The position numbers and the translations under genes were made by a program. A stretch of 64,000 nt of DNA from assembly GCA_965228695.1 (NCBI GenBank), contig CBDDIB010000002.1:304192-368191 (forward strand). The letters run 5' to 3'. Origin of the DNA: Alphaproteobacteria bacterium (lineage in GTDB: Bacteria > Pseudomonadota > Alphaproteobacteria > UBA8366). A model generated the notes under the pieces. That model did not search any database, had not been told where the DNA came from, and saw only the letters and a list, made by a program, of their open reading frames with translations. Of the stretch, positions 1 through 64,000 are shown piece after piece; positions within the stretch are counted from its first letter, which is position 1, and every line of letters begins with the position of its first letter.

Positions 1-273
1 TCACCGTGTCACCACTTCAGAACGCGCCGCAGGCCGGTGTTCGCTGCAACCGGCATCGGGAACCGGATCGTATCCGCTGCCGCCCCAGGGATGGCAGCGC
101 GTGATCCGGCGCAGCGCCAGCCAGCTGCCGCGCAGCGGACCATGGATCGTCACCGCCTCCATGGCATAGTCCGAACAGCCCGGCAAATAGCGGCAAGATC
201 CCGTGAAAAAGAAGGACAGGAAGAACTGATATCCGCGGATCAATACGCGCAGAACTGAGGCAACTAAGCCCAT
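1..273 (-). CDS. yidD: membrane protein insertion efficiency factor YidD
   Basis: 90-aa ORF with ATG at 273 and TGA at 3..1. Carries the YidD core ([28 protein letters not shown]). Lies downstream of rnpA, as in the canonical rpmH-rnpA-yidD cluster. Confidence 0.9.
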
Positions 274-298
274 CGGTGTTCGATCCTCCCGATCCGGG

Positions 299-649
299 TT
301 AACCGCTGCGCCATAGGTCGAGACGCTTTAGAGCTTTTTCAAGATCACCCGTCAACGCCGCAAAATCCCGGTGCAGCGTTCCCTTGCGGGCGATCAGGAC
401 ATAGTCATGGCCGGGTTCGGCATGCAGAGGCATAACCGCCCGGACAGCCGCGCGCAAGCGCCGCCGCGCCCGGTTCCGCTCGACCGCCCCGCCGACCCGC
501 CGGCTTGCCGTAAAGCCCACCCGAAGCGGTGCGCCGGCGTCGCGCTGTCGACAAGATTGGAGGACGAGCCCGGGAGCCACTGATTTCCGGCCTTTCGCAG
601 CACGTAGGAACTCGGGCCGCCGCGTCAATCTGCCGACCGGCGACCGCAC
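299..649 (-). CDS. rnpA: ribonuclease P protein component
   Basis: Basic protein with RnpA-like core ([47 protein letters not shown]). The ORF track extends to 760, but that would overlap rpmH. I place the start at the in-frame GTG at 649, just after the rpmH stop; this start is uncertain. Confidence 0.8.
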
Positions 650-653
650 GGCG

Positions 654-788
654 TCAGGCTGAGAGCCGCTTGCGGCCCTTTTTACGGCGCCGGGCCAGAA
701 CCTGACGGCCGGCCTTCGTCGCCATGCGGGAGCGGAATCCATGCCGCCGCTTACGGACAAGGTTGCCCGGCTGAAAGGTGCGTTTCAC
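654..788 (-). CDS. rpmH: 50S ribosomal protein L34
   Basis: The last 44 codons of ORF 654..1091 read (V)[43 protein letters not shown], a near-consensus L34. GTG start at 788 with GGAGAG 7 nt upstream. Confidence 0.95.
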
Positions 789-915
789 GATTATCTCTCC
801 AAAGCGCCTAAGGATAGAGGCCCGGTGTATAAAAGGTCGGTCAACCGGTGTCAATCGGCGGGTTTGCCATGGCCTGCCCCGGGCCCGCGCGAGGCGGCCG
901 GGCCAGGCTGCGACC

Positions 916-1410
916 CTAAAGCGACCGGTACATATATAGGCTCGGAATCGCCGGGCCGAAACCGGCTTTTTCATAGGCCCGGCGTGCCGGCGCATGGCTC
1001 GGGTCCCCGCCGGTCCCGACCGTCGCAACCTGCATGCCGGCCGCCTGCAGATGGGCCAGCGCCTTCTCATACATCCAAGCGCCGATGCCACGACCCTGAT
1101 AGTCCGGATGGACCGCGTTCAGATCGATTTCGCCGACCTTGGATGCCTGATCGCAGGTAACCGCACAAAACGCCACGATCTCCGGGCCGTACTCGACCAC
1201 AAGCATATCGTGGGATGATTCCGCGCCGCAGACCTGATCCAGCAATTCCCCTTGTTCGCGCTCCGCACCGGCTAGGGCGACCGCTGCGATCCGGTCGCCG
1301 AGAATACGCCGAAAGGACCGAAAAATCGGTTTGAAGGCGGCCTCGCGGATCGCGTGCAGCCGTTTCAAATCCTTTGCTTCGAACGCCCGTAGGGTGCAAT
1401 TCTCGATCAT
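916..1410 (-). CDS. GNAT family N-acetyltransferase
   Basis: ATG at 1410 ([14 protein letters not shown]...). Acetyl-CoA binding motif [18 protein letters not shown] and C-terminal [10 protein letters not shown] are typical of GNAT. The upstream part of the 237-aa ORF looks non-coding. Confidence 0.8.
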
Positions 1411-1580
1411 GCGGCAACCTCGTCTTCGAACCGGTTTTTTTGCCGAGCCGACGCCACGGCAGTGTCTGAACCTACCGGTAACCCGAATCTCACAGTAAGG
1501 TGAATCGCGAGTGAAACCCGACCGGTGTAGATACGCACTACAATACCGTTGGGGGCGGCGATTGCTGTGAGGAGTTAACG

Positions 1581-2318
1581 ATGGACGCGCAGGAGAACGC
1601 AAGCGAAAGCCAACGCGCCGGCTTTTCATGGAAGCGGCTGATCCCGCTTCTCGTGCTGGCCGTCGGGCTGATCGGCTTTTTCGCCCTCGGTATGGATAAA
1701 TACCTGACTTTCGACGCGCTGAAAGAAAACCGGGCCTGGCTTCTGGAACAGGTGGAAGCGTCCGCTGTCCTCGCGGCGCTTGTCTATATGGGAATCTATA
1801 TCGCCGTCGTCGCCTTCTCGCTGCCGGGCGGCGCGGTCATGACGATTGCCGGCGGCTTCCTGTTCGGTCAGTGGCTCGGCACCGGTTATGTCGTGGTCGC
1901 CGCCACAATCGGCGCAACGATCCTGTTCATCGCGGCCAAGACCGCGCTCGGCGATCTGCTGCGCGCGAAAGCGGGGCCCTTCCTGCAGAAGATGGAGGCC
2001 GGGTTCCAAGAGGATGCGTTGAGTTATCTCCTCGTCCTGCGCCTGATCCCGTTGTTTCCGTTCTTCATCGTCAATCTCGTTCCAGCCTTCCTTGGCGTGT
2101 CACTGCGGGTCTTCGTCATTGCGACCTTTGCCGGCATCATTCCCGGCAGCTTCGTCTATGCCACGGTGGGCGCCGGGCTGGGCAGCATCTTCGACGCCGG
2201 CGGCGAGTTCTCGGCCAGCGGCATCCTGACGCCGGAGATCATCACCGCATTGGTCGGATTGGCCGTGTTGGCGCTGCTGCCGGTAGCCTATAAACGCTAC
2301 AAGGCGAAACGCGGCTGA
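1581..2318 (+). CDS. TVP38/TMEM64 (DedA-related) family membrane protein
   Basis: 245 aa with GAGGAG SD before the ATG. Multi-pass membrane protein with the family-typical LPGG..MTIAGGFLFG and LRLIPLFPFFIVNL segments. Confidence 0.75.
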   Translation: MDAQENASESQRAGFSWKRLIPLLVLAVGLIGFFALGMDKYLTFDALKENRAWLLEQVEASAVLAALVYMGIYIAVVAFSLPGGAVMTIAGGFLFGQWLGTGYVVVAATIGATILFIAAKTALGDLLRAKAGPFLQKMEAGFQEDALSYLLVLRLIPLFPFFIVNLVPAFLGVSLRVFVIATFAGIIPGSFVYATVGAGLGSIFDAGGEFSASGILTPEIITALVGLAVLALLPVAYKRYKAKRG

Positions 2319-2423
2319 CCGTCGCAAAACGCCACGGTGTTGGGTAAACTCGCTCCTCGTTAATCGGATCGGCGGCTTTTCGGCCAACCCGGCCGGCGCT
2401 TCCGAGATTGGATCGCACGGAAA

Positions 2424-3779
2424 ATGCGAAGTCTGTCTTCACGTTTGCTGTTGTTGACCGTCATTTTCGTCATGCTGGCGGAAGTGTTCATTTTCGTGCC
2501 GTCCGTCGCACGGTTTCGTCAAAGCTGGATCGACCAACGCCTCGGGCTGGGGCATCTGGCGATCCTCGCCCTGGACGCCACGCCGGACCGGATGGTCAGC
2601 GAGATGCTGCGCCGCGAACTGCTCGACCATGTCGGCGCCTACGCGCTGTTCGTTCGCCGGGACGGCGCGCGACTGGTGTTGAGCGGCGAGATGCCACCGC
2701 CGGTGGCGGAAAGCTACGATCTGGGCAAGGCCACCATGATGGAATTGGTGAGCGACGCCTTCTTGACCTTGGCACGGACCGAAGAGCGGGTTATCCGCGT
2801 GGTCGGCCCGTCGCCGAAGGACCAGTCGGTCATCATCGAGGTCGTGCTCGACGAGGCGCCCCTGCAAACCGCGCTCGCCGCGTTCAGTTGGCGGATATTC
2901 GGGCTGTCCATCGTGATATCCCTGATCACGGCGATGCTGGTCTTCCTGACGCTGCAATGGCTGATGGTGCGCCCGATGCGCCGATTTACCGAAAACATGA
3001 TCACCTTCCGCGAAGATCCGGAAGACGCGAACCGGGTGATCCAGCCGACGGGACGGCGCGACGAGATCGGCACCGCGCAACACGAACTGGCCGGGATGCA
3101 GAAACGACTTCGGGCGACGCTGAACCAGCGGGCCCATCTCGCGGCGCTCGGCACGGCGGTCGCCAAGATCAATCACGATCTGCGCGGTATCCTCGCCTCC
3201 GCTTTGCTGCTATCCGACCGGTTGAGCACAATCGACGATCCGGACGTACGGCGGGTGACCCCGACATTGTTCGCGTCAATCGAGCGCGCGGTGGCACTCT
3301 GCAGCAAGACGCTCGATTTCGTCGGCCAGGACCAGCAGGAATTCGACCGCAGCCGCTTCCCGCTGCACGCGATGGTGGCCGAGGTCGAAGACGGAATCGT
3401 CGTGCCCGACGATCGGGTCACCAGTTTTAAAAATACGGTGGCCCCGACGATCGAGGTCGAGGCCGACCGCGAACAGCTTTTCCGGGTCCTCAACAATTTG
3501 ATGCGGAACGCGATGGAGGCCGGCGCCGAACGGATCGATGTCGCCGCGACGGCGAACGGCCGTTGGGTCGACATCGACATTTCCGACGACGGCCCCGGTT
3601 TGCCGCCCCGGGCGCAGGACAAGCTGTTCCGGCCTTTCGAAGGGTCGGCCCGCGCCGGCGGAACCGGCCTGGGCCTTGCGATCGCCCGCGAGCTGGTCCG
3701 GAACCACGGCGGCGATCTACATCTGGTAGAAACCGGCAGCGACGGCACCACATTCCGCATCTCGCTGCCGCAGGCCTGA
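2424..3779 (+). CDS. sensor histidine kinase (two TM, HisKA + HATPase_c)
   Basis: N-terminal TM and a second TM around residue 160. H-box LGTAVAKINHDLRGIL, N-box NNLMRNAMEA, G-boxes DDGPGL and GTGLGLAIAREL. No response regulator is adjacent. Confidence 0.85.
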   Translation: MRSLSSRLLLLTVIFVMLAEVFIFVPSVARFRQSWIDQRLGLGHLAILALDATPDRMVSEMLRRELLDHVGAYALFVRRDGARLVLSGEMPPPVAESYDLGKATMMELVSDAFLTLARTEERVIRVVGPSPKDQSVIIEVVLDEAPLQTALAAFSWRIFGLSIVISLITAMLVFLTLQWLMVRPMRRFTENMITFREDPEDANRVIQPTGRRDEIGTAQHELAGMQKRLRATLNQRAHLAALGTAVAKINHDLRGILASALLLSDRLSTIDDPDVRRVTPTLFASIERAVALCSKTLDFVGQDQQEFDRSRFPLHAMVAEVEDGIVVPDDRVTSFKNTVAPTIEVEADREQLFRVLNNLMRNAMEAGAERIDVAATANGRWVDIDISDDGPGLPPRAQDKLFRPFEGSARAGGTGLGLAIARELVRNHGGDLHLVETGSDGTTFRISLPQA

Positions 3780-3899
3780 ATTTTTGCACCGCAGCAATTG
3801 TCCCCGGCAGAACTCTGCGCTATAACCCGTTTGTGGCCGCAAGACATGACCTTGCATGGCATGCTGCGACGCAATCAAGACATCCAGGGACCTATCGAT

Positions 3900-4736
3900 A
3901 TGACATCGACAAAGCGTCAGGGACGTATCTCCGTTCCCGAGCTTCGCGCCCGTAAGGGCGGCGAGCCGATCGTCTCGTTGACCGCCTATTCGGCCCCGGT
4001 CGCCGAGCTGCTGGACCCCCACATGGATTTTCTGCTCGTGGGCGATTCCGTCGCGATGGTGATCTACGGGATGGACAGCACCCTCGGCGTGACCGTCGAC
4101 ATGATGATCGCCCACGGCAAGGCCGTGGTGCGGGCCACCAAGCATAGCTGCGTCATCGTCGACCTGCCCTTCGGCAGCTACCAGGAATCACCCGAACAGG
4201 CTTTCCGGACCTCCGCGCGGGTCATGGCGGAAACCGGCTGCCAGGCGGTCAAACTGGAAGGCGGCGCCGAGATGGCCGACACGGTGCGATTCCTGACCGA
4301 ACGGGGCGTTCCGGTGCTGGGCCATGTCGGACTGATGCCGCAGAGCGTGAACACCGCAGGCGGATTTCGCGCACAAGGCCGGGATGCGGACGAATCGGCC
4401 CGCATCGTCGCCGACGCCTGCGCGATCGAGGAAGCCGGCGCCTTCGGCATGGTGATCGAAGGCACGATGGAAGACGTCGCGCGGGCGGTCACCGAAAAAG
4501 TCACGGTGCCAACGATCGGAATCGGGGCGTCGCCGGAATGCGACGGCCAGATCCTCGTGACCGACGATCTGGTCGGGATGTTTTCGGCCTTCAAGCCGAA
4601 ATTCGTGAAACGCTACGCCGAACTGGGCGAGGCGATGCAGAAGGCCGCCGCCGCTTATGCCGCGGACGTCCGGGCTCGGCGTTTTCCCGGACCGGAGCAG
4701 GTCTTCCGCCCCAAGGCGTCGCAGGCCGCCGAGTAA
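3900..4736 (+). CDS. panB: 3-methyl-2-oxobutanoate hydroxymethyltransferase
   Basis: From internal ATG 3900: [31 protein letters not shown]...[11 protein letters not shown]. Typical PanB, followed by panC. Confidence 0.93.
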
Positions 4737-4741
4737 CCGCG

Positions 4742-5611
4742 ATGCCGTCCACGCCCGAGATCGTCCGGACGGTCGGCGGGCTCCGTGACCAGGTCGCCGC
4801 ATGGCGCAGGGACGGAGAGCGAATCGGACTCGTGCCGACCATGGGCGCGTTGCACGACGGTCATTTGGCGCTCGTGCGCCGGTCCCTCGACGAGTGCGAC
4901 CGGACGGTCGTCAGCATTTTCGTCAACCCTACCCAGTTCGCTCCGCATGAGGATTTCGACGCCTATCCGCGCGACGAGGCCCGCGATCTGGCGGCCATCG
5001 GCGCGCTCGGCACCGACATCGCCTATATGCCCGATGCCGGCGAAATGTATGCCGGCGGCTTCACCACCACGGTGTCCGTGACCGGCCCGAGCGAGGGCCT
5101 GTGCGGTGCGGTCCGGCCGCACTTCTTCCAGGGCGTCGCCACGGTCGTCTCCAAGCTGCTGCTGCAGTGCCTGCCGGACCGGGCCTATTTCGGGGAGAAG
5201 GACTACCAACAACTCCTGGTCATCAAGCGGCTGGTCCGCGACCTGGACATCCCGGCCGACATCGTCGGCGTATCGACGGTGCGGGAAGCGGACGGCCTGG
5301 CGCTGTCGTCCCGAAACGCCTACCTTTCGGACGCCGATCGAAAGACGGCGCCGACGCTCAACGCGATCATGCGGCAGGTTGCCGAAAAGATCGGCGGCGG
5401 CGGCGATGTCGCCGAGGCCGAATCCTGGGGCCGTGGCCAATTGGCCGGGAACGGCTTCGAACCCGTGGATTACCTGGAGGTGCGCGACGGTGAAACGCTG
5501 GCGCGAATCACGAACACATTGGCGCCCGGCCGTCCCGCCCGTGTCTTTGCCGCCGCCTATCTCGGCAAGACCCGGCTGATCGACAACATTCCCGTCGCCC
5601 GGGTTCTCTAA
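4742..5611 (+). CDS. panC: pantoate--beta-alanine ligase
   Basis: From ATG 4742: ...IGLVPTMGALHDGHLALVR...VSIFVNPTQF. This is the PanC HIGH-like motif. The N-terminal extension in the ORF track overlaps panB and was trimmed. Confidence 0.93.
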   Translation: MPSTPEIVRTVGGLRDQVAAWRRDGERIGLVPTMGALHDGHLALVRRSLDECDRTVVSIFVNPTQFAPHEDFDAYPRDEARDLAAIGALGTDIAYMPDAGEMYAGGFTTTVSVTGPSEGLCGAVRPHFFQGVATVVSKLLLQCLPDRAYFGEKDYQQLLVIKRLVRDLDIPADIVGVSTVREADGLALSSRNAYLSDADRKTAPTLNAIMRQVAEKIGGGGDVAEAESWGRGQLAGNGFEPVDYLEVRDGETLARITNTLAPGRPARVFAAAYLGKTRLIDNIPVARVL

Positions 5612-5630
5612 GTCTTACCGCAAACCGGCA

Positions 5631-6125
5631 TTACTTGCGGTCGCCGCGTTGGCTGCCGATCGGTTCGCTGTAGGACGGCGCGATATCCCACGGAAAGAGA
5701 ATCCACGTATCCTGACTGACTTCGGTAATGAAGGTATCGACCAAGGGCCGGCCCGCCGGCTTGGCGTAGATCGTCGCGAAATGCGCGCCCGGCAGCATAT
5801 CCCGCACCACCTTGGCCGTGGTGCCGGTGTCGACCAGATCGTCGACGATCAGCCATCCGCTGCCGTCGCCGGCCGCGGCCTCCTTCAGCACCGACAGGCC
5901 CCCTTGGTCCTTATGATCGTAACTGGCGATGCACACCGTATCGATCAGCCGGACCTCCAGCTCGCGCGCCACGACGGCCGCGGGCACCAAGCCGCCCCGG
6001 GTGATCGCGACAATCCCGTCGAACGGCCCCAAGGGCAACAGGCGCCACGCCAGGACCCGGGCATGGCGATGCAACTCCTCCCAGGAAACCGGGAACTCTC
6101 TGCTGTACTGATCTTTGTCGGACAT
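5631..6125 (-). CDS. gpt: xanthine-guanine phosphoribosyltransferase
   Basis: [19 protein letters not shown]...[14 protein letters not shown]...[13 protein letters not shown] (PRPP-binding loop). About 164 aa, typical Gpt size. Confidence 0.88.
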
Positions 6126-6165
6126 GGCCCGTCGGCAATCCAAGGGGGCCGCACCGTCTCCGGCG

Positions 6166-7374
6166 TTAGCGGACGTAGACGCGGACCTCGTTCGCCTGGA
6201 CGGTGGCGCTCGACATGGAGTTCATGCCGACACGGCTGGTCGGCAGTCCCTGCTCGGCAAGCGTGCGCATCACGTTTTCCGCATTGCGGCGCGCCGCCGT
6301 GCTGTTGAGGACGATCTGCGCCGGCGAGCCGGTCTTCGGATGCACCGCGACCAGATCGAACGCGGCGTTCGGCTTGCGCTCGAGCGCCTTGCTGACCGCG
6401 TTATACAGCGCGAGCTGGTATTCGACGTTGGGCCGGTCGAAGCGGATGACGACCAACGGCCGCGCGTTCCGCGACAAGGGCGCACGGGCAGCCCGGCTCG
6501 CCTTGACCTCGGCTTGCGCGAAGGCGCGGTTCACGAGGCTCATGCCGTAGCGTTCGCCGTTCTTGATCGCGATCGACATGGCGGTGAGGTTGCGGCGCTC
6601 GCTGCCGAGATACCCGGTCTGACGATTGAGATCGTCGCTCAACTCGTTGAGCAGGCGATCGATGCCGACCACCGTCTGGTTCACGCCGTCTTCGAGCCCG
6701 CGCAATTGAACATGATCTTCATCGACGGCGCCGCTCAGGGTGAAGGTGGCGCGCACGCTGTCCAACAGATACCCGGCGACGCTGGCCTCGGCGCCGGCGT
6801 CGTTCGACAGGCTATTCATCTTCGAAATATTGGCTTCGATTCGCTTGAGTTGTTTCTGCGCTTCATTCCATTGCTGGACGAGCAGCGGATTGCCGGGCGT
6901 CGTCCCGACCTGCAGCTTGGAATTCATCGCCGCGACGATTCCGAGATAACGTTGCGTCGCATCGGTGTTGTCGCTGCGAATCTGCACCATGCGATTGTCG
7001 AGACGGTTCACCGCCGCGCGCAATTTGTTCAGGTCCTGCCGCATCGCATCGACCTTCTTACCGACGAACGTGCCGGTCGGTTTTCCGGTCAACTGCGGCT
7101 GCGTGGCCAAAGGCCGAGGCTGAACCGCGGGCTGTGTCGCCAAGGGCGCCACAGCCGAGCGGGCAGCGGCGGCGCCTTGTTGCACCTGCTGCTGCGTTTG
7201 TTGCGCGGCGCGTTCCGCCTGCGACGCGGGAATTTCAAGACGTTCCCGGCTTTGTGATCCTGCTGCCGGGTCATCGCCGGTCAGCGATGGCCACAGACTC
7301 GAGCCGCAGCCGGCAAGCAGAATGCCCCCTGCGACGAACACACCAAAATTGCGCGTTGATCTCATTGATCTCAT
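6166..7374 (-). CDS. conserved lipoprotein with Q/A-rich linker and coiled-coil region, function unknown
   Basis: ATG at 7374 (or 7365) gives a lipobox signal, [23 protein letters not shown]. Long heptad-like central region. The C-terminal ~90 aa loosely resemble an OmpA-like fold, but I cannot confirm this. Confidence 0.6.
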
Positions 7375-7680
7375 TGCGAAGCAGACACCCTGCTTTTTAT
7401 CTTGGGATACGTCCCAAGGCCCCCACGACCCGCCAGCCGCTTTTTCAAATCCAACATATGGATCGAATCCAAATACGGGGTACGAGCATTCCAGCGTCAC
7501 CCCCGTTACGACTGGCGAAAGCTCACCGAGATACTACTTTAGCACCCGGCAGGTCACAAGCCGCATTTGGCGCCGCCCCGCATTGCATTCAGGGGTGACG
7601 CATATTTGCAAACATGCTTGTCAATTCGGGCGGCATTCTTTAGTGTCCGCGCCGCTTGCAGGCGGTAACGCTTGCACAGC

Positions 7681-7757
7681 GCGCCCGTAGCTCAATTGGA
7701 TAGAGTGCCTGACTACGGATCAGGAGGTTGGGGGTTCGAGTCCTCCCGGGCGCGCCA
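7681..7757 (+). tRNA. tRNA-Arg (anticodon ACG)
   Basis: Hand-folded cloverleaf. Acceptor GCGCCCG/CGGGCGC, anticodon stem CCTGA/TCAGG with loop CTACGGA (ACG), T-arm GGGGG-TTCGAGT-CCTCC, encoded CCA end. Confidence 0.95.
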
Positions 7758-8161
7758 TTCTTATAGGAATTCTCCACTCAAACCCAATTTTTTGGCCTGA
7801 TTTTTGGCCATGCCGGATCGGCATTCCTTGCCGGAGAGTTCTATTCCTAAATAAGCCGTATCCACATTCTGCAACGGCATCGGCGCCGTGCAAATTTCCT
7901 CACGCCGCGTCGCGCATCTTCTCAGGCTCCATCGGCGTGTTAAAAGGCATCGCCGTTCGGCCCTTCCTGCGTTCGACGGGGCAGACATTCATCCGCCGCC
8001 GCCTCGGCGCAGGAAAGCATGTCGGAGTTCGGGAGGGATCGAATTACAAAAATTTCTGGCGGAACCATAGAATTCTTCATAATCCGAAGCAGATAATTTG
8101 TGACACTCGGTCGCTGCGACCCATCCGACACAGTCCCGCAGCGCCACGCAGGAAACGGACT

Positions 8162-9037
8162 ATGACCCTTCGCTTCGCAATCTGCGCCCTAGCCGCCTTC
8201 TTGGCCGCAAATATCGCGGCGGCCCAATCCGTACCGACGAAGGCCACCGCAATCTTTCTCGCCGCAAGCTCGGTCGACCTCGACAACCCGCATGATTTGA
8301 AACTTTCACCGGACGGCAAATATCTGTTCGTCTCGGATGTCGGCAACAATCGGGTCGCAATTCTCGACCCCGGAACGCTGGCACTGATCGATGAATTCGG
8401 CGCCGATCACCAATCGGGCACGCATGATGTCGACTTCGACGATGCCGGCCGTGCATACGTAGCCGACACCCATAACGGCCGTGTCACAATCTATACCCTG
8501 GCGGGCACGAAGGCGACGCTGGTTGGCGAATTGAAGGAGCGGCTGAGCGGCCCCGAGGGCGTTTTGATCCATCCAAATGGCCACGTCTACGTCGCAGGCG
8601 CGTGGTCCAACAATGTGGTCGCCTACAAGGACGGCAAGGTAGTCAAGGAATTGAAAGGGCTTTCATCGCCGCACGACCTGGAACGCACACCTGGCGGCGA
8701 CATCTGGTTATCGGACGCCGGCAACGACCGCATGCTCCTGCTGTCGCCGGACCTGGAGATCAAGCACGAATGGAAGGGTGCGCCCTTTGATTTCAACGGG
8801 GTACGCTACCAAGACGTGCTGCCGGATGGCACGGTCATCGCAGCCGACAAGAATAACCATCAGATCAAGTTTATCGCCGGGGATGGCCGCGTGCTACTGG
8901 TGCTCGGCAACGGTAAAGCGGGAAAAGGTCCGAACCTTTTCACGACTCCCGAAGGCGTCGAAATACGCGGCGATACGCTTTGGATTTCCGATTCCGGCAA
9001 CGGCCGAATCGTGAAATATCGCTTCACCGTGGATTAG
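8162..9037 (+). CDS. secreted NHL-repeat six-bladed beta-propeller protein
   Basis: ATG 8162 gives the signal peptide MTLRFAICALAAFLAANIAAAQS. Repeated NHL-like blades (PHDLKLSPDGKYLFVSDVGNNRVAILD, THDVDFDDAGRAYVADTHNGRVTIY, SPHDLERTPGGDIWLSDAGNDRMLLL, GVEIRGDTLWISDSGNGRIVKY). Confidence 0.75.
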   Translation: MTLRFAICALAAFLAANIAAAQSVPTKATAIFLAASSVDLDNPHDLKLSPDGKYLFVSDVGNNRVAILDPGTLALIDEFGADHQSGTHDVDFDDAGRAYVADTHNGRVTIYTLAGTKATLVGELKERLSGPEGVLIHPNGHVYVAGAWSNNVVAYKDGKVVKELKGLSSPHDLERTPGGDIWLSDAGNDRMLLLSPDLEIKHEWKGAPFDFNGVRYQDVLPDGTVIAADKNNHQIKFIAGDGRVLLVLGNGKAGKGPNLFTTPEGVEIRGDTLWISDSGNGRIVKYRFTVD

Positions 9038-9065
9038 CGGATCCGCGCAACACGCCGGAAATGCA

Positions 9066-9099
9066 ACGCGGCCGGAGAGGGCATACCCACCGGCCGCGT
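9066..9099. terminator. 10-bp GC-rich hairpin between convergent genes (candidate bidirectional terminator)
   Basis: ACGCGGCCGG (9066..9075) pairs perfectly with CCGGCCGCGT (9090..9099) around a 14-nt loop. It lies between the NHL gene stop (9037) and the MCP stop (9122). No clear U-tract. Confidence 0.45.
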
Positions 9100-9121
9100 C
9101 ACGGGTCAAGCCACCTGGTCC

Positions 9122-11182
9122 TTAGGCTGCCTTGACGTCGGAAATGAATTTCTCGACGACACTGCGCAGCATATCCGACTGCTGCGACAGTTCGCCCGCC
9201 GATTCCAGCACCTGCTGCGCGGCGGATCCTGTTTCCCCCGCCGCTTGCGTGATACCGACGATGTTGCTGCTGACTTCCTGCGTCCCGGTCGCCGCCTGCT
9301 GGGTATTCTCGGCAATTTCGCGAGTGGCAGCCCCTTGCTCAGCGACCGCGGCGGAGATGGTTTCCGCAATCGAATTGATCTCGCGGATCGTCTCGCCGAT
9401 ACCCCTGATCGCACCGACCGCGTTGTCGGTCACCGACTGCATGCTGCCGACCTGCTCGCTGATCTCGTCGGTCGCCTTCGCGGTCCTGGGTTGCCAGATT
9501 TTTGACCTCCGACGCCACGACGGCGAAGCCCTTGCCGGCCTCGCCCGCGCGGCGCGGCCTCGATTGTCGCATTCAACGCCAACAGGTTGGTCTGCTCGGC
9601 AATCTCGCTGATCAGGCCCACGACCTCGCCGATTTTCTGTGCGGCGTCGGCCAGGGACTGCACCGTTTCGTTCGTGCGTTCGGCCTCGGCATTCGCCTTG
9701 GTCGTGATTTCCGCCGATTGGGATACTTGGCGGTTGATCTCGTTGATCGAGGCCGACATTTCTTCCGATGCGGATGCCACAGTTTGTACGTTTGCCGTCG
9801 CCTGCTCGGACGCGGCGGCGACCGCCGTCGTCTGATTGCTGGTCTGTTCCGCGGTCGCGGACATCGCCTCGGCGGTCGACCGCATCTCGGCGGACGCCCC
9901 GGCAACCGAATTCACGATCTCCGACGCCTGCGAGTCGAAAGTCTCGGTCAGCTCGACGAGATATTTCGCCCGTTCTTCGCGCCGCTCCTGCGACTGACGT
10001 TCGACTTCCTCGAGACGTTTCTGCTCGATGGCACTCTCCTTGAAAGTCTGCATCGCCTCGGCCATTGCGCCAACTTCGTCCGCGCGATTCTGCGCGGGGA
10101 CTTCCACATCGAGGTTACCGGCCGAAAGGTCCTTCATCGCAACGGTCATGGCAACCACCGGCTTTGAGATCATGCTGCCCAGGCCCCAAGCCAGCCCGAG
10201 GCCCACGATGAGACCGAGGATACTGATCGCCGCGATGGAAATTTCCCCGTTGAGTATGATCTCGTCCGTCTCGGCGCGCAGCCGCGCCTCTTCCTTCTCG
10301 GCGGAATGTTGCAGCCATTCGGCATCGTCGATGATGATCTTCGAATTCGCGGCAAGGTCGGTATCGAGCAGCGTCTGCAGTTTCAACTCGTCCTTGTGCA
10401 CGATCTCGTAGGTCTTTTCATAGTCGTGGAACAGTTCCACGACTTCGGCGAACAGGGTCCTTTTCCTTATCCGTGTTCAGCGTGCCTTTCAGCGCCTTCA
10501 ACGTTTTGTCGAACACCACGAATTCGGCTTCGGTCTTCTCGGCGTAACTTTCGTCGCGCTGGCCGATCAGGATGTTGGTATAGAGCTGAATTAGCAGAGC
10601 GTGTTCGAGCGCGCTATTCGCCAGCTTAACGGCCGGGGCATTGCCCTCATGCTCCGCCTCCTCGATGATCATTTCCAAGTCCTTGACGATCTTCTCGCCT
10701 TCCGGGAATAGCCGATCGCGCACCAGCGTATCGTGCTCGGCCTTGAGCGCCGTCATCGTCTTGAACTGGCCCAGATACGCCGTAAAGGCGTTGCTTAGTT
10801 CTTCGACCTTGGCCCGGTGTTTCGGGTCGTGGATCACCGCAAGCCCGTGTTCGATGTTCTTGGTGATCTTCGTCGCGAGTTCGCGCACGGCGGCCACATC
10901 GGAGGCGCGACCCGTATATCCGTATTCCCGGACATGCGCGCGGAGCTTCAGGAAGTTCGTTTCGATCTTCGCCGCAACCGAGGCCTCTTCGACCGCTTCG
11001 GCAAACTTGTCCACATCCGTGCCGACCGATACGAAGCTGATATACCCGTTGGCGGCGACGAGAACGAGGACCGCGAGAACGACCGCCATGCCGCCCATGA
11101 TCTTCGACCGGATCTTCAGATCGTTAAGGAAGCCAACAATCCCAGAGGTCTTGGAATTGGCTAAAACACCATTCGCAACCAT
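9122..11182 (-). pseudogene. methyl-accepting chemotaxis protein, disrupted by three +1 frameshifts
   Basis: Four consecutive minus-strand ORF pieces in frames 1, 0, 2, 1: 10418..11182 (TM1 plus periplasmic helical sensor), 9430..10440 (TM2, HAMP, start of signalling domain), 9339..9572 ([22 protein letters not shown]) and 9122..9442 (C-terminal signalling domain). Single extra bases near 10455-10457, 9551-9552 and 9485-9486 explain each shift. Confidence 0.85.
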
Positions 11183-11410
11183 TTTTTCGCCTCGAACTGC
11201 ATGTGTTTGCACCTTGGACCGAATCCGCTGCAAAACATGTTTCGATCCATGTCTTCGCGAAAGACAGGATAGTTTCGGGCGTCCCCGCTGCGGATGGTAC
11301 CGCCGCTAACACCCGTCATGGTTTAGCGATTTCCAATCCAAATTTGGATCTGTGCGCGTCTCGATTCCGACAGGACGGAACAGATCCTGGCCACACCATA
11401 GCGACCACCC

Positions 11411-11520
11411 CTTAAAGAAGTGTATATAAACGATAATTCAATTTTTTATTGAAGTTTTACAACGGTTTACCATTCACGATTACATTGTATTATTTTAAAA
11501 AACTTTCAATTTAAGCTTGC
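11411..11520. other. sharply AT-rich non-coding block
   Basis: Hand count gives 26 G+C in 110 nt (about 24%), in an otherwise GC-rich window. Contains the small hairpin TTCAAT-TTTTT-ATTGAA (11447..11463) and repeated TTCAATTT motifs. Lies between the MCP pseudogene start and the TauE-family gene. Confidence 0.7.
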
Positions 11521-11718
11521 TGGGTCCCCATATTTTTAGGCTAGTTCGGTCTGAAAAAAGCCCGTTCAACGGAGACGTTCATATTTGAATTCTCGTTTAA
11601 CGTGTGCGTCGCTGATCTTGACGTCCAACGCCGCCACGACGGCATCGCCCTCGCCGACGCGTATGCGGTCACGCCGATCTGACTTCATTTGCATCGGCAA
11701 GCCATGTAGGTTGGACCG

Positions 11719-12462
11719 ATGTCCGACCCCGCCACACTTGCCATCATTTTCATCACCTTCCTGATCGCCGGCAGCGTCAAGGGCGTGATCGGCCTCGGCC
11801 TGCCGAGCGTCAGTTTGGCCCTTCTCACCGCGACGCTCGGGCTGCCGCAGGCGATGGCCCTGCTCTTGGTGCCGTCCTTCGTCACCAATCTCTGGCAGGC
11901 CATGGTCGGCGGGAACGGCATGTCTGTGTTGAAACGGCTTTGGCCCTTTCTGATCATGGCGACCGTCACCGTATGGCTCGGCGCGACCGCGCTGACCCGG
12001 GTCGACCTGGCATTGCTGTCGGCGCTCTTGGGTGTCCTGCTCGCCACCTATTCGGCATTGAGCTTGCTGAAGGTCCGGATCGTCATCGCCCCGCGGTACG
12101 AAGCGTGGGCCGGGCCGATGTTCGGTACGGTAAACGGCGTGCTGACCGGCATGACCGGCTCCTTCGTCGTGCCCGGGGTCATGTTCCTGCAGGCGATCGG
12201 CCTGCCGCGCGACATGTTCATCCAGGCGATGGGCATGCTGTTCACCGTATCGACCGTCGCCCTCGCCGTGGCCCTCGAGGGAAACAACCTGCTGTCGGCG
12301 GATTTGGGCATCCTGTCGGCGGCCGGGGTCGTCCCGGCGGTGATCGGCATGGTGGTCGGCCAGCGCGTCCGCCGGCGGCTGTCGGAAGAACGATTCCGGC
12401 AAGTTTTCTTCGTCGCCTTGTTGGTGATGGGCCTCTACATCATCGCCCGCGCCGCGTTCTAG
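11719..12462 (+). CDS. TauE/SafE family anion (sulfite/organosulfonate-type) exporter
   Basis: 247 aa with about 8 TM. N-terminus FLIAGSVKGVIGLGLPSVSLALL and a second-half repeat GVLTGMTGSFVVPG are typical of the TauE/SafE (DUF81) family. Confidence 0.78.
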   Translation: MSDPATLAIIFITFLIAGSVKGVIGLGLPSVSLALLTATLGLPQAMALLLVPSFVTNLWQAMVGGNGMSVLKRLWPFLIMATVTVWLGATALTRVDLALLSALLGVLLATYSALSLLKVRIVIAPRYEAWAGPMFGTVNGVLTGMTGSFVVPGVMFLQAIGLPRDMFIQAMGMLFTVSTVALAVALEGNNLLSADLGILSAAGVVPAVIGMVVGQRVRRRLSEERFRQVFFVALLVMGLYIIARAAF

Positions 12463-12533
12463 TTTGGGCGGCGACCGCGGAAGTGGCATAGTTTCCCGAC
12501 GCCGGTCCTACAGACATTGGGAAGGAAACGTCC

Positions 12534-13325
12534 ATGAGCGACACCGCCAAGACCGCCCACAAGCCGAAATCGCATTTTCACGCGCGCGTTTCGGTAGAGA
12601 TGGAGCAGCATCTGGAAAAACCGGAATGGGGTCTCCGGGAAAAACTGGCGCTGACCGCGCGCATGCTCGCGCGCGATGGCCACGGTTCGGGCCTTGCCGG
12701 GCAGATCACCGCGCGCGGCGACGAACCCGGCACCATGTGGACCGGCCGCTTCGGTCTCGGACTGGAGGAATTGTGCGCCTCCGATTTCATGCTGGTCGAC
12801 GACGACCTGAACGTTCTGGACGGCGAGGGCATGCCCAATCCGGCCAACCGGTTCCATCTGTGGGTCTACAAGGCACGGCCGGACGTGAAAAGCATCGTGC
12901 ATACGCATCCGCCTTACGTCTCGGCGTTGTCGATGATCGGCGTGCCGCTGATCGCCTCGCATATGGACACGTCGATGTTCTATGACGACTGCGCCTGGCT
13001 CAGCGAATGGCCGGGGCCGCCGATCGGCGATGACGAAGGCGAGTTGATCGCCACAGCGCTCGGCGACAAGCGGTCGATCCTGCTGGCGCATCACGGCCAG
13101 CTTTCCGCGGGGGGATCGGTCGAGGAAGCCGCCGTCCTCGCCTTCCATTTCGAACGGGCGGCGCAGCTCCAGCTCCTGGCGATGGCGGCGGGCGAAATCG
13201 AACCGCTCGACCCGGATTGCGGCCGCGACGCGCATGACTACCGTCTGAAGCCGGCGGTGGTCGACGCCACCTTCCTGTATCAAGCACGCCTGGTACTGCG
13301 GACAGAGGCCGACTGCCTGGACTAA
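12534..13325 (+). CDS. class II aldolase/adducin-fold protein (aldolase or non-oxidative decarboxylase type)
   Basis: 263 aa with GGAAGGA SD. Family core ...IVHTHPPYVSALS...LLAHHGQLSAGGSVEEAAVLAFHFERAAQLQ, with metal-binding His residues. Confidence 0.8.
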   Translation: MSDTAKTAHKPKSHFHARVSVEMEQHLEKPEWGLREKLALTARMLARDGHGSGLAGQITARGDEPGTMWTGRFGLGLEELCASDFMLVDDDLNVLDGEGMPNPANRFHLWVYKARPDVKSIVHTHPPYVSALSMIGVPLIASHMDTSMFYDDCAWLSEWPGPPIGDDEGELIATALGDKRSILLAHHGQLSAGGSVEEAAVLAFHFERAAQLQLLAMAAGEIEPLDPDCGRDAHDYRLKPAVVDATFLYQARLVLRTEADCLD

Positions 13326-14284
13326 CGCCTCGTCGCCTTGGCAAACCGCCGCGCCAGCGGTTTCATCAAATGCGGTGACAGGTAAATCGGGAACTGGCAC
13401 ATCGCGAAATAAAGCCACGCCATGTCCGGCAGCACGCCGCCTGTCGCCGCGAGCATCAACCCCATATTCCGCTGGGACGCCATAAAGGCGAGCGCGAAGG
13501 CACGGTCCCGGCCGGCCCACAGGAAGGCCAGAAGCGAGACCCCCAACACCGCGAAGGTGATGACGAAAGCCAGAATGCCGATGGCCGTCGCAAACAGCGG
13601 CGCCGCCAGGAAGGTGTCCGCCACGCTTTCCATCACCGCGGCGACGAAGACGAACAACACCAGGACGTTGAGGCCGTCGATCTCGTCCTTGCGGCGAACG
13701 ATCGCATCGCCGCCGGCAATCCGCCGGAGAACCGCGGCGATCGAGGCCGACCCGGCCAGGATCGCCAGCAGCTTGATCCCCAACGCAACCGGCGACAACG
13801 ACAGCGTCTCGTCGAGAAACAGGTAGGCATAGAAACTCGCGGTCAATGGCGTCAGCGCCGTGCTCGCGACCAGGGTGAGCAGGATCAGCGTCGCATCGAA
13901 CCCCATCAGCGCGGCGAAGGCCGGGGCCGCCATCATCGGCGACGCAACCGCCTGCAGCATGATCGCCAGATACAGGTCGGGAAAACGTCCCTCCAGATCG
14001 AACACCATGCAAACGCCCGCGAAGAGCAATGGCATTACGATCATTGTCCAGCCGGTCGCGGCCAACAGAACACCGGGACGCCGCAAGGTGCCGCGCAAGG
14101 ATGCGGCATCGACCCGCAGGAAGGCGATGCAGAGCAGCGCGAAGATCGCTTCGGCGACATAAGGCTTGAGCACCGCGCCGACCGCCGGCACCGCGATCCC
14201 GATGAACACCAGCACCGCGATCGCGCCGGTGCCCTGCCGGCCGAGCCATGCCAACCCGGCCATCGGTGTATCGAGAACGGACAT
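13322..14284 (-). CDS. BASS/SBF-like (bile acid:Na+ symporter family) transporter
   Basis: About 320 aa polytopic membrane protein with two-fold internal organisation and a pattern resembling SBF-like transporters. Family assignment is by eye only. I prefer the start at ATG 14284 (GGCGGA SD) over GTG 14314. Confidence 0.5.
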   Translation of the reverse strand: MSVLDTPMAGLAWLGRQGTGAIAVLVFIGIAVPAVGAVLKPYVAEAIFALLCIAFLRVDAASLRGTLRRPGVLLAATGWTMIVMPLLFAGVCMVFDLEGRFPDLYLAIMLQAVASPMMAAPAFAALMGFDATLILLTLVASTALTPLTASFYAYLFLDETLSLSPVALGIKLLAILAGSASIAAVLRRIAGGDAIVRRKDEIDGLNVLVLFVFVAAVMESVADTFLAAPLFATAIGILAFVITFAVLGVSLLAFLWAGRDRAFALAFMASQRNMGLMLAATGGVLPDMAWLYFAMCQFPIYLSPHLMKPLARRFAKATRR

Positions 14285-14375
14285 CGTTCCGCCGTTCAGT
14301 GCGTTGTGGAACACCCCCGAGCCGGCATCCTACCGCACCGCGGCGTCGCCGAAAGGACCGGTTCGGCGGAAATTG

Positions 14376-14729
14376 TTAGGCCAGCACCTTCTGCAAGGTA
14401 TGGCGGCGGTTGCTCGTGAAGGGCCGGACCTGTTCGGGCCAGCGGCCCTGCTCGATCGCGTCCGCCCATGCGGTACTGGTCAACACCTCGGGGCTTTCGA
14501 TCTCATAGACCGCGCTGTAGGTCGGCTCGGCGCTCGTATCGACCGTCTTTTCCTCGCCGCCGATGCTCAGCGTCAGCGGCGCCTGTTTCAGCCGCGTCAC
14601 CGAGATCACGCCCGGGACCTGCAGCAGCATCGGCACATGTTCTTCGTCGTAGACCTCGTTGAAAAGATCTTCCTTGTCCGGATCCACGTCCATGCTGGCG
14701 GTGAAGATGTATCGCGCCGTGATCGGCAT
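14376..14729 (-). CDS. small alpha+beta (EthD/Dabb-like?) protein of unknown function
   Basis: 117 aa with ATG and GGAAGGAAA SD, tightly spaced between the dioxygenase and transporter genes. Fold assignment is tentative. Confidence 0.45.
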   Translation of the reverse strand: MPITARYIFTASMDVDPDKEDLFNEVYDEEHVPMLLQVPGVISVTRLKQAPLTLSIGGEEKTVDTSAEPTYSAVYEIESPEVLTSTAWADAIEQGRWPEQVRPFTSNRRHTLQKVLA

Positions 14730-14747
14730 ACCGTTTCCTTCCTGATA

Positions 14748-15623
14748 TTAATCGCGAATCCAGCCTGGCCCCCACAGATTGAGGCTGCGTTCCTCGAGCG
14801 GCCAGACGCGCGGGGCCATTTCGCGCGGCATAATTTCCAGCTCGGCGGAAATCTCCACCTGGTTATCATGCGGGTCCTTGATCATGAAGAACAGGTTGTT
14901 GCCGGGTCCGTGCCGGCCCGGCCCCCACCACAGCTTGATATGCCGCGACGACATGTGGTCGGCCCAGTCGCGGATGTCGTTCCACGACGACGTTTCATAG
15001 GCATGATGGTCGGAGCCGACCGCCGACGCGCTGAACACCGCGAAGCTGTGATGTTCCGGATCGGAACGATAGAAGGCGACCTTGCGCGTCGCCGGATCGT
15101 CGACATCCGCGCTGCAATAGTCGGACGGCACATAGCCGAGCACGTCCTCGTAGAAGGACATCATGCGCGCGAGGTTGTCGGTCGCCACCACCACATGCTG
15201 CAGCCGTCCGGACAGCTTGACCGCCGACGGCGTGTTGACCGCCTTGTGCGACGGCAGGTCCCGGCGCACAAGGCCGAACACGTTCAGCCAGCCGTCGGGA
15301 TCGCGCACCGCAACCGCGTCGTCCTCGAAGACCGCCGAGGGCGACGGCTCGGTGTTCACGCCCTGGCCCTGCACGAAGTCGCGGATATCCTGTAGCTGTC
15401 GCCTGTCCCGGACGCGGAATCCGTGATAGGGCCGCTCGCCCGGCGCACCGGGGCCGACGACCAGCCGCCGGCCGGGCCCTTGCAGCAGGACGGTGCCGTC
15501 CGGCATCGGCGACGCCTGATACCCGAAAGTATCGGCGTAGAAATCCGCCAGCATGGCCGGATCGTCGGAATTCAGCCGCAGATGGTCCAATTGGGACGGC
15601 CAAATCGGGGAGTCGGTACTCAT
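14748..15623 (-). CDS. type I (two-domain VOC) extradiol ring-cleavage dioxygenase
   Basis: 291 aa with two glyoxalase/VOC modules (LDHLRLNSDDPAMLADFY... and LQHVVVATDNLARMMSFYEDVLG...). Candidate metal ligands HHAYETSS and ...QVEISAELE resemble catechol/dihydroxybiphenyl 2,3-dioxygenases. Confidence 0.8.
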   Translation of the reverse strand: MSTDSPIWPSQLDHLRLNSDDPAMLADFYADTFGYQASPMPDGTVLLQGPGRRLVVGPGAPGERPYHGFRVRDRRQLQDIRDFVQGQGVNTEPSPSAVFEDDAVAVRDPDGWLNVFGLVRRDLPSHKAVNTPSAVKLSGRLQHVVVATDNLARMMSFYEDVLGYVPSDYCSADVDDPATRKVAFYRSDPEHHSFAVFSASAVGSDHHAYETSSWNDIRDWADHMSSRHIKLWWGPGRHGPGNNLFFMIKDPHDNQVEISAELEIMPREMAPRVWPLEERSLNLWGPGWIRD

Positions 15624-15674
15624 GAAGTCGCTCGCTCTGAAATAGGCTAAGGCATTCTAGGCGTTTCAGGACAG

Positions 15675-15715
15675 ACCGCAACGCGCTCCATGACGTTTCG
15701 CGGTTGACCGCAACG
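15675..15715. promoter_or_regulatory. direct repeat GACCGCAACG x2 (31-bp phasing) in divergent promoter region
   Basis: GACCGCAACG occurs at 15675..15684 and 15706..15715. The segment between contains CGTTTCGCGG, an imperfect inverted copy. It sits in the 192-bp gap between the divergent dioxygenase operons. Confidence 0.35.
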
Positions 15716-15747
15716 TCTGCCCCGGCGGGTCAGCCGGTCCGATTATG

Positions 15748-15777
15748 TTGTCCGGCGGCCCGTCGGATCGCTATAAT
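15748..15777 (+). promoter_or_regulatory. sigma70-like promoter for the Rieske oxygenase operon
   Basis: TTGTCC (15748..15753), an 18-nt spacer, then a perfect TATAAT (15772..15777), 38 nt before ATG 15816. GGAAGGA SD follows. Confidence 0.4.
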
Positions 15778-15815
15778 CCGCTGTAAATAAAGACGATAGC
15801 GGGAAGGAAACGACC

Positions 15816-17183
15816 ATGGGCGGTAACGGCCCTCGGCAGTACACCGGCGACCTGGTCAACATCGACGCCGGGCGGATCAGCCGGGACATCTTTACCGATC
15901 AGGCCATCTACGAAGACGAGCTGGAGCGGATTTTCCCGCGCTCCTGGATGTTCGTCGGCCATGAGAGCCAGATCCCGGAACCCGGCGATTTCATTCTCAG
16001 CCGCATGGCCGAGGAGTCGGTGATTTTCAACCGCGACCGGCACGGCAAGCTGCATGTCTTTTTAAACAACTGCCGCCATCGCGGCATGCGCGTCTGCCGC
16101 GCCGATACCGGCAACACGCGCAAATTCATGTGCCCCTTCCACGCCTGGGTGTTCTCCGACGAAGGCGCGCTGGTCGGCGTACCGAAGATGGAAACCGGCT
16201 ACCACAACGAACTCGACAAGTCGCAATGGGGCCTGATCGAAGCGCGCGTGGCCAGCTACCACGGCTATGTATTCGCCTGCTGGGACGAGGAGACGCCGGA
16301 CTTCGAAACATATCTGGGCGACCTGCGTTTCTACTTCGACGACTACTGCGAACTACCTGACGGCACCCATGGGGAATGGGAGGCGTTCGGCGGCGTCTTC
16401 AAATGGCGCGTGCCGTGCAATTGGAAATTCGGCGCTGAAAATTTCGGCGGCGACTATTACCACAACCCGAGCCACGCCTCGGTCGACGCGGTCGTGTTGT
16501 CCCCCGCCGGGGTGAAGGGCCGCCACACCTACGACGCGATCACCAAAACGCGGGAACTTTACAAGCTCAACATCTGCGTGACGCCGGAGGGGCACACCGC
16601 GCGCGGCGAGCTGTTCAAGGACGACTACGAATATCTGCCCACCTATCAGGAAATGGCGGTCGTCGAAGATTATTTCCGCGACTGCTACAAGCAGCGCCAA
16701 TCGCGGCTCGGCGAGAAGGCGCGCTGGTTCGGACATGGCGGCACGATCTTTCCCAATGTCTCCTTTTCGAACGGCGTGCAAAGCATGGGGACGTGGAATC
16801 CGTGCGGTCCGCACGAGACCGAAATTTGGCGCATCTTCCTGGCGCCCAAGGAAGCGCCCGACGAGGTCAAGAACGTGCTGCGCCACTACGTCATCCGGTA
16901 TCAGGGACCGTCGGGCCTCACCGAGCAGGACGACATGGAGAATTGGGGCTCGGCCCATCAAGGCGCCCGCGGCACGATCGCGCGGCGCTACGATTACCAC
17001 TACGGCATGGGCATGGGCTACGAGCGCAAGGGCTGGCCGGTCGAATGGCTCGGCGGCGACGTTTACGCGACCGAGGACGTGTCGGAACAGAACCAGCGCG
17101 CTTACTACGCCCGCTGGGCCCGGGACATGGACAACCCGCCGGCCGCGGACCGCCGGCCGGAACCCGCCGAAGCGGCGGAGTAG
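15816..17183 (+). CDS. aromatic ring-hydroxylating (Rieske non-heme iron) oxygenase, alpha subunit
   Basis: Rieske motif CRHRGMRVC...CPFHAW. Mononuclear iron motif GDYYHNPSHAS. N-terminal region closely resembles toluene/biphenyl-type alpha subunits (CRHRGMRxCRAD.GN...F.C..H.W). Confidence 0.9.
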   Translation: MGGNGPRQYTGDLVNIDAGRISRDIFTDQAIYEDELERIFPRSWMFVGHESQIPEPGDFILSRMAEESVIFNRDRHGKLHVFLNNCRHRGMRVCRADTGNTRKFMCPFHAWVFSDEGALVGVPKMETGYHNELDKSQWGLIEARVASYHGYVFACWDEETPDFETYLGDLRFYFDDYCELPDGTHGEWEAFGGVFKWRVPCNWKFGAENFGGDYYHNPSHASVDAVVLSPAGVKGRHTYDAITKTRELYKLNICVTPEGHTARGELFKDDYEYLPTYQEMAVVEDYFRDCYKQRQSRLGEKARWFGHGGTIFPNVSFSNGVQSMGTWNPCGPHETEIWRIFLAPKEAPDEVKNVLRHYVIRYQGPSGLTEQDDMENWGSAHQGARGTIARRYDYHYGMGMGYERKGWPVEWLGGDVYATEDVSEQNQRAYYARWARDMDNPPAADRRPEPAEAAE

Positions 17184-17192
17184 GAAACGGCC

Positions 17193-17729
17193 ATGGATGG
17201 AACGCCGCAAAGCACGCTGATCGACGAACTGCTGCTGCGGTATCGTGTCGAGCAGTTCTATATCCACGAGGCGGAACTGCTGGACACGCGCCAGTTCGAG
17301 GCATGGCTCGACCTCCTGGCCGAGGATATCCGCTACTGGATGCCGGTCACGCGCAACAAGGGCCATGGCGAGTGGGACGACGAATACACCCGCGAAGGCA
17401 AGGATCTGAACTGGTTCGACGAGGGCAAGTTCGAGCTGGAGCAGCGGGTCAAGCAGATCGCCACCGGCCTGCACTGGGCCGAGGAGCCAATCTCGCGGAC
17501 GTGCCACATGTTCTCGAACCTGCAGGTGACCGACGACGACGGCGAGACACTGACCGCCCGCTGCCGCTTCATCGTGTATCGCAACCGGACCGAGACGGAG
17601 ACGGACTTCTTCGTCGGCAAACGCCAGGATACGCTGCGCGAAACCGACGACGGCTTCGTCATCGCGGCGCGCGAAATCTATCTCGACCAAAGCGTGCTGT
17701 TGGCGAAGAACCTGACGGTTTTCTTTTAG
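17193..17729 (+). CDS. aromatic ring-hydroxylating oxygenase, beta subunit (NTF2/SnoaL fold)
   Basis: 178 aa, starts 10 nt after the alpha-subunit stop. Typical beta-subunit features (EQFYIHEAELLDTRQFEAWLDLLAEDIRYWMP..., ...FVIAAREIYLDQSVL). Confidence 0.85.
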   Translation: MDGTPQSTLIDELLLRYRVEQFYIHEAELLDTRQFEAWLDLLAEDIRYWMPVTRNKGHGEWDDEYTREGKDLNWFDEGKFELEQRVKQIATGLHWAEEPISRTCHMFSNLQVTDDDGETLTARCRFIVYRNRTETETDFFVGKRQDTLRETDDGFVIAAREIYLDQSVLLAKNLTVFF

Positions 17730-17749
17730 GCGGCGTACGCAAACTGAGT

Positions 17750-17847
17750 GTCATTCCCGCGAACGCGGGAATCCAAGCACCTGCTGACCCCGCTCGTCGT
17801 CCCACCATCCAATGAATTCACTGGATTCCCGCTTTCGCGGGAATGAC
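17750..17847. repeat. REP/MITE-like double hairpin element
   Basis: GTCATTCCCGCGAACGCGGGAATCC (17750..17774) and GGATTCCCGCTTTCGCGGGAATGAC (17823..17847) are each palindromic hairpins. They are inverted copies of one another (24/25) flanking a 48-bp spacer. They produce the artefactual peptides VIPANAGIQ and SFPRKRESS in the ORF track. Confidence 0.75.
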
Positions 17848-17897
17848 AATGATGGCGCTGTAGGCAACCATTCCAAACGCAAGAACGGAGACGCATC

Positions 17898-18686
17898 ATG
17901 GCCGACCCCAAAACCGTCATCGTGTCCGGCGGCACCTACGGCATCGGGCGGGGCATCGTGCTCGATCTCGCCCGGCGGGGATGGAATGTCGTGGCTTTCG
18001 GGCTGGACGGCAAGCAGCCGGGCAGCGCCGCCGATAACGGCATCGACGGTACGCGCGCAGCGCTGTCCGCCGAAGGCCTCAAGGCCGACGTGATCGAAGC
18101 CGACGTCGCCGAGGCCGGCGCGGTGGCCGGCGTGGTCGATCACGCGCTGTCCCTGCACGGCCGGATCGACGGCGCGGTCAACAACGCGGCGCTGCGGCCG
18201 AGCGGCACGGTGCTCGACACCGACGAGGCCACCTTCGACCGGGTCGTCGCGGTGAACCTCAAAGGGCAGTTCCTGTTGTGCAAGGCCGTGATCCCGCACA
18301 TGCGCGACGCCGGCGGCGGCGCGATCGTGAATATCGGGTCCGGCGCGGGATGGGGCAAACCGGGCATCGCCGCCTACTGCGCCAGCAAGGGCGGGGTCTT
18401 CGCGCTCAGCACCGCGCTTGCCTACGACCACTTGACGGACCGCGTCCGCGTCAATGTTGTGGTGCCGGGACCGCAAACCGCATCGGGCATGGTCGAGGCG
18501 ATGGCAAGCAGCGGCACCGGCAGCGGACCGCAGCCTGTCACCGCGACCGGCCGGCAGACCCAGCCGCAAGACATCGCCAACGCGGTCGCCTTTCTATTGT
18601 CGGACGAGGCCGCGCAGATTTCCGGAACCGTCGTCGACGTCGGCGCCTTCGCGCATCAAGGCGGCGTCGGCCAACCGCGGCGCTGA
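17898..18686 (+). CDS. SDR family oxidoreductase (candidate cis-dihydrodiol dehydrogenase)
   Basis: 262 aa with ACGGAG SD. Cofactor motif VSGGTYGIGRG, NNAA, catalytic YCASKGG. The dihydrodiol dehydrogenase role is inferred from position after the oxygenase subunits. Confidence 0.85.
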   Translation: MADPKTVIVSGGTYGIGRGIVLDLARRGWNVVAFGLDGKQPGSAADNGIDGTRAALSAEGLKADVIEADVAEAGAVAGVVDHALSLHGRIDGAVNNAALRPSGTVLDTDEATFDRVVAVNLKGQFLLCKAVIPHMRDAGGGAIVNIGSGAGWGKPGIAAYCASKGGVFALSTALAYDHLTDRVRVNVVVPGPQTASGMVEAMASSGTGSGPQPVTATGRQTQPQDIANAVAFLLSDEAAQISGTVVDVGAFAHQGGVGQPRR

Positions 18687-18799
18687 CCGAAAACTATTTT
18701 GCGCCGAACCCTACCGCCCTCGGAATAAATCGGTACAATTGTCACGTACCGGTAACGTCGTAATTGCATAATCCGGATGTCATAACAGGGAACAATTCA

Positions 18800-19843
18800 A
18801 TGAAATCGAAAATGATGTCGAAGTTCGGCATGAGTATCGCGGCGACCATGACGGCCGTCATGTTGAGCGCCGGCGGAGTCCAGGCCAAAACCGATCTGCT
18901 CGTCTATACGGCGGTGGAGGCGGACGAATTGAAGAAATTCAAGAAAGCGTTCGAAACCGATTATCCCGATGTGAATATCAAGTGGGTGCGTGACTCCACG
19001 GGCATCATCACGTCGAAGCTGCTCGCGGAAAAAGACAACCCGAAGGCGGACATCGTCTGGGGCGTTGCGGCGACAAGCCTGCTGCTGCTCAGCAAGCACA
19101 ATTATTTCCAGGGCTACGCGCCGAAAGGTGTCGAAAAACTCGACAAGAAATTTTACGACACCAAGAACAATCCGCCGCTCTGGGTCGGGCAGCGGGCCTG
19201 GATCGCATCGATCTGCTACAACACGGTGGAAGGCAAGAAGCACAATCTGCCCGTCCCCAACACCTGGGATGACCTGACGAAGCCCGTTTACAAAGGCCAC
19301 GTCATCATGCCGAACCCGAACTCGTCGGGCACCGGCTTCCTGGATGTCTCATCCTGGATTCAGTTGAAGGGCGAGAAGAAGGCGTGGTCCTACATGGATG
19401 CGCTGCATACCAACATCGCGCGCTATACGCATTCCGGCTCGAAGCCATGCAAGCTCGCCGCCAAAGGTGAAATCCCCATCGGCGTTTCCTTCGCCTATCG
19501 CGGCGCGAAATCCAAGAACAGCGGCGCACCGCTCGAGGTCGTGGCCCCGGCGGAAGGCGTCGGCTGGGATTTGGAAGCCTTCGGCATCGTGCGCAACACG
19601 AAGAACCTGAAAGCCGCGAAGGCATTGGCCGATTGGTCCGTAACCAAAAAAGCGAACAAAATCTACAACGAGGAATATGCGGTGGTTGCCATGCCGGGCG
19701 TTGCCAAGCCGGTGAAGAATTTCCCGCCGGGCATCGAAGGCAAGATGATCAAGAACGACTTCGACTGGGCAGCCGCCAACCGGATCCGCATCCTGGACGA
19801 ATGGCGCAAGCGCTACGACGGAAAGTCGGAACCGAAGAAGTAG
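18800..19843 (+). CDS. ABC transporter periplasmic substrate-binding protein (Fe3+/polyamine/2-aminoethylphosphonate-type, PhnS2-like)
   Basis: ATG 18800 gives the signal peptide MKSKMMSKFGMSIAATMTAVMLSAGGVQA. LVYTAVEADELKKFKKAFETDYPDVNIKWVRDSTG... is typical of this PBP2 family. Noticeably lower GC than its neighbours. Confidence 0.7.
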   Translation: MKSKMMSKFGMSIAATMTAVMLSAGGVQAKTDLLVYTAVEADELKKFKKAFETDYPDVNIKWVRDSTGIITSKLLAEKDNPKADIVWGVAATSLLLLSKHNYFQGYAPKGVEKLDKKFYDTKNNPPLWVGQRAWIASICYNTVEGKKHNLPVPNTWDDLTKPVYKGHVIMPNPNSSGTGFLDVSSWIQLKGEKKAWSYMDALHTNIARYTHSGSKPCKLAAKGEIPIGVSFAYRGAKSKNSGAPLEVVAPAEGVGWDLEAFGIVRNTKNLKAAKALADWSVTKKANKIYNEEYAVVAMPGVAKPVKNFPPGIEGKMIKNDFDWAAANRIRILDEWRKRYDGKSEPKK

Positions 19844-19868
19844 GGCCGGCTTTCGACGGAAGAATATT

Positions 19869-19904
19869 CGCCCCGGTCCCCGGATGGAGCCGGGGCGTCT
19901 TCTT
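19869..19904 (+). terminator. intrinsic terminator/attenuator hairpin after the binding-protein gene
   Basis: CGCCCCGG (19869..19876) pairs with CCGGGGCG (19890..19897) and is followed by TCTTCTT. Located between the SBP stop and the ATPase start, a common arrangement for excess SBP expression. Confidence 0.55.
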
Positions 19905-19954
19905 GGGCCGAACCTGCCGCGTTTCTGATACGGTAGCCGGGGAGGATCGGGCGC

Positions 19955-21055
19955 ATGGATGGTTCAGACGGTGGCGCATATCTGCGCATTCAACATCTGA
20001 CGAAGAAATTCGGCGATTTCGTCGCCTTGCAAGACGTCTCGCTCGATGTTCAGGAGGGCGAGTTCGTCTGCTTCCTCGGGCCGTCGGGCTGCGGCAAGAC
20101 AACGCTATTGCGGGCGATCGCCGGCCTCGATATCCAAACCTCCGGCACCATCCATCAAGCCGGCGTCGACATCTCCTCGCTGCCGCCCAGCGAACGCGAT
20201 TTCGGGATTGTTTTCCAATCCTATGCCTTGTTCCCGAATCTATCGGTGACCCGGAACATTTCATATGGCCTGGAGAACAAAAAGAAGTCCCGCGCGGAGA
20301 TCGATGCTCGGGTTTCCGAACTGATCGACCTCGTCGGTCTTGATGAACATCGCGACAAATACCCGGCGCAGCTCTCGGGCGGACAACAACAGCGCGTTGC
20401 CCTGGCGCGGGCGCTCGCTACATCGCCGGGACTGCTGCTGTTGGACGAACCGTTGTCGGCGCTGGACGCGAAGGTTCGCGTACATTTGCGCCACGAAATC
20501 AAACAATTGCAACACAAGATCGGCGTTACCACGATCATGGTGACGCACGACCAGGAAGAAGCCTTGGCGATGGCCGACCGGATCGTCGTGATGAACCAAG
20601 GCTTCATCGAGCAGACCAGCACGCCGACGGACGTTTACGCCCAGCCAACGTCACCTTTCGTCGCGGATTTCATCGGCACCACAAATTTCATCGACGGCGT
20701 GATGATCGAGGATGGCCGCATTTCGGTCGCCGGCGTCACGATCGACGCGAACCGCGACAGCAACGCCTTCGCGGCGGGCGACAAGGTGACGATCTGCGTC
20801 CGGCCCGAAGACGTGCTGGTGACCGAGACGGCGGACGGACAGACCGGCAGTTTCGAGGTCACGGTTTCGGATGTCGAATTCCTCGGATCCTTCCATCGCT
20901 GCCACCTCGTGCCGACCGGCGGCAACGGGGAATCATTCATGGCGGATCTTTCCGCCAACCGCGCGCGCAATCTGCAGCTCAAGGAAGGGCGGACGTTGAA
21001 CGTGCTGTTGCCGGCGGAATTCGTGCGCGTCTATGCCTCAGGTGAGACCGAGTGA
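19955..21055 (+). CDS. ABC transporter ATP-binding protein (PotA/FbpC/PhnT-like, with C-terminal TOBE-type domain)
   Basis: Walker A GPSGCGKTT, signature LSGGQQQRVALARAL, Walker B LLLLDEP, H-loop VTHD. 366 aa. Confidence 0.9.
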   Translation: MDGSDGGAYLRIQHLTKKFGDFVALQDVSLDVQEGEFVCFLGPSGCGKTTLLRAIAGLDIQTSGTIHQAGVDISSLPPSERDFGIVFQSYALFPNLSVTRNISYGLENKKKSRAEIDARVSELIDLVGLDEHRDKYPAQLSGGQQQRVALARALATSPGLLLLDEPLSALDAKVRVHLRHEIKQLQHKIGVTTIMVTHDQEEALAMADRIVVMNQGFIEQTSTPTDVYAQPTSPFVADFIGTTNFIDGVMIEDGRISVAGVTIDANRDSNAFAAGDKVTICVRPEDVLVTETADGQTGSFEVTVSDVEFLGSFHRCHLVPTGGNGESFMADLSANRARNLQLKEGRTLNVLLPAEFVRVYASGETE

Positions 21056-21062
21056 CCGCGGC

Positions 21063-22760
21063 ATGACCGACACAATCGCCACCGCGCCCGTCGTCAAACC
21101 GAAGGTCAGCAGCGAAGACTGGATTATGCGCGCGGTCCTGGTCGGGATCGCGCTCTATTTGTTCGTCTCGATCCTGCTGCCGCTCTACGCGATCCTATCC
21201 AAGAGTTTCAAGGACGCCGACGGGGCGTTCGTCGGCCTGTCCAACTACGCAAAATTCTTTTCGACGCCGGCCCTGTTCTGGTCGATCCAGAACAGCCTGA
21301 CGGTAACATTGCTCTCCTGTTTCATCGTCGTGCCGACCGCCTTCATCTACGCCTATGCGCTAACCCGCACCTGCATGCCGTTCAAGAGCGTTTTCAAGGG
21401 CGTGGCGCTGATCCCGATCCTGATGCCGTCGCTGCTGCCGGCGATCGCGCTGGTCTATCTCTTCGGGAACCAGGGGATCATCAAGTCCTGGCTGTTCGGC
21501 TACGATATCTACGGCCCAATCGGGATCGTGATGGGTGAGAGTTTCTACGTCTTTCCGCATGTCCTGACGATCCTGCTTATCTCGATGGCGAATTCGGACG
21601 CCCGGCTCTACGAAGCCTCGACCGCGCTCGGCGCGAGCAAGATCAAGACCTTCTTTACCGTCACGCTGCCGAGCGTCCGCTACGGCCTCGTATCCGCCTT
21701 CTTCGTCTGTTTCACCTTGGTGATCACGGACTTCGGCGTTCCGAAGGTTGTCGGCGGCAAGTACAACGTGCTGGCGACCGACATTTACAAACAGGTCGTC
21801 GGGCGGCAGGACTTCGAGATGGGCGCGGTGGTCAGCATGGTCCTTTTGTTGCCCGCCGTTTTGGCTTTCGCCGCAGACCGCGTTGTGCAGCGCAAACAGG
21901 TCGCCCTCCTGTCCGCCCGCGCCGTGCCGTTACAACCACGGCGCAACCCGGCGATCGACGGGTTGCTGTTCGCCTTCTGCGGATTGGTCGGATTCATTCT
22001 CATATCGATCTTGGGCGTCGCGGCCTTTGCCTCCTTCGCCAAGTTCTGGCCATATGACCTTACCCTCGTCCTGAATCACTATGATTTCGACCTCATGGAC
22101 GGCGGGGGCTGGGACTCGTATTTCAATTCCATCGAACTGGCCGCCTGGACCGCCGTGGTCGGCACGGCATTGGTGTTCACCGGCGCCTATCTGGTCGAGA
22201 AGAGCAACGGGTTCCTGGCGGGCCGCGCCGGCATGCAGCTTCTCTGCATGGTGCCGATGGCCGTGCCCGGGCTCGTGCTGGGCCTCGCCTATGTCTTCTT
22301 CTTCAACGCGCCCGGCAACCCGCTCGGCTTCCTGTATCACACGATGCCGATCCTGGTGATCTGCACGGTGACGCATTTCTATACCGTCGCGCACCTCACC
22401 GCGGTGACGGCGCTGAAGCAGATGGACGCCGAGTTCGAAAGCGTCTCGGCCTCGCTCAAAGTGCCGTTCTATCGCACCTTCATCCGCATCACCGTGCCGG
22501 TCTGTCTTCCCGCAATCCTGGACATCTCGATGTATCTGTTCGTCAACGCGATGACGACGGTGTCGGCGGTCGTGTTCCTGTATTCGCCGGACACGGCGCT
22601 CGCCTCGGTCGCGATTCTGAACATGGACGACGCCGGCGATATCGCCCCGGCCGCCGCAATGGGCATGATGATCGTCGCCACGGCCGCCGCGGTCCGGCTG
22701 CTGCACGCGATTCTGACGCGCGGAATTCTGGCCCGCACCCAGGCGTGGCGGCGGCGCTAG
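21063..22760 (+). CDS. fused two-domain ABC transporter permease
   Basis: About 565 aa with about 12 TM and two MalFG-type permease modules (EAS.ALGAS....FF.VTLP and ESVSASLKVP.YRTF..ITVP). Size and fusion match Fe3+/2-AEP-type permeases. Start could be 21033 or 21063. Confidence 0.82.
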   Translation: MTDTIATAPVVKPKVSSEDWIMRAVLVGIALYLFVSILLPLYAILSKSFKDADGAFVGLSNYAKFFSTPALFWSIQNSLTVTLLSCFIVVPTAFIYAYALTRTCMPFKSVFKGVALIPILMPSLLPAIALVYLFGNQGIIKSWLFGYDIYGPIGIVMGESFYVFPHVLTILLISMANSDARLYEASTALGASKIKTFFTVTLPSVRYGLVSAFFVCFTLVITDFGVPKVVGGKYNVLATDIYKQVVGRQDFEMGAVVSMVLLLPAVLAFAADRVVQRKQVALLSARAVPLQPRRNPAIDGLLFAFCGLVGFILISILGVAAFASFAKFWPYDLTLVLNHYDFDLMDGGGWDSYFNSIELAAWTAVVGTALVFTGAYLVEKSNGFLAGRAGMQLLCMVPMAVPGLVLGLAYVFFFNAPGNPLGFLYHTMPILVICTVTHFYTVAHLTAVTALKQMDAEFESVSASLKVPFYRTFIRITVPVCLPAILDISMYLFVNAMTTVSAVVFLYSPDTALASVAILNMDDAGDIAPAAAMGMMIVATAAAVRLLHAILTRGILARTQAWRRR

Positions 22761-22903
22761 CACGTTTCGGCCGGCGCGTTCCGGCGCGGCGGCACAAGCG
22801 CAACGGCCCGTGTCCCGCCACTCATATCTTCTTGTGAGGCCCAAACTCAGGACCTAGGCTGAGTGCCAATTAAAACTCGGTTTACGTGAGGGAACGCAGG
22901 CAC

Positions 22904-24085
22904 ATGCAACGATCCAGGCTCCCCGTAGGCGGCGCGAATGTCTTTCAACAAATTCGCCAGAAGCGAACCGACGCCTTGGCGCAAGGGTTGTCGCTGCTCG
23001 ATCTGTCGATCGGCGAGCCGAAAGGCGCGGCACTGCTGAGCGCGCGGCAGGCCGCCCAGGCCGCGGTGATGAGCGAGGACGAAGCCATGCACGCCTACCA
23101 ATACAACGAAAGCCCGGCGGTGCCCGATTTCTCCCGCCGTTTCGTCACCGCGCATCTGCGCCGCGATCTGTCGGAAGCCGACGTGGACTATGTCCCGATT
23201 CCGGGCATCAAGCCGATCCTCGGCCTTCTGCCGCTGGCCTGCGGTTGCGCGGAACAACCGGTCACCGTCGCCACGACGACCAAGCCCGGCTATCCCATTC
23301 CGGCGAATTGGTGCGACTACCACGTGCATGCGACGCATTACGCACTGCCGCTGAGTTCCGAGAACGGTTTCCGGTTCGGGACGGCGGACATCCGATCCGG
23401 CACCGATCTGATCATGACGAACTACCCGCATAATCCGTCCGGCCAGGTCGCCGCCGCCGACTGGCTGCGCGCGCTATGCCAATACTGCAGCGATCACGAT
23501 ATCCGGCTGTTCAACGATGCCGCCTATTTCGCGCTCGGCCACGATGACGACCGCGCGGCCCTCGCCGAAATCGCCGTGGACTTCCCGGACCTCTCCTGGT
23601 GCGAGGCCTATACCGCCGCGAAATTGATCGGCAACGGCACCGGCTGGCATGTGGGTGCGATGATCGGGTCGCCGGATTTCATCGCCGACGTGAAGGAGGT
23701 CAAGGGCAAGACCGATGCCGGCTTCGTCGCACCGATGGCCGCCGGCGCAATCGCCACGCTCGAGACCGACCAAGTGAATATCGACGCCATGCGCGAAACC
23801 TATCGATCCCGGCTGACGGTGCTGATGGACCTGATGAAGGCGTGCGGCATGCGGCTGGCGATCGAACCCAAGGCCGGATTTTACACGCTGTGGGAAACGC
23901 CGACCCAGGCCTTCGGCAAACCGGTGACGGATGCGGAAGCGTTCAATTTCGCCATGATCGAAACGGTCGGCGTGGTCGGCGTGCACTTCCCCGGCTATGT
24001 GCGCTACGCGGTTTGCGCCGACGTCGCTGATATGGCTGAAGATTTGCGCGCCGCTTTCGAGAAGGCCAAGGTCTCATACGGTTAG
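22904..24085 (+). CDS. class I/II PLP-dependent aminotransferase (atypical lysine motif)
   Basis: LSIGEPK near the N-terminus, NYPHNPSG, DAAY, and a candidate PLP-lysine segment YTAAKLIGNGTGWHVG in place of the usual SFSK..MTGWR.G. Start taken at ATG 22904. Confidence 0.78.
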   Translation: MQRSRLPVGGANVFQQIRQKRTDALAQGLSLLDLSIGEPKGAALLSARQAAQAAVMSEDEAMHAYQYNESPAVPDFSRRFVTAHLRRDLSEADVDYVPIPGIKPILGLLPLACGCAEQPVTVATTTKPGYPIPANWCDYHVHATHYALPLSSENGFRFGTADIRSGTDLIMTNYPHNPSGQVAAADWLRALCQYCSDHDIRLFNDAAYFALGHDDDRAALAEIAVDFPDLSWCEAYTAAKLIGNGTGWHVGAMIGSPDFIADVKEVKGKTDAGFVAPMAAGAIATLETDQVNIDAMRETYRSRLTVLMDLMKACGMRLAIEPKAGFYTLWETPTQAFGKPVTDAEAFNFAMIETVGVVGVHFPGYVRYAVCADVADMAEDLRAAFEKAKVSYG

Positions 24086-24221
24086 CAAGCACACTCAATT
24101 TGGTTTTCGAGGCCTTTGAGGCGATCCACGCCAGGCCGGTCCGACGCCTTATATTTACTTTCTGGTCACATATTTCCCGATAAACTCGAATTCTGCGAAA
24201 TTTTCGGGACATGCGGGCACA

Positions 24222-24713
24222 ATGTCCTATGCGCTTGTGACGTTAGAGAACATCCCAACGGACCATCCGGTTCGCCAATTCAACACGTATTGGCAAGCGA
24301 ACCGGGGAGCGAACGGCTGCCTGGAGCGACGGAATTTCGATCCGCTCGCCGTGCACAAAATCATGCCATTCATCATGATCCTCCAGGCGGAAGCGACGGA
24401 TGACGGCATGGATTTTCATTACCGGCTATGCGGCACCGGGTGCGTCGACCTGTTCGGTATCGACTATACGGGCAAGATGCTTGGCGATGATTTACCGCCG
24501 GAGGCGACGAAAACCCGGCGCGAAGAATTCGCCACCGTCATGGCGTCGAAGCAGCCGGTCTTTTCGACCACGCAGCTCCCGATCGAGGACCGCGATTTCA
24601 TCGCCGTCTATCGCGGCGTCTTCCCGGTCTGTTCGCGGTCGGAGACCGTCGATCAGATTTTCGTCGTGTTCGGCACGCACGATCAGGCCGTATCGCGGAC
24701 TACGGCGGCATGA
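24222..24713 (+). CDS. PAS_5 (DUF1457-type) single-domain PAS protein
   Basis: 163 aa. YW...RG......R.FDP..V.KIMPFIMIL......DFHYRLCGTG..DLFG.DYTGK matches the small alphaproteobacterial PAS_5 family pattern. Confidence 0.65.
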   Translation: MSYALVTLENIPTDHPVRQFNTYWQANRGANGCLERRNFDPLAVHKIMPFIMILQAEATDDGMDFHYRLCGTGCVDLFGIDYTGKMLGDDLPPEATKTRREEFATVMASKQPVFSTTQLPIEDRDFIAVYRGVFPVCSRSETVDQIFVVFGTHDQAVSRTTAA

Positions 24714-26175
24714 CGATCACGCCCAGCCGTAGGCGATGCCGCTCCGCGTGCAGCATGACCGCGCTGACATAGGTCGGCGCCTGGCCGCTGGCCGGCTTGC
24801 CGGAAAACTTCGTGTACAGCGCCGCCACCTTGCCCGGCATCGGATCGCCCCGCGTCGCATCCCACACCAGCAGCGATTGGCCGGACGCCGGCAGCTCGAA
24901 ATTCGGATACTCCGGCGTGATCACGACGGAGTCCGGAAACTGCAGCCGCATGTTGCCGCCCAGCAGATTGAAGGCGGCGAAAATACGCCCGTTTCGGAAC
25001 CCGGCCTTGCGGATTTCCTCCGACAGCGCGGCATACGGCCCGTTCAGCGGATTCGGGCGGTCGAATGACGGTCCGGCAACCGTCCGTAAAACAATCAGCG
25101 CGACAACCGCAACCGCGCAAAGCCCGGTGACCGCGAAGATCGCCCCGACCCGCCACGACGCCAGCCGCGGATAGGCCCACAGGGCCGCGACAATCGGCGC
25201 TAAATACAAAAGGGGCTGCAACCAGCGGTCCTTTATCTGGGTCACTTCGAACGCAATGATCAGGACGACGCAGATCGCCAAGGCGATTCCGAGGGACCGC
25301 ATCAACACCCCGACAAACTGCGCCGCCGTCGCCGGCAATGGACGGCCCGGCGCCGACCGCACGAGCGCAATGCCGTAAACCGCGATAAGCAAGGCGAGAA
25401 AGATGCCGGTGCCCCAGGCCAATCCCCACACGCCCGAGACATAGTTCATGATTACACTGTCGGTCTGGGTCATGGTGAGTTTGTGCGCCCGCGACAGGGT
25501 GGCGTCGCGGTTCGTGATCAACCACACGGCGGGCTGCCACAACAGGGCGGCCGCCACCGCCGGCGCGATCAGAAAGCGCGGCGCCGCGACCGCCGCCCGG
25601 AACGCCGGCATCGTCAATGCCGCGAGCAGAATGGCAATGGCGACGATCGGAAAATTGAACTTCGCCAGGCATCCGACCGCGAAGCCGAATCCCAACAGCG
25701 CATAGTCGATGGCCCTTCCCTGCTGCAGGACCCGCACGAAGGCGTAGGTGAAAAGGGCGGACCCGAAGACGGCGAGGATCGAATGGGTCAAGGCGCGCTG
25801 CGATTCCCATGCGAGTTCCGGCAACAGCAGTAGCGAAGCCGACGCCAGCGCGGCGACGACCGAATCCTGCGCCATGCGCCGCACGGCGGCAAAAGTCAAA
25901 AGATAGCTGCCCGCCAACAGCAGATTCTTCAGCAGCGCCAGGGCGAGAACGCCTTCCCCGAACACCCGGAACATAATGATCGACAGCCAGGTGTAGAGCG
26001 GCGGCTGCGATCCGTATCCCCAGGCCCATTCCTGGGCAAGCAGCACCTGCTCCGCTTCGTCCTTCCCCAGGCTTGGCGAGATGAACACGCGCACGGCGAC
26101 CTGCACCGCGAAATACCCGCAGATGAGGAATGGCATGGTCGCGGCGAGCCGATCGAGAGAACTGGGTCGCGTCAT
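24700..26175 (-). CDS. ArnT-like glycosyltransferase family 39 membrane protein (paralog A)
   Basis: About 490 aa polytopic protein. N-terminal loop motif GKDEAEQVLLAQEWAWGYGSQPPLYTWL is characteristic of the ArnT/PMT (GT39, GT-C) family. Start taken at ATG 26175. Confidence 0.75.
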   Translation of the reverse strand: MTRPSSLDRLAATMPFLICGYFAVQVAVRVFISPSLGKDEAEQVLLAQEWAWGYGSQPPLYTWLSIIMFRVFGEGVLALALLKNLLLAGSYLLTFAAVRRMAQDSVVAALASASLLLLPELAWESQRALTHSILAVFGSALFTYAFVRVLQQGRAIDYALLGFGFAVGCLAKFNFPIVAIAILLAALTMPAFRAAVAAPRFLIAPAVAAALLWQPAVWLITNRDATLSRAHKLTMTQTDSVIMNYVSGVWGLAWGTGIFLALLIAVYGIALVRSAPGRPLPATAAQFVGVLMRSLGIALAICVVLIIAFEVTQIKDRWLQPLLYLAPIVAALWAYPRLASWRVGAIFAVTGLCAVAVVALIVLRTVAGPSFDRPNPLNGPYAALSEEIRKAGFRNGRIFAAFNLLGGNMRLQFPDSVVITPEYPNFELPASGQSLLVWDATRGDPMPGKVAALYTKFSGKPASGQAPTYVSAVMLHAERHRLRLGVIVMPP

Positions 26176-26318
26176 GGCCGCTATCCTAGGGTAACCGATG
26201 CGGGGGGTCTGGCCGTACGCCCGGCACCGCCCCAAATTCGGTGCCGCGGGCCCTTTGAATGCCAATGCGCCGCGATGCGGTCAAGCCGCGACTGGAGCGG
26301 AACCGGCCCGGAAGTCCG

Positions 26319-27914
26319 TCAACGGCAGGTCCCGGCGCCCGAGGGAATTAGGATATACGCGAGGCGAACCTGTCGCGTACCGCTCGGCGGCATGACGGCG
26401 GAGACATATCCGACGGCGTGGCCTTCGAGAGACGTGATGCCGAACAGGAGCCGAGCACTGCGGCGCATGATCGATTCACGATCATTCCCGCCGGCGGTCC
26501 AAACCAGGAGACACTGGCCGTCCGGGAGGGTAGGTCGCGGGATCCAGGGGGAGCCAGCCGGCGTTTCCCCCAGTTTATGGTTCCAATCTCGGAGATCGAC
26601 GAGCGTGGACTCGGGAAAAAAAGGCCGGAGATTGCCTGCGATCGAATAAGTGAACCAGTCGCCGAGGATCGTGCCCCGATCGAAACCGGCAGCCCGCAGT
26701 CCGTCGGCAAGCGCCGGGTACGGCACATTGTGGCGCGCCTTGCTGCGGCGTTCCGGATCCATGAAATACTTGCCAACCGCCGCGCCGATGACAATGACGG
26801 CAAGGATCATCAGGGTGCCGGCATAGAGATTCAACGATCGCTCCGTGGCCCCCGCGGCCTGCACCCTGGCAAAGAAAAATATCGGAAACAGGATGAGGAC
26901 GAACATGTAATGAATCTTTACGCGCGGCACGCTCAAGAGCCCTACGGCGAGAATCACCAGCACGATGAGCGACAGCAGGGTGAGCCCGAGCACACGCCGA
27001 TATCGGGCCGACGGCGCCGGGCCGCTACCCGGTCTCCAGAAGGCGCGGGGAAATAGGACGGCAAGAATGAGGAGACACGGCAATAGGAAATGCAACACGG
27101 CAAGCGGCGCGTCGATCAGGCCGCGGGTCCAGGACGCGTATCCGGACGCGACGTAATCGAGGGCGAAACGCTCATCGAGGAGATTGGAAAACCCGGTCGG
27201 ATCTCGCTCGATCCACTGCAGGAACCATAGGTAGTGCGGCGCGGCGAGGAGACCCGCGAGCGCGACGGTGAGCAGAATCCGCCGGTCGATTAGGCGCCGC
27301 CGGAGATATTCATCCGTGCAAGCGGCCGCGAAGAACACGACGGCAAACAGCGCGTAGTTGTACTTCGACAAAAGACCGAGACCGCAGGCGGTCCCAAGGA
27401 AAGCGTAGTCCCGCAACCGGCTGCCATCCTCCAACCGGAGCAGTGCGAAGAATGTTAGGGCAACGCTGAAAGCCAGGGCCGCCGTGTGGGTCAGATGGAA
27501 GATCGTCACCCAGACGATATGATACATCGCCAACGGCGAAAGCGCGGCCAGGGCCGCAAGCCGTTCATCGTCCAAAACGCGGCGCGCGCCGAGGAACAAC
27601 AACCAATACGCACCGCCCAACAAACTGAACTTCACCAAAACCACCGAGGCGACAACGGGTCCCGTTGCGACCTGAACGAGCTTTACCAGCCATGTGAACA
27701 GCGGTGGATTGCGACCGTCGTATCCCCAGGCCCAACGCTGCGTATGAACGAGCGTTTCGCTGTCATCCGCTTCCGTTCCCGGGAAAACGAAGGAGCGCAA
27801 CGCCCATACGATTGCGAGAAAGACGCATGACGTCACCGCGACACCGCGTCCGGAGAGAACGAAGCCGCCAATCAGCTGCGCAAACCGGTCAAGGCTCGCC
27901 GGAAACTTCAACAT
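26319..27914 (-). CDS. ArnT-like glycosyltransferase family 39 membrane protein (paralog B)
   Basis: About 530 aa. Equivalent motif EADDSETLVHTQRWAWGYDGRNPPLFTWL. The C-terminal soluble domain shares GYVSAVM...R.RL..I with paralog A. Start taken at ATG 27914. Confidence 0.75.
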   Translation of the reverse strand: MLKFPASLDRFAQLIGGFVLSGRGVAVTSCVFLAIVWALRSFVFPGTEADDSETLVHTQRWAWGYDGRNPPLFTWLVKLVQVATGPVVASVVLVKFSLLGGAYWLLFLGARRVLDDERLAALAALSPLAMYHIVWVTIFHLTHTAALAFSVALTFFALLRLEDGSRLRDYAFLGTACGLGLLSKYNYALFAVVFFAAACTDEYLRRRLIDRRILLTVALAGLLAAPHYLWFLQWIERDPTGFSNLLDERFALDYVASGYASWTRGLIDAPLAVLHFLLPCLLILAVLFPRAFWRPGSGPAPSARYRRVLGLTLLSLIVLVILAVGLLSVPRVKIHYMFVLILFPIFFFARVQAAGATERSLNLYAGTLMILAVIVIGAAVGKYFMDPERRSKARHNVPYPALADGLRAAGFDRGTILGDWFTYSIAGNLRPFFPESTLVDLRDWNHKLGETPAGSPWIPRPTLPDGQCLLVWTAGGNDRESIMRRSARLLFGITSLEGHAVGYVSAVMPPSGTRQVRLAYILIPSGAGTCR

Positions 27915-28114
27915 GCCACCCCGACATATTGCGTAGCGACGGCAGAGGCTAACCGGTCGCACCGGTCGATGTTACCCGAACCGCCCGCCCGCCAATCTTA
28001 TGCGTCAGACCAATGCGGCACCCACTCCGCAGGCCGTCCGGTCCGTCATACACGCATAATCGATTGTCAGGGAACCCTAATATTCGGCGCCGCATCGACG
28101 CGCCCATGGGTCGG

Positions 28115-28735
28115 CTAGCGCTTTTTCCGGGATTTCTTGCGGGATTTACCGTCGGACGCCCATAGGCCCCGCCGCGACTCCCGGGCATCGGTTTCGTCCA
28201 CTTGGTACCGGTCGGTCTGCGACAACACCACCTTCGCCCAGCCGGACCGGACGAGCGCCTCGTTGAGATCCGTCTCGCCGATGTAACAGGTCGCATATTT
28301 CACGGCCGGGCCGGCAGATGCCGCGGGCACAGCCGTCGAGGCGGCCGTCGGCTTTTCGTCCGGCTTGGCTGTGTCGCCCGCGGCGGGTTTGCCGGCCGGG
28401 ACCTTCTCGATGTCGCAGGAAAGGTATTGACCGTCCGCCAACTTGATGAGTTCGGACCACGCCACGATCCCGCAGCGCATCTTGACGTCGCCAATCTTGC
28501 AGACGTCCTCGAGGCCGGGCGCCGCCATGCCGAACAGCCGCACCGTACGCTTGCCCACCGTGATCTGATTTCCGGTAATCACCTTTGCAGTGCCGCGAAT
28601 TTCCTGCGCGATGCTCGGCACCGGAAGGGTAAGACAAATGACCATGAACCCGGCGAGGGCCGGCGACAGTGAACGACGCGTTGGACGCGGTCCGTGCGAT
28701 ACCACGGCAACCCCCTTTCCCGGCGTGGAATCCAT
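28115..28735 (-). CDS. secreted SNase (thermonuclease)-fold protein with degenerate catalytic motifs
   Basis: Signal-like N-terminus, then VITGNQITVGKRTVRLFGMAAPG...NEALVRSGWAKV...RESRRGLWA. This follows the SNase topology, but the D-x-P-E and DGDT positions are replaced. Has a P/A/K-rich insert. Confidence 0.55.
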   Translation of the reverse strand: MDSTPGKGVAVVSHGPRPTRRSLSPALAGFMVICLTLPVPSIAQEIRGTAKVITGNQITVGKRTVRLFGMAAPGLEDVCKIGDVKMRCGIVAWSELIKLADGQYLSCDIEKVPAGKPAAGDTAKPDEKPTAASTAVPAASAGPAVKYATCYIGETDLNEALVRSGWAKVVLSQTDRYQVDETDARESRRGLWASDGKSRKKSRKKR

Positions 28736-29075
28736 TCAAGCCCACATTCGTCTGCGCGGCCGACTCCCTGCCATCCGCCGCATCCTATCGATGCCGAACC
28801 GATAATGACGACGCGAAGCGGCCAACCGTTAAAACTTGAAGGTTTCTTCCTACGGCGAATGCGTTAAGGAATGGTAGCCATCGGGCCGGTCGATTCGCGT
28901 TCGCCGCAATAGAATACCCGGCTTGAAACCGCAAATGTAGTTGTGCCGCAACCGATTCAACTCAAACGAAGGGAAAAGGCCCACTACGCCGCTCCGCACC
29001 GTTACCGTTTCAAATTCCAAATGAATGAGCTAACATCCGCCCCGACTTGATGAAATTAACTTTTGGGGGGGTCAA

Positions 29076-29492
29076 ATGAGACACCAAATCATCGTTTTGG
29101 GCGCGGCGTTGACGCTGGGACTTGCCGGATGCGAATCGGCCGGGGACGGCGGCGACAAGATGGCCGCGAAGGGTGCGCCGCTCGACGCCGCAGGACTGGC
29201 AAAGGAGTTCAAGAAGGGCAGCAAGAGATGCACTTGGACGAAGCCCGACGGCAGTAAAGGCGAGGACTTCTATTTCAAGACCGCAGGGCCGTATTCCGGT
29301 GACGCGGACCGCAACATCGGCGACAAAACGATGCAAGGCCGGTGGAAGATCGTCGGCCAGGGCTTCTATACCAACTTCGGCAAGGGCAAGAAGGCGCTCG
29401 GCGACTGGCATCGGGTCCACAAGATCCAGAAAAACACCTACGAGCTGATCAAGAGCGACGGCACCAAAGCCATGACCATGAAGTGCTCGTAA
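29076..29492 (+). CDS. small lipoprotein, function unknown
   Basis: GGGGGGG SD. MRHQIIVLGAALTLGLAGC lipobox. 138 aa, followed by a clean terminator. Confidence 0.65.
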   Translation: MRHQIIVLGAALTLGLAGCESAGDGGDKMAAKGAPLDAAGLAKEFKKGSKRCTWTKPDGSKGEDFYFKTAGPYSGDADRNIGDKTMQGRWKIVGQGFYTNFGKGKKALGDWHRVHKIQKNTYELIKSDGTKAMTMKCS

Positions 29493-29561
29493 CGGGCACA
29501 TTTCGCATAACCGGGTCTGTGACACGGCCGGGCCGTTGCACGGTTTCAGAACGGCATGAAG

Positions 29562-29590
29562 AGAGGCGGACCCCATGGTCCGCCTCTTTC
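29562..29590 (+). terminator. rho-independent terminator
   Basis: AGAGGCGGACC (29562..29572), loop CCAT, GGTCCGCCTCT (29577..29587), then TTC GTCT. 11-bp perfect stem. Confidence 0.7.
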
Positions 29591-29623
29591 GTCTCAATAC
29601 CCCGCTGCCGGGTCCGCCCCGCG

Positions 29624-30721
29624 TCAGCCGATCAAGGTTCCGACCCGCGTCAGGCTCGCCGGCTGGGCTGCACCGTATTTTTCGCAGAATGGCGCGACCA
29701 ACGCCGTGACGGCCGACCGCCCCAAGGAATCCATCAAAGCGCAGGGCGGCTTGCCAAATTTCAAGGCCGCCTCGGCACCCATATCGATCGCATCGGGCTC
29801 GGCAACCTCCTCGTCCAACTGCTGTAGAACCGGAAGGAACGCGGCCCCCAGCAAGCGGTCGCCGATCGCCTTGTCGCGGGATGCCTCCGGCGGCGACGGA
29901 TCGCCGATTTCCCAAGATCCGCCCTCGGATCCGACCCGGACCACCGATTCCGCCGGCTTGTAGAAATCGCCGAGCGGCATCAGGTTTTCCTGCGCATGCA
30001 GCAGAACCTGCGACCCAACGAGATTGCTCACCACGAAGGGACCGGCCGCGGCGCCGAAGACGTCGCTCGCCACCCGATCGATCTCGAACGGGCTTCCCAT
30101 CCCTTCGTCATGCAGGCGCATCGCCTCGTTCACGTAGGGGCAGAAGAAACGGTTGAGCGCAAAGCCATAGCTGTCGCGGCAGGCCACGGTCTTCTTGCCG
30201 GTCGCCTCGCAGAAGGCAAGTGCCGTCGCAATAACCGATTGGCTGGTTTTTTCGCCGCGTACCACCTCGACGATGGGATTGACCGCCGGCGGATTGAAAT
30301 AATGCATGCCGAGGAATCGGCCCGGACTGTCTACTTCCTTGGCCAGCTCGGTAACCCGCAGACAGCTCGTGTTCGTCGCCAGCAACGTTTCCTTGGACAG
30401 GATCGGCATAAGGCGCTTGTACAGGTCGGCCTTCACATCAAAGCGCTCGAAGATCGCCTCGATCACCAAATCGCACGCCGCGAGGTCGGCGATATCGGTG
30501 CTGCCCTTCATGCGGGCCCGGGCCGATTTGGCATCCGGCGCCTGCATCCGCCCGCGCTGTACCTTGCGGTCGAAATACGCGGCCGCTTTGCCGAGCGCGG
30601 CATCGACCTGTTCCTTTGTCGTATCGACAAGTCGCACATCGAACGCGTTTTCCGCGACATTCATCGCGATTCCCGAGCCCATGGTCCCGGCCCCCACAAT
30701 GCCGACGGTCTTTAAACTCAT
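29624..30721 (-). CDS. 3-hydroxyacyl-CoA dehydrogenase family protein
   Basis: MSLKTVGIVGAGTMGSGIA (Rossmann), ...LATNTSCL..., GMHYFNPP, then a C-terminal helical domain. 365 aa. Confidence 0.85.
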   Translation of the reverse strand: MSLKTVGIVGAGTMGSGIAMNVAENAFDVRLVDTTKEQVDAALGKAAAYFDRKVQRGRMQAPDAKSARARMKGSTDIADLAACDLVIEAIFERFDVKADLYKRLMPILSKETLLATNTSCLRVTELAKEVDSPGRFLGMHYFNPPAVNPIVEVVRGEKTSQSVIATALAFCEATGKKTVACRDSYGFALNRFFCPYVNEAMRLHDEGMGSPFEIDRVASDVFGAAAGPFVVSNLVGSQVLLHAQENLMPLGDFYKPAESVVRVGSEGGSWEIGDPSPPEASRDKAIGDRLLGAAFLPVLQQLDEEVAEPDAIDMGAEAALKFGKPPCALMDSLGRSAVTALVAPFCEKYGAAQPASLTRVGTLIG

Positions 30722-31025
30722 TCGATGATCCTGTTCTGCCTGTTTCGAAGCGCCGCATGCTAGCGGTCGCGTTCGCTCGCTTCAATGGTAGGGGACGTGA
30801 CATTTTCGCTCATGCGATGAGAACGAAAGCGGAATATGATACCGTCGGTCTCCCCGGAGACGCCGACACCAGGACCGGACGTGCCGCAAGGATAACCTTT
30901 GCACATGGCCGAAAATCGGCTAACCCTCTTGCAACGAATTAGAGAGTTTCTTAAATCGTAGCACGTTACCGGCTAACCGGGCCGTTGCCCGGTGGCGTCG
31001 CACGCAATAGTTACGAGGCAGCACC

Positions 31026-31955
31026 ATGATCGAAATCGATCATCTAACAAAGGCATTCGGAGCTATCAAGGCGGTCGACGATGTCAGTTTCAAGGTCGCC
31101 AAGGGCGAGGTTCTGGGATTCCTGGGCCCCAATGGGGCCGGCAAGTCGACGACCATGAAAATGATCACCGGCTTCCTACCGCCCAGCGGCGGGACGGCCA
31201 CGGTCGCGGGCTTCGACGTTCGGCGGAACCCGATCGAGGTGAAGAAACGGGTCGGCTACCTGCCCGAGGGCGTGCCCCTGTGGCCGGACATGACGCCCCG
31301 CGCCTTTTTCGAATTCATCGCCCGGGTCCGCGGCTTCACCGGCGAAGAAGCGGTCAAACGCACCGACCTCGCGGTCAAGAAGACGCAACTCGCCGATGTG
31401 CTGGATCAGCCGATCGAAACGCTCTCCAAGGGCTTCAAGCGGCGGGTCGGTCTGGCGCAGGCGCTCTTGCACGATCCGGAAGTCCTGATTTTGGACGAAC
31501 CGACCGACGGACTGGACCCGAACCAGAAACACGAGGTGCGCGAACTGATCCGCGATATGGCGGGCGAGAAGGCGATCATCATCTCGACCCATATCCTGGA
31601 GGAGGTCGAGGCCGTGTGCAGCCGGGCCATCATTATCGCGCACGGCAAGATCGTCGCCGACGACACGCCGTCCGCGCTCGCCGCCCGGTCCGACCGCCAC
31701 AACGGCGTGACGCTCGCCACCAGCGCACCGGCGACGGTCCGCCCCGCCCTCGAGGCGTTGCCCGATGTCGCCGCGGTGGTCGACGCGCCGGACGGACTGC
31801 TTTTCGCCCGCGCCCGGGACGGCAAGTCCATCATCTCGCAGGTCAGTGCCGCGCTCCGCGGGATCGATGCCGAGATCGACCAGATCAGCGTCGAACGGGG
31901 GCGGCTCGACGAAGTCTTCCGGCAAATCACCAACACGCCATCCAGCCATGCATAA
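31026..31955 (+). CDS. ABC-2 type transporter ATP-binding protein (GldA-like)
   Basis: Walker A GPNGAGKSTT, signature LSKGFKRRVGLAQAL, Walker B ILILDEP. Its stop overlaps the permease start (ATGCATAA). Confidence 0.9.
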   Translation: MIEIDHLTKAFGAIKAVDDVSFKVAKGEVLGFLGPNGAGKSTTMKMITGFLPPSGGTATVAGFDVRRNPIEVKKRVGYLPEGVPLWPDMTPRAFFEFIARVRGFTGEEAVKRTDLAVKKTQLADVLDQPIETLSKGFKRRVGLAQALLHDPEVLILDEPTDGLDPNQKHEVRELIRDMAGEKAIIISTHILEEVEAVCSRAIIIAHGKIVADDTPSALAARSDRHNGVTLATSAPATVRPALEALPDVAAVVDAPDGLLFARARDGKSIISQVSAALRGIDAEIDQISVERGRLDEVFRQITNTPSSHA

Positions 31956-32682
31956 CGTCATCACGATTTTCCGCCGCGAGATGTCGAGCTACTTTGCGAC
32001 GCCCGTGGCCTATGTCTTCATCGTCATCTATCTGGTGCTCACCGGGCTGCTGACCTTCCATATCGGCAACATCCTGGACCGCAACCAGGCCGACCTCACG
32101 GCCTTTTTCACGTTTCATCCGTGGCTCTATTTGTTCCTCATTCCGGCCTTGTCGATGCGGCTCTGGGCCGAGGAACGGCGCACCGGCACGATCGAGCTAT
32201 CGATGACCCTGCCGATTTCGCAGGGCCAGGCCGTGATCGGCAAGTTCCTCGCCGCCTGGTGCTTCACCGGGATCGCGCTGGCGCTGACCTTCCCGGTTTG
32301 GCTGACGATCAACTATCTCGGCGAGCCGGACAACGGCGCCATCCTGGCAGGGTATGTCGGCAGCTGGCTGCTGGCGGGTAGTTTCCTGGCCATCGGGTCG
32401 TTCATCTCCGCGTTGACCAAGAACCAGGTGATCGCCTTCGTCGTCGCCGCCGCAATTTGTTTCGTGCTTGTCGCGATGGGGTCGACCATCTTCCTCGATT
32501 TCCTGAACGAGTGGTTCGGCAGCAGCGCGGTCGAGTTCTTCCGCTCGCTCAGCGTGGTGATTCACTTCACCGAGATATCCAAGGGCGTCGTGGATCTCCG
32601 CGATATCGTCTATTTCGGCAGCCTGATCGTGCTGTTTCTGTTTCTCAACGTCGTCGCCATCGACCGCCTGAAGGCGTCGTGA
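31948..32682 (+). CDS. ABC-2 type transporter permease (GldF-like)
   Basis: From ATG 31948: MHNVITIFRREMSSYFATPVAYVFIV... 6 TM, ...EERRTGTIELSMTLPIS motif typical of this family. Confidence 0.75.
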   Translation: MHNVITIFRREMSSYFATPVAYVFIVIYLVLTGLLTFHIGNILDRNQADLTAFFTFHPWLYLFLIPALSMRLWAEERRTGTIELSMTLPISQGQAVIGKFLAAWCFTGIALALTFPVWLTINYLGEPDNGAILAGYVGSWLLAGSFLAIGSFISALTKNQVIAFVVAAAICFVLVAMGSTIFLDFLNEWFGSSAVEFFRSLSVVIHFTEISKGVVDLRDIVYFGSLIVLFLFLNVVAIDRLKAS

Positions 32683-32696
32683 GGAAGGGTTAGAAA

Positions 32697-34904
32697 ATGT
32701 TTCGATGGATCATGGATCGTAAGGGCGGCTGGATCGCGCTCGGCGTTATCGCCGTCGTGCTTTTCTTCGCAGCCAATGCATCGGTGACCAATGTCGCCGG
32801 GATGCGGATCGACCTGACTGAAGACCGGCTCTACACACTGTCGCCCGGCACGCGAAGTATTCTCGGCAAGCTGGAGAAACCTGTTTCGCTGACGCTGTAT
32901 TATTCCGACGCGCTCGGACTGACCGCGCCCGTCTACGGCAACTACGCCAGCCGCGTGAAAGACATGCTCAGTGTGTTCGAGAGCGCCGGCGCCGGCAACG
33001 TGACGCTGGAGATCAAGGAACCGAAACCGTTTTCCGAGGTCGAGGACAAGGCCGTCGAACTCGGCATGCAGGGCGTGCCGCTCGATCAAACCGGCGAGAA
33101 GGTCTATTTCGGCCTCGTCGCCGAAGCGGACGGCAAACAGCGCAGCATTCCGTTCATGCAGATCGAACGGGAGAACTTCCTCGAATACGACATTGCCAGC
33201 CTGATCTACCGCCTCGGCACCGGCGGCAAGACGGTGGTCGCGGTCTTCACCGACCGGCCGCTGTTCGGCGACCTGCAGATGCAGATGCGCGGCATTCCGA
33301 CCCAACCCTATTCCGTGATCCAGCAGATGCAGGATCAATTCGACGTGCGCCAGATTTTCTCGCTCGCGGATATCTGGAAAGAGAAGCCGGATGTCCTGAT
33401 GTTGGTCCACCCCGGCGACCTCGACGACGAGGACTACTACAACCTCGACCAGTACATGCTGCGCGGCGGCAAGGCGCTTATCTTCATCGATCCGTTCAAC
33501 GAATCGGCCGCTGCGCGCCAACGCGGAATCCCGCAGAGCATCGCATCGGACCTGAAACGGCTGCTCGATCACTGGGGCATCAAGACGGTCGAGGATCGCG
33601 TCGCCGGGGACCGGCGCTTCGCCCCGATGGTCAACGCCGGGAACCAGCAACAGGTCATTCCCGCGCCGTTCCTGACCTGGCTGAACGTAAAGCGCGAGGG
33701 CTTGTCCGAAACCGACGCGGTGACGTCGAACATCAATCAACTGAACATCCGGAGCGCCGGAATTCTGCAAAGCAAAAACGACGCGGCGCTGCGCTTCGAG
33801 CCACTGGTCACGACAACGCAGGAAAGCCAGCGAGTAGACATCAAGTTTTTGCAGCAAGCCCGTCCGGAAATTCTCAAGATCATCGAATCCTTCAAGCCAT
33901 CGGGTGAGAAGCTCGTGGTCGCCGCCCGCCTCAGCGGCAAGGCGCCGACCCTGTTCCCGGACGGCCCGCCGAAGAAGAAGGAAGCGGAGAAGTCCGACGC
34001 CAGCGGCACCGAGGCCGACAAGAAAACGGAGTCGGCGACGGAAAAACCGACGGACGATGCCGGCAAGACGGGCGCCGATTCGGCAAAGCCCGACGCGACC
34101 CCGGCGAACCCGGCCGTGAAGGCTGACCGGGCGGAGCGCGATATCGCCCAGGCGGCGCCGAACACCGAGCAACCGGCTAAGGCCGATACGCCGGCCGCCG
34201 CGGAACAGCCTGCCGGCGACAAGCCCGCCGGCGCCGGGAAAGCCGACACCAAGGACGCGGCAAAGAAGGAAGACGAAAAGAAGGAGCCGGAAACGCCCAA
34301 GGCGCCGCCCTTCATCGCCGAGGCGACCGGCCCGATGAACGTGATCCTGGTCGCGGATGCGGACATGCTGGAGGACCGGTTCTGGGTTCAGAACCGTGAA
34401 TTCTTCGGCCAGCGCGTCCGCCTGCCGTTCGCGAACAATGCGGATTTCGTGGTCAATGCGATCGAGAATCTCGCCGGCGGCGACGACCTGATCAGCTTGC
34501 GCAGCCGTGGAACGGCGCAACGCCCCTTCACGAAGATTCAGGAATTGCAACTCGCCGCGGAACAGAAATTCCGCGCCGAAGAACGCGAGCTGCAGAAAAA
34601 GCTCGAGGATGCGGAAAAGAAACTGGCAGAGCTTCAGAAGAAGAAGGCCGAAGGCGCATCCGAGGCCACCGTCGATAAGGCGGTCGAGGCGACGGCCGAG
34701 AAGTTTACGCAGGAAATCCTCGCAACCCGTAAGGAATTGCGCCGCGTCCAATTGGCGCTGCGCGAGGACATCGAGTCCCTGGAAACATGGCTGCGCTTCA
34801 TCAACATCGGCTTGATCCCGATCCTGGTGGGTGTCGTGGCGGTAGGGCTTGGAACGGCCCGGCATCGCCGGCGGCGGCGGGGAATGCAAGCGCCCGAAGG
34901 CTAG
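32697..34904 (+). CDS. GldG-like ABC transporter auxiliary protein with long low-complexity insert
   Basis: 735 aa with N- and C-terminal TM anchors and GldG-type domains either side. A ~115-aa K/E/A/P/D-rich insert is encoded at about 33966..34310. A coiled-coil segment lies near the C-terminus. Confidence 0.7.
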   Translation: MFRWIMDRKGGWIALGVIAVVLFFAANASVTNVAGMRIDLTEDRLYTLSPGTRSILGKLEKPVSLTLYYSDALGLTAPVYGNYASRVKDMLSVFESAGAGNVTLEIKEPKPFSEVEDKAVELGMQGVPLDQTGEKVYFGLVAEADGKQRSIPFMQIERENFLEYDIASLIYRLGTGGKTVVAVFTDRPLFGDLQMQMRGIPTQPYSVIQQMQDQFDVRQIFSLADIWKEKPDVLMLVHPGDLDDEDYYNLDQYMLRGGKALIFIDPFNESAAARQRGIPQSIASDLKRLLDHWGIKTVEDRVAGDRRFAPMVNAGNQQQVIPAPFLTWLNVKREGLSETDAVTSNINQLNIRSAGILQSKNDAALRFEPLVTTTQESQRVDIKFLQQARPEILKIIESFKPSGEKLVVAARLSGKAPTLFPDGPPKKKEAEKSDASGTEADKKTESATEKPTDDAGKTGADSAKPDATPANPAVKADRAERDIAQAAPNTEQPAKADTPAAAEQPAGDKPAGAGKADTKDAAKKEDEKKEPETPKAPPFIAEATGPMNVILVADADMLEDRFWVQNREFFGQRVRLPFANNADFVVNAIENLAGGDDLISLRSRGTAQRPFTKIQELQLAAEQKFRAEERELQKKLEDAEKKLAELQKKKAEGASEATVDKAVEATAEKFTQEILATRKELRRVQLALREDIESLETWLRFINIGLIPILVGVVAVGLGTARHRRRRRGMQAPEG

Positions 34905-34974
34905 CGTGGCGCGGCCGAACCGGCGGCGCTAAGATGCGGTCCGACGCGTTGCCGCCAGCACGGAGACAGGATCG

Positions 34975-35886
34975 ATGCGGATCGTAACCCTCTTGGCGAG
35001 CGCCACCGAGATCGTCTCGGCGCTCGGCTTCAAGGACTCGCTTGTCGCCCGAAGCCACGAATGCGACTTCCCGGTGGATGTCAGCAGCCTGCCCTTCTGC
35101 ACCGAACCGAAAATCGACGTCAGCGGCAGTTCTTACGACATCGACCAGCGGGTGAAGGCGGTCGTCCGCGACGGCTTGTCGGTGTACCGTGTCGACAGCG
35201 ACGCGCTGAAGAGCTACGAGCCCGACGTTATCGTCACCCAATCGCAATGCGAGGTCTGCGCCGTCAGCGAAAAGGACGTGCTGGAAGCGACCTGCGATTG
35301 GCTGGAGAACCGCCCGCGCATCGTCACCTTGAAGCCCGACGCGTTGACCGACATCTGGGCCGATATCGCCCGTGTCGCAGACGCACTCGACGCGCCGGAC
35401 CGCGGCCAGGCGTTGATCCGGCGCCTCAAGGCGCGCATGGCATCGGTGGAGGAAGAGGCGCGCGCGCAACTGGTAAGGCCCACCGTCGCTTGCATCGAAT
35501 GGATCGACCCCTTGATGGCGGGCGGTAATTGGATGCCGGAATTGGTTGTCATGGCCGGCGGGGAAAATCTCTTCGGCGAAGCCGGCAAACATTCGCCGTG
35601 GATGAATTGGGACGATCTCGAGAAAGCCGACCCGGACGTGATCGTCATCTTGCCCTGCGGATTTGACATCGCCCGCGCCCGCAAGGACATGCCCGCGCTG
35701 ACCGGGCAACCGGGCTGGAACAGGTTAAGCGCAGTCCAGAACGGCCGTGTCTGCGTCGCCGATGGCAATCAGTACTTCAATCGCCCCGGGCCCCGAATCG
35801 CGGACTCGCTCGAAATTCTTGCCGAGATGCTGCATCCGGATCAATTCGATTACGGCCACAAAGGGGTCGGCTGGGAGCCGTTGTGA
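34975..35886 (+). CDS. BtuF/TroA-like periplasmic-binding-fold protein without signal peptide
   Basis: MRIVTLLASATEIVSALGF...PDVIV...NRPGPR. Cobalamin/siderophore-binding (PBP type 2) fold pattern, but no export signal. 303 aa. Confidence 0.6.
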   Translation: MRIVTLLASATEIVSALGFKDSLVARSHECDFPVDVSSLPFCTEPKIDVSGSSYDIDQRVKAVVRDGLSVYRVDSDALKSYEPDVIVTQSQCEVCAVSEKDVLEATCDWLENRPRIVTLKPDALTDIWADIARVADALDAPDRGQALIRRLKARMASVEEEARAQLVRPTVACIEWIDPLMAGGNWMPELVVMAGGENLFGEAGKHSPWMNWDDLEKADPDVIVILPCGFDIARARKDMPALTGQPGWNRLSAVQNGRVCVADGNQYFNRPGPRIADSLEILAEMLHPDQFDYGHKGVGWEPL

Positions 35887-35957
35887 AACCCGGAATCGCC
35901 CGTTACTGTTCGACGCTCCAAGGCCGATCCTACAATCCCGCACACGCGCTTAGTCCC

Positions 35958-38237
35958 ATGATCGCTTTCTTTCAACGTCTTCTCGTGATTCTCGCGCTCG
36001 CATTTTTCGCGTTTCCGGCCGCCGCCGCGGACCCCGCCAAGACGCCCGCGAAAACCCAGACGAAAGACCTCGAACGGCTCGTCGACACCCTGGAGGACCC
36101 GGCCAAGCGCGACGCCTTTATCGCCGACCTGAAGACGCTGATCTCCGCGCAAAAAGGCGCACAAGAAAAAGCGGAGCGGCCGATCGGGTCGGTCGTCCTG
36201 AAAACTCTCTCGGAGAAAGTTGAATCCGCCGGTGAGGAATTGGCCTCGGCGGCGGCGTCGCTGATCAATGTTCCAAACCTCGTGGATACCCTGCGGGAGG
36301 GAGTATCCAATCCGGAAACGCGATCACTTTGGTTGATTGTTTTTCTAAAATTGGCGGCCATCCTGGCAGCCGGGCTCGCCGGGGAATGGCTGGCGCTGCT
36401 GGCCCTGCGCCGACCGCGCGCCGCAATCGAAACACAGGCAGCGGACAGCTACTGGGTCCGGCTCTTCTTCATCGTTTTACGCACCTTGCTGAACTTGGTG
36501 GCGGTCGGCGCCTTCGCAGCCGCTGCCTACGGAATGCTGACCCTGACGGCACCCGCATTCGAAGGCCGGGTCCTGGCGCTCGCGCTCATTAATGCCAGTC
36601 TGATCGCCCGTACGGTAATCGTGGTCATGCGCACGCTGGTTTCACCACAGGTCGCATCGATGCGACTGATCCCGATGAGCGACGAAACCGCGAACTACAG
36701 TTTCGTTTGGATTCGCCGCCTCACCAATCTCACCGCTTACGGCTTTTTGCTATTGAACGCGGCCTTGGCGCTCGGCTTGGCACCAGCCTCCTACACCGTG
36801 TTACTGAAGCTGCTAGGGCTGCTGATCGGCCTTCTGCTCGTGATGCTTGTGCTGCAAAACCGCCACCACGTCGCGGCCCGAATCCGTGGTGACGATACCG
36901 GTTCCCTGCACCAATTGCGCAATCGATTCGCCGATATCTGGCATATCCTGCTGATCATCTACCTTGTCGTTACATACGGCGTGTGGGCGCTGGACGTGCC
37001 CGGCGGTTTCGAATTCGTGCTGCGCGCCTCTGTCCTGACGATCGTTATCATCGCCGTCGTGCGGGCCGCAGTCGAATTCGGCCATCGCGGTGTGAAGCGT
37101 GCGTTTGCCCTCAGCGATGATCTGAAAACCCGGTTCCCCGGCCTTGAAGCCCGGGCAAACCGCTATCTGCCGATGGTGATCACGGTCTTGAAGGTGATGC
37201 TATACGCCATAGCGGCGGTCGCACTTCTCGAGGTCTGGGGCCTCGATATCTTCAAGTGGCTGAACGGTCCGGTCGGCCGGGCCGCGCTGGAACGCTCGGC
37301 CACAATCCTCCTGATCATCGCGGTGGCGTTGGTCGTTTGGGAGGTAATCAGCGCGGCGATCGAGCGATATCTCGACGGCACCGACGGCAACGGCAACGTC
37401 GTCACGCGCAGCCAGCGCGTCCAAACACTGTTGCCGCTGGTGCGGAATGTCGTATTCGTCGTGCTTGCCATCATGGTGATACTCACGATCCTGTCCGAGC
37501 TGGGCATCAATATCGGCCCGCTCATCGCCGGCGCCGGCATTGTCGGTCTGGCGGTCGGGTTCGGCGCTCAGACAATGGTGAAGGACTTTATCACCGGCTT
37601 TTTCATCCTGATCGAAGACACCGTCGCCGTCGGCGATATAGTTCAATTGGGCAGTCACTCGGGCAAGGTCGAAGCCATGTCGATCCGATCGATCCAATTG
37701 CGTGACGTATCCGGTCAGGTCCATCGCATTCCCTTCAGCGAAGTCACGACCACGATCAACAAAAGCAAAGAATTCTCGTTCGCGACCTTCGACGTCGGCG
37801 TCGGTTACAGTGAAAATATCGACCGTGTCATCGAGGTAATCCGCGACGTCGGGACCGAAATGGCAGAGAGCGACGAGTACGCGGCGGTTATCGACGGCCC
37901 CATCGACATCATGGGCGTACAGGCCCTTGCGGACTCGGCGGTCGTGATCCGCGCCCGCATCCGTGTCCAACCCGGCAAGCAGTTCGGTCTGCAGCGCGCA
38001 TTCAACCGTTTGATCAAGAATCGGTTCGACGAGGAAGGCATCGAGATTCCGTTCCCGCACCGCACGCTGTATTTCGGCGAAGACAGCAGCGGCAATGCCC
38101 CTGATGCCCGGGTGCGGCTGGTCGACCAGCGGACGAAGAAACCCGATGACGCCGAAAGCAGGTCCACCAAACGCCCGGAAGGCGAAGCGCGCGGCGCCGG
38201 CGACACCGCCGGCGATGCCCCATCGGACGGCGGATAG
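35958..38237 (+). CDS. large mechanosensitive ion channel (MscS/MscK family)
   Basis: Signal-like N-terminus from ATG 35958, multiple TM, MscS core ...FFILIEDTVAVGDIVQLGSHSGKVEAMSIRSIQLRDVSGQVHRIPFSEV... and a C-terminal charged tail. Confidence 0.85.
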   Translation: MIAFFQRLLVILALAFFAFPAAAADPAKTPAKTQTKDLERLVDTLEDPAKRDAFIADLKTLISAQKGAQEKAERPIGSVVLKTLSEKVESAGEELASAAASLINVPNLVDTLREGVSNPETRSLWLIVFLKLAAILAAGLAGEWLALLALRRPRAAIETQAADSYWVRLFFIVLRTLLNLVAVGAFAAAAYGMLTLTAPAFEGRVLALALINASLIARTVIVVMRTLVSPQVASMRLIPMSDETANYSFVWIRRLTNLTAYGFLLLNAALALGLAPASYTVLLKLLGLLIGLLLVMLVLQNRHHVAARIRGDDTGSLHQLRNRFADIWHILLIIYLVVTYGVWALDVPGGFEFVLRASVLTIVIIAVVRAAVEFGHRGVKRAFALSDDLKTRFPGLEARANRYLPMVITVLKVMLYAIAAVALLEVWGLDIFKWLNGPVGRAALERSATILLIIAVALVVWEVISAAIERYLDGTDGNGNVVTRSQRVQTLLPLVRNVVFVVLAIMVILTILSELGINIGPLIAGAGIVGLAVGFGAQTMVKDFITGFFILIEDTVAVGDIVQLGSHSGKVEAMSIRSIQLRDVSGQVHRIPFSEVTTTINKSKEFSFATFDVGVGYSENIDRVIEVIRDVGTEMAESDEYAAVIDGPIDIMGVQALADSAVVIRARIRVQPGKQFGLQRAFNRLIKNRFDEEGIEIPFPHRTLYFGEDSSGNAPDARVRLVDQRTKKPDDAESRSTKRPEGEARGAGDTAGDAPSDGG

Positions 38238-38257
38238 CCGGACCGCGCGACGTGTTC

Positions 38258-38890
38258 TCAGCGATTGCGGAGGTGGAAAACCGCCTGCGCCGCCATCAGG
38301 TTGGCAAAGCTTCCCGTGGCGGAGAACCGCACCGGATTACCGCTTGAATCCAAGGCGATAGCGCGTTCCACCGCAATACCGAGATCGTCGCACAGGGCGA
38401 GGAAGTCACGGATTGTACAGAGATGGATGTTGGGCGTCTCGTACCAGTGATCGGGCAGGGCGTCGGTCCGCGGCATGCGGCCCCCGGTTAACAATCCGAG
38501 GCGCACTTTCCAGAAGCCGAAATTCGGCAGCGACAGGATGGTGTTGCGGCCGATCCGCACCAGGTTCTCCAGTACGATCCGCGGCCGGTGCGTCGCCTGC
38601 AGGGTCTGGCTGAGCACGACATAGTCGAACGCGCCGTCGGGATAGTCATCAAGGTCGGTATCGGCGTCGCCCTGGATCACCGACAGGCCCTGGCTGACGC
38701 ACTCGTTCACGCCGGCCATGCTGAGTTCGATGCCGCGCCCGTCCACCTGCTTGAACTCGGCGAGATAGTTGAGCAACGTCCCGTCGCCGCAACCGACATC
38801 GAGCAATCGGCTCGACGGTTCGATCATGTCGGCGATCAATTGCAGATCGACGCGCATCGCGCGCGAGTTCCGGGTCATCGATCCGTCCAT
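38258..38890 (-). CDS. metW: methionine biosynthesis protein MetW
   Basis: ...LIADMIEPSSRLLDVGCGDGTLLNYL... SAM-MTase-like MetW pattern, immediately downstream of metX (stop at 38892). Confidence 0.88.
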   Translation of the reverse strand: MDGSMTRNSRAMRVDLQLIADMIEPSSRLLDVGCGDGTLLNYLAEFKQVDGRGIELSMAGVNECVSQGLSVIQGDADTDLDDYPDGAFDYVVLSQTLQATHRPRIVLENLVRIGRNTILSLPNFGFWKVRLGLLTGGRMPRTDALPDHWYETPNIHLCTIRDFLALCDDLGIAVERAIALDSSGNPVRFSATGSFANLMAAQAVFHLRNR

Positions 38891-38891
38891 G

Positions 38892-40019
38892 TCACGCGCG
38901 CCCGAACCCGCGGTGTTCGGCGCAGCCGTTGATGAATCCGGTCAACACCTTGCGAAGCTCGGGCACGTCCAGCAGGAATGCGTCATGCCCCTGATCGCTC
39001 TCGATCTCCACGAAGCTGACATTGGCGGCGACCGCGTTCAGCGCATGCACCACCGCGCGGTTCTCCGACGTCGGGAACAGCCAGTCGCTGGTGAAGGAGA
39101 TGATACAGAACCGGGTGTCCGTCCCCTCGAACGCCGTCGGCAGCGATCCGCCATGCTCCGCCGCCAGGTCGAAATAATCCATCGCCCGGGTGATATAGAG
39201 ATAGGAATTGGCGTCGAACCGGTCGACGAAGGTCGAACCTTGGTGGCGCAGATAGCTCTCGACCTGGAAATCCGCGTCGAACCCGAAACTCGGCATCTCC
39301 CGGTCCTGCAGATTGCGACCGAACTTACGATGCAAGGCCGCCTCGGACAGATAGGTGATATGCGCTGTCATGCGCGCCACGCTTAGGCCCCGGTTCGGTG
39401 CCGCGCCATGGCTGGCATAATCACCGCCGTGCCAGTCCGGGTCCGCCATGATCGCCTGCCGCCCGACCTCATGGAACGCGATATTCTGCGCCGTGTGGCG
39501 CGCCGCGCCGGCGATGGGAATGGCCGAAAACACCCGGTCCTTGTAGCGGGACGCCCATTCCAGCACCTGCATCGCGCCCATCGACCCGCCGATCACGCAA
39601 AAGAGCTGATCGATGCCCAGATGATCGATCAGCATCACCTGTGCCCGCACCATGTCGGCGATGGTGATCACGGGAAAATCCAGCGCATAGGGCTTGCCGG
39701 TCTCGGGGTTGGTCTCGGTCGGCCCGAGCGTACCGAGACAGCCGCCTAGCACATTCGAGGAGATTACGAAAAATCTGTTTGTATCCAGTGGCTTGCCGGG
39801 TCCGACAATATCTTCCCACCACCCGGGCTTGCCGGTGATGGGGTGCGTGTCGGCGACATATTGATCGCCCGTCAGCGCATGGCAGACCAGCACCGCGTTG
39901 CTGCGGTCGGCGTTCAGCGTCCCATAAGTGCAATAGGCCATGGGCACCGGACCGAGCTCAACGCCGCAGTCAAGGGTCAGCTTTGCGTCCACGCCGAGCT
40001 GCACGCGTTGACCGGGCAA
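38892..40019 (-). CDS. metX: homoserine O-acetyltransferase
   Basis: ...[25 protein letters not shown]..., ...[12 protein letters not shown] (nucleophile elbow), ...SFTSDWLFP..., ...HDAFLL. The ORF-track start is a TTG at 40019, so the true start is uncertain. Confidence 0.88.
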
Positions 40020-40212
40020 TTTTGCGTCCGGTTGCCTCGGATCGGTCAGCGGCGGCGTTTCGGCCGATTTTACGCGTTCAGAAATCGGACCACCCTCACA
40101 GGTCGGTTTGGGCGCGATACTTTTGGTCCGATGCCTGCCAGTGTCAATGTTTTCTTTGATTTATGGTACATCTCGCACTACTAGTTAGCGGCTTTTCAGA
40201 CAGGTGGGAACG

Positions 40213-41079
40213 ATGAACGAAAGCGGAACCTCGCTGCGGGATCTTCGAAACGAAATCGACGAAATCGACTCGGAACTGCATGGCCTGATCATGCGCCGGG
40301 CCGACCTCGTCGAACGGATTCGCATGGTCAAGGCGCGGGACTCCGTCACCACGGTGCGGCCGGGCCGCGAAGCGGACATCATGCGGGCGCTGGCGGCGCG
40401 CCACGACAGCAACTTCCCCTTTCCGGCGATCGCCCGCATCTGGCGCGAGATCATCGCCAATATAACCCGCATGGAGATGCCGGAATACGCCGTCGCGGTC
40501 TATCCCGGCGCCGAAACGCCCGGCTGCTGGGACTTGGCGCGCGACCAATTCGGCAGTGCGACTCCGATGAGCGCCTTCGGCAGCGCCCGCGAGGTCCTGG
40601 GCGAGGTATCGGCCAAGAAGGCCGCCGTCGGCGTCCTGCCGTGCCCGCGCGAGGGCGACGACGACCCTTGGTGGATCAACTTGGCAGTCCAGGATGGATT
40701 GCGCGTCTCCTACCGCCTGCCGTTCAGTCCGCGTGTCACGGCGCCGGGCGGCGAAAGCAGGCTGGAAGCCTTCGCCGTCGGCCGGATCGTTTTGGAAGAA
40801 AGCGCGAACGACCGCAGCTTGATCGTGATCGAAACCGGCGAGGCATTGAGCCGGGCCGGCCTGTCGACCCTGTTGGGGAAAATCCAGATTTCCGGACAGC
40901 CCATCGCATCGCATAACGGCGGCGGTTGGTACTATCTGATCGAAGCGGACGGTTTCCTCACCGACGCCGACCCGCAGCTAGAGGAACTAGGGAGATTGGA
41001 GGCTGTCGACCGCTGCATGGTGATCGGCGCTTACGCGACCCCCCTCGACAAATCCGAGATTCCGGGCTTTGCAACATGA
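40213..41079 (+). CDS. chorismate mutase (CM_2 domain with C-terminal extension)
   Basis: From ATG 40213 (GGTGGGA SD): LRDLRNEIDEIDSELHGLIMRRADLVERIRMVK is an AroQ-type chorismate mutase helix. Its stop overlaps the hisC start (ATGA). Confidence 0.78.
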   Translation: MNESGTSLRDLRNEIDEIDSELHGLIMRRADLVERIRMVKARDSVTTVRPGREADIMRALAARHDSNFPFPAIARIWREIIANITRMEMPEYAVAVYPGAETPGCWDLARDQFGSATPMSAFGSAREVLGEVSAKKAAVGVLPCPREGDDDPWWINLAVQDGLRVSYRLPFSPRVTAPGGESRLEAFAVGRIVLEESANDRSLIVIETGEALSRAGLSTLLGKIQISGQPIASHNGGGWYYLIEADGFLTDADPQLEELGRLEAVDRCMVIGAYATPLDKSEIPGFAT

Positions 41080-42164
41080 CCACGCCTACACCCCGCCCCG
41101 GGGTTCTTGATATCGAGCCCTATGTCGGCGGTCTGCACAGCGTGGACGGCGTCGAACGGGTGATCGTGCTGGCGTCGAACGAGACGCCGCTCGGCCCGAG
41201 CCCACAGGCTACCGCAGCCTATCAGGCGGAAGCGCGCAAGTTGCACCGCTATCCGGACGGGCATGCCTCCGATCTGCGCGCCGCCATCGGGCAACGCTTC
41301 GGCTGCGACGCCACCCGCATCGTCTGTGGCGCCGGCTCGGACGAAATGCTGCAAATCCTGATGCGCGCCTATGCCGGCCCCGGCGACGAAGTGCTGTACA
41401 GCCGACACGGCTTTTCGATCTACCCGATCTTCGCCCGCGGTGTCGGCGCAACACCGGTCGCGGCGCCGGAAAAGGTGCTGACCGCCGATGTCGACGCCTT
41501 GCTATCCAAAGTGACCGACCGGACGCGCATGGTCTTCCTGGCCAATCCGAACAATCCGACCGGCAGCTATCTGCCCGTCGACGAATTAAAGCGTCTGCGG
41601 GACGGTCTGCGCGACGACATATTGCTGGTTATCGATGCCGCCTACGCGGAATACGTCACGCGGAACGATTACACCGCGGGCAACGACTTCGTCGACCGGC
41701 ATGACAATGTCGTCATGACCCGCACCTTTTCGAAGATCTTCGGCCTGGCGGCCCTGCGGCTTGGATGGGCGTATTGCCCCGGTGAAATCGCCGACGTGCT
41801 GAACCGGCTGCGCGGCCCGTTCAATGTCAACGCCGCCGCGCAATCCGCCGGAATTGCCGCCATCGAGGACACCGCACACACGGATGCCAGCCTTCACCAC
41901 AACGGCAAATGGCTGCCCTGGCTGACCACGGCGCTCGGCGGGCTCGGCCTGACCGCGCATCCGTCGGTCGGGAATTTCGTGCTGGTCCAATTCGGCGATA
42001 CCGCCCGTGCGTCCGAGGCCTACGAGTTCCTGCTGCGCAAAGGAATCATCACGCGCAAGATGGGCAGTTACGACCTGCCCGACTGCCTGCGGATTTCCAT
42101 CGGCCTCGAGGACGAGATGAAGGCGGTGACCGACGGTTTGGCGGAACATCTGGGGCGGTCATGA
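41076..42164 (+). CDS. hisC: histidinol-phosphate aminotransferase
   Basis: From ATG 41076: ...LASNETPLGPSP..., ...NPNNPTGSY..., ...TFSKIFGLAALRLGW (PLP lysine). 362 aa. Confidence 0.9.
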   Translation: MTTPTPRPGVLDIEPYVGGLHSVDGVERVIVLASNETPLGPSPQATAAYQAEARKLHRYPDGHASDLRAAIGQRFGCDATRIVCGAGSDEMLQILMRAYAGPGDEVLYSRHGFSIYPIFARGVGATPVAAPEKVLTADVDALLSKVTDRTRMVFLANPNNPTGSYLPVDELKRLRDGLRDDILLVIDAAYAEYVTRNDYTAGNDFVDRHDNVVMTRTFSKIFGLAALRLGWAYCPGEIADVLNRLRGPFNVNAAAQSAGIAAIEDTAHTDASLHHNGKWLPWLTTALGGLGLTAHPSVGNFVLVQFGDTARASEAYEFLLRKGIITRKMGSYDLPDCLRISIGLEDEMKAVTDGLAEHLGRS

Positions 42165-43117
42165 GCGAGACGCCCCTCTACGGCCGGGTTGCGGTAATCG
42201 GCCTTGGCCTCATCGGATCGTCGCTCTGCCACCGCATGAAGCGAGACGGCCTCGCCGGTCATGTCGCCGGTCACGCCCGCAGCGCGGCGACTCGCGATAC
42301 GGCGATGAATATCGGCTTTCTCGACAGCGTCCACGAGACCGCTGCCGAGGCCGCCGCCGATGCGGACCTGATCGTCCTTTGCGTGCCCGTCGGCGCGAAC
42401 GCGGCCGTGGCGGAAGCGATCGGACCATCGCTTAAACGCGGTGCGACGGTGACCGATGTCGGCTCGGTGAAGATGGCGGTGATCCGCGACGTCGGCCCGC
42501 ACCTGCCGGACGGCGTGCATCTCGTCCCCGGCCACCCGGTCGCGGGGACCGAGCATTCGGGACCGGAATCGGGCTTCCCCGAACTGTTCGAGGACCGGTA
42601 CTGCATCCTGACGCCGCCGGCCGGCACCGACCAGAAAGCCATCGACCGCGTTTCGGACCTCTGGCAGCGTGCGGGCAGCAAGGTCGAACTCCTGGATGCG
42701 CATCACCACGACCGGGTCCTCGGCATCACGTCGCATCTGCCGCATCTGATCGCCTATACAATCGTCGGGACCGCCAGCGATCTGGAGAACCAGCTTCGGC
42801 GCGAGGATACCGAGAACGGCGACCTGATCGAAACGCGGGAAGTCATCAAGTATTCCGCCGGCGGGTTTCGCGATTTCACCCGGATCGCCGCATCGGATCC
42901 AGTGATGTGGCGCGACATCTTCCTGAACAACCGCGAGGCGGTGCTCGAGCTGCTCGGCCGTTTCGTCGAGGACCTGACCGCTCTGCAGCGGTCCATCCGG
43001 TGGGGCGAAGGCGACGCGCTCGAGGATTTCTTCACCCGCACCCGTGCGGTCCGGCGCGACGTCATCGATATGAAACAGGCCGGTTCGTTCAACCCGACGG
43101 AGCGGGAGGAAGAATAG
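42161..43117 (+). CDS. tyrC: prephenate/arogenate dehydrogenase
   Basis: From ATG 42161 (overlaps the hisC stop): VAVIGLGLIGSSL (Rossmann), ...DVGSVK..., ...GHPVAGTEHSGP..., ...SHLPHLIAY. Confidence 0.85.
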   Translation: MSETPLYGRVAVIGLGLIGSSLCHRMKRDGLAGHVAGHARSAATRDTAMNIGFLDSVHETAAEAAADADLIVLCVPVGANAAVAEAIGPSLKRGATVTDVGSVKMAVIRDVGPHLPDGVHLVPGHPVAGTEHSGPESGFPELFEDRYCILTPPAGTDQKAIDRVSDLWQRAGSKVELLDAHHHDRVLGITSHLPHLIAYTIVGTASDLENQLRREDTENGDLIETREVIKYSAGGFRDFTRIAASDPVMWRDIFLNNREAVLELLGRFVEDLTALQRSIRWGEGDALEDFFTRTRAVRRDVIDMKQAGSFNPTEREEE

Positions 43118-44144
43118 GCGGTAGCTTCAACAGCCGGACCGGCCCGAGATAGAGCCGTCCCCGCTGCGCCGTCAACGGCACCGTCACGACCCGCCGCCCA
43201 TCGCCGTTCCCGCTCGGCTTCGACAGCAGATCAAGCGCCAGACGGGCCGCCGATGCTTCCCGCCGGCGCAGTTTCCCCGTCTGCTCCAGCGCCGCCAGCA
43301 GGGCGCGATAGCCCTGAACTTTCGTCGTGAACGCTCCCAAAGGGCGCAACGCCGCATCCAGCGCCAGGGTACCGTTTCCCGACACATCCAGCGCGCCCCA
43401 TCCCAGCGCGATCCGGCGGATATCGATCGTGCCGCCGTCCTGCCGCCAGGCATCGATTGCGTCGCGCTGAAGCTTGCCGGGCGGTTTGCCGTTGAGTGTC
43501 CCGGAGAGCCGAAAGGTCCGCAGGTCCGTGCCGAGTGGCCCGCCGAACTTCGCCGCCAATTGCGTATCGGACGCGTTGGCCGTCAGCGCGAAGGACGGGG
43601 GTCCCGGCTGCGCCGCATCGTCCGGCCACCGCAGCTGGGCCTGGAGATGTTTTGTCGCCGACAGTTGCCCGCCGTCAGGCTCGCGCAGCCGCAGGTCCCG
43701 AATGTCGGCGACCCCTTCGGCTATGCGGCCCCGGTCGTTCAAATGGCCTATAAACCATGCCGAGCCCGTCTCCGCAGCGACCTGTACCGGCCGCCCTTGC
43801 ACGACACCGACCAAGCGATGCGGCCCCGATGCTTCGACGCGATATCGCCGCCAATTCCACGGCTGAACCTCGAAATCGGCTTGCGATGATTTGACGGACC
43901 AGCCGTCCTTGGCCGACGCGATCGCCGGCGTGGCGATCGTAAGCCGGACCGCGCCGGGAAATCCCCCCACCGCCAACGCGCCATGCTCAACGACATAGCC
44001 TTGCTGATTGCGCGCGTCGCGCCAGCGCAGAAAGCCGTCTTCGACCTGACCGGCGACGACAAACCAGAACAGCGGATAACCGACCCCGAGAAGCAGGATC
44101 AGCAGCGTCGGCCCCAACAGGATGGGTCTAAGAAACATGGACAT
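43089..44144 (-). CDS. DUF2125 family protein
   Basis: N-terminal TM then WFVVAGQVEDGFLRWRDARNQQGYVVEHGALAVGGFPGAVRL. This pattern is typical of alphaproteobacterial DUF2125. The start is ambiguous (ATG 44144 or 44138, or TTG 44156). The 3' end overlaps the tyrC 3' end by 29 nt, convergently. Confidence 0.6.
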   Translation of the reverse strand: MSMFLRPILLGPTLLILLLGVGYPLFWFVVAGQVEDGFLRWRDARNQQGYVVEHGALAVGGFPGAVRLTIATPAIASAKDGWSVKSSQADFEVQPWNWRRYRVEASGPHRLVGVVQGRPVQVAAETGSAWFIGHLNDRGRIAEGVADIRDLRLREPDGGQLSATKHLQAQLRWPDDAAQPGPPSFALTANASDTQLAAKFGGPLGTDLRTFRLSGTLNGKPPGKLQRDAIDAWRQDGGTIDIRRIALGWGALDVSGNGTLALDAALRPLGAFTTKVQGYRALLAALEQTGKLRRREASAARLALDLLSKPSGNGDGRRVVTVPLTAQRGRLYLGPVRLLKLPPILPPAPSG

Positions 44145-44233
44145 GATGCACGGCAATACTTATAAGTCGCGCGCTTCCGGGTAAAGCGCCCCGCCGCCTA
44201 CCCGGCTTCCAATGGAATCGAAATCCGGTGCCC

Positions 44234-44809
44234 ATGCCGAATGACAAAGCCGTAACGCCCGAAACCATGCACACGCTGTTGCCGGCCGCGGGCGATTTCT
44301 GGGTCTTCGGGTACGGCTCGTTGATGTGGGACCCGGGATTCGACCACACCGCCGCCAAGCCCGCGTTGTTGCACGGCTATCACCGGTCCTTCTGCATGTA
44401 TTCGAAACGGCACCGGGGCACGCCGGTCCGGCCCGGCCTCGTGCTCGCGCTGGACCGGGGCGGGTGTTGCCGTGGCATGGCGTTCCGCGTCGACCGCCGC
44501 ATCACCGATTCGGTGCTCGACTATCTATGGGACCGGGAAATGATACGCTACGCCTATCTGCCGCGTGCCGTGCATGTCAATGTCGACGGGGAACGCGTTC
44601 CCGGCATCACATTCGTCGCGGACCGGCGGGACGACAGCTATGCCGGGCGGCTTGCGCCGTCGGAAGCCGCGGCGGTAATCAGCGCGGCCCATGGCGGCAG
44701 GGGCTCGAACCGGGACTATCTTGTCAGTACTATCGAACATCTGCGGGCTTTTGGGATCACGGCAGGCCCGATTCACGAGTTGCTGCCGCTGGTCGACGCG
44801 GTGGAATAG
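44234..44809 (+). CDS. chaC: ChaC-family gamma-glutamylcyclotransferase
   Basis: DFWVFGYGSLMWDPGF...HGYHRSFC...HRGTP..PGLVLALD.GG.C.G.AFRV. This is the ChaC signature. Confidence 0.8.
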   Translation: MPNDKAVTPETMHTLLPAAGDFWVFGYGSLMWDPGFDHTAAKPALLHGYHRSFCMYSKRHRGTPVRPGLVLALDRGGCCRGMAFRVDRRITDSVLDYLWDREMIRYAYLPRAVHVNVDGERVPGITFVADRRDDSYAGRLAPSEAAAVISAAHGGRGSNRDYLVSTIEHLRAFGITAGPIHELLPLVDAVE

Positions 44810-44851
44810 AGCGATACCGTGATAGCCTTGTTGCACAGAGAAGGGTACGGA

Positions 44852-47338
44852 ATGAACGCCGCGGGCGGTTCGAGGGGGCACCGGACAGCAATCGGATCGA
44901 TCATCCCGCTGTTCATGCTCGCACTGCTGCTCGCGCTGCCGATCTCCGATACGGTAGCGCAGGACACCCAGCCCACGCGGCCCTTCGCCCGCATCCTCGT
45001 CGACTGGAACCGCAACCTCGAGCGCGTCGAGCAGTATCTCAAGCAACCGTCCTATTCCGAAGAAAAGACCAAGCAGCTTCGCGCGCTGCTCGTGCGGTTA
45101 CGGCAGGAGGCCACGGCGGTCGAGAGGCGGGCCCAGGAAAACCTCACCGCCGCGGAACAACTGTTGGCGACACTGGGCGCGGAGCCCAGCGACACCGAGC
45201 CTACGGAACCCGAATCGGTAAAATTGAAACGGGCGCAATACAACCGGGACATCGCCGACTACAAAGCCCGGGTGCAACAGGCGCAGCTTGCCCGGGCGCG
45301 GGCGGACCAGCTCGACGACCGGCTGTCGAAGGCGACGACCACGCTCTTGGTGGACGATCTGCTGACACGCATGCCCTTGCCGTATATGCCCGCCACCGTC
45401 GAAGCCGCAATCGACGACTACTGGCGGCTTGCCGCCGAGCTGGTGAACGCCCCGAAGGTTTGGTGGCGATCGTTGCCGCCGGAAAACCGGGAAATCGGCC
45501 ACCTCCTGATCGGTCTTGCGTTGATCGCAGTCGCCTTGGGCGCGGGCATCCTGCTTCGGAATTGGATCCTGCGCCGGTTCGGCCGAGATCCGGCCAATGA
45601 CGACCCAAGCTATTCGCGCCGCTTTCTCACCGCTTTTGCCGAGTGCATCGCCCGCGGCATCGTCCCCGCACTGTTTTTCGCCGCCGTCCTGCTCCGCATC
45701 CAAAGCGACGATGCGCGGATAACCGGATACCTGCTCGATACAGTGTCCGCCTTCTGCGGCGCCATGATCTTCCTGTTTCTGGCGGTCGCCCTCGTACAAG
45801 CGGTGCTGGCCCCGGACATGCCGGCCTGGCAGCTCACATCGTTGAAGCGGCGGAATGCGGTCATCATCGGACGCCGCGTCATCCTGATCGTCGGCATCAT
45901 CGCGGCCGATTTCTTCATCCGCGAGAGCGCCCGGCCGCTCGGCCTGTCCCAGGCATTCTGGTCGGTTCAGGGCGCGCTGTTCGGCTCGATAGAGAATCTC
46001 CTTATTCTGCTGTTGTTGCTGCGCAGCTTGTGGGAACCGGTCCAAGAAGATGCCGCGTCCGGCGACACGGCCGCGTCCGGCGACACCGGAGAGGCGGCGC
46101 CAAAGATCAGCCGATTCTGGGCCGGCTTGCGCGTTGTCATCGGTGTGATCGCGTTTGTCGGGATCGTCGCCTTTCTGGCCGGATATCCACGCCTTGGCGA
46201 CCATGTCAACGAAGCCCTGATCACCAGTGCCGCCATCGCCGCCATCCTCTTCCTGCTCCGCGGCCTGTTTCGCGAACTGATCGGGATGGGTCTGCGATCC
46301 GTGGTGGCCAAGCGGCACCTGGGGCTACCGCATAGCACGCGCAGCACCATAAAGTTTTGGGCACGTGCGTTATTGGACGCGGCGCTCATCATCGGCGGCG
46401 GTGTCATGATGCTGGTCGTGTGGGGCGTGCCGGCGGCCGATCTGTCGCGGCTGAGCGGCAGGGCACTAACCGGTTTCGAGGTCGGCAGCGTCACGATTTC
46501 CATCACCGATATCGTCACGTCGCTCGTGGTCTTCGCGCTCGTCCTGGGCATCACCCGGGTGCTGCAGCGGGCCCTGGCCGACAGGATCTTGCCGGAAACC
46601 CATTTAGCGGTCGGAGTACAACACTCGCTCGCCGCCGGATTCGGCTATGTCGGCATCATCCTGGCGATCACGCTGACTCTGTCGACGCTGGGAATCGATC
46701 TGTCGAACATCGCCTTGATCGCGGGCGCTTTGTCCGTCGGCATCGGTTTCGGCCTGCAGAATGTGGTGAACAATTTCGTCTCGGGACTGATCCTGCTGAT
46801 CGAGCGGCCGATCCAGGTCGGCGATTGGGTCGTCGTCGGATCGAACGAGGGCCGCGTCAAACGCATCAGCGTCCGGGCGACGGAGATCGAAACCTTCCAA
46901 CGCGCCTCGGTCATCGTGCCGAATGCGGAACTGCTGTCGAACTCGGTCACCAACTGGACCCACAAAAACAGTATGGGCCGGGTCGACATTGCGGTCGGTG
47001 TCGCCTACGGCTCGGACACGGAGAAGGTCCGAGACATTCTGCTGGATTGCGCGAAAGAGTGTGACGACGTGCTTGGATTTCCCGAGCCCTTCGTCCTGTT
47101 CATGGACTTCGGCAACAGCAGCCTGGATTTCGAATTGCGCTGCTTCGTCGAGGAGGTCATCCGACGACGGCGGATCGCAACGGAGATCCGCTTCATGATC
47201 GACCGCCGGTTCCGCGAGGAAGGCGTGGAGATTCCATTTCCACAGCATGTCGTGCATATGGCGCCGCCCGCGAATACCGACCGGCGGCGCGAAACCGACC
47301 GAGAACTCGGCCCGAAACCCGACCCGGAATCGACCTAA
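44852..47338 (+). CDS. large mechanosensitive ion channel (MscS family with N-terminal coiled-coil/DUF3772-like region)
   Basis: ATG 44852 gives a signal peptide. A long periplasmic coiled coil is followed by about 10 TM, then the MscS core LLIERPIQVGDWVVVGSNEGRVKRISVRATEIETFQRASVIVPNAELL. Confidence 0.85.
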   Translation: MNAAGGSRGHRTAIGSIIPLFMLALLLALPISDTVAQDTQPTRPFARILVDWNRNLERVEQYLKQPSYSEEKTKQLRALLVRLRQEATAVERRAQENLTAAEQLLATLGAEPSDTEPTEPESVKLKRAQYNRDIADYKARVQQAQLARARADQLDDRLSKATTTLLVDDLLTRMPLPYMPATVEAAIDDYWRLAAELVNAPKVWWRSLPPENREIGHLLIGLALIAVALGAGILLRNWILRRFGRDPANDDPSYSRRFLTAFAECIARGIVPALFFAAVLLRIQSDDARITGYLLDTVSAFCGAMIFLFLAVALVQAVLAPDMPAWQLTSLKRRNAVIIGRRVILIVGIIAADFFIRESARPLGLSQAFWSVQGALFGSIENLLILLLLLRSLWEPVQEDAASGDTAASGDTGEAAPKISRFWAGLRVVIGVIAFVGIVAFLAGYPRLGDHVNEALITSAAIAAILFLLRGLFRELIGMGLRSVVAKRHLGLPHSTRSTIKFWARALLDAALIIGGGVMMLVVWGVPAADLSRLSGRALTGFEVGSVTISITDIVTSLVVFALVLGITRVLQRALADRILPETHLAVGVQHSLAAGFGYVGIILAITLTLSTLGIDLSNIALIAGALSVGIGFGLQNVVNNFVSGLILLIERPIQVGDWVVVGSNEGRVKRISVRATEIETFQRASVIVPNAELLSNSVTNWTHKNSMGRVDIAVGVAYGSDTEKVRDILLDCAKECDDVLGFPEPFVLFMDFGNSSLDFELRCFVEEVIRRRRIATEIRFMIDRRFREEGVEIPFPQHVVHMAPPANTDRRRETDRELGPKPDPEST
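46052..46087 (+). repeat. 18-bp in-frame tandem duplication inside the MscS gene
   Basis: GCCGCGTCCGGCGACACG (46052..46069) is followed by GCCGCGTCCGGCGACACC (46070..46087), encoding AASGDT AASGDT in a loop. Confidence 0.8.
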
Positions 47339-47342
47339 AAGT

Positions 47343-49607
47343 CTACGCGCATTTGGAATATCCGCAGGATAGGCAGGCGTCACAGCCTTCCTGACGGATC
47401 AAGCTCGCGGCCCCGCATTTCGGACATTGGCGGTGCGCGGTATCGCCCACGGCCTTCTGCAATCCGAGCGGACCGTCGCCATCCTCTGACCCTACCGGCA
47501 TATTGATGAAGCCGATGTCGATCATATGCCGTTCGATCACCCCGCCGATCGCGGCCAGAAGCGACGGTACATATTTGCCTTCCATCCATTGACCGCCGCG
47601 CGGATCGAACACCGCCTTCAGCTCCTCGACCACGAATGAAACGTCGCCGCCGCGGCGGAATACTGCGCTGATCATCCGCGTCAGCGCCACCGTCCAGGCG
47701 TAGTGCTCCATGTTCTTGGAATTGATGAAGACCTCGAATGGACGCCGACGGTCACCGTCGGCGATGTCGTTGACAGTGATATAGATGGCATGGTCGCTGT
47801 CGGGCCACACCAGCTTATAGGTGCTGCCCCCCAGTGATTCCGGGCGTTCCAACGGTTGCGCCATGTAGACGACGCCGTCGTCGCCCTCATCCTTCGCCGC
47901 CTGGACCACACCGGTATCGACGGACAGGACCGACCCGGTCACGGCGTTGGGCCGATAGGTCGTGCAGCCCTTGCATCCGAGCGCGTAGGCCCGCTGATAC
48001 ACGTCCTTGAAGGCGTCGAAGGAAATCGCCGCGGGCAGATTGATCGTCTTCGAGATCGAGCTGTCCACATAGTCCTGCACCGCCGCCTGCATGGCGAGAT
48101 GGTCCTCCGGCGCGAGCGTCTGTGCGTCGACGAAGGTTTCGGGCAATGCCGCGTCCGCGCCATGAATTTCGCGATACCGCGCCCACGCATAGTCGGCCAC
48201 GCCGCGTTGCTCGCGCCGGCCATCGGGGAGCAGGACGCTGCGGCTGTATTCGTAGCGAAACACCGGCTCGATCCCCGACGATACATTACCGGCCAGCAGC
48301 GAGATCGTGCCGGTCGGCGCGATCGAGGTGACCAGCGCGTTACGGATACCGTGTTCGGCGATTCCGGTCCGCAGCGCCGGCTCGAGGGCGGCAATCGATT
48401 CGCCGGCGAGATACGCATCCCGGTCGAATAACGGGAAGGCGCCCTTCTCCGCGGCCAGGTCTATCGACGCGCGGTACGCCGCCCGCTGGATTGCCGCCAT
48501 CCAACGGCGCGTCGCCGCCACCGCCTCAGCGCTGCCATAGCGCAGGCCGCACATGATCAACGCATCGGCCAGCCCCGTGACCCCGAGGCCGATACGGCGC
48601 TTGGCGATGGCTTCCTGACGCTGTGCCTCCAGCGGGAAGGAGGAGACCTCGACCACATTGTCGAGCATGCGCACCGCTGTCGGCACCAGCCGTTCGACGG
48701 CCCCGAGATCGAATCGCGCCTCGGCGGAAAACGGGTTGCGCACGAAGCGCGTGAGGTTGAGCGACCCCAGATCGCACGCGCCATAGGGCGGCAACGGCTG
48801 CTCCCCGCAGGGATTGGTCGCCTGGATCGTCTCGCAATACTGCAAGTTGTTCCGCCGGTTGATCCGGTCGATGAAGATCACGCCGGGCTCGGCGTAGTCA
48901 TAGGTCGCGCGCATGATGCGATCCCAAAGATCGCGCGCGCCGACCGTCTTGTAGACTTGGCCGCCGAAAACGAGATCCCACGGCGCGCCCGCATCGACGG
49001 CTTCCATGAAGGCATCGGTCACCAGCACCGATAGGTTGAACATGCGCAGCCGGTCCGGCTGGCGTTTGGCGGAAATGAAGTCCTCGATATCCGGATGATC
49101 GCACCGCAATGTCGCCATCATCGCGCCGCGCCGCGAACCCGCGCTCATGATGGTGCGGCACATGGAATCCCAGACGTCCATGAAACTGAGGGGGCCGGAT
49201 GCATCGGCGCCGACGCCGCGAACCGGGGCACCGGCCGGGCGCAACGTCGAGAAGTCATACCCGATGCCGCCGCCCTGCTGCATGGTGAGCGCGGCTTCCC
49301 GCAAATGTTCGAATATGCCGCCCATGTCGTCGGGGATAACGCCCATGACGAAGCAATTGAACAGCGTGACCGACCGGTCCGTACCCGCGCCCGCGAGAAT
49401 CCGGCCGGCGGGCAGGAACCGAAACCCGTCCATCGCCGCGCGAAATTCGCGCGCCCAACGTTCCGGGTCGGCCTCGGGCGCCGCGAGCGCATGTGCGACA
49501 CGGTCCCAACTATCCTCGATGGATTGCTCGGCGTGCTCCCCGCCGGGCGCCCGGAAGCGGTATTTCATGTCCCAAATTTCATGGGAAATGCCGGTCAAAC
49601 GTTCCAT
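47343..49607 (-). CDS. nrdJ: adenosylcobalamin-dependent (class II) ribonucleoside-diphosphate reductase
   Basis: About 754 aa. ...HEIWDMKYRF..., ...ATNPCGEQPLPPYGACDLGS (active-site Cys/Glu region), ...C-terminal CPKCGAASLIRQEGCDACLSCGYSKC. ATG at 49607 is preferred over GTG at 49613. Confidence 0.9.
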   Translation of the reverse strand: MERLTGISHEIWDMKYRFRAPGGEHAEQSIEDSWDRVAHALAAPEADPERWAREFRAAMDGFRFLPAGRILAGAGTDRSVTLFNCFVMGVIPDDMGGIFEHLREAALTMQQGGGIGYDFSTLRPAGAPVRGVGADASGPLSFMDVWDSMCRTIMSAGSRRGAMMATLRCDHPDIEDFISAKRQPDRLRMFNLSVLVTDAFMEAVDAGAPWDLVFGGQVYKTVGARDLWDRIMRATYDYAEPGVIFIDRINRRNNLQYCETIQATNPCGEQPLPPYGACDLGSLNLTRFVRNPFSAEARFDLGAVERLVPTAVRMLDNVVEVSSFPLEAQRQEAIAKRRIGLGVTGLADALIMCGLRYGSAEAVAATRRWMAAIQRAAYRASIDLAAEKGAFPLFDRDAYLAGESIAALEPALRTGIAEHGIRNALVTSIAPTGTISLLAGNVSSGIEPVFRYEYSRSVLLPDGRREQRGVADYAWARYREIHGADAALPETFVDAQTLAPEDHLAMQAAVQDYVDSSISKTINLPAAISFDAFKDVYQRAYALGCKGCTTYRPNAVTGSVLSVDTGVVQAAKDEGDDGVVYMAQPLERPESLGGSTYKLVWPDSDHAIYITVNDIADGDRRRPFEVFINSKNMEHYAWTVALTRMISAVFRRGGDVSFVVEELKAVFDPRGGQWMEGKYVPSLLAAIGGVIERHMIDIGFINMPVGSEDGDGPLGLQKAVGDTAHRQCPKCGAASLIRQEGCDACLSCGYSKCA

Positions 49608-49633
49608 GACCACCGTTCCTGATTGTTCCTTGA

Positions 49634-49662
49634 AACTTAGTCCTGTACGCGGGCAGCGTCAA
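49634..49662 (-). promoter_or_regulatory. sigma70-like promoter for nrdJ
   Basis: On the minus strand: TTGACG (49662..49657), a 17-nt spacer, then TAAGTT (49639..49634), about 27 nt before the start codon. Confidence 0.35.
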
Positions 49663-49667
49663 GAAAT

Positions 49668-49682
49668 GTTCGATTTTTGTTC
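49668..49682 (-). promoter_or_regulatory. GAAC-N7-GAAC direct repeat (alphaproteobacterial LexA/SOS-box-like) embedded in an 8-bp inverted repeat
   Basis: Minus strand reads GAACAAAAATCGAAC (plus strand GTTCGATTTTTGTTC), 5 nt upstream of the putative -35. It is flanked by and overlaps the perfect inverted repeat GTCAAGAA (49658..49665) / TTCTTGAC (49680..49687). Confidence 0.4.
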
Positions 49683-49723
49683 TTGACCTTCGCCCGTCAA
49701 TTCGGTGCGTTCCAACGGCCGGT

Positions 49724-50494
49724 CTAGGATGTCGGCTTGACCGCCGGATCCGATGCGTTTTCCAATTCGATGCCATACCGCGCTGCGGCCTCGGATTCGA
49801 GCCGTCGGGTCGCGGGTTCGATCCGCTTTTCGAGCTGCGCCGCGAATTCACGCCGGCTCAGGCCCGGCATGATCGGCGGCAGGAATTCCAACACGATGGT
49901 GCCGGGCCGTTTCACGAACCTGCGGCGCGGCCAGAACATGCCGGAATTCAAGGCTACCGGCACCACCGGCACGTTGCATTGCCCGTACAGCGCCGCCACG
50001 CCGGGCAGGTAGGGGCGCTTCGCCCCGGGCACGGTTCGCGTGCCCTGCGGGAAGATGATGATCTTGCGGCCTTGCGCCAGCCATTCCCGGGTTTCCCGGA
50101 CCATCCGCTTCAGCGCACTTGCGCCGCCGGACCGGTCGATCCCGATCATGCCGATGCGCCACAGGAACCAGCCGAAGAAGGGAAACCAGAACAATTCGCG
50201 TTTCAGGACATAGGCGCAGTCTTTAAAGACCACGTTGTAGATTAAGGTGTCCCAGGCAGATTGGTGCTTGGACGCCAAGATGAATGCCCCCTCGGGCAAA
50301 TGCTCCTCGCCGCGTGTCTCGCACCGAATCCCGACGGTCACCCTTACGATCCAGATACAGGTACTGACCCAGATCCAGCACATGAACCAGAACCCGCGCC
50401 GCGGCAAGAGCATGAGCGGCACGTAGACCGGACTGAGCAGCGCCGACCAACCGTAGAACAAAATGGCGAAGACAACCGATCGAACGGTATGCAT
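49724..50494 (-). CDS. plsC: 1-acyl-sn-glycerol-3-phosphate (lysophospholipid) acyltransferase
   Basis: From ATG 50494: N-terminal TM, H(X)4D motif ASKHQSAWDTL, ...IFPQGTR... motif. The upstream part of the 363-aa ORF was trimmed. Confidence 0.8.
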   Translation of the reverse strand: MHTVRSVVFAILFYGWSALLSPVYVPLMLLPRRGFWFMCWIWVSTCIWIVRVTVGIRCETRGEEHLPEGAFILASKHQSAWDTLIYNVVFKDCAYVLKRELFWFPFFGWFLWRIGMIGIDRSGGASALKRMVRETREWLAQGRKIIIFPQGTRTVPGAKRPYLPGVAALYGQCNVPVVPVALNSGMFWPRRRFVKRPGTIVLEFLPPIMPGLSRREFAAQLEKRIEPATRRLESEAAARYGIELENASDPAVKPTS

Positions 50495-51129
50495 CAGGCC
50501 GCAATCCTCTTCATCAAGTCGACCCCCCAATGGCGAACGACGGCAACGAGATACTTGTTGTATTCTCCCGCGATGAGCGCGGCGGTGCCGGGCCAGCGCC
50601 ACCAGGCGTCGAGTTTCACATTCGTGGGGAATACCGGATGGGGCACGATCGTCTCCGTCGGCATCGCGTGGCGGAACTCGGCCAAACTTCGGGGCATATG
50701 ATAACTCGCCGTGACCAGACGCATGGACCGATATCCCTGCTCGCGCATCCAATCGGCGGTTTCGCTCGCGTTCCCGGTGGTGTGATCGGCGCTGTAGCCG
50801 AGCGTGATGCAGCAATCGAGCGCCTGCGGCGACTGCCGAGAGAGTTTGAGGAGTTGCTGCACGTCCACACCCCGGTGAACACCGGAAACGAACAATTTTT
50901 TGGCGAATCCTTGCGCCAACAGCGCCAATCCCTGTTCGAGCCGCAAGGTGCCGCCGGTCAGAACGACGATCGCGTCGGTTTCCTCGGTCGATTGTTTCAA
51001 GGATTTCGGAATTTCAGCCGCGAACACGAACAATCCGCCCACCCAGGCCGCCAAACCGATGCAGAGGAAAGCGAGGACGAAACGGTGGCGCCGCCGCCGG
51101 GCGCGTTGTCGCCGGTGTGCCCTTACCAT
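50494..51129 (-). CDS. YdcF/ElyC (DUF218) family protein
   Basis: N-terminal TM then ...DAIVVLTGGTLRLEQGLALL......LFVSGV... and ...MRLVTASYHMPRS, typical of DUF218. Its stop overlaps the plsC start. Confidence 0.7.
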   Translation of the reverse strand: MVRAHRRQRARRRRHRFVLAFLCIGLAAWVGGLFVFAAEIPKSLKQSTEETDAIVVLTGGTLRLEQGLALLAQGFAKKLFVSGVHRGVDVQQLLKLSRQSPQALDCCITLGYSADHTTGNASETADWMREQGYRSMRLVTASYHMPRSLAEFRHAMPTETIVPHPVFPTNVKLDAWWRWPGTAALIAGEYNKYLVAVVRHWGVDLMKRIAA

Positions 51130-51169
51130 TGTCCGGCCACCTTCTTCGCAAAGATGATCCGCCGACCAC

Positions 51170-52057
51170 TCACGGCATCCGCCGTAATGCGCGAATGACC
51201 GTGTGACGCGCCGTCACCGTCGCGATCAGGCAGGCCAGGATCGGAACGACGCCCAGCGCGATCCATTCCCAAGGCGCCAGGGTCGGTGCGGGGAGCAGCG
51301 CGGCATCCAGATCGGACAGCAACTTGCCGAACCCAAGCAATGTAAACACCGCAAGAAGCCCGCCGAACAGGCTGCCCACGAGCGACACGCGGAACGCCTG
51401 CCGCTGAAACTGTTGCGCGACGTATTGGTCCGTTGCCCCGATGAGGTGCAGCACCTCGATCACATCGCGATGGACGGCAACCCCGCTGCGCGTCGCGAAT
51501 ACCACCGCCGCCATCGCGGAAAACCCGATCAGGACGATCACCACGGTCGCCAACAATTCCAGCGTCCGGACCAGTGATTCGATTTGACCGCGCCAATACT
51601 CATGGCTGTCGACCACGACTCCTTTGATATCCTGGCTCAATTGTTTCGCAAGGGCGGCCAAGTCGACGGCGCCGGCTTGCTCGAGCCGAACGTCGATCAC
51701 GCGGGGCAGCGGAAGATCCTGCGCGTCGAGGTTCGGGCCCAACCAGGGTTCGAGCGCCGCCATCGTCGTTTCCGCCGGCACCACATTGACGATCGCGACC
51801 CCCGGAACATTCCGCAGCATCTTCGCGGCGCTTCGGATACGGTCCTCGATGGCACCGTCTTTCTCCCCGTCGATCGGCGAAACCTGGACGGTGAAGGCGG
51901 CCGTCAATTCATCGTTCCAAGCCGCGGCCGCCGCGGCCAGCACCATCGCCCCGGCCAGAATGACCGCGCCCAGATAAACCATGATGCCGATGATCCACGG
52001 CAGCAGGCGCGACGACGATTCCCGAGAGAGCGGAAGAACGGCTTGCGAGTCGCTCAT
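51170..52057 (-). CDS. ftsX: cell division ABC transporter permease-like protein FtsX
   Basis: 295 aa with 4 TM, a periplasmic domain between TM1 and TM2, and a 4-nt overlap with ftsE. Confidence 0.8.
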   Translation of the reverse strand: MSDSQAVLPLSRESSSRLLPWIIGIMVYLGAVILAGAMVLAAAAAAWNDELTAAFTVQVSPIDGEKDGAIEDRIRSAAKMLRNVPGVAIVNVVPAETTMAALEPWLGPNLDAQDLPLPRVIDVRLEQAGAVDLAALAKQLSQDIKGVVVDSHEYWRGQIESLVRTLELLATVVIVLIGFSAMAAVVFATRSGVAVHRDVIEVLHLIGATDQYVAQQFQRQAFRVSLVGSLFGGLLAVFTLLGFGKLLSDLDAALLPAPTLAPWEWIALGVVPILACLIATVTARHTVIRALRRMP

Positions 52058-52731
52058 TTCTTCTCCGCGTCGCGATTCAAGACCGTCAATTCGCCGTCTT
52101 CCAAATGCATCACGGGGTGCGAGAACCGCGAAATCAGACTTTTGTTATGCGTCGCGATGACGACCGTGGTCCCCATGCGATTGAGTTCTTCGAACAGATA
52201 CAGCAGCCGAACCGCGATCGTATCGTCCACGTTGCCAGTCGGTTCGTCGGCGAGCAAGAGGCTCGGATGCGCAATCACCGCGCGGGCGATCGCGATGCGT
52301 TGTTGCTGTCCACCCGACAGGGTCGGCGGCCGCGCATGGAGATGATCCTTCAGTCCAACCCAGGTCAGCAATTCGGTCACATGTTTGTTCACGACATCTT
52401 CGCGGCTGCCAGAGACGCGCAGCGGCAAGGCGACATTATCGAAGGCCGAAAGATGTTGAATGAGCCTAAAATCTTGAAAGACAACACCAATTCTTCGCCG
52501 CAACTCGGGCAGGTCGCGGCGCGGCACGCGGGTAACATCCCGGCTGAACAAGGTGATGAAGCCGCGGCTCGGCCGGTGCGCCAGATACATGAGTTTGAGC
52601 AGAGACGACTTGCCCGCACCGCTCGGCCCGGTCACAAAATGGAACGACCCAGGCGGGAGCGTAAAGGTAACATCGCTAAGCACTTCCGGGCCGGCGCCAT
52701 AGCGCATGCCTACGTTTTCGAACCGAACCAC
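52054..52731 (-). CDS. ftsE: cell division ATP-binding protein FtsE
   Basis: (V)VRFENVGMRYG..., Walker A GPSGAGKSSLLKL, signature LSGGQQQRIAIARAV, Walker B LLLADEPTGN. GTG start. Confidence 0.9.
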   Translation of the reverse strand: MVRFENVGMRYGAGPEVLSDVTFTLPPGSFHFVTGPSGAGKSSLLKLMYLAHRPSRGFITLFSRDVTRVPRRDLPELRRRIGVVFQDFRLIQHLSAFDNVALPLRVSGSREDVVNKHVTELLTWVGLKDHLHARPPTLSGGQQQRIAIARAVIAHPSLLLADEPTGNVDDTIAVRLLYLFEELNRMGTTVVIATHNKSLISRFSHPVMHLEDGELTVLNRDAEKK

Positions 52732-52946
52732 GTCTTCCGCCGAAACTTATTCGTTGAAAGGTAGCCAATCGGCGGCGGACGAACCAAGCGGCTTCTCGCC
52801 GGCTGCCCCAATCCCGCCCCGGACCGGCAAGATGGCATGCGGAACCACCCGCGTAAAGCACTGCCATCCTTGCAACGCGACTCGCGACCCCTTAGACTCG
52901 CCACCAACGGAGGGGTGAACACTATTAGGTCAGATTTTCCAGCGAC

Positions 52947-54137
52947 ATGATTATCTCTTGCCCGACTTGCGGCGCGAGCTTCAACGTGAAGCCAGAGGCG
53001 CTTGGGTCCGACGGGCGAACGGTAAAATGCAGCAAATGCGCGCACCAGTGGCACGCAATGCCCGACGCAGAGCCGGACGCCGACGCGCTGGAAAGTGCGC
53101 CTGCGCCGGATGACGCCGCACCGGAGCCGACACCCGACGAACCCGCCGCCGCCGAAGCAGCCATCGAGGAACCGGTCGCCGACGCTCCCGCCAATCCCGT
53201 AACGGACGGGCCGCAAGAGGGCGAGCCAAAGCCGGACGAGTCGGCCGACGACGACGCGACCCGCGACGAAGCCGCTGCGGACGATGGAGCCGCGGATGAC
53301 GGGGCAGCCGGCGAGGCGCCAGCGGCCGAAGAAGCGGCGCCCGCGGAAGCCGACACAACGGAGCCGCCGGAAATCGCGGCCGATCGCGACGATTCGGTCG
53401 AGAAGGTTCTTTCCAACACAGCGATGGATAGTATCTTCGGCTCCGACGACGAGCCGGACGCTGGCGATCACGCTGCGGAGAACACCGCGACCGCGGAACC
53501 CGACGCGATTCCAACGGCCTGGACCGCCGACGATGCCGATCAGGACGCGGCGGATGACGCGCGCGCGGACGGGTTCCCGCCCCCGCCGGGCGCGGCCGGC
53601 GAGTCCGTCCCCGACGAAGCGGTGGCCGCCGCGGAGGGCGGCAAGCGGCGCAGCGGGTTGATGCGGCTGATTTCGTTGTTAGCGCTCATTTTGCTTATTA
53701 CGGCCGTCGTCAGCGTCGGCTATTTCATGCAGTCGAAGGTCGTGATGTGGTTCCCGGCAACCAGCAAGATCTACGCGATGGTCGGGTTGAAGCCGGATGT
53801 CTTGGGACAAGGCCTCCATATCGCCGACCCGAAACCGACAAAGGAAATTGACGGCAACGACGAGGTGCTGGTCGTCAGCGGCGCCATCAAGAACACCTCC
53901 GGCAACCGTCAGAAGGTGCCGCTCCTGCGCGGCGCGTTGCTGGACAAGAACGGCAAGGAACTGCACATCTGGACCTTCACGGCGCAGCAGGAATCGGTGG
54001 AGCCGGGAGAACAGGCGACCTACCAGACGCAATTCAAGAACCCGCCGGCGGCGGCCGAGAAACTCGACATCACCTTCACGCGGTCGGGCGACGCGCAGAC
54101 CGCCGGACGCGACGCCGCGATGCCGGACAAGAAGTGA
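52947..54137 (+). CDS. MJ0042-type zinc-ribbon protein with acidic linker, TM and DUF3426-like C-terminal domain
   Basis: MIISCPTCGASFNVKPEALGSDGRTVKCSKCAHQWHA (zinc ribbon), a ~190-aa D/E/A/P-rich low-complexity region, one TM (LISLLALILLITAVVSVGYF), then a beta-rich C-terminal domain. Confidence 0.7.
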   Translation: MIISCPTCGASFNVKPEALGSDGRTVKCSKCAHQWHAMPDAEPDADALESAPAPDDAAPEPTPDEPAAAEAAIEEPVADAPANPVTDGPQEGEPKPDESADDDATRDEAAADDGAADDGAAGEAPAAEEAAPAEADTTEPPEIAADRDDSVEKVLSNTAMDSIFGSDDEPDAGDHAAENTATAEPDAIPTAWTADDADQDAADDARADGFPPPPGAAGESVPDEAVAAAEGGKRRSGLMRLISLLALILLITAVVSVGYFMQSKVVMWFPATSKIYAMVGLKPDVLGQGLHIADPKPTKEIDGNDEVLVVSGAIKNTSGNRQKVPLLRGALLDKNGKELHIWTFTAQQESVEPGEQATYQTQFKNPPAAAEKLDITFTRSGDAQTAGRDAAMPDKK

Positions 54138-54162
54138 CCGGCATCCGTCACCGGCACCGCGC

Positions 54163-56796
54163 CTAGAACTGTTTCAGCAATCGATCGATGTAGTCGAGTT
54201 CGGGCTGCGGACGCGTCCTTTGTCCGGCACGCCGGCGTAACTCGTCCCGGATGCGCCGGGCGTCCCGCAACCGGTCCTCGTCGGGAATTTCGACCTGCTC
54301 GGTATTCATGCCGCGCCCGTCGTTATCTTGCGTCCGGCCGAACGGATCACGCTGACGATCCCGCGCCTCGGAGGTCGGATTGCCTTCCCCCCGCTGGCCG
54401 CGCTGACCAAATTGACGCATGAGCGCTTCGGTGGCGGCGCGTGCGCCCTGCTGAAGCTGGTCGATCGCGTCGGTCTGCGGCGGCACCGCCCGCCCGGCCT
54501 GACCCTTGCCAAGCTGTTCGGTGGAACCGCGCATCGAGCGCTCGGCACGTCCGAGCGGGCGCGGCACCGAATCGGACATTTCGCCCAACTCGCGCATCAA
54601 CTCGCCAAGCCGCTTGCGCAGCGCCTCTTGCGATTCGGATTCCTGCGACATCGGCGACTGCGACTGATTGGGCTGGCCCTCCGGGGGCCGCATGCCCGGC
54701 GGCAATCGGTTCGGCGGCATCCGGAACCGCCGATTGCCCTGCGGCCGCATCTGGCCGCGGCGCTGCGCCTCGCGGAAGGTCTTGTCCAACAATTTCTGCT
54801 GGTCGCGGATGATATTCTGCAGATCGTTCAGCATCTGCATCGCGCGTTGTTGTTTTTGACCCGGCCGGGCAAACCGCCGGGCCTTCAGGTTCTCCAACAT
54901 GTTCCGCAATTGCGACAGCATCTGCTTCGCCGCGTCCCGCTGGCCGCTTTTCATCAACTCGCGTATCCGGTCCAGCATCTTCTTCAAGTCGTTGCGATTC
55001 AGCGTGATGTTCTGATCGTTCTGCTGAGTCAATTCGTTCGGCTGACGCGGCATGTCCTTCAGCGATTCGGCCAGCGAATTGAGATACTCGTCCATCGCGC
55101 GCTCCAACTCGCGCAGCAATTTCTCGAGTTCCTTATCGTCCGCTCCATCGCGCAAGGCGTCTTGCAAGGCCTGTTGCGCTTCCCGCAGCGCCTGCTCGCT
55201 GAGCGACAGCGTGCCGTCCTCCAGGCGCAGCGCCGTATCCCACAGCAGCTTCATCACGCCCGCGACATGCTCCGCCGTATCCTGATACCCGCGCTCCAAC
55301 CGCCGCGACGCTGAGGTCAGCGCCATGAACACCACCACGTCGCCGTCATACTGCTCATGCTCCCAGGCGAGGATCTCGAGATGGGCGGCGACACGGTTCC
55401 GGTTTTTGTTCGGATAAACGGCAAGCTGACGGCGCTGTTTGATGATCGCCCGCGCCACCGGGTGGGTGAAAACGCGCTCCGGCAGCACGGCTTGCACCAC
55501 CGCGCTTTTGCCGACTTGGCCGGCCGCGTCCCGGGCCATGAGCTGAATGGTGACCGGCAGGCCGGCCCAGGGATGCGGCGTCAGGTCGTGGTAGCTGGTC
55601 GACTTGATTTCCCGCGCCATGACGCCGGGCAAGGGCAGATCAAGATCGATCGGCGGCAGATTGGCCAACGCCGATTTTTCCCCTTTCGCGTCGGATCGCG
55701 TGATCGACGCTGTCACCTGTTCGACGCCGTAGTCGTCGGTCGCCTCGAAATCCAGGCGCAGCGCCTTGCGCTGGCTCTCGCTCGGCTTGCCGGAGAAGGC
55801 AACCGTCGGAACCGTGTCGTCGGTGATCGCGACCTCCCATCCCACCAGTTCCGCGCCGTCTTGCCGAACGACGACGCGGCCCGGCACCGCCAGGTCGTTT
55901 TCGATGTGGTATCCGGCTTTGTCGTCGCCCTCGAACGGCGTTGCGGCCTCGCCCATGGCGAGTTCCGGTGTCGTCCGGCCGCCGGTCAGGCGAATCACCA
56001 GCTTGCTGCCCTTCGGCACCGTAATGACCGCGCCGGGCGCCACCGATTTCGTCGTGTTCGTCTCGTCCGCCGTCTCGGTGTTTTCAGCGGCCCCTGTCGC
56101 CGCGCCGGCCAGATTGCCCGACGCCAGGAAGACCGGCGGTTTCCGGGTGTAGTCCGGCGGCGTGATCCAGGCATCCAGCTTCACCGCCACCTTGCCGTCG
56201 CCGGCCAGCACGTCCGGCGTCAGTGCCTGCAGGATACGGTCGCCGGCCTGGTTGCCGACCGCCAGGAACCCGGCGATCAGCGCAACGCCCAGCCCGATGC
56301 GGAATGCGAAGGGGTCGCGCCGGATAAGCTTCGGCCGCGGCCATCCGATGCGCAGGCGCGCGACCGCCGCCTTCATGCGTTCCTGATGCAGCCGCCATAA
56401 ATCGCGCGAGGCCGAATCGGCGAACCCGGTCGCCAGGTTGTCCTCCAACGTTTCCAGCGGACGATGGTCCAGATCATTGACCTGTTCGATATGACGGAGC
56501 GATTCGTCGCGATCGGGAATCCGCAGCGCGCGCATGCCGTGCCAGAGACACCCGGCAATGCCGACGCCGAACGCCAGCAGCAGCAGGCTGTGCAGCCATC
56601 CCGGCAGCGCCTGCGGCAGGCCGATGAGCGCCAATACGACAAACAAACCGGTAAGGGCGAGCCCGGGCCAAAGCGCCGGCCACAGCCGTTCCCAAAGGAG
56701 AACGGCGCGGGAAAGTGAAATCCGCCACCGCGGCAGCACCGCCGCAAGGGTCGATTCGCGTCGTTTCCGGGGCTTTCGGCTCATTGGGCGCATCAT
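54163..56796 (-). CDS. TIGR02302/DUF4175-type alphaproteobacterial membrane protein with low-complexity C-terminal region
   Basis: 877 aa with 2-3 N-terminal TM helices, then a long extracytoplasmic region ending in Q/R/G/P-rich low complexity. This matches my recollection of the TIGR02302 description. The start overlaps the lysA stop (ATGA). Confidence 0.65.
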   Translation of the reverse strand: MMRPMSRKPRKRRESTLAAVLPRWRISLSRAVLLWERLWPALWPGLALTGLFVVLALIGLPQALPGWLHSLLLLAFGVGIAGCLWHGMRALRIPDRDESLRHIEQVNDLDHRPLETLEDNLATGFADSASRDLWRLHQERMKAAVARLRIGWPRPKLIRRDPFAFRIGLGVALIAGFLAVGNQAGDRILQALTPDVLAGDGKVAVKLDAWITPPDYTRKPPVFLASGNLAGAATGAAENTETADETNTTKSVAPGAVITVPKGSKLVIRLTGGRTTPELAMGEAATPFEGDDKAGYHIENDLAVPGRVVVRQDGAELVGWEVAITDDTVPTVAFSGKPSESQRKALRLDFEATDDYGVEQVTASITRSDAKGEKSALANLPPIDLDLPLPGVMAREIKSTSYHDLTPHPWAGLPVTIQLMARDAAGQVGKSAVVQAVLPERVFTHPVARAIIKQRRQLAVYPNKNRNRVAAHLEILAWEHEQYDGDVVVFMALTSASRRLERGYQDTAEHVAGVMKLLWDTALRLEDGTLSLSEQALREAQQALQDALRDGADDKELEKLLRELERAMDEYLNSLAESLKDMPRQPNELTQQNDQNITLNRNDLKKMLDRIRELMKSGQRDAAKQMLSQLRNMLENLKARRFARPGQKQQRAMQMLNDLQNIIRDQQKLLDKTFREAQRRGQMRPQGNRRFRMPPNRLPPGMRPPEGQPNQSQSPMSQESESQEALRKRLGELMRELGEMSDSVPRPLGRAERSMRGSTEQLGKGQAGRAVPPQTDAIDQLQQGARAATEALMRQFGQRGQRGEGNPTSEARDRQRDPFGRTQDNDGRGMNTEQVEIPDEDRLRDARRIRDELRRRAGQRTRPQPELDYIDRLLKQF

Positions 56797-58085
56797 CCCA
56801 TACTCCGCCGTCTGAGGGGGTCGTCCTGCTGCCAGTCCGCGAAACTGTCCAGCGCGAGCAATTCTTCGTAGCTCTGGCGCGCGCGAATCACCGAATAATC
56901 GCTTCCGTTCACCATAATCTCCGGTACCAGGGGCCGCGAGTTATAGGTCGACGCCATAACAGCACCGTAAGCCCCCGCGGAAGCGAATGCCAGTAAATCT
57001 CCGGTGACCACGGGCGGCAGGGGGTATCCCCGTACGAAGGTGTCGCCGGTCTCGCAGACCGGTCCGACCACGTCGGCCGGTTCGAAGACATCGTTGGATG
57101 CCACATGCACCACCGGTATCAGCTCATGATGCGCATCATAGAGCGTCGGCCGGATCAAATCGTTCATCGCGGCGTCGAGCACGACGAAGCGGCGGCTGTT
57201 GCCAAGCTTCACGAACAGCACGCGCGAGACCAGCAAGCCCGCATTGCCGACCAGCATGCGGCCGGGCTCGAACGCCAGTTGACAGCCGAGATCGCCGACC
57301 GTCTCGCGCACCATCGCCGCGTATTCTTCGGGCAACGGCGGTTCCTCGTCGCGATAGGGGATGCCGAGGCCACCGCCGAGATCGAGCCGGGTAATCGTGT
57401 GCCCCTGATCGCGCAGCGTCCGCACCAGCTCCGCGACGCGGGTAAACGCCATCCGGAAGGGCTCCAAATCGGTCAACTGCGAGCCGATGTGGACCGCGAC
57501 CGAAACCGGGTTGAGGCCGGGCAGGTCAGCGGCCCGCCGGTAGGTTTCGACCGCGTCCTTGATGTCGATGCCGAACTTGTCCTCCTGCCGGCCGGTCGAA
57601 ATCTTGTCGTGGGTCTTCGCGTCCACATCCGGGTTGACCCGGATCGCGATGTCCATCGTCGCGTTGCGGGCGTCCGCGACTTCGGACAGCGCGTCGAGTT
57701 CGGGATGCGATTCCACGTTGATCTGATGAATTCCGCGCTCCACGGCGCCGGCGAGCTCTTCCTGCGACTTGCCGACACCAGAGAAGATGATCCCGTCCGC
57801 GGACACGCCCGCCGCCAGCGCCCGGCGCAGTTCGCCCTCGGAAACCACATCCGCGCCCGCGCCCAAATCCGCCAAAGTCTTGATCACCGCGAGGTTCGAG
57901 TTCGCCTTGACCGCGTAGAATATCTTCGCATCCAGATCGGATAAGGCTTCGGCCAGGACCTGATAATGCCGCGTCAGCGTCGCCGTCGAATAGCAATAGA
58001 AAGGCGTTCCTTCCGCCTCGGCGATCCGGGTAATCGGCACGTCTTCCGCGTGCAGGGCGCCGCGGCGATATTGAAAATGGTTCAT
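56793..58085 (-). CDS. lysA: diaminopimelate decarboxylase
   Basis: From ATG 58085: MNHFQYRRGALHAEDVPI...TPFYCYS..., ...FYAVKANSN (PLP lysine), ...LDLGGGLGIPY..., ...CETGD... Confidence 0.93.
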   Translation of the reverse strand: MNHFQYRRGALHAEDVPITRIAEAEGTPFYCYSTATLTRHYQVLAEALSDLDAKIFYAVKANSNLAVIKTLADLGAGADVVSEGELRRALAAGVSADGIIFSGVGKSQEELAGAVERGIHQINVESHPELDALSEVADARNATMDIAIRVNPDVDAKTHDKISTGRQEDKFGIDIKDAVETYRRAADLPGLNPVSVAVHIGSQLTDLEPFRMAFTRVAELVRTLRDQGHTITRLDLGGGLGIPYRDEEPPLPEEYAAMVRETVGDLGCQLAFEPGRMLVGNAGLLVSRVLFVKLGNSRRFVVLDAAMNDLIRPTLYDAHHELIPVVHVASNDVFEPADVVGPVCETGDTFVRGYPLPPVVTGDLLAFASAGAYGAVMASTYNSRPLVPEIMVNGSDYSVIRARQSYEELLALDSFADWQQDDPLRRRSMG

Positions 58086-58210
58086 CGCGGCGCCGGATAG
58101 GATCGCGGGTACTCGCTCTTGCCCGGCGCTTCCGGCGGCCCCTTCTTGCCGCACGCCGCCATACCGGCGGCCAGCGCCAGAACGAAAAACACCCTTAGAA
58201 TCAGTCGCAT
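58082..58210 (-). CDS. small lipoprotein (LptM/YifL-like)
   Basis: 42 aa: [42 protein letters not shown]. Lipobox plus a Pro-rich tail, wedged between argH and lysA with overlapping stop and start codons at both ends. Confidence 0.55.
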   Translation of the reverse strand: MRLILRVFFVLALAAGMAACGKKGPPEAPGKSEYPRSYPAPR

Positions 58211-59592
58211 CACAAGAATCGCTCCCGTGCGGCCTTCGCAGCTTCGCGCACGCGCTCCGGCGCGGTCCCGCCGAAACTCTTCCGGCTCTGCACCGCCGCC
58301 GAATTGCTCAATACCGAGTATATATCCTGGGTTATCCCGGATTCCACCTGTTGCATGTCCGCAAGCGGCAGATCGGCCAGGCCGCAGCCCTGTTTTTCCG
58401 CCAGCGCGACGATTTGACCCGTCACGTGATGGGCCCGCCGGAAGGGCATATCGAGCACGCGGACCAGCCAATCCGCCAGATCGGTCGCGGTCGGGAAGCC
58501 GTCCACCAGCGCGCGTTCCATGGCGTCCGGGTCGGCCTCCATGTCGCCGACCATCCCTGCCATCGCGGCGATGGCGAGCGACAGGCTTTCCGCGGCGTCG
58601 AAGGCCGGTTCCTTGTCCTCCTGCATGTCCTTGCCGTAGGCCAGCGGCAGGCCCTTCATCACGATCATCAGCCCGGTCATCGCGCCGACGATGCGGCCGG
58701 CCTTGGCGCGCGCCAGTTCGGCCGCATCCGGGTTGCGTTTCTGCGGCATGATCGACGAGCCGGTGGTGTACGCGTCCGACAGCCGGATGAAGCCGTATTG
58801 CGGCGTGCACCACAACACGATCTCCTCGGCCAATCGCGAGAGATGGACCGCCGAGATCGATAGCGCCGCCAGGAATTCCAGCGTGAAGTCGCGCGCCGAC
58901 ACGGCATCCATGGAATTTTCCATCGGGCCGTCGAAGCCCAACGCCGCCGCCGTCGCATGCCGGTCGATGTCGAAGGACGTGCCGGCCAGCGCCGCCGCCC
59001 CCAGCGGGCTTTCGTTGACCCGCGCGCGGCAATCCCGGAGCCGGCCGCGGTCGCGCCCGACCATCGCCACATAGGCCAGCAAATGATGACCGAAGGTGAC
59101 GGGCTGCGCCGGCTGCAAATGCGTGAAGCCCGGCATGACGGTATCCGCGTGCGCCTCGGCCTTCTCGATCAGGGCCGCCTGCAGCGCCTGGAGCTGTTCG
59201 TCCAGCCCATCGATCGCATCGCGCACCCAGAGCCGGAAATCGGTCGCCACCTGATCGTTGCGGCTGCGCGCCGTATGCAACCGGCCGGCGGCGTCGCCGA
59301 TCAATTCTGCGAGACGGGCCTCGATATTCAGGTGGATATCTTCCAGCGCCGTCTTAAATTCAAAGGTACCGGCCTCGATCTCCTTCAGGATACGGTCGAG
59401 CCCGTCCTGAATCGCGGCGCCGTCCTCGGCGCTGATCAGGCCCTGATCGGCCAGCATCTGGCAATGCGCCTTGGATCCCGCGATGTCCTGGGCGAAGAGC
59501 CGCCGGTCGAAACCGATGGAGGCGTTGATTTGTTCCATGATGGCCGACGGGCCCGACGCGTAGCGCCCGCCCCACATGCTGTTGCTGCTCAT
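58210..59592 (-). CDS. argH: argininosuccinate lyase
   Basis: [11 protein letters not shown]..., ...[13 protein letters not shown] (fumarate-lyase signature). 460 aa. Confidence 0.95.
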
Positions 59593-59616
59593 GGCGCACC
59601 ATTTATCGTAGGCACG

Positions 59617-60180
59617 ATGAAACCCGTTGAATTCATATCAAAACTTCTCTTGGCCATCATTCTGGTCGCCGTGGCGTTCTCGGGCCCCGCACTCGCAGGG
59701 CCGCCGCTGAACGGCTGGATGGAGCAATTTACTCCCAACGATACGCCCAAACCAGTGCCGCAAACGGGCTTCTTCGACGGCGCGGAAAAGCCGCAGTCGC
59801 TGGCCGGATTCAAGGGCCGCGTCATCCTGGTGAATTTCTGGGCGACGTGGTGTGCGCCCTGCGTCCGCGAACTGCCCTCGCTCGACCGGCTACAGGCCGA
59901 CATGGGCGGCAAGGACTTCGCCGTCGTCGCGGTCAGTATCGACCGGGGCGGCGTGAAAACGGCCGAGCCCTTCCTCCGGGAGAAACTCGGCCTCGACAAG
60001 CTCGGCCTTTATGTCGACAAGCGCATGGAACTCGCCCGCGCCCTCGGCGTGAAAGGCATGCCGGCGAGTTTCCTGATCGACCGCAGCGGCAACATCCGCG
60101 GCTCGCTCACCGGCATCGCTGAATGGGACGACAAAGACGCGAAAGCGCTGATCCGCTATTACTTGAAAGAGGGCGGCTAG
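59617..60180 (+). CDS. TlpA-family periplasmic thiol:disulfide oxidoreductase
   Basis: From ATG 59617: membrane anchor/signal, then ...[23 protein letters not shown] (CxxC thioredoxin motif). Confidence 0.82.
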
Positions 60181-61049
60181 CGGGTCGGGACCGGCGTGTC
60201 CCCGCCATAGTCGTAGAAGCCGCGGCCCGCTTTGCGGCCGAGCCAACCCGCCTCGACATATTTCACCAGCAACGGGCAGGGCCGGTATTTCGAATCCGCC
60301 AGCCCGTCATACAGCACCTGCATGATCGACAGGCAGGTGTCCAAGCCAATGAAGTCGGCCAGTTCGAGCGGCCCCATCGGGTGGTTCGCGCCGAGCCGCA
60401 TCGCCTTGTCGATCGCCTCGACGCCGCCGACGCCTTCGTACAGCGTATAGACCGCCTCGTTGATCATCGGCAGCAGGATACGGTTGACGATGAAGGCCGG
60501 GAAATCCTCGGCCACCGCCACGTCCTTGCCGAGGGTCTCGGCCAGCGTCTTGATCGCTTGGAAGGTTTCCTCGTCGGTCGCCAGCCCGCGGATCAGCTCG
60601 ACCAGCTTCATCACCGGCACCGGCAGCATGAAATGCATGCCGATGAAGCGTTCCGGCCGGTCGGTCGACGCGGCGAGCCGGGTGATCGAGATCGACGAAG
60701 TGTTGCTGGCCAGCAGGGCGTCATCCTTGAGATGCGGGATGAGCTGCTCGAATACCTTGCGCTTGATCTCTTCGTTTTCGGTCGCCGCCTCGATGACGAA
60801 ATCGCAGCCGCCGAACAACGCATAGTCGGTGCCCATCTCGATCCGGCCGAGCGCCGCCGCCTTGTCGTCCCCGCTCAACAGCGAGCGTTTGACCTGGCGG
60901 TCCATGTTCTTGTCGATGGTCGCCAGCGCGGCATCGAGCTGGTCTTGCGACAGGTCGACGAGCTTCACGTCGAACCCGGATGCGGCGCAGACATGGGCAA
61001 TGCCATTGCCCATCTGCCCGGCGCCGATGACGCCGATGGTCTTAATCAT
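60177..61049 (-). CDS. hbd: 3-hydroxybutyryl-CoA dehydrogenase
   Basis: MIKTIGVIGAGQMGNGIAHV..., ...ASNTSSISIT..., GMHFM.PVP.M.LVE. 290 aa. Confidence 0.9.
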   Translation of the reverse strand: MIKTIGVIGAGQMGNGIAHVCAASGFDVKLVDLSQDQLDAALATIDKNMDRQVKRSLLSGDDKAAALGRIEMGTDYALFGGCDFVIEAATENEEIKRKVFEQLIPHLKDDALLASNTSSISITRLAASTDRPERFIGMHFMLPVPVMKLVELIRGLATDEETFQAIKTLAETLGKDVAVAEDFPAFIVNRILLPMINEAVYTLYEGVGGVEAIDKAMRLGANHPMGPLELADFIGLDTCLSIMQVLYDGLADSKYRPCPLLVKYVEAGWLGRKAGRGFYDYGGDTPVPTR

Positions 61050-61084
61050 AGCCCTACTCCCAACGTGCTCTTGCGGCGAGACGC

Positions 61085-62026
61085 CTACAGCACTTTATCG
61101 AGTTCCTCTTCCAGTTCAGGCACGATCGTGAAGAGGTCCCCCACGATACCGTAATCCGCCACCTGGAAGATGGGCGCTTCCTCATCCTTGTTTATCGCGA
61201 CGATGACTTTGCTGTCCTTCATGCCGGCCAGATGCTGGATAGCACCCGAAATGCCGACCGCGATGTATAGTTCCGGCGCTACGATCTTGCCGGTTTGGCC
61301 AACTTGGTAGTCGTTCGGCACGAAGCCGGCGTCGACCGCCGCCCGCGATGCCCCGACCGCGGCGCCGATCTTGTCGGCGACCTTTTCGAGCATGGCGAAA
61401 TTCTCGCCGTTCTGCATGCCGCGGCCGCCGGAAATGACCACCCGCGCCGCCGTCAGCTCGGGCCGCTCGGACTTGGAGATTTCCGAGCCGACATAGCTGG
61501 TAAGACCCGCATCGCCGGCCGCATCGACCGCCTCGACCGCGCCGGAACCGCCCTCGGCCGCCACGGCGTCGAACCCGGTGGTCCGCACGGTGATGATCTT
61601 GACCGCGTCCGAAGACTGGACGGTCGCGATCGCGTTACCCGCATAGATCGGCCGCTCGAAGGTGTCGTCGGACTCGACGGCGGTGATGTCGGAAATCTGC
61701 TGCACGTCGAGCATGGCGGCAACGCGCGGCATCAGGTTCTTGCCGAAGGTATCGGCCGGCGCCAGCACGTGCGAATAGTCGCCCGCCAGCTTGACGATCA
61801 ACGGCGCCAGATTTTCGGCGATCGCGTTGGCGTATTCCGCGCTTTGCGCGACCAGCACCTTGGCGACACCGTCCACCTTGGAGGCGGCCTCGGCCACGCC
61901 GTCGCAATTCTCGCCCGCGACGAGCACATGGACATCGCCGGAGATCGCGTTTGCGGCGGCGACGGTGTTGAGCGTCGCGCCCTTCAGTTCCGAATTATCG
62001 TGTTCGGCAACGACCAGACTCGTCAT
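61085..62026 (-). CDS. etfA: electron transfer flavoprotein subunit alpha
   Basis: [11 protein letters not shown]..., C-terminal FAD motif ...[46 protein letters not shown]. Confidence 0.95.
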
Positions 62027-62778
62027 GTTCCGATCACCTTCGCTTCGTTCTTCAATTTATCGACCAATTCGGCGACCGTCTCGACCTTCACGCCCGCTTC
62101 GCGCTTGGGCGGGTCGACGACCTTAAGCGTCGCCAGCCGGGGGCTGATGTCGACGCCCACTTCGTCCGGGGTCAGCGTGTCAATCGGCTTCTTCTTCGCC
62201 TTCATGATGTTCGGCAGCGAGGCGTAGCGCGGCTCGTTGAGGCGCAGATCGACCGTGACGATGGCCGGCAGCGAAATCTTGATGGTTTCCAGCCCGCCGT
62301 CGATTTCGCGCGTGACCTGCGCGCCGCCGTCGCCGAGTTCGATCTCGGAGGCGAAGGTCGCCTGGCTCCACCCCAGCAGGGCGGCCAGCATCTGACCGGT
62401 CTGGTTGGAGTCATCGTCGATCGCCTGCTTGCCCGCGATTACCAGATCGGGGCTTTCGCGTTCGACCAATGCTTTCAGAATCTTAGCGACCGCCAGCGGC
62501 TCGACCTCTTCATCGGTCTGCACCAGGATGCCGCGGTCGGCGCCCATGGCAAGGGCCGTGCGGATGGTTTCCTGGGACTGTTGCGACCCGATCGATACTG
62601 CGATCACTTCGCTTGCGGTGCCCGCTTCCTTCATGCGGACGGCTTCCTCGACGGAAATTTCGTCGAACGGGTTCATCGACATCTTAACGTTGGCGGTTTC
62701 CACGCCGGTCTGATCCGCCTTGACGCGGATTTTCACGTTGTAGTCGATAACGCGTTTGACGGGGACGAGAACCTTCAT
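62023..62778 (-). CDS. etfB: electron transfer flavoprotein subunit beta
   Basis: [19 protein letters not shown]... ATG 62778 with GGGGAGA SD. 4-nt overlap with etfA. Confidence 0.95.
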
Positions 62779-62927
62779 CGCGCTCACTTCTCCCCTAGGC
62801 TTTTCGGAACTGGATTGAACCTGGAATTAGATTGACATTACGTGCGGCCCCGGCACGCTGCAGTGCAACATCGCAGTGCACAAAGGCTCGCTTTCGCGCG
62901 GAAACATAGGCGCAAGCGTCCGTCAGG

Positions 62928-63737
62928 TCAAACCGGGTCCCGCCGTGCGCCGATGTCGGGGAAACCAACAACCCGGTTCCGCAGGGCATGGGTCCGGCTG
63001 ACCTCGCCGAGCGGCGCTAAATCCCAGTTCCACTGGGTTCCCCCGTCGGGCAATTCCGCGCCGTAGAGCGCATCATGACGCTGTACCACCGCGCCGTCCT
63101 TATCGAGGGCCGCGCGCTCCATCTCGGTGATCAGGCAGACGACCGCGTCGAACCGCCGCAGGTAGGCCAGATGGGCCTCGATCACCGCGCGGCAGAAGTC
63201 TTCGAGTGGATCGCCATCCAACCGCGTCCGGCGCTGCAGTGCAGCAGCGGGGAAGATCGACAACTGCCCCAACAGATTTGCCGAAACGACGAGATCGACC
63301 TCCGGCCGGTCCAGAAACACCGTTGACTCGGGCACCGGATCGCCCTGCCAACCGGACGACACCCGGAAATCGAAGTCGGCCGCCATGCCGGTCACGTCCT
63401 CTTCCAGCAGGGTCACATTGGCGAATTCGGCGGCTTTGCGTCGGGCGGCGCGCAGATGGACCACGTCGACCAGCACCACATGCTCGAACTGCCGCGACAG
63501 ATCGGCTATGGGAATGTCGAGCAAGAGCCCCGAACCCAGAATCAACGCCGAATTGCGTCGCGGGCACCGGTCGATGGCCGCGCGGATGACCGCCTGCGAC
63601 TGCTCCAGATGCGGCGTCCAGGCGCCCGCCAGGCGTTTCTGCCGGGCGCCGATCGCGATCGCTTCCTTCAGATAGCCCAACTTGCGCGCATATTTCGGGC
63701 AGGGCGTGGTGAGATATTCGAGAAGTTCGAGGATCAC
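62928..63737 (-). CDS. hypothetical protein with class I SAM-methyltransferase-like Rossmann motifs
   Basis: 269 aa with a GTG start. Motif-I-like ALILGSGLLLDIP, acidic-loop-like VVLVDVVH, LLEEDVTG, and motif-IV-like DLVVSANLLGQL. I recognise no named family. Confidence 0.5.
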   Translation of the reverse strand: MILELLEYLTTPCPKYARKLGYLKEAIAIGARQKRLAGAWTPHLEQSQAVIRAAIDRCPRRNSALILGSGLLLDIPIADLSRQFEHVVLVDVVHLRAARRKAAEFANVTLLEEDVTGMAADFDFRVSSGWQGDPVPESTVFLDRPEVDLVVSANLLGQLSIFPAAALQRRTRLDGDPLEDFCRAVIEAHLAYLRRFDAVVCLITEMERAALDKDGAVVQRHDALYGAELPDGGTQWNWDLAPLGEVSRTHALRNRVVGFPDIGARRDPV

Positions 63738-63763
63738 CTTGGTGTCACCGTGGGATCACGGGC

Positions 63764-64000
63764 TTAGCGGTTCGCGCCCGGCACCCAGAGGACATCGTCC
63801 GCCCCGCCGTTGTTGGCGTTCCGAGCCATGACGAACAACAGGTCCGACAGCCGGTTAAAGTAGACTATCACGGCCGGGTTGACGCTCTCGGCGGCGCTCA
63901 ATTCCGTTACCAGGCGTTCCGCCCGCCGCGCCACCGTGCGGGCGTTGTGCAGATGCGCCGCCACCATCGTGCCGCCCGGCAGGATGAAGCTGGTCAACGC
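63764..64000 (-). CDS. PduO-type ATP:cob(I)alamin adenosyltransferase (C-terminal part, gene runs off the window)
   Basis: ...FILPGG...AAHLHNARTVARRAER..., ...YFNRLSDLLFVMAR is the PduO-type ATR signature region. The N-terminus lies beyond 64000. Confidence 0.85.
   Translation of the reverse strand, partial: ALTSFILPGGTMVAAHLHNARTVARRAERLVTELSAAESVNPAVIVYFNRLSDLLFVMARNANNGGADDVLWVPGANR

Follow-up and report, generated by a model that had tools for sequence, protein, structure and literature searches.

The interval 11719-18686 of the 64-kb window (the whole stretch of DNA analyzed here) places a Rieske oxygenase and an extradiol-type dioxygenase beside a class II aldolase-fold enzyme and two membrane carriers, and this raises the question of whether all of these genes serve one pathway. 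The sequence-only reading of the locus had proposed that they do: one minimal module would oxidize and cleave a sulfonated or carboxylated aromatic, with the aldolase-fold protein acting as a decarboxylase and TauE as a sulfite exporter. Gene identities were established from open reading frame calls together with Pfam and NCBIfam profile searches, and all of the genes listed for the interval proved to be real, at the coordinates originally given. The interpretation that we favor, and regard as reasonably probable, is that the interval is a mosaic, made of two units with separate functions whose adjacency is limited to a single genus of uncultured marine Alphaproteobacteria: Unit A (11719-14314), a 'pod cluster' built around a pyruvic oxime dioxygenase (POD) gene, and Unit B (14376-24085), an upper aromatic-catabolic operon pair. 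Unit A contains three genes:

11719 to 12462, plus strand: TauE/SafE-family membrane anion carrier, 247 aa (PF01925, 90.8 bits)
12534 to 13325, plus strand: POD-family Fe(II) enzyme of class II aldolase fold, 263 aa (Aldolase_II; NF005484, 384 bits against a cutoff of 261)
13322 to 14314, minus strand: BASS/SBF-like polytopic membrane carrier, 330 aa (PF01758, 24.8 bits against a cutoff of 24.3)

The four-nucleotide overlap reported between the convergent POD and BASS-like genes (13322-13325) is real, and a Kyte-Doolittle scan of the BASS-like product flags hydrophobic windows that overlap one another, as would fit a polytopic membrane protein.

The aldolase-fold gene, earlier taken for an aromatic-pathway decarboxylase, encodes a POD homologue instead. 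Its product matches the Alcaligenes faecalis enzyme AfPOD (8IL8; phmmer E=1e-81, 52% identity) and 8IX6 (E=2e-82), and residues H123/H125/H187, Q57, F107-H108, E168, F73, Y236, K12 and M23 all match the key residues published as family criteria for POD (PMC11841055). The POD-specific residues include those of the N-terminal helix, which aldolases and decarboxylases lack. As judged from the NF005484 score, the similarity to AfPOD and the complete POD residue set, the gene belongs to the POD family and does not encode a decarboxylase of ring-fission products or phthalates. Its product would convert an alpha-keto-acid oxime and O2 to a keto acid and nitrite, and the TauE/SafE and BASS-like carriers would most likely serve in oxime import and/or nitrite export. 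A transporter of variable family typically adjoins POD genes (PMC8629993), and the POD neighbors seen in metagenome loci are MFS and LysR, TctC or EamA genes.

Unit B is divergently arranged, and comprises the following features:

14376 to 14729, minus strand: dimeric alpha+beta-barrel (EthD/ABM-like, Dabb-fold) protein, 117 aa (AF2 and Foldseek)
14748 to 15623, minus strand: two-domain VOC-superfamily type I extradiol-like ring-cleavage dioxygenase, 291 aa (two Glyoxalase/VOC stretches)
15624 to 15815, no strand: divergent intergenic region, 192 bp, with one sigma-70-like site
15816 to 17183, plus strand: Rieske non-heme-iron oxygenase alpha subunit, 455 aa (PF00355 Rieske, PF00848 Ring_hydroxyl_A)
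17193 to 17729, plus strand: Rieske oxygenase beta subunit, 178 aa (PF00866 Ring_hydroxyl_B, 138.8 bits; NF007479, 196 bits against a cutoff of 145)
17749 to 17848, no strand: REP-like pair of inverted hairpins
17898 to 18686, plus strand: classical SDR, 262 aa (PF13561, PF00106)
18764 to 22760, plus strand: PhnS2/PhnT2/PhnU2-type ABC importer of three genes (TIGR03261, TIGR03265, TIGR03262)
18764 to 19843, plus strand: binding protein of the ABC importer
19955 to 21055, plus strand: ATPase of the ABC importer
21033 to 22760, plus strand: fused permease of the ABC importer
22886 to 24085, plus strand: class I/II PLP aminotransferase, 399 aa (PF00155), outside the flagged interval

The interval as first flagged stops short of two recurrent partners at 18764-24085, the uptake-transporter slot and the class I/II aminotransferase.

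The alpha subunit carries the motifs quoted previously, CRHRGMRVC (residues 86-94), CPFHAW (106-111) and ENFGGDYYHNPSH (208-220), and the Rieske ligands, ENFGGDYYH-x4-H and EQDDMENW are all in place, as befits a catalytically competent enzyme. It reaches no NCBIfam equivalog cutoff, scoring 350 bits against the HcaE model (cutoff 830), and the closest solved enzymes are BphA1 from RHA1 (39% identity) and HcaE (40%). Orthologues at 70-98% identity form 36 clusters of marine MAGs; the protein is toluene/biphenyl/phenylpropionate-like and belongs to an uncharacterized marine alphaproteobacterial clade. The best NCBIfam match of the extradiol enzyme is HpaD (89 bits, cutoff 321). Alignment to HPCD and HsaC places H143, H192, H206 and E257 at HPCD H155/H200/H214/E267, while M247 stands at HPCD Y257, an otherwise conserved active-site tyrosine. 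The pattern of His/His/Glu triad, catalytic histidine and methionine is invariant in 21 orthologues, and this divergent clade, lacking the conserved tyrosine, may not use a simple catechol. For the SDR, the best 25 of 217 NCBIfam matches include no model of a cis-diol dehydrogenase; it is presumably the (dihydro)diol dehydrogenase of the module, albeit not of the BphB/HcaB subfamily. The suspicion that the Rieske and extradiol genes might be uncharacterized was thus well placed: the set is conventional in kind, yet its clade is uncharacterized.

The gene contents of 24 non-redundant orthologous loci (clusters) with adequate flanks separate the two units. Beta accompanies alpha in 24/24 clusters, the extradiol gene in 13/24, the aminotransferase (68-74% identity, often directly after beta) in 13/24, the SDR (70-75%, after beta) in 10/24, and the extradiol and aminotransferase genes jointly in 10/24; these loci all come from related lineages, and the counts are not independent. 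POD, by comparison, occurs with alpha in 2/24 clusters, both of the same genus as the window, and the BASS-like carrier, the 117-aa protein and the ABC transporter are likewise found with alpha in that genus only. TauE orthologues adjoin alpha only in same-genus loci, while two other lineages have remote homologues close to alpha (L027, 40%; L030/L031/L033, about 51%); TauE is a lineage-specific neighbor outside the conserved Rieske module. One same-genus locus (L007) keeps TauE and BASS but is missing POD, and a stand-alone five-gene version of Unit B (extradiol, alpha, beta, SDR and aminotransferase) lies between folK and rpoZ in L003.

The same counts could be taken to mean that alpha and beta, with or without the SDR, are the sole functional unit, and that everything else, from the left arm and the extradiol gene to both transporters and the aminotransferase, is a syntenic bystander, passed down jointly within a group of related marine genomes. 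Extradiol, SDR and aminotransferase genes are all missing in 4/24 clusters, and in L001 and L087 alpha and beta have quite different partners, namely CMD, a 156-158-aa unknown, a bicupin and a methyltransferase. Furthermore, aminotransferase orthologues are widespread and often unlinked: at 66% identity or more they make up >120 clusters, compared with about 40 clusters of alpha, the two orthologues that were sampled both lie by themselves amid housekeeping genes, and linked and unlinked copies interleave in a neighbor-joining tree. The adjacency of the aminotransferase to alpha and beta may therefore be due in part to inherited synteny with an enzyme of general use, for which no NCBIfam equivalog was found. 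However, the divergent adjacency of extradiol and alpha and the 0-60 nt spacing of beta and aminotransferase persist across differing flanks and gene orders, and the extradiol orthologues, retrieved only from loci fetched via alpha or via the same-genus POD gene, show the same degree of conservation as alpha (75-84%). The canonical upper-pathway triad also consists of a Rieske dioxygenase, a dehydrogenase and an extradiol dioxygenase, and we consider the bystander explanation unlikely.

The linkage pattern weighs against the single sulfonate-degrading module. The arrangement of TauE, aldolase-fold and transporter genes was checked in relatives, and conserved linkage is confined to the window's genus; elsewhere, synteny splits POD, TauE and the BASS-like carrier from the Rieske set, leaving them largely the coincidental neighbors that the sequence-only reading had itself envisaged as the case against its proposal. 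TauE is genuinely of the TauE/SafE family, some decarboxylases of aromatic pathways do have the class II aldolase fold, and the window gene has a weak match to the 3,4-dihydroxyphthalate decarboxylase model NF053537 (53 bits). In the L028-L034 lineage, TauE (51%) and non-orthologous class II aldolase-fold genes, one of them weakly PhtC-like (57 bits), recur near alpha, beta and SDR, which may reflect some functional tie among them, and TauD-family genes occur in L003 and L019. Against this, the gene in the window is orthologous to POD and keeps every POD-specific residue, the aldolase-fold genes elsewhere fall into other subfamilies (PRK07044, PRK06486), and the one in L019 sits past the housekeeping gene purB. 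The Pfam scans found no desulfonation or sulfite-handling genes, nor does the 64-kb window hold any sulfonate-pathway gene. The single module is already largely refuted by synteny, and its probability is very low. Of the charged substrate that it assumed, the carboxylated form is still plausible because the operons of relatives carry TAXI-TRAP or TctC uptake systems, while the sulfonated form is unsupported.

A different way of joining the two units would be an integrated nitrogen-oxime pathway, in which POD would strip an arylpyruvate oxime of its nitrogen, giving nitrite for TauE or BASS to carry, the aminotransferase would convert arylpyruvate to the amino acid and back, and the HcaE-like Rieske enzyme, SDR and extradiol dioxygenase would then degrade the ring. 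Arylpyruvate oximes are found, for instance, in marine invertebrate metabolites derived from tyrosine, and several related loci apparently come from sponge or other host-associated MAGs, judged by isolate names. All of the parts adjoin in six same-genus loci (L006, L007, L008, L024, L089 and the window), the best family-level match of alpha is a phenylpropionate dioxygenase model, and homoprotocatechuate dioxygenase is among the best matches of the extradiol enzyme; a possible link of pod clusters to aromatics uptake and degradation has also been raised (PMC8629993). Yet the linkage exists in one genus only, where it is broken by variable insertions and, in L007, by the loss of POD, and at ~35 other POD loci no TauE, BASS, alpha, beta, extradiol or aminotransferase genes were found nearby. 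We therefore hold this pathway to be quite improbable, and retain the two-unit interpretation.

Within Unit B, the absence of electron-transfer partners, noted from the outset, is confirmed. No sizeable ORF between 1 and about 36 kb gave a Pfam match to a ferredoxin, a reductase, an alpha/beta-hydrolase or a regulator of the LysR, IclR or GntR type, the only Rieske motifs in the 64 kb are alpha's own, and a tblastn search of the window with a BenC-type reductase gave no match. Redox partners are also missing from about 50 orthologous loci; since this clade never has them near alpha, they must be supplied in trans, in line with the proposal that electron transfer is borrowed from elsewhere. It is doubtful, however, that this type of alpha needs both a dedicated ferredoxin and a reductase, as had been assumed. 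In the nearest annotated homologous cluster, from Variovorax (alpha 49%; SDR 55%, there between alpha and beta), a single BenC-type reductase (Fer2+FAD_binding_6+NAD_binding_1) lies directly upstream of alpha, and by analogy the partner of the window enzyme is probably a BenC-type Fer2-FAD-NAD protein encoded elsewhere.

Together with this reductase, an alpha3beta3-type Rieske dioxygenase would cis-dihydroxylate an aromatic acid, the SDR would rearomatize the diol to a catechol, and the divergently transcribed extradiol-type dioxygenase would open the ring. Co-oriented transporters would take up the substrate (the ABC importer here, TAXI-TRAP in relatives), the aminotransferase would exchange a side-chain amino group for a keto group, and the hydrolase and lower-pathway steps would be encoded elsewhere. 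The aminotransferase step suggests a substrate that resembles an aromatic amino acid or is of the arylpyruvate/arylpropionate type. In L086, L088, L007, L008 and L024 the slot between SDR and aminotransferase is filled by a TAXI-TRAP system, and in L086 an alpha/beta-hydrolase overlaps the aminotransferase stop.

These last two features also bear on a biosynthetic role, in which ring cleavage, transamination and cyclization would yield a pyridine- or picolinate-type metabolite. Extradiol cleavage products can cyclize with nitrogen, and the five-gene version in L003 comes with neither a hydrolase nor a lower pathway. Nevertheless, uptake transporters fill the slot in several lineages, L086 has a meta-cleavage-type hydrolase after the aminotransferase, and the tailoring, export and regulatory genes typical of biosynthetic clusters are missing, all of which makes such a role extremely improbable beside a catabolic one.

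The ABC importer fills the transporter slot in same-genus loci only. Its three models score above cutoff (TIGR03261, 500 bits; TIGR03265, 514 bits; TIGR03262, 815 bits), and the nearest solved relatives of the binding protein are 4r72 and 6wce (PLP-binding P5PA). The family is predicted to act on 2-aminoethylphosphonate, and the solved relatives are named as an Fe3+-type periplasmic component and a PLP-binding protein, unrelated to aromatic acids; the importer may be an unrelated insertion.

Of the divergent promoter region described earlier, the 192-bp spacer stands, but promoter-like sites are no commoner in it than in shuffled sequence. Its sole sigma-70-like site, TTGTCC-18-TATAAT at 15748-15777 on the plus strand, is a consensus match only. 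The hairpin pair between beta and SDR, previously called a REP element, is likewise real, with 27-nt arms that are 96% complementary (17749-17775 and 17822-17848); its core, ATTCCCGC-N4-GCGGGAAT, occurs in two copies here and nowhere else in the 64 kb (chance expectation 0.05). 'REP-like' is the safer label because the organism is not a pseudomonad. The gap between beta and SDR in L024 is only about 36 nt, and the element is therefore missing there; it is a lineage-specific insertion.

Finally, the 117-aa product, whose gene lies 18 nt downstream of the extradiol gene and is linked to it in the window's genus only, had been described as an alpha+beta protein, and structure prediction bears this out. 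It has no Pfam match and an E of 0.002 against TIGR02118, while its AF2 model (pLDDT 95.4) is a dimeric alpha+beta barrel with Foldseek matches to EthD, ABM and SP1 proteins (2ftr, 1si9, LsrG, MhuD). With 2220 homologues and 39 invariant columns, it represents a large, highly conserved family without a name. The left arm of same-genus loci carries inserted EEP phosphatase, aspartate aminotransferase or MCP genes, and the stretch from the BASS-like gene to the 117-aa gene varies among them.

The best-supported reading of the flagged stretch (11719-18686) is a mosaic of two units. Unit A (11719-14314) would consist of a pyruvic oxime dioxygenase (POD) gene and anion carriers, while Unit B (14376-24085) would encode a conventional upper aromatic pathway made up of a Rieske dioxygenase, a dehydrogenase, an extradiol dioxygenase, an uptake system and an aminotransferase, with electrons supplied by a reductase encoded elsewhere. 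The ORF map and profile searches confirmed every gene of the sequence-only reading at its coordinates, and the motifs it quoted from the Rieske alpha subunit were found in the protein.

Features of the flagged stretch, from the ORF map and profile searches, and the aminotransferase gene beyond it
11719-12462, plus strand, TauE/SafE carrier
12534-13325, plus strand, class II aldolase-fold protein (POD homologue)
13322-14314, minus strand, weakly SBF/BASS-like membrane protein; 4-nt overlap with the aldolase-fold gene
14376-14729, minus strand, 117-aa protein with no Pfam match
14748-15623, minus strand, two-domain VOC dioxygenase (extradiol enzyme)
between the VOC dioxygenase and alpha genes, divergent spacer of 192 bp
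15816-17183, plus strand, Rieske oxygenase alpha subunit
17193-17729, plus strand, beta subunit
17898-18686, plus strand, short-chain dehydrogenase (SDR)
22886-24085, plus strand, class I/II aminotransferase, outside the flagged interval

The identity of the aldolase-fold protein is central to this reading. It scored 384 bits against the NCBIfam equivalog NF005484, for which the cutoff is 261, and matched the structures 8IL8, 8IX6 and 8IQA with E values of 1e-81 to 5e-78. These structures represent the POD of Alcaligenes faecalis (AfPOD) and a second POD, BWPOD (PMC11841055); identity to AfPOD (8IL8) was 52% over 244 aligned residues (E=1e-81). The published definition of PODs requires monophyly and E<1e-60 to AfPOD; they are marked by a His triad, Gln53, Phe103, His104, Glu164, Phe69 and an aromatic residue at position 233 (AfPOD numbering), as well as by the N-terminal residues Lys8 and Met19 (PMC11841055). 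The window protein lies within this E < 1e-60 limit. All of the active-site residues are conserved (H123, H125, H187, Q57, F107, H108, E168, F73 and Y236), and the POD-specific N-terminal extension is present, with K12 and M23 aligned with K8 and M19 of AfPOD. As judged from its sequence, the gene is a POD homologue, a function that the annotation "class II aldolase" masks. POD is an Fe(II)-dependent enzyme that converts pyruvic oxime and O2 to pyruvate and nitrite. Because the gene encodes a homologue of this enzyme, as the NF005484 match, the 52% identity to AfPOD and the full set of listed residues indicate, its earlier proposed role as a decarboxylase is not borne out.

The two membrane proteins of Unit A were examined in the same manner. 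The TauE/SafE carrier scored 90.8 bits against PF01925 (cutoff 32.6), and its multiple hydrophobic segments mark it as a polytopic membrane protein. The BASS-like carrier only just exceeded the cutoff of the SBF family PF01758 (24.8 against 24.3 bits), covering profile positions 4-127 of 191, and had no NCBIfam match. For TauE, disposal of an anion such as sulfite had been proposed, a role that finds no support among the ORFs between 1 and 36 kb, where Xsc, SuyAB, TauD, Cuy and sulfite dehydrogenase are all missing; the immediate neighbour of TauE is instead the POD gene, a member of a nitrite-producing family. In Proteobacteria, pod usually forms a cluster with genes for a transporter and a GST (PMC8629993), and the POD neighbours in metagenome loci were MFS with LysR, TctC, EamA or nitroreductase genes. 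TauE and the BASS-like carrier are most simply read as the variable transporter partners of POD, and either might carry nitrite or an oxime.

Comparison with the pod/podh clusters of A. faecalis shows that the 52% identity is accompanied by retention of the catalytic and N-terminal residues and by adjoining transporter genes (PMC8629993). Unlike in those clusters, the transporters are of the TauE/SafE and BASS-like types rather than MHS or TctC, there is no adjacent GST gene, and the host is a marine alphaproteobacterium. The POD homologue provides a marine alphaproteobacterial example of the key heterotrophic-nitrification enzyme, here beside TauE and BASS-like carriers. In TARA and other marine metagenome contigs (L105-L111), POD homologues of 63-68% identity are transcribed divergently from an adjoining nitroreductase-family gene, with PPK2 downstream.

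The linkage of Unit A to the Rieske genes was assessed by synteny around POD and around alpha. In the POD-centred set of 42 loci from a metagenome scan, neither TauE, BASS, alpha, beta, the extradiol gene nor the aminotransferase gene was found near any other POD, except in the same-genus contig L089; the other contig with a near-identical POD, L090, is only 1.8 kb long. The left arm also varies within the genus: L007 retains TauE and BASS and is missing POD, and the left arms of the same-genus loci carry variable insertions, namely an EEP phosphatase, an aspartate aminotransferase and an MCP gene.

The alpha-centred set comprised 80 loci from a genome scan and five from exact look-ups. Fifty of these contain an alpha orthologue of at least 70% identity and form 36 clusters at 96% identity, of which the 24 with at least 2 kb upstream and at least 4 kb downstream of alpha were used for counting.

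Genes found near alpha, as clusters out of 24
Beta subunit, 24
Extradiol orthologue (75-84% identity), 13
SDR orthologue (70-75% identity), 10
Class I/II aminotransferase (68-74% identity), 13
Extradiol and aminotransferase genes together, 10
None of the extradiol, SDR and aminotransferase genes, 4
BASS, 117-aa protein and ABC binding protein, 3 each, all same genus
POD, 2, both same genus
TauE, 5, of which 3 same genus

Taken together, the alpha- and POD-centred synteny mostly argues for coincidental adjacency, and against the earlier proposal that TauE, the aldolase-fold gene and the transporter form one module with alpha. A single integrated module does draw some support from loci L028-L034, in which TauE (51% identity) and two aldolase-fold genes surround alpha, beta and SDR. 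These loci, such as L030 (5496-17504), hold a sister lineage of alpha/beta/SDR (alpha 77% identical) that lacks the extradiol gene, and contain an FAD aromatic hydroxylase and an esterase in addition to TauE. Their two class II aldolase-fold genes are non-orthologous, and one, weakly PhtC-like, is divergent from alpha. L019 and L036 also have aldolase-fold genes close to alpha, of yet another subfamily. A conserved decarboxylase step encoded by such recurring class II aldolase genes was ruled out by their membership of different subfamilies, by the position of the L019 copy beyond the housekeeping gene purB, and by the 27% identity of a Variovorax copy to the window POD.

Individual loci differ in what surrounds these genes. 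In L003, the extradiol, alpha, beta, SDR and aminotransferase genes form an isolated block flanked by folK and rpoZ-spoT. A TAXI-TRAP transporter separates SDR from the aminotransferase in L086 and L088, and in L086 an alpha/beta-hydrolase gene overlaps the aminotransferase stop. Three same-genus loci, L007 (16964-19932), L008 and L024, carry a TAXI-TRAP pair between the ABC permease and the aminotransferase, consisting of a 634-aa fused DctM protein and a 328-aa NMT1_3 binding protein. In the window (22760-22886) and in L006 this pair is cleanly deleted, leaving only a PhnS2T2U2-type ABC importer; its presence at the same place in the other three loci implies that it was lost from these two.

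All three components of this importer, of a type putatively specific for 2-aminoethylphosphonate, pass their NCBIfam equivalog models (TIGR03261, 500 bits against a cutoff of 393; TIGR03265, 514 against 458; TIGR03262, 815 against 593). None of the phosphonate-catabolic genes phnW, phnX, phnA and phnY lies beside it in the window. PhnW is a class V aminotransferase, and the aminotransferase next to the importer is of class I/II. The nearest solved relatives of the binding protein are 4r72 (AfuA, which binds sugar phosphates) and the PLP-binding P5PA, and it is doubtful that this binding protein serves aromatic degradation.

The core of Unit B is the oxygenase itself. As in the alpha3beta3 toluene/biphenyl/phenylpropionate group of Rieske non-heme iron oxygenases, alpha carries the Rieske ligands C86-R-H88 and C106-P-F-H109 (PF00355, 61.7 bits), together with the mononuclear iron site and bridging aspartate in E208-NFGG-D213-YY-H216-NPS-H220 and E370-QDDMENW, motifs that are shared with BphA1 and HcaE. 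Alignments with BphA1 of Rhodococcus jostii RHA1 (1uli, the closest solved alpha subunit; 39% identity, E=9e-89) and with HcaE (8k0a, 40%) span the entire alpha protein, which has all metal ligands. The HcaE equivalog NF042946 is its best NCBIfam match, although at 350 bits it falls well below the cutoff of 830. Beta, directly downstream, scored 138.8 bits against PF00866 and 196 against NF007479 (cutoff 145), and passes the PRK10069 subfamily cutoff. The genomes nearest to the window are uncultured marine Alphaproteobacteria MAGs, with alpha identities of 98% (OZ245815.1) and 94-95% (three further MAGs); SAR202 and Rokubacteria have remoter paralogues, about 50% identical. The Rieske/extradiol clade is uncharacterised and widespread in marine alphaproteobacterial MAGs.

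The ring-cleavage enzyme contains two Glyoxalase stretches, and its residues H143, H206 and E257, invariant in 21 orthologues, correspond to H155, H214 and E267 of HPCD. In this enzyme family, H200 and Y257 of HPCD (Y250 in BphC) are the second-sphere catalytic His and Tyr. The histidine is present as H192; the tyrosine position is occupied by methionine, both in the window protein (Met247) and in each of the 21 orthologues. No NCBIfam model matches better than HpaD, which is also among the best solved-structure matches, yet all scores (HpaD 89, BphC 66, C23O 61 and HsaC 53 bits) are far below the cutoffs of 321 to 450. Relative to HPCD/HpaD, the protein keeps the metal triad and the counterpart of H200, but it scores 89 against 321 bits, Y257 is replaced by Met in 21 of 21 orthologues, and its length is 291 rather than 365 aa. 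This clade-wide substitution of an active-site tyrosine may signal an atypical substrate or mechanism.

SDR gave generic best matches, to a glucose 1-dehydrogenase subfamily and to FabG, with no BphB, HcaB or BenD model among the best 25 of 217 matches. Its operon position next to the oxygenase genes is conserved: 10 of 24 loci have an SDR orthologue after beta.

Set beside the hca pathway of E. coli (HcaEF, HcaB, MhpB), Unit B is alike in having an SDR gene behind those for the alpha/beta Rieske dioxygenase, plus an extradiol enzyme, and in the affinity of alpha for HcaE, both as NCBIfam model and in end-to-end alignment with 8k0a (40%). It differs in that neither an HcaC ferredoxin nor an HcaD reductase is nearby, alpha is far under the 830-bit cutoff, SDR is not HcaB-like, and operons of the window type have a recurrent aminotransferase and an uptake transporter. 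Furthermore, the ring-cleavage enzyme is of VOC type I, whereas MhpB has a LigB-type fold. The biphenyl upper pathway (BphA1A2-BphB-BphC) of R. jostii RHA1 and Paraburkholderia xenovorans LB400 has in common with it an alpha3beta3 architecture and an extradiol enzyme of the two-domain VOC fold. Unlike that pathway, however, Unit B lacks BphA3/BphA4 and the BphD hydrolase, its extradiol enzyme scores 66 bits against the BphC cutoff of 366 and is missing the conserved Tyr, and its predicted substrate is an imported acid rather than a hydrocarbon.

The absence of redox partners, hydrolase and regulator noted from the sequence was borne out: among the sizeable ORFs between 1 and about 36 kb, all scanned against Pfam, there was no ferredoxin, reductase, hydrolase or LysR/IclR/GntR regulator, and motif scans and tblastn with a BenC-type reductase were likewise negative for a redox partner. 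Neither a cognate ferredoxin nor a reductase was found anywhere in the 64 kb or at about 50 orthologous loci. What had been assumed, that a separate ferredoxin and reductase would be borrowed, is called into question by a homologous uncharacterised cluster on the chromid of Variovorax paradoxus VAI-C (CP063167.1, INQ48_40365-40410; L138, 1975253-1994521). This cluster comprises IclR, a TctC binding protein, a BenC-type reductase, alpha, SDR, beta, two more TctC genes, an aldolase-fold gene and a MocR-like regulator. Because the Fer2-FAD-NAD (BenC-type) reductase directly precedes alpha there, a two-component system is suggested.

The Variovorax cluster resembles the window in the identity of alpha (49%) and SDR (55%), in the grouping of alpha, SDR and beta, and in the carboxylate-type binding proteins and class II aldolase-fold gene nearby. 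It differs in possessing its own reductase and IclR and MocR-like regulators, in the placement of SDR between alpha and beta, in the absence of a two-domain extradiol gene, and in that its aldolase-fold gene, at 27% identity, is not a POD. Its identification as an auxin iad locus was ruled out by the IclR and MocR-like regulators and the lack of MarR, a gene content unlike that of the iad locus. L138 provides a cultured-organism handle on this oxygenase clade.

The aminotransferase requires more caution than its counts in the synteny set imply. Orthologues of at least 66% identity fall into more than 120 clusters, against about 40 for alpha; both of the sampled orthologues (L139, L140) lie among housekeeping genes without Rieske genes nearby, and alpha-linked and unlinked copies interleave in a neighbour-joining tree. 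In favour of the link, the gap between beta and the aminotransferase is 0-60 nt in several loci with differing flanks. A dedicated pathway enzyme was downgraded after the aminotransferase-centred searches, and the gene is probably a partner, though not a dedicated one, its link weaker than the counts suggest. Its motif TAAK...GWHVG has His in place of the Arg of the usual Gly-x-Arg-x-Gly after the PLP lysine. Literature searches by the PDB codes 6L1L and 2X5D yielded no typing of the enzyme.

The 117-aa protein was modelled with AlphaFold2 (pLDDT 95.4), and Foldseek matched the model with probability 1.00 to 2ftr, 1si9, 2gff and 3hx9 (query-normalised TM 0.53-0.62), which places the predicted fold in the dimeric alpha+beta-barrel (EthD/ABM) superfamily. 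It scored 18.7 bits against EthD TIGR02118, below the cutoff of 30.5, and searches of Pfam and NCBIfam gave neither a family match nor a name. The family is strongly conserved, with 2220 matches, more than 100 clusters at 66-77% identity, and 39 of 117 positions invariant, including an N-R-R-H motif near the C-terminus. Homologues elsewhere (L131-L137) adjoin luciferase-like monooxygenases, AtuA and SDR, or acyl-CoA dehydrogenase/hydantoinase genes. Three candidate identities were ruled out: a Rieske ferredoxin by the absence of a Cys/His motif, DUF6614 (represented by a 117-aa gene near alpha in L001) by a BLASTP E value of 3.6, and a constant extradiol partner by the unrelated contexts elsewhere.

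The carboxylate-type importers of relatives, the aminotransferase and the HcaE-like alpha together point to an aromatic amino-acid-like compound, or an arylpyruvate or arylpropionate, as the putative substrate of Unit B. A far more speculative proposal joins the units: in this genus they would form a route for oxime or N-oxygenated aromatic amino-acid derivatives, in which POD releases the nitrogen of an arylpyruvate oxime as nitrite, which is then transported by TauE or the BASS-like carrier, the aminotransferase ties the keto acid to the amino-acid pool, and the HcaE-like dioxygenase, SDR and Tyr-less extradiol enzyme open the ring. We regard this joint route as very improbable; were it true, "heterotrophic nitrification" enzymes would be linked with the breakdown of aromatic natural products by marine bacteria that may be host-associated. 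In a weaker variant, the conserved extradiol, alpha/beta, SDR, transporter and aminotransferase set would constitute a previously unknown dioxygenolytic aromatic amino-acid route. Literature searches on this gene combination returned nothing relevant.

In the mosaic reading, a familiar type of system is represented by an uncharacterised clade and lies beside a known enzyme family. It does not overturn current understanding, and its main yield is the correction of an over-integrated reading of adjacent genes. It is of modest interest for the turnover of organic matter in the sea and for how POD is distributed; knowledge of the clade's substrate would inform models of marine dissolved-organic-matter turnover, and the absence of redox partners, together with the recurrent aminotransferase and transporter, offers handles for heterologous expression.

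Several smaller elements were also noted. GC content is uniform across the cluster at about 0.62-0.65, and an Rfam scan of 9-25 kb detected no riboswitch or other RNA family. The "REP element" between beta and SDR is real as a palindromic element, a pair of inverted hairpins at 17749-17848, but the Pseudomonas origin suggested by that label and by the 62% GC is ruled out by the nearest genomes, which are uncultured Alphaproteobacteria MAGs. It consists of two inverted copies of ATTCCCGC-N4-GCGGGAAT, occurs only once in the 64 kb and is missing from the close relative L024, and represents a palindromic insertion. To the left of TauE lies a broken methyl-accepting chemotaxis (MCP) gene (9125-11182, minus strand), onto which the 685-aa orthologue of L006 maps as four pieces in frames -1, -2, -3 and -1, reflecting either a pseudogene or assembly indels. 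A tRNA-Arg(ACG) gene (7681-7757, plus strand) lies directly left of the block that runs from NHL, MCP and TauE to the aminotransferase.
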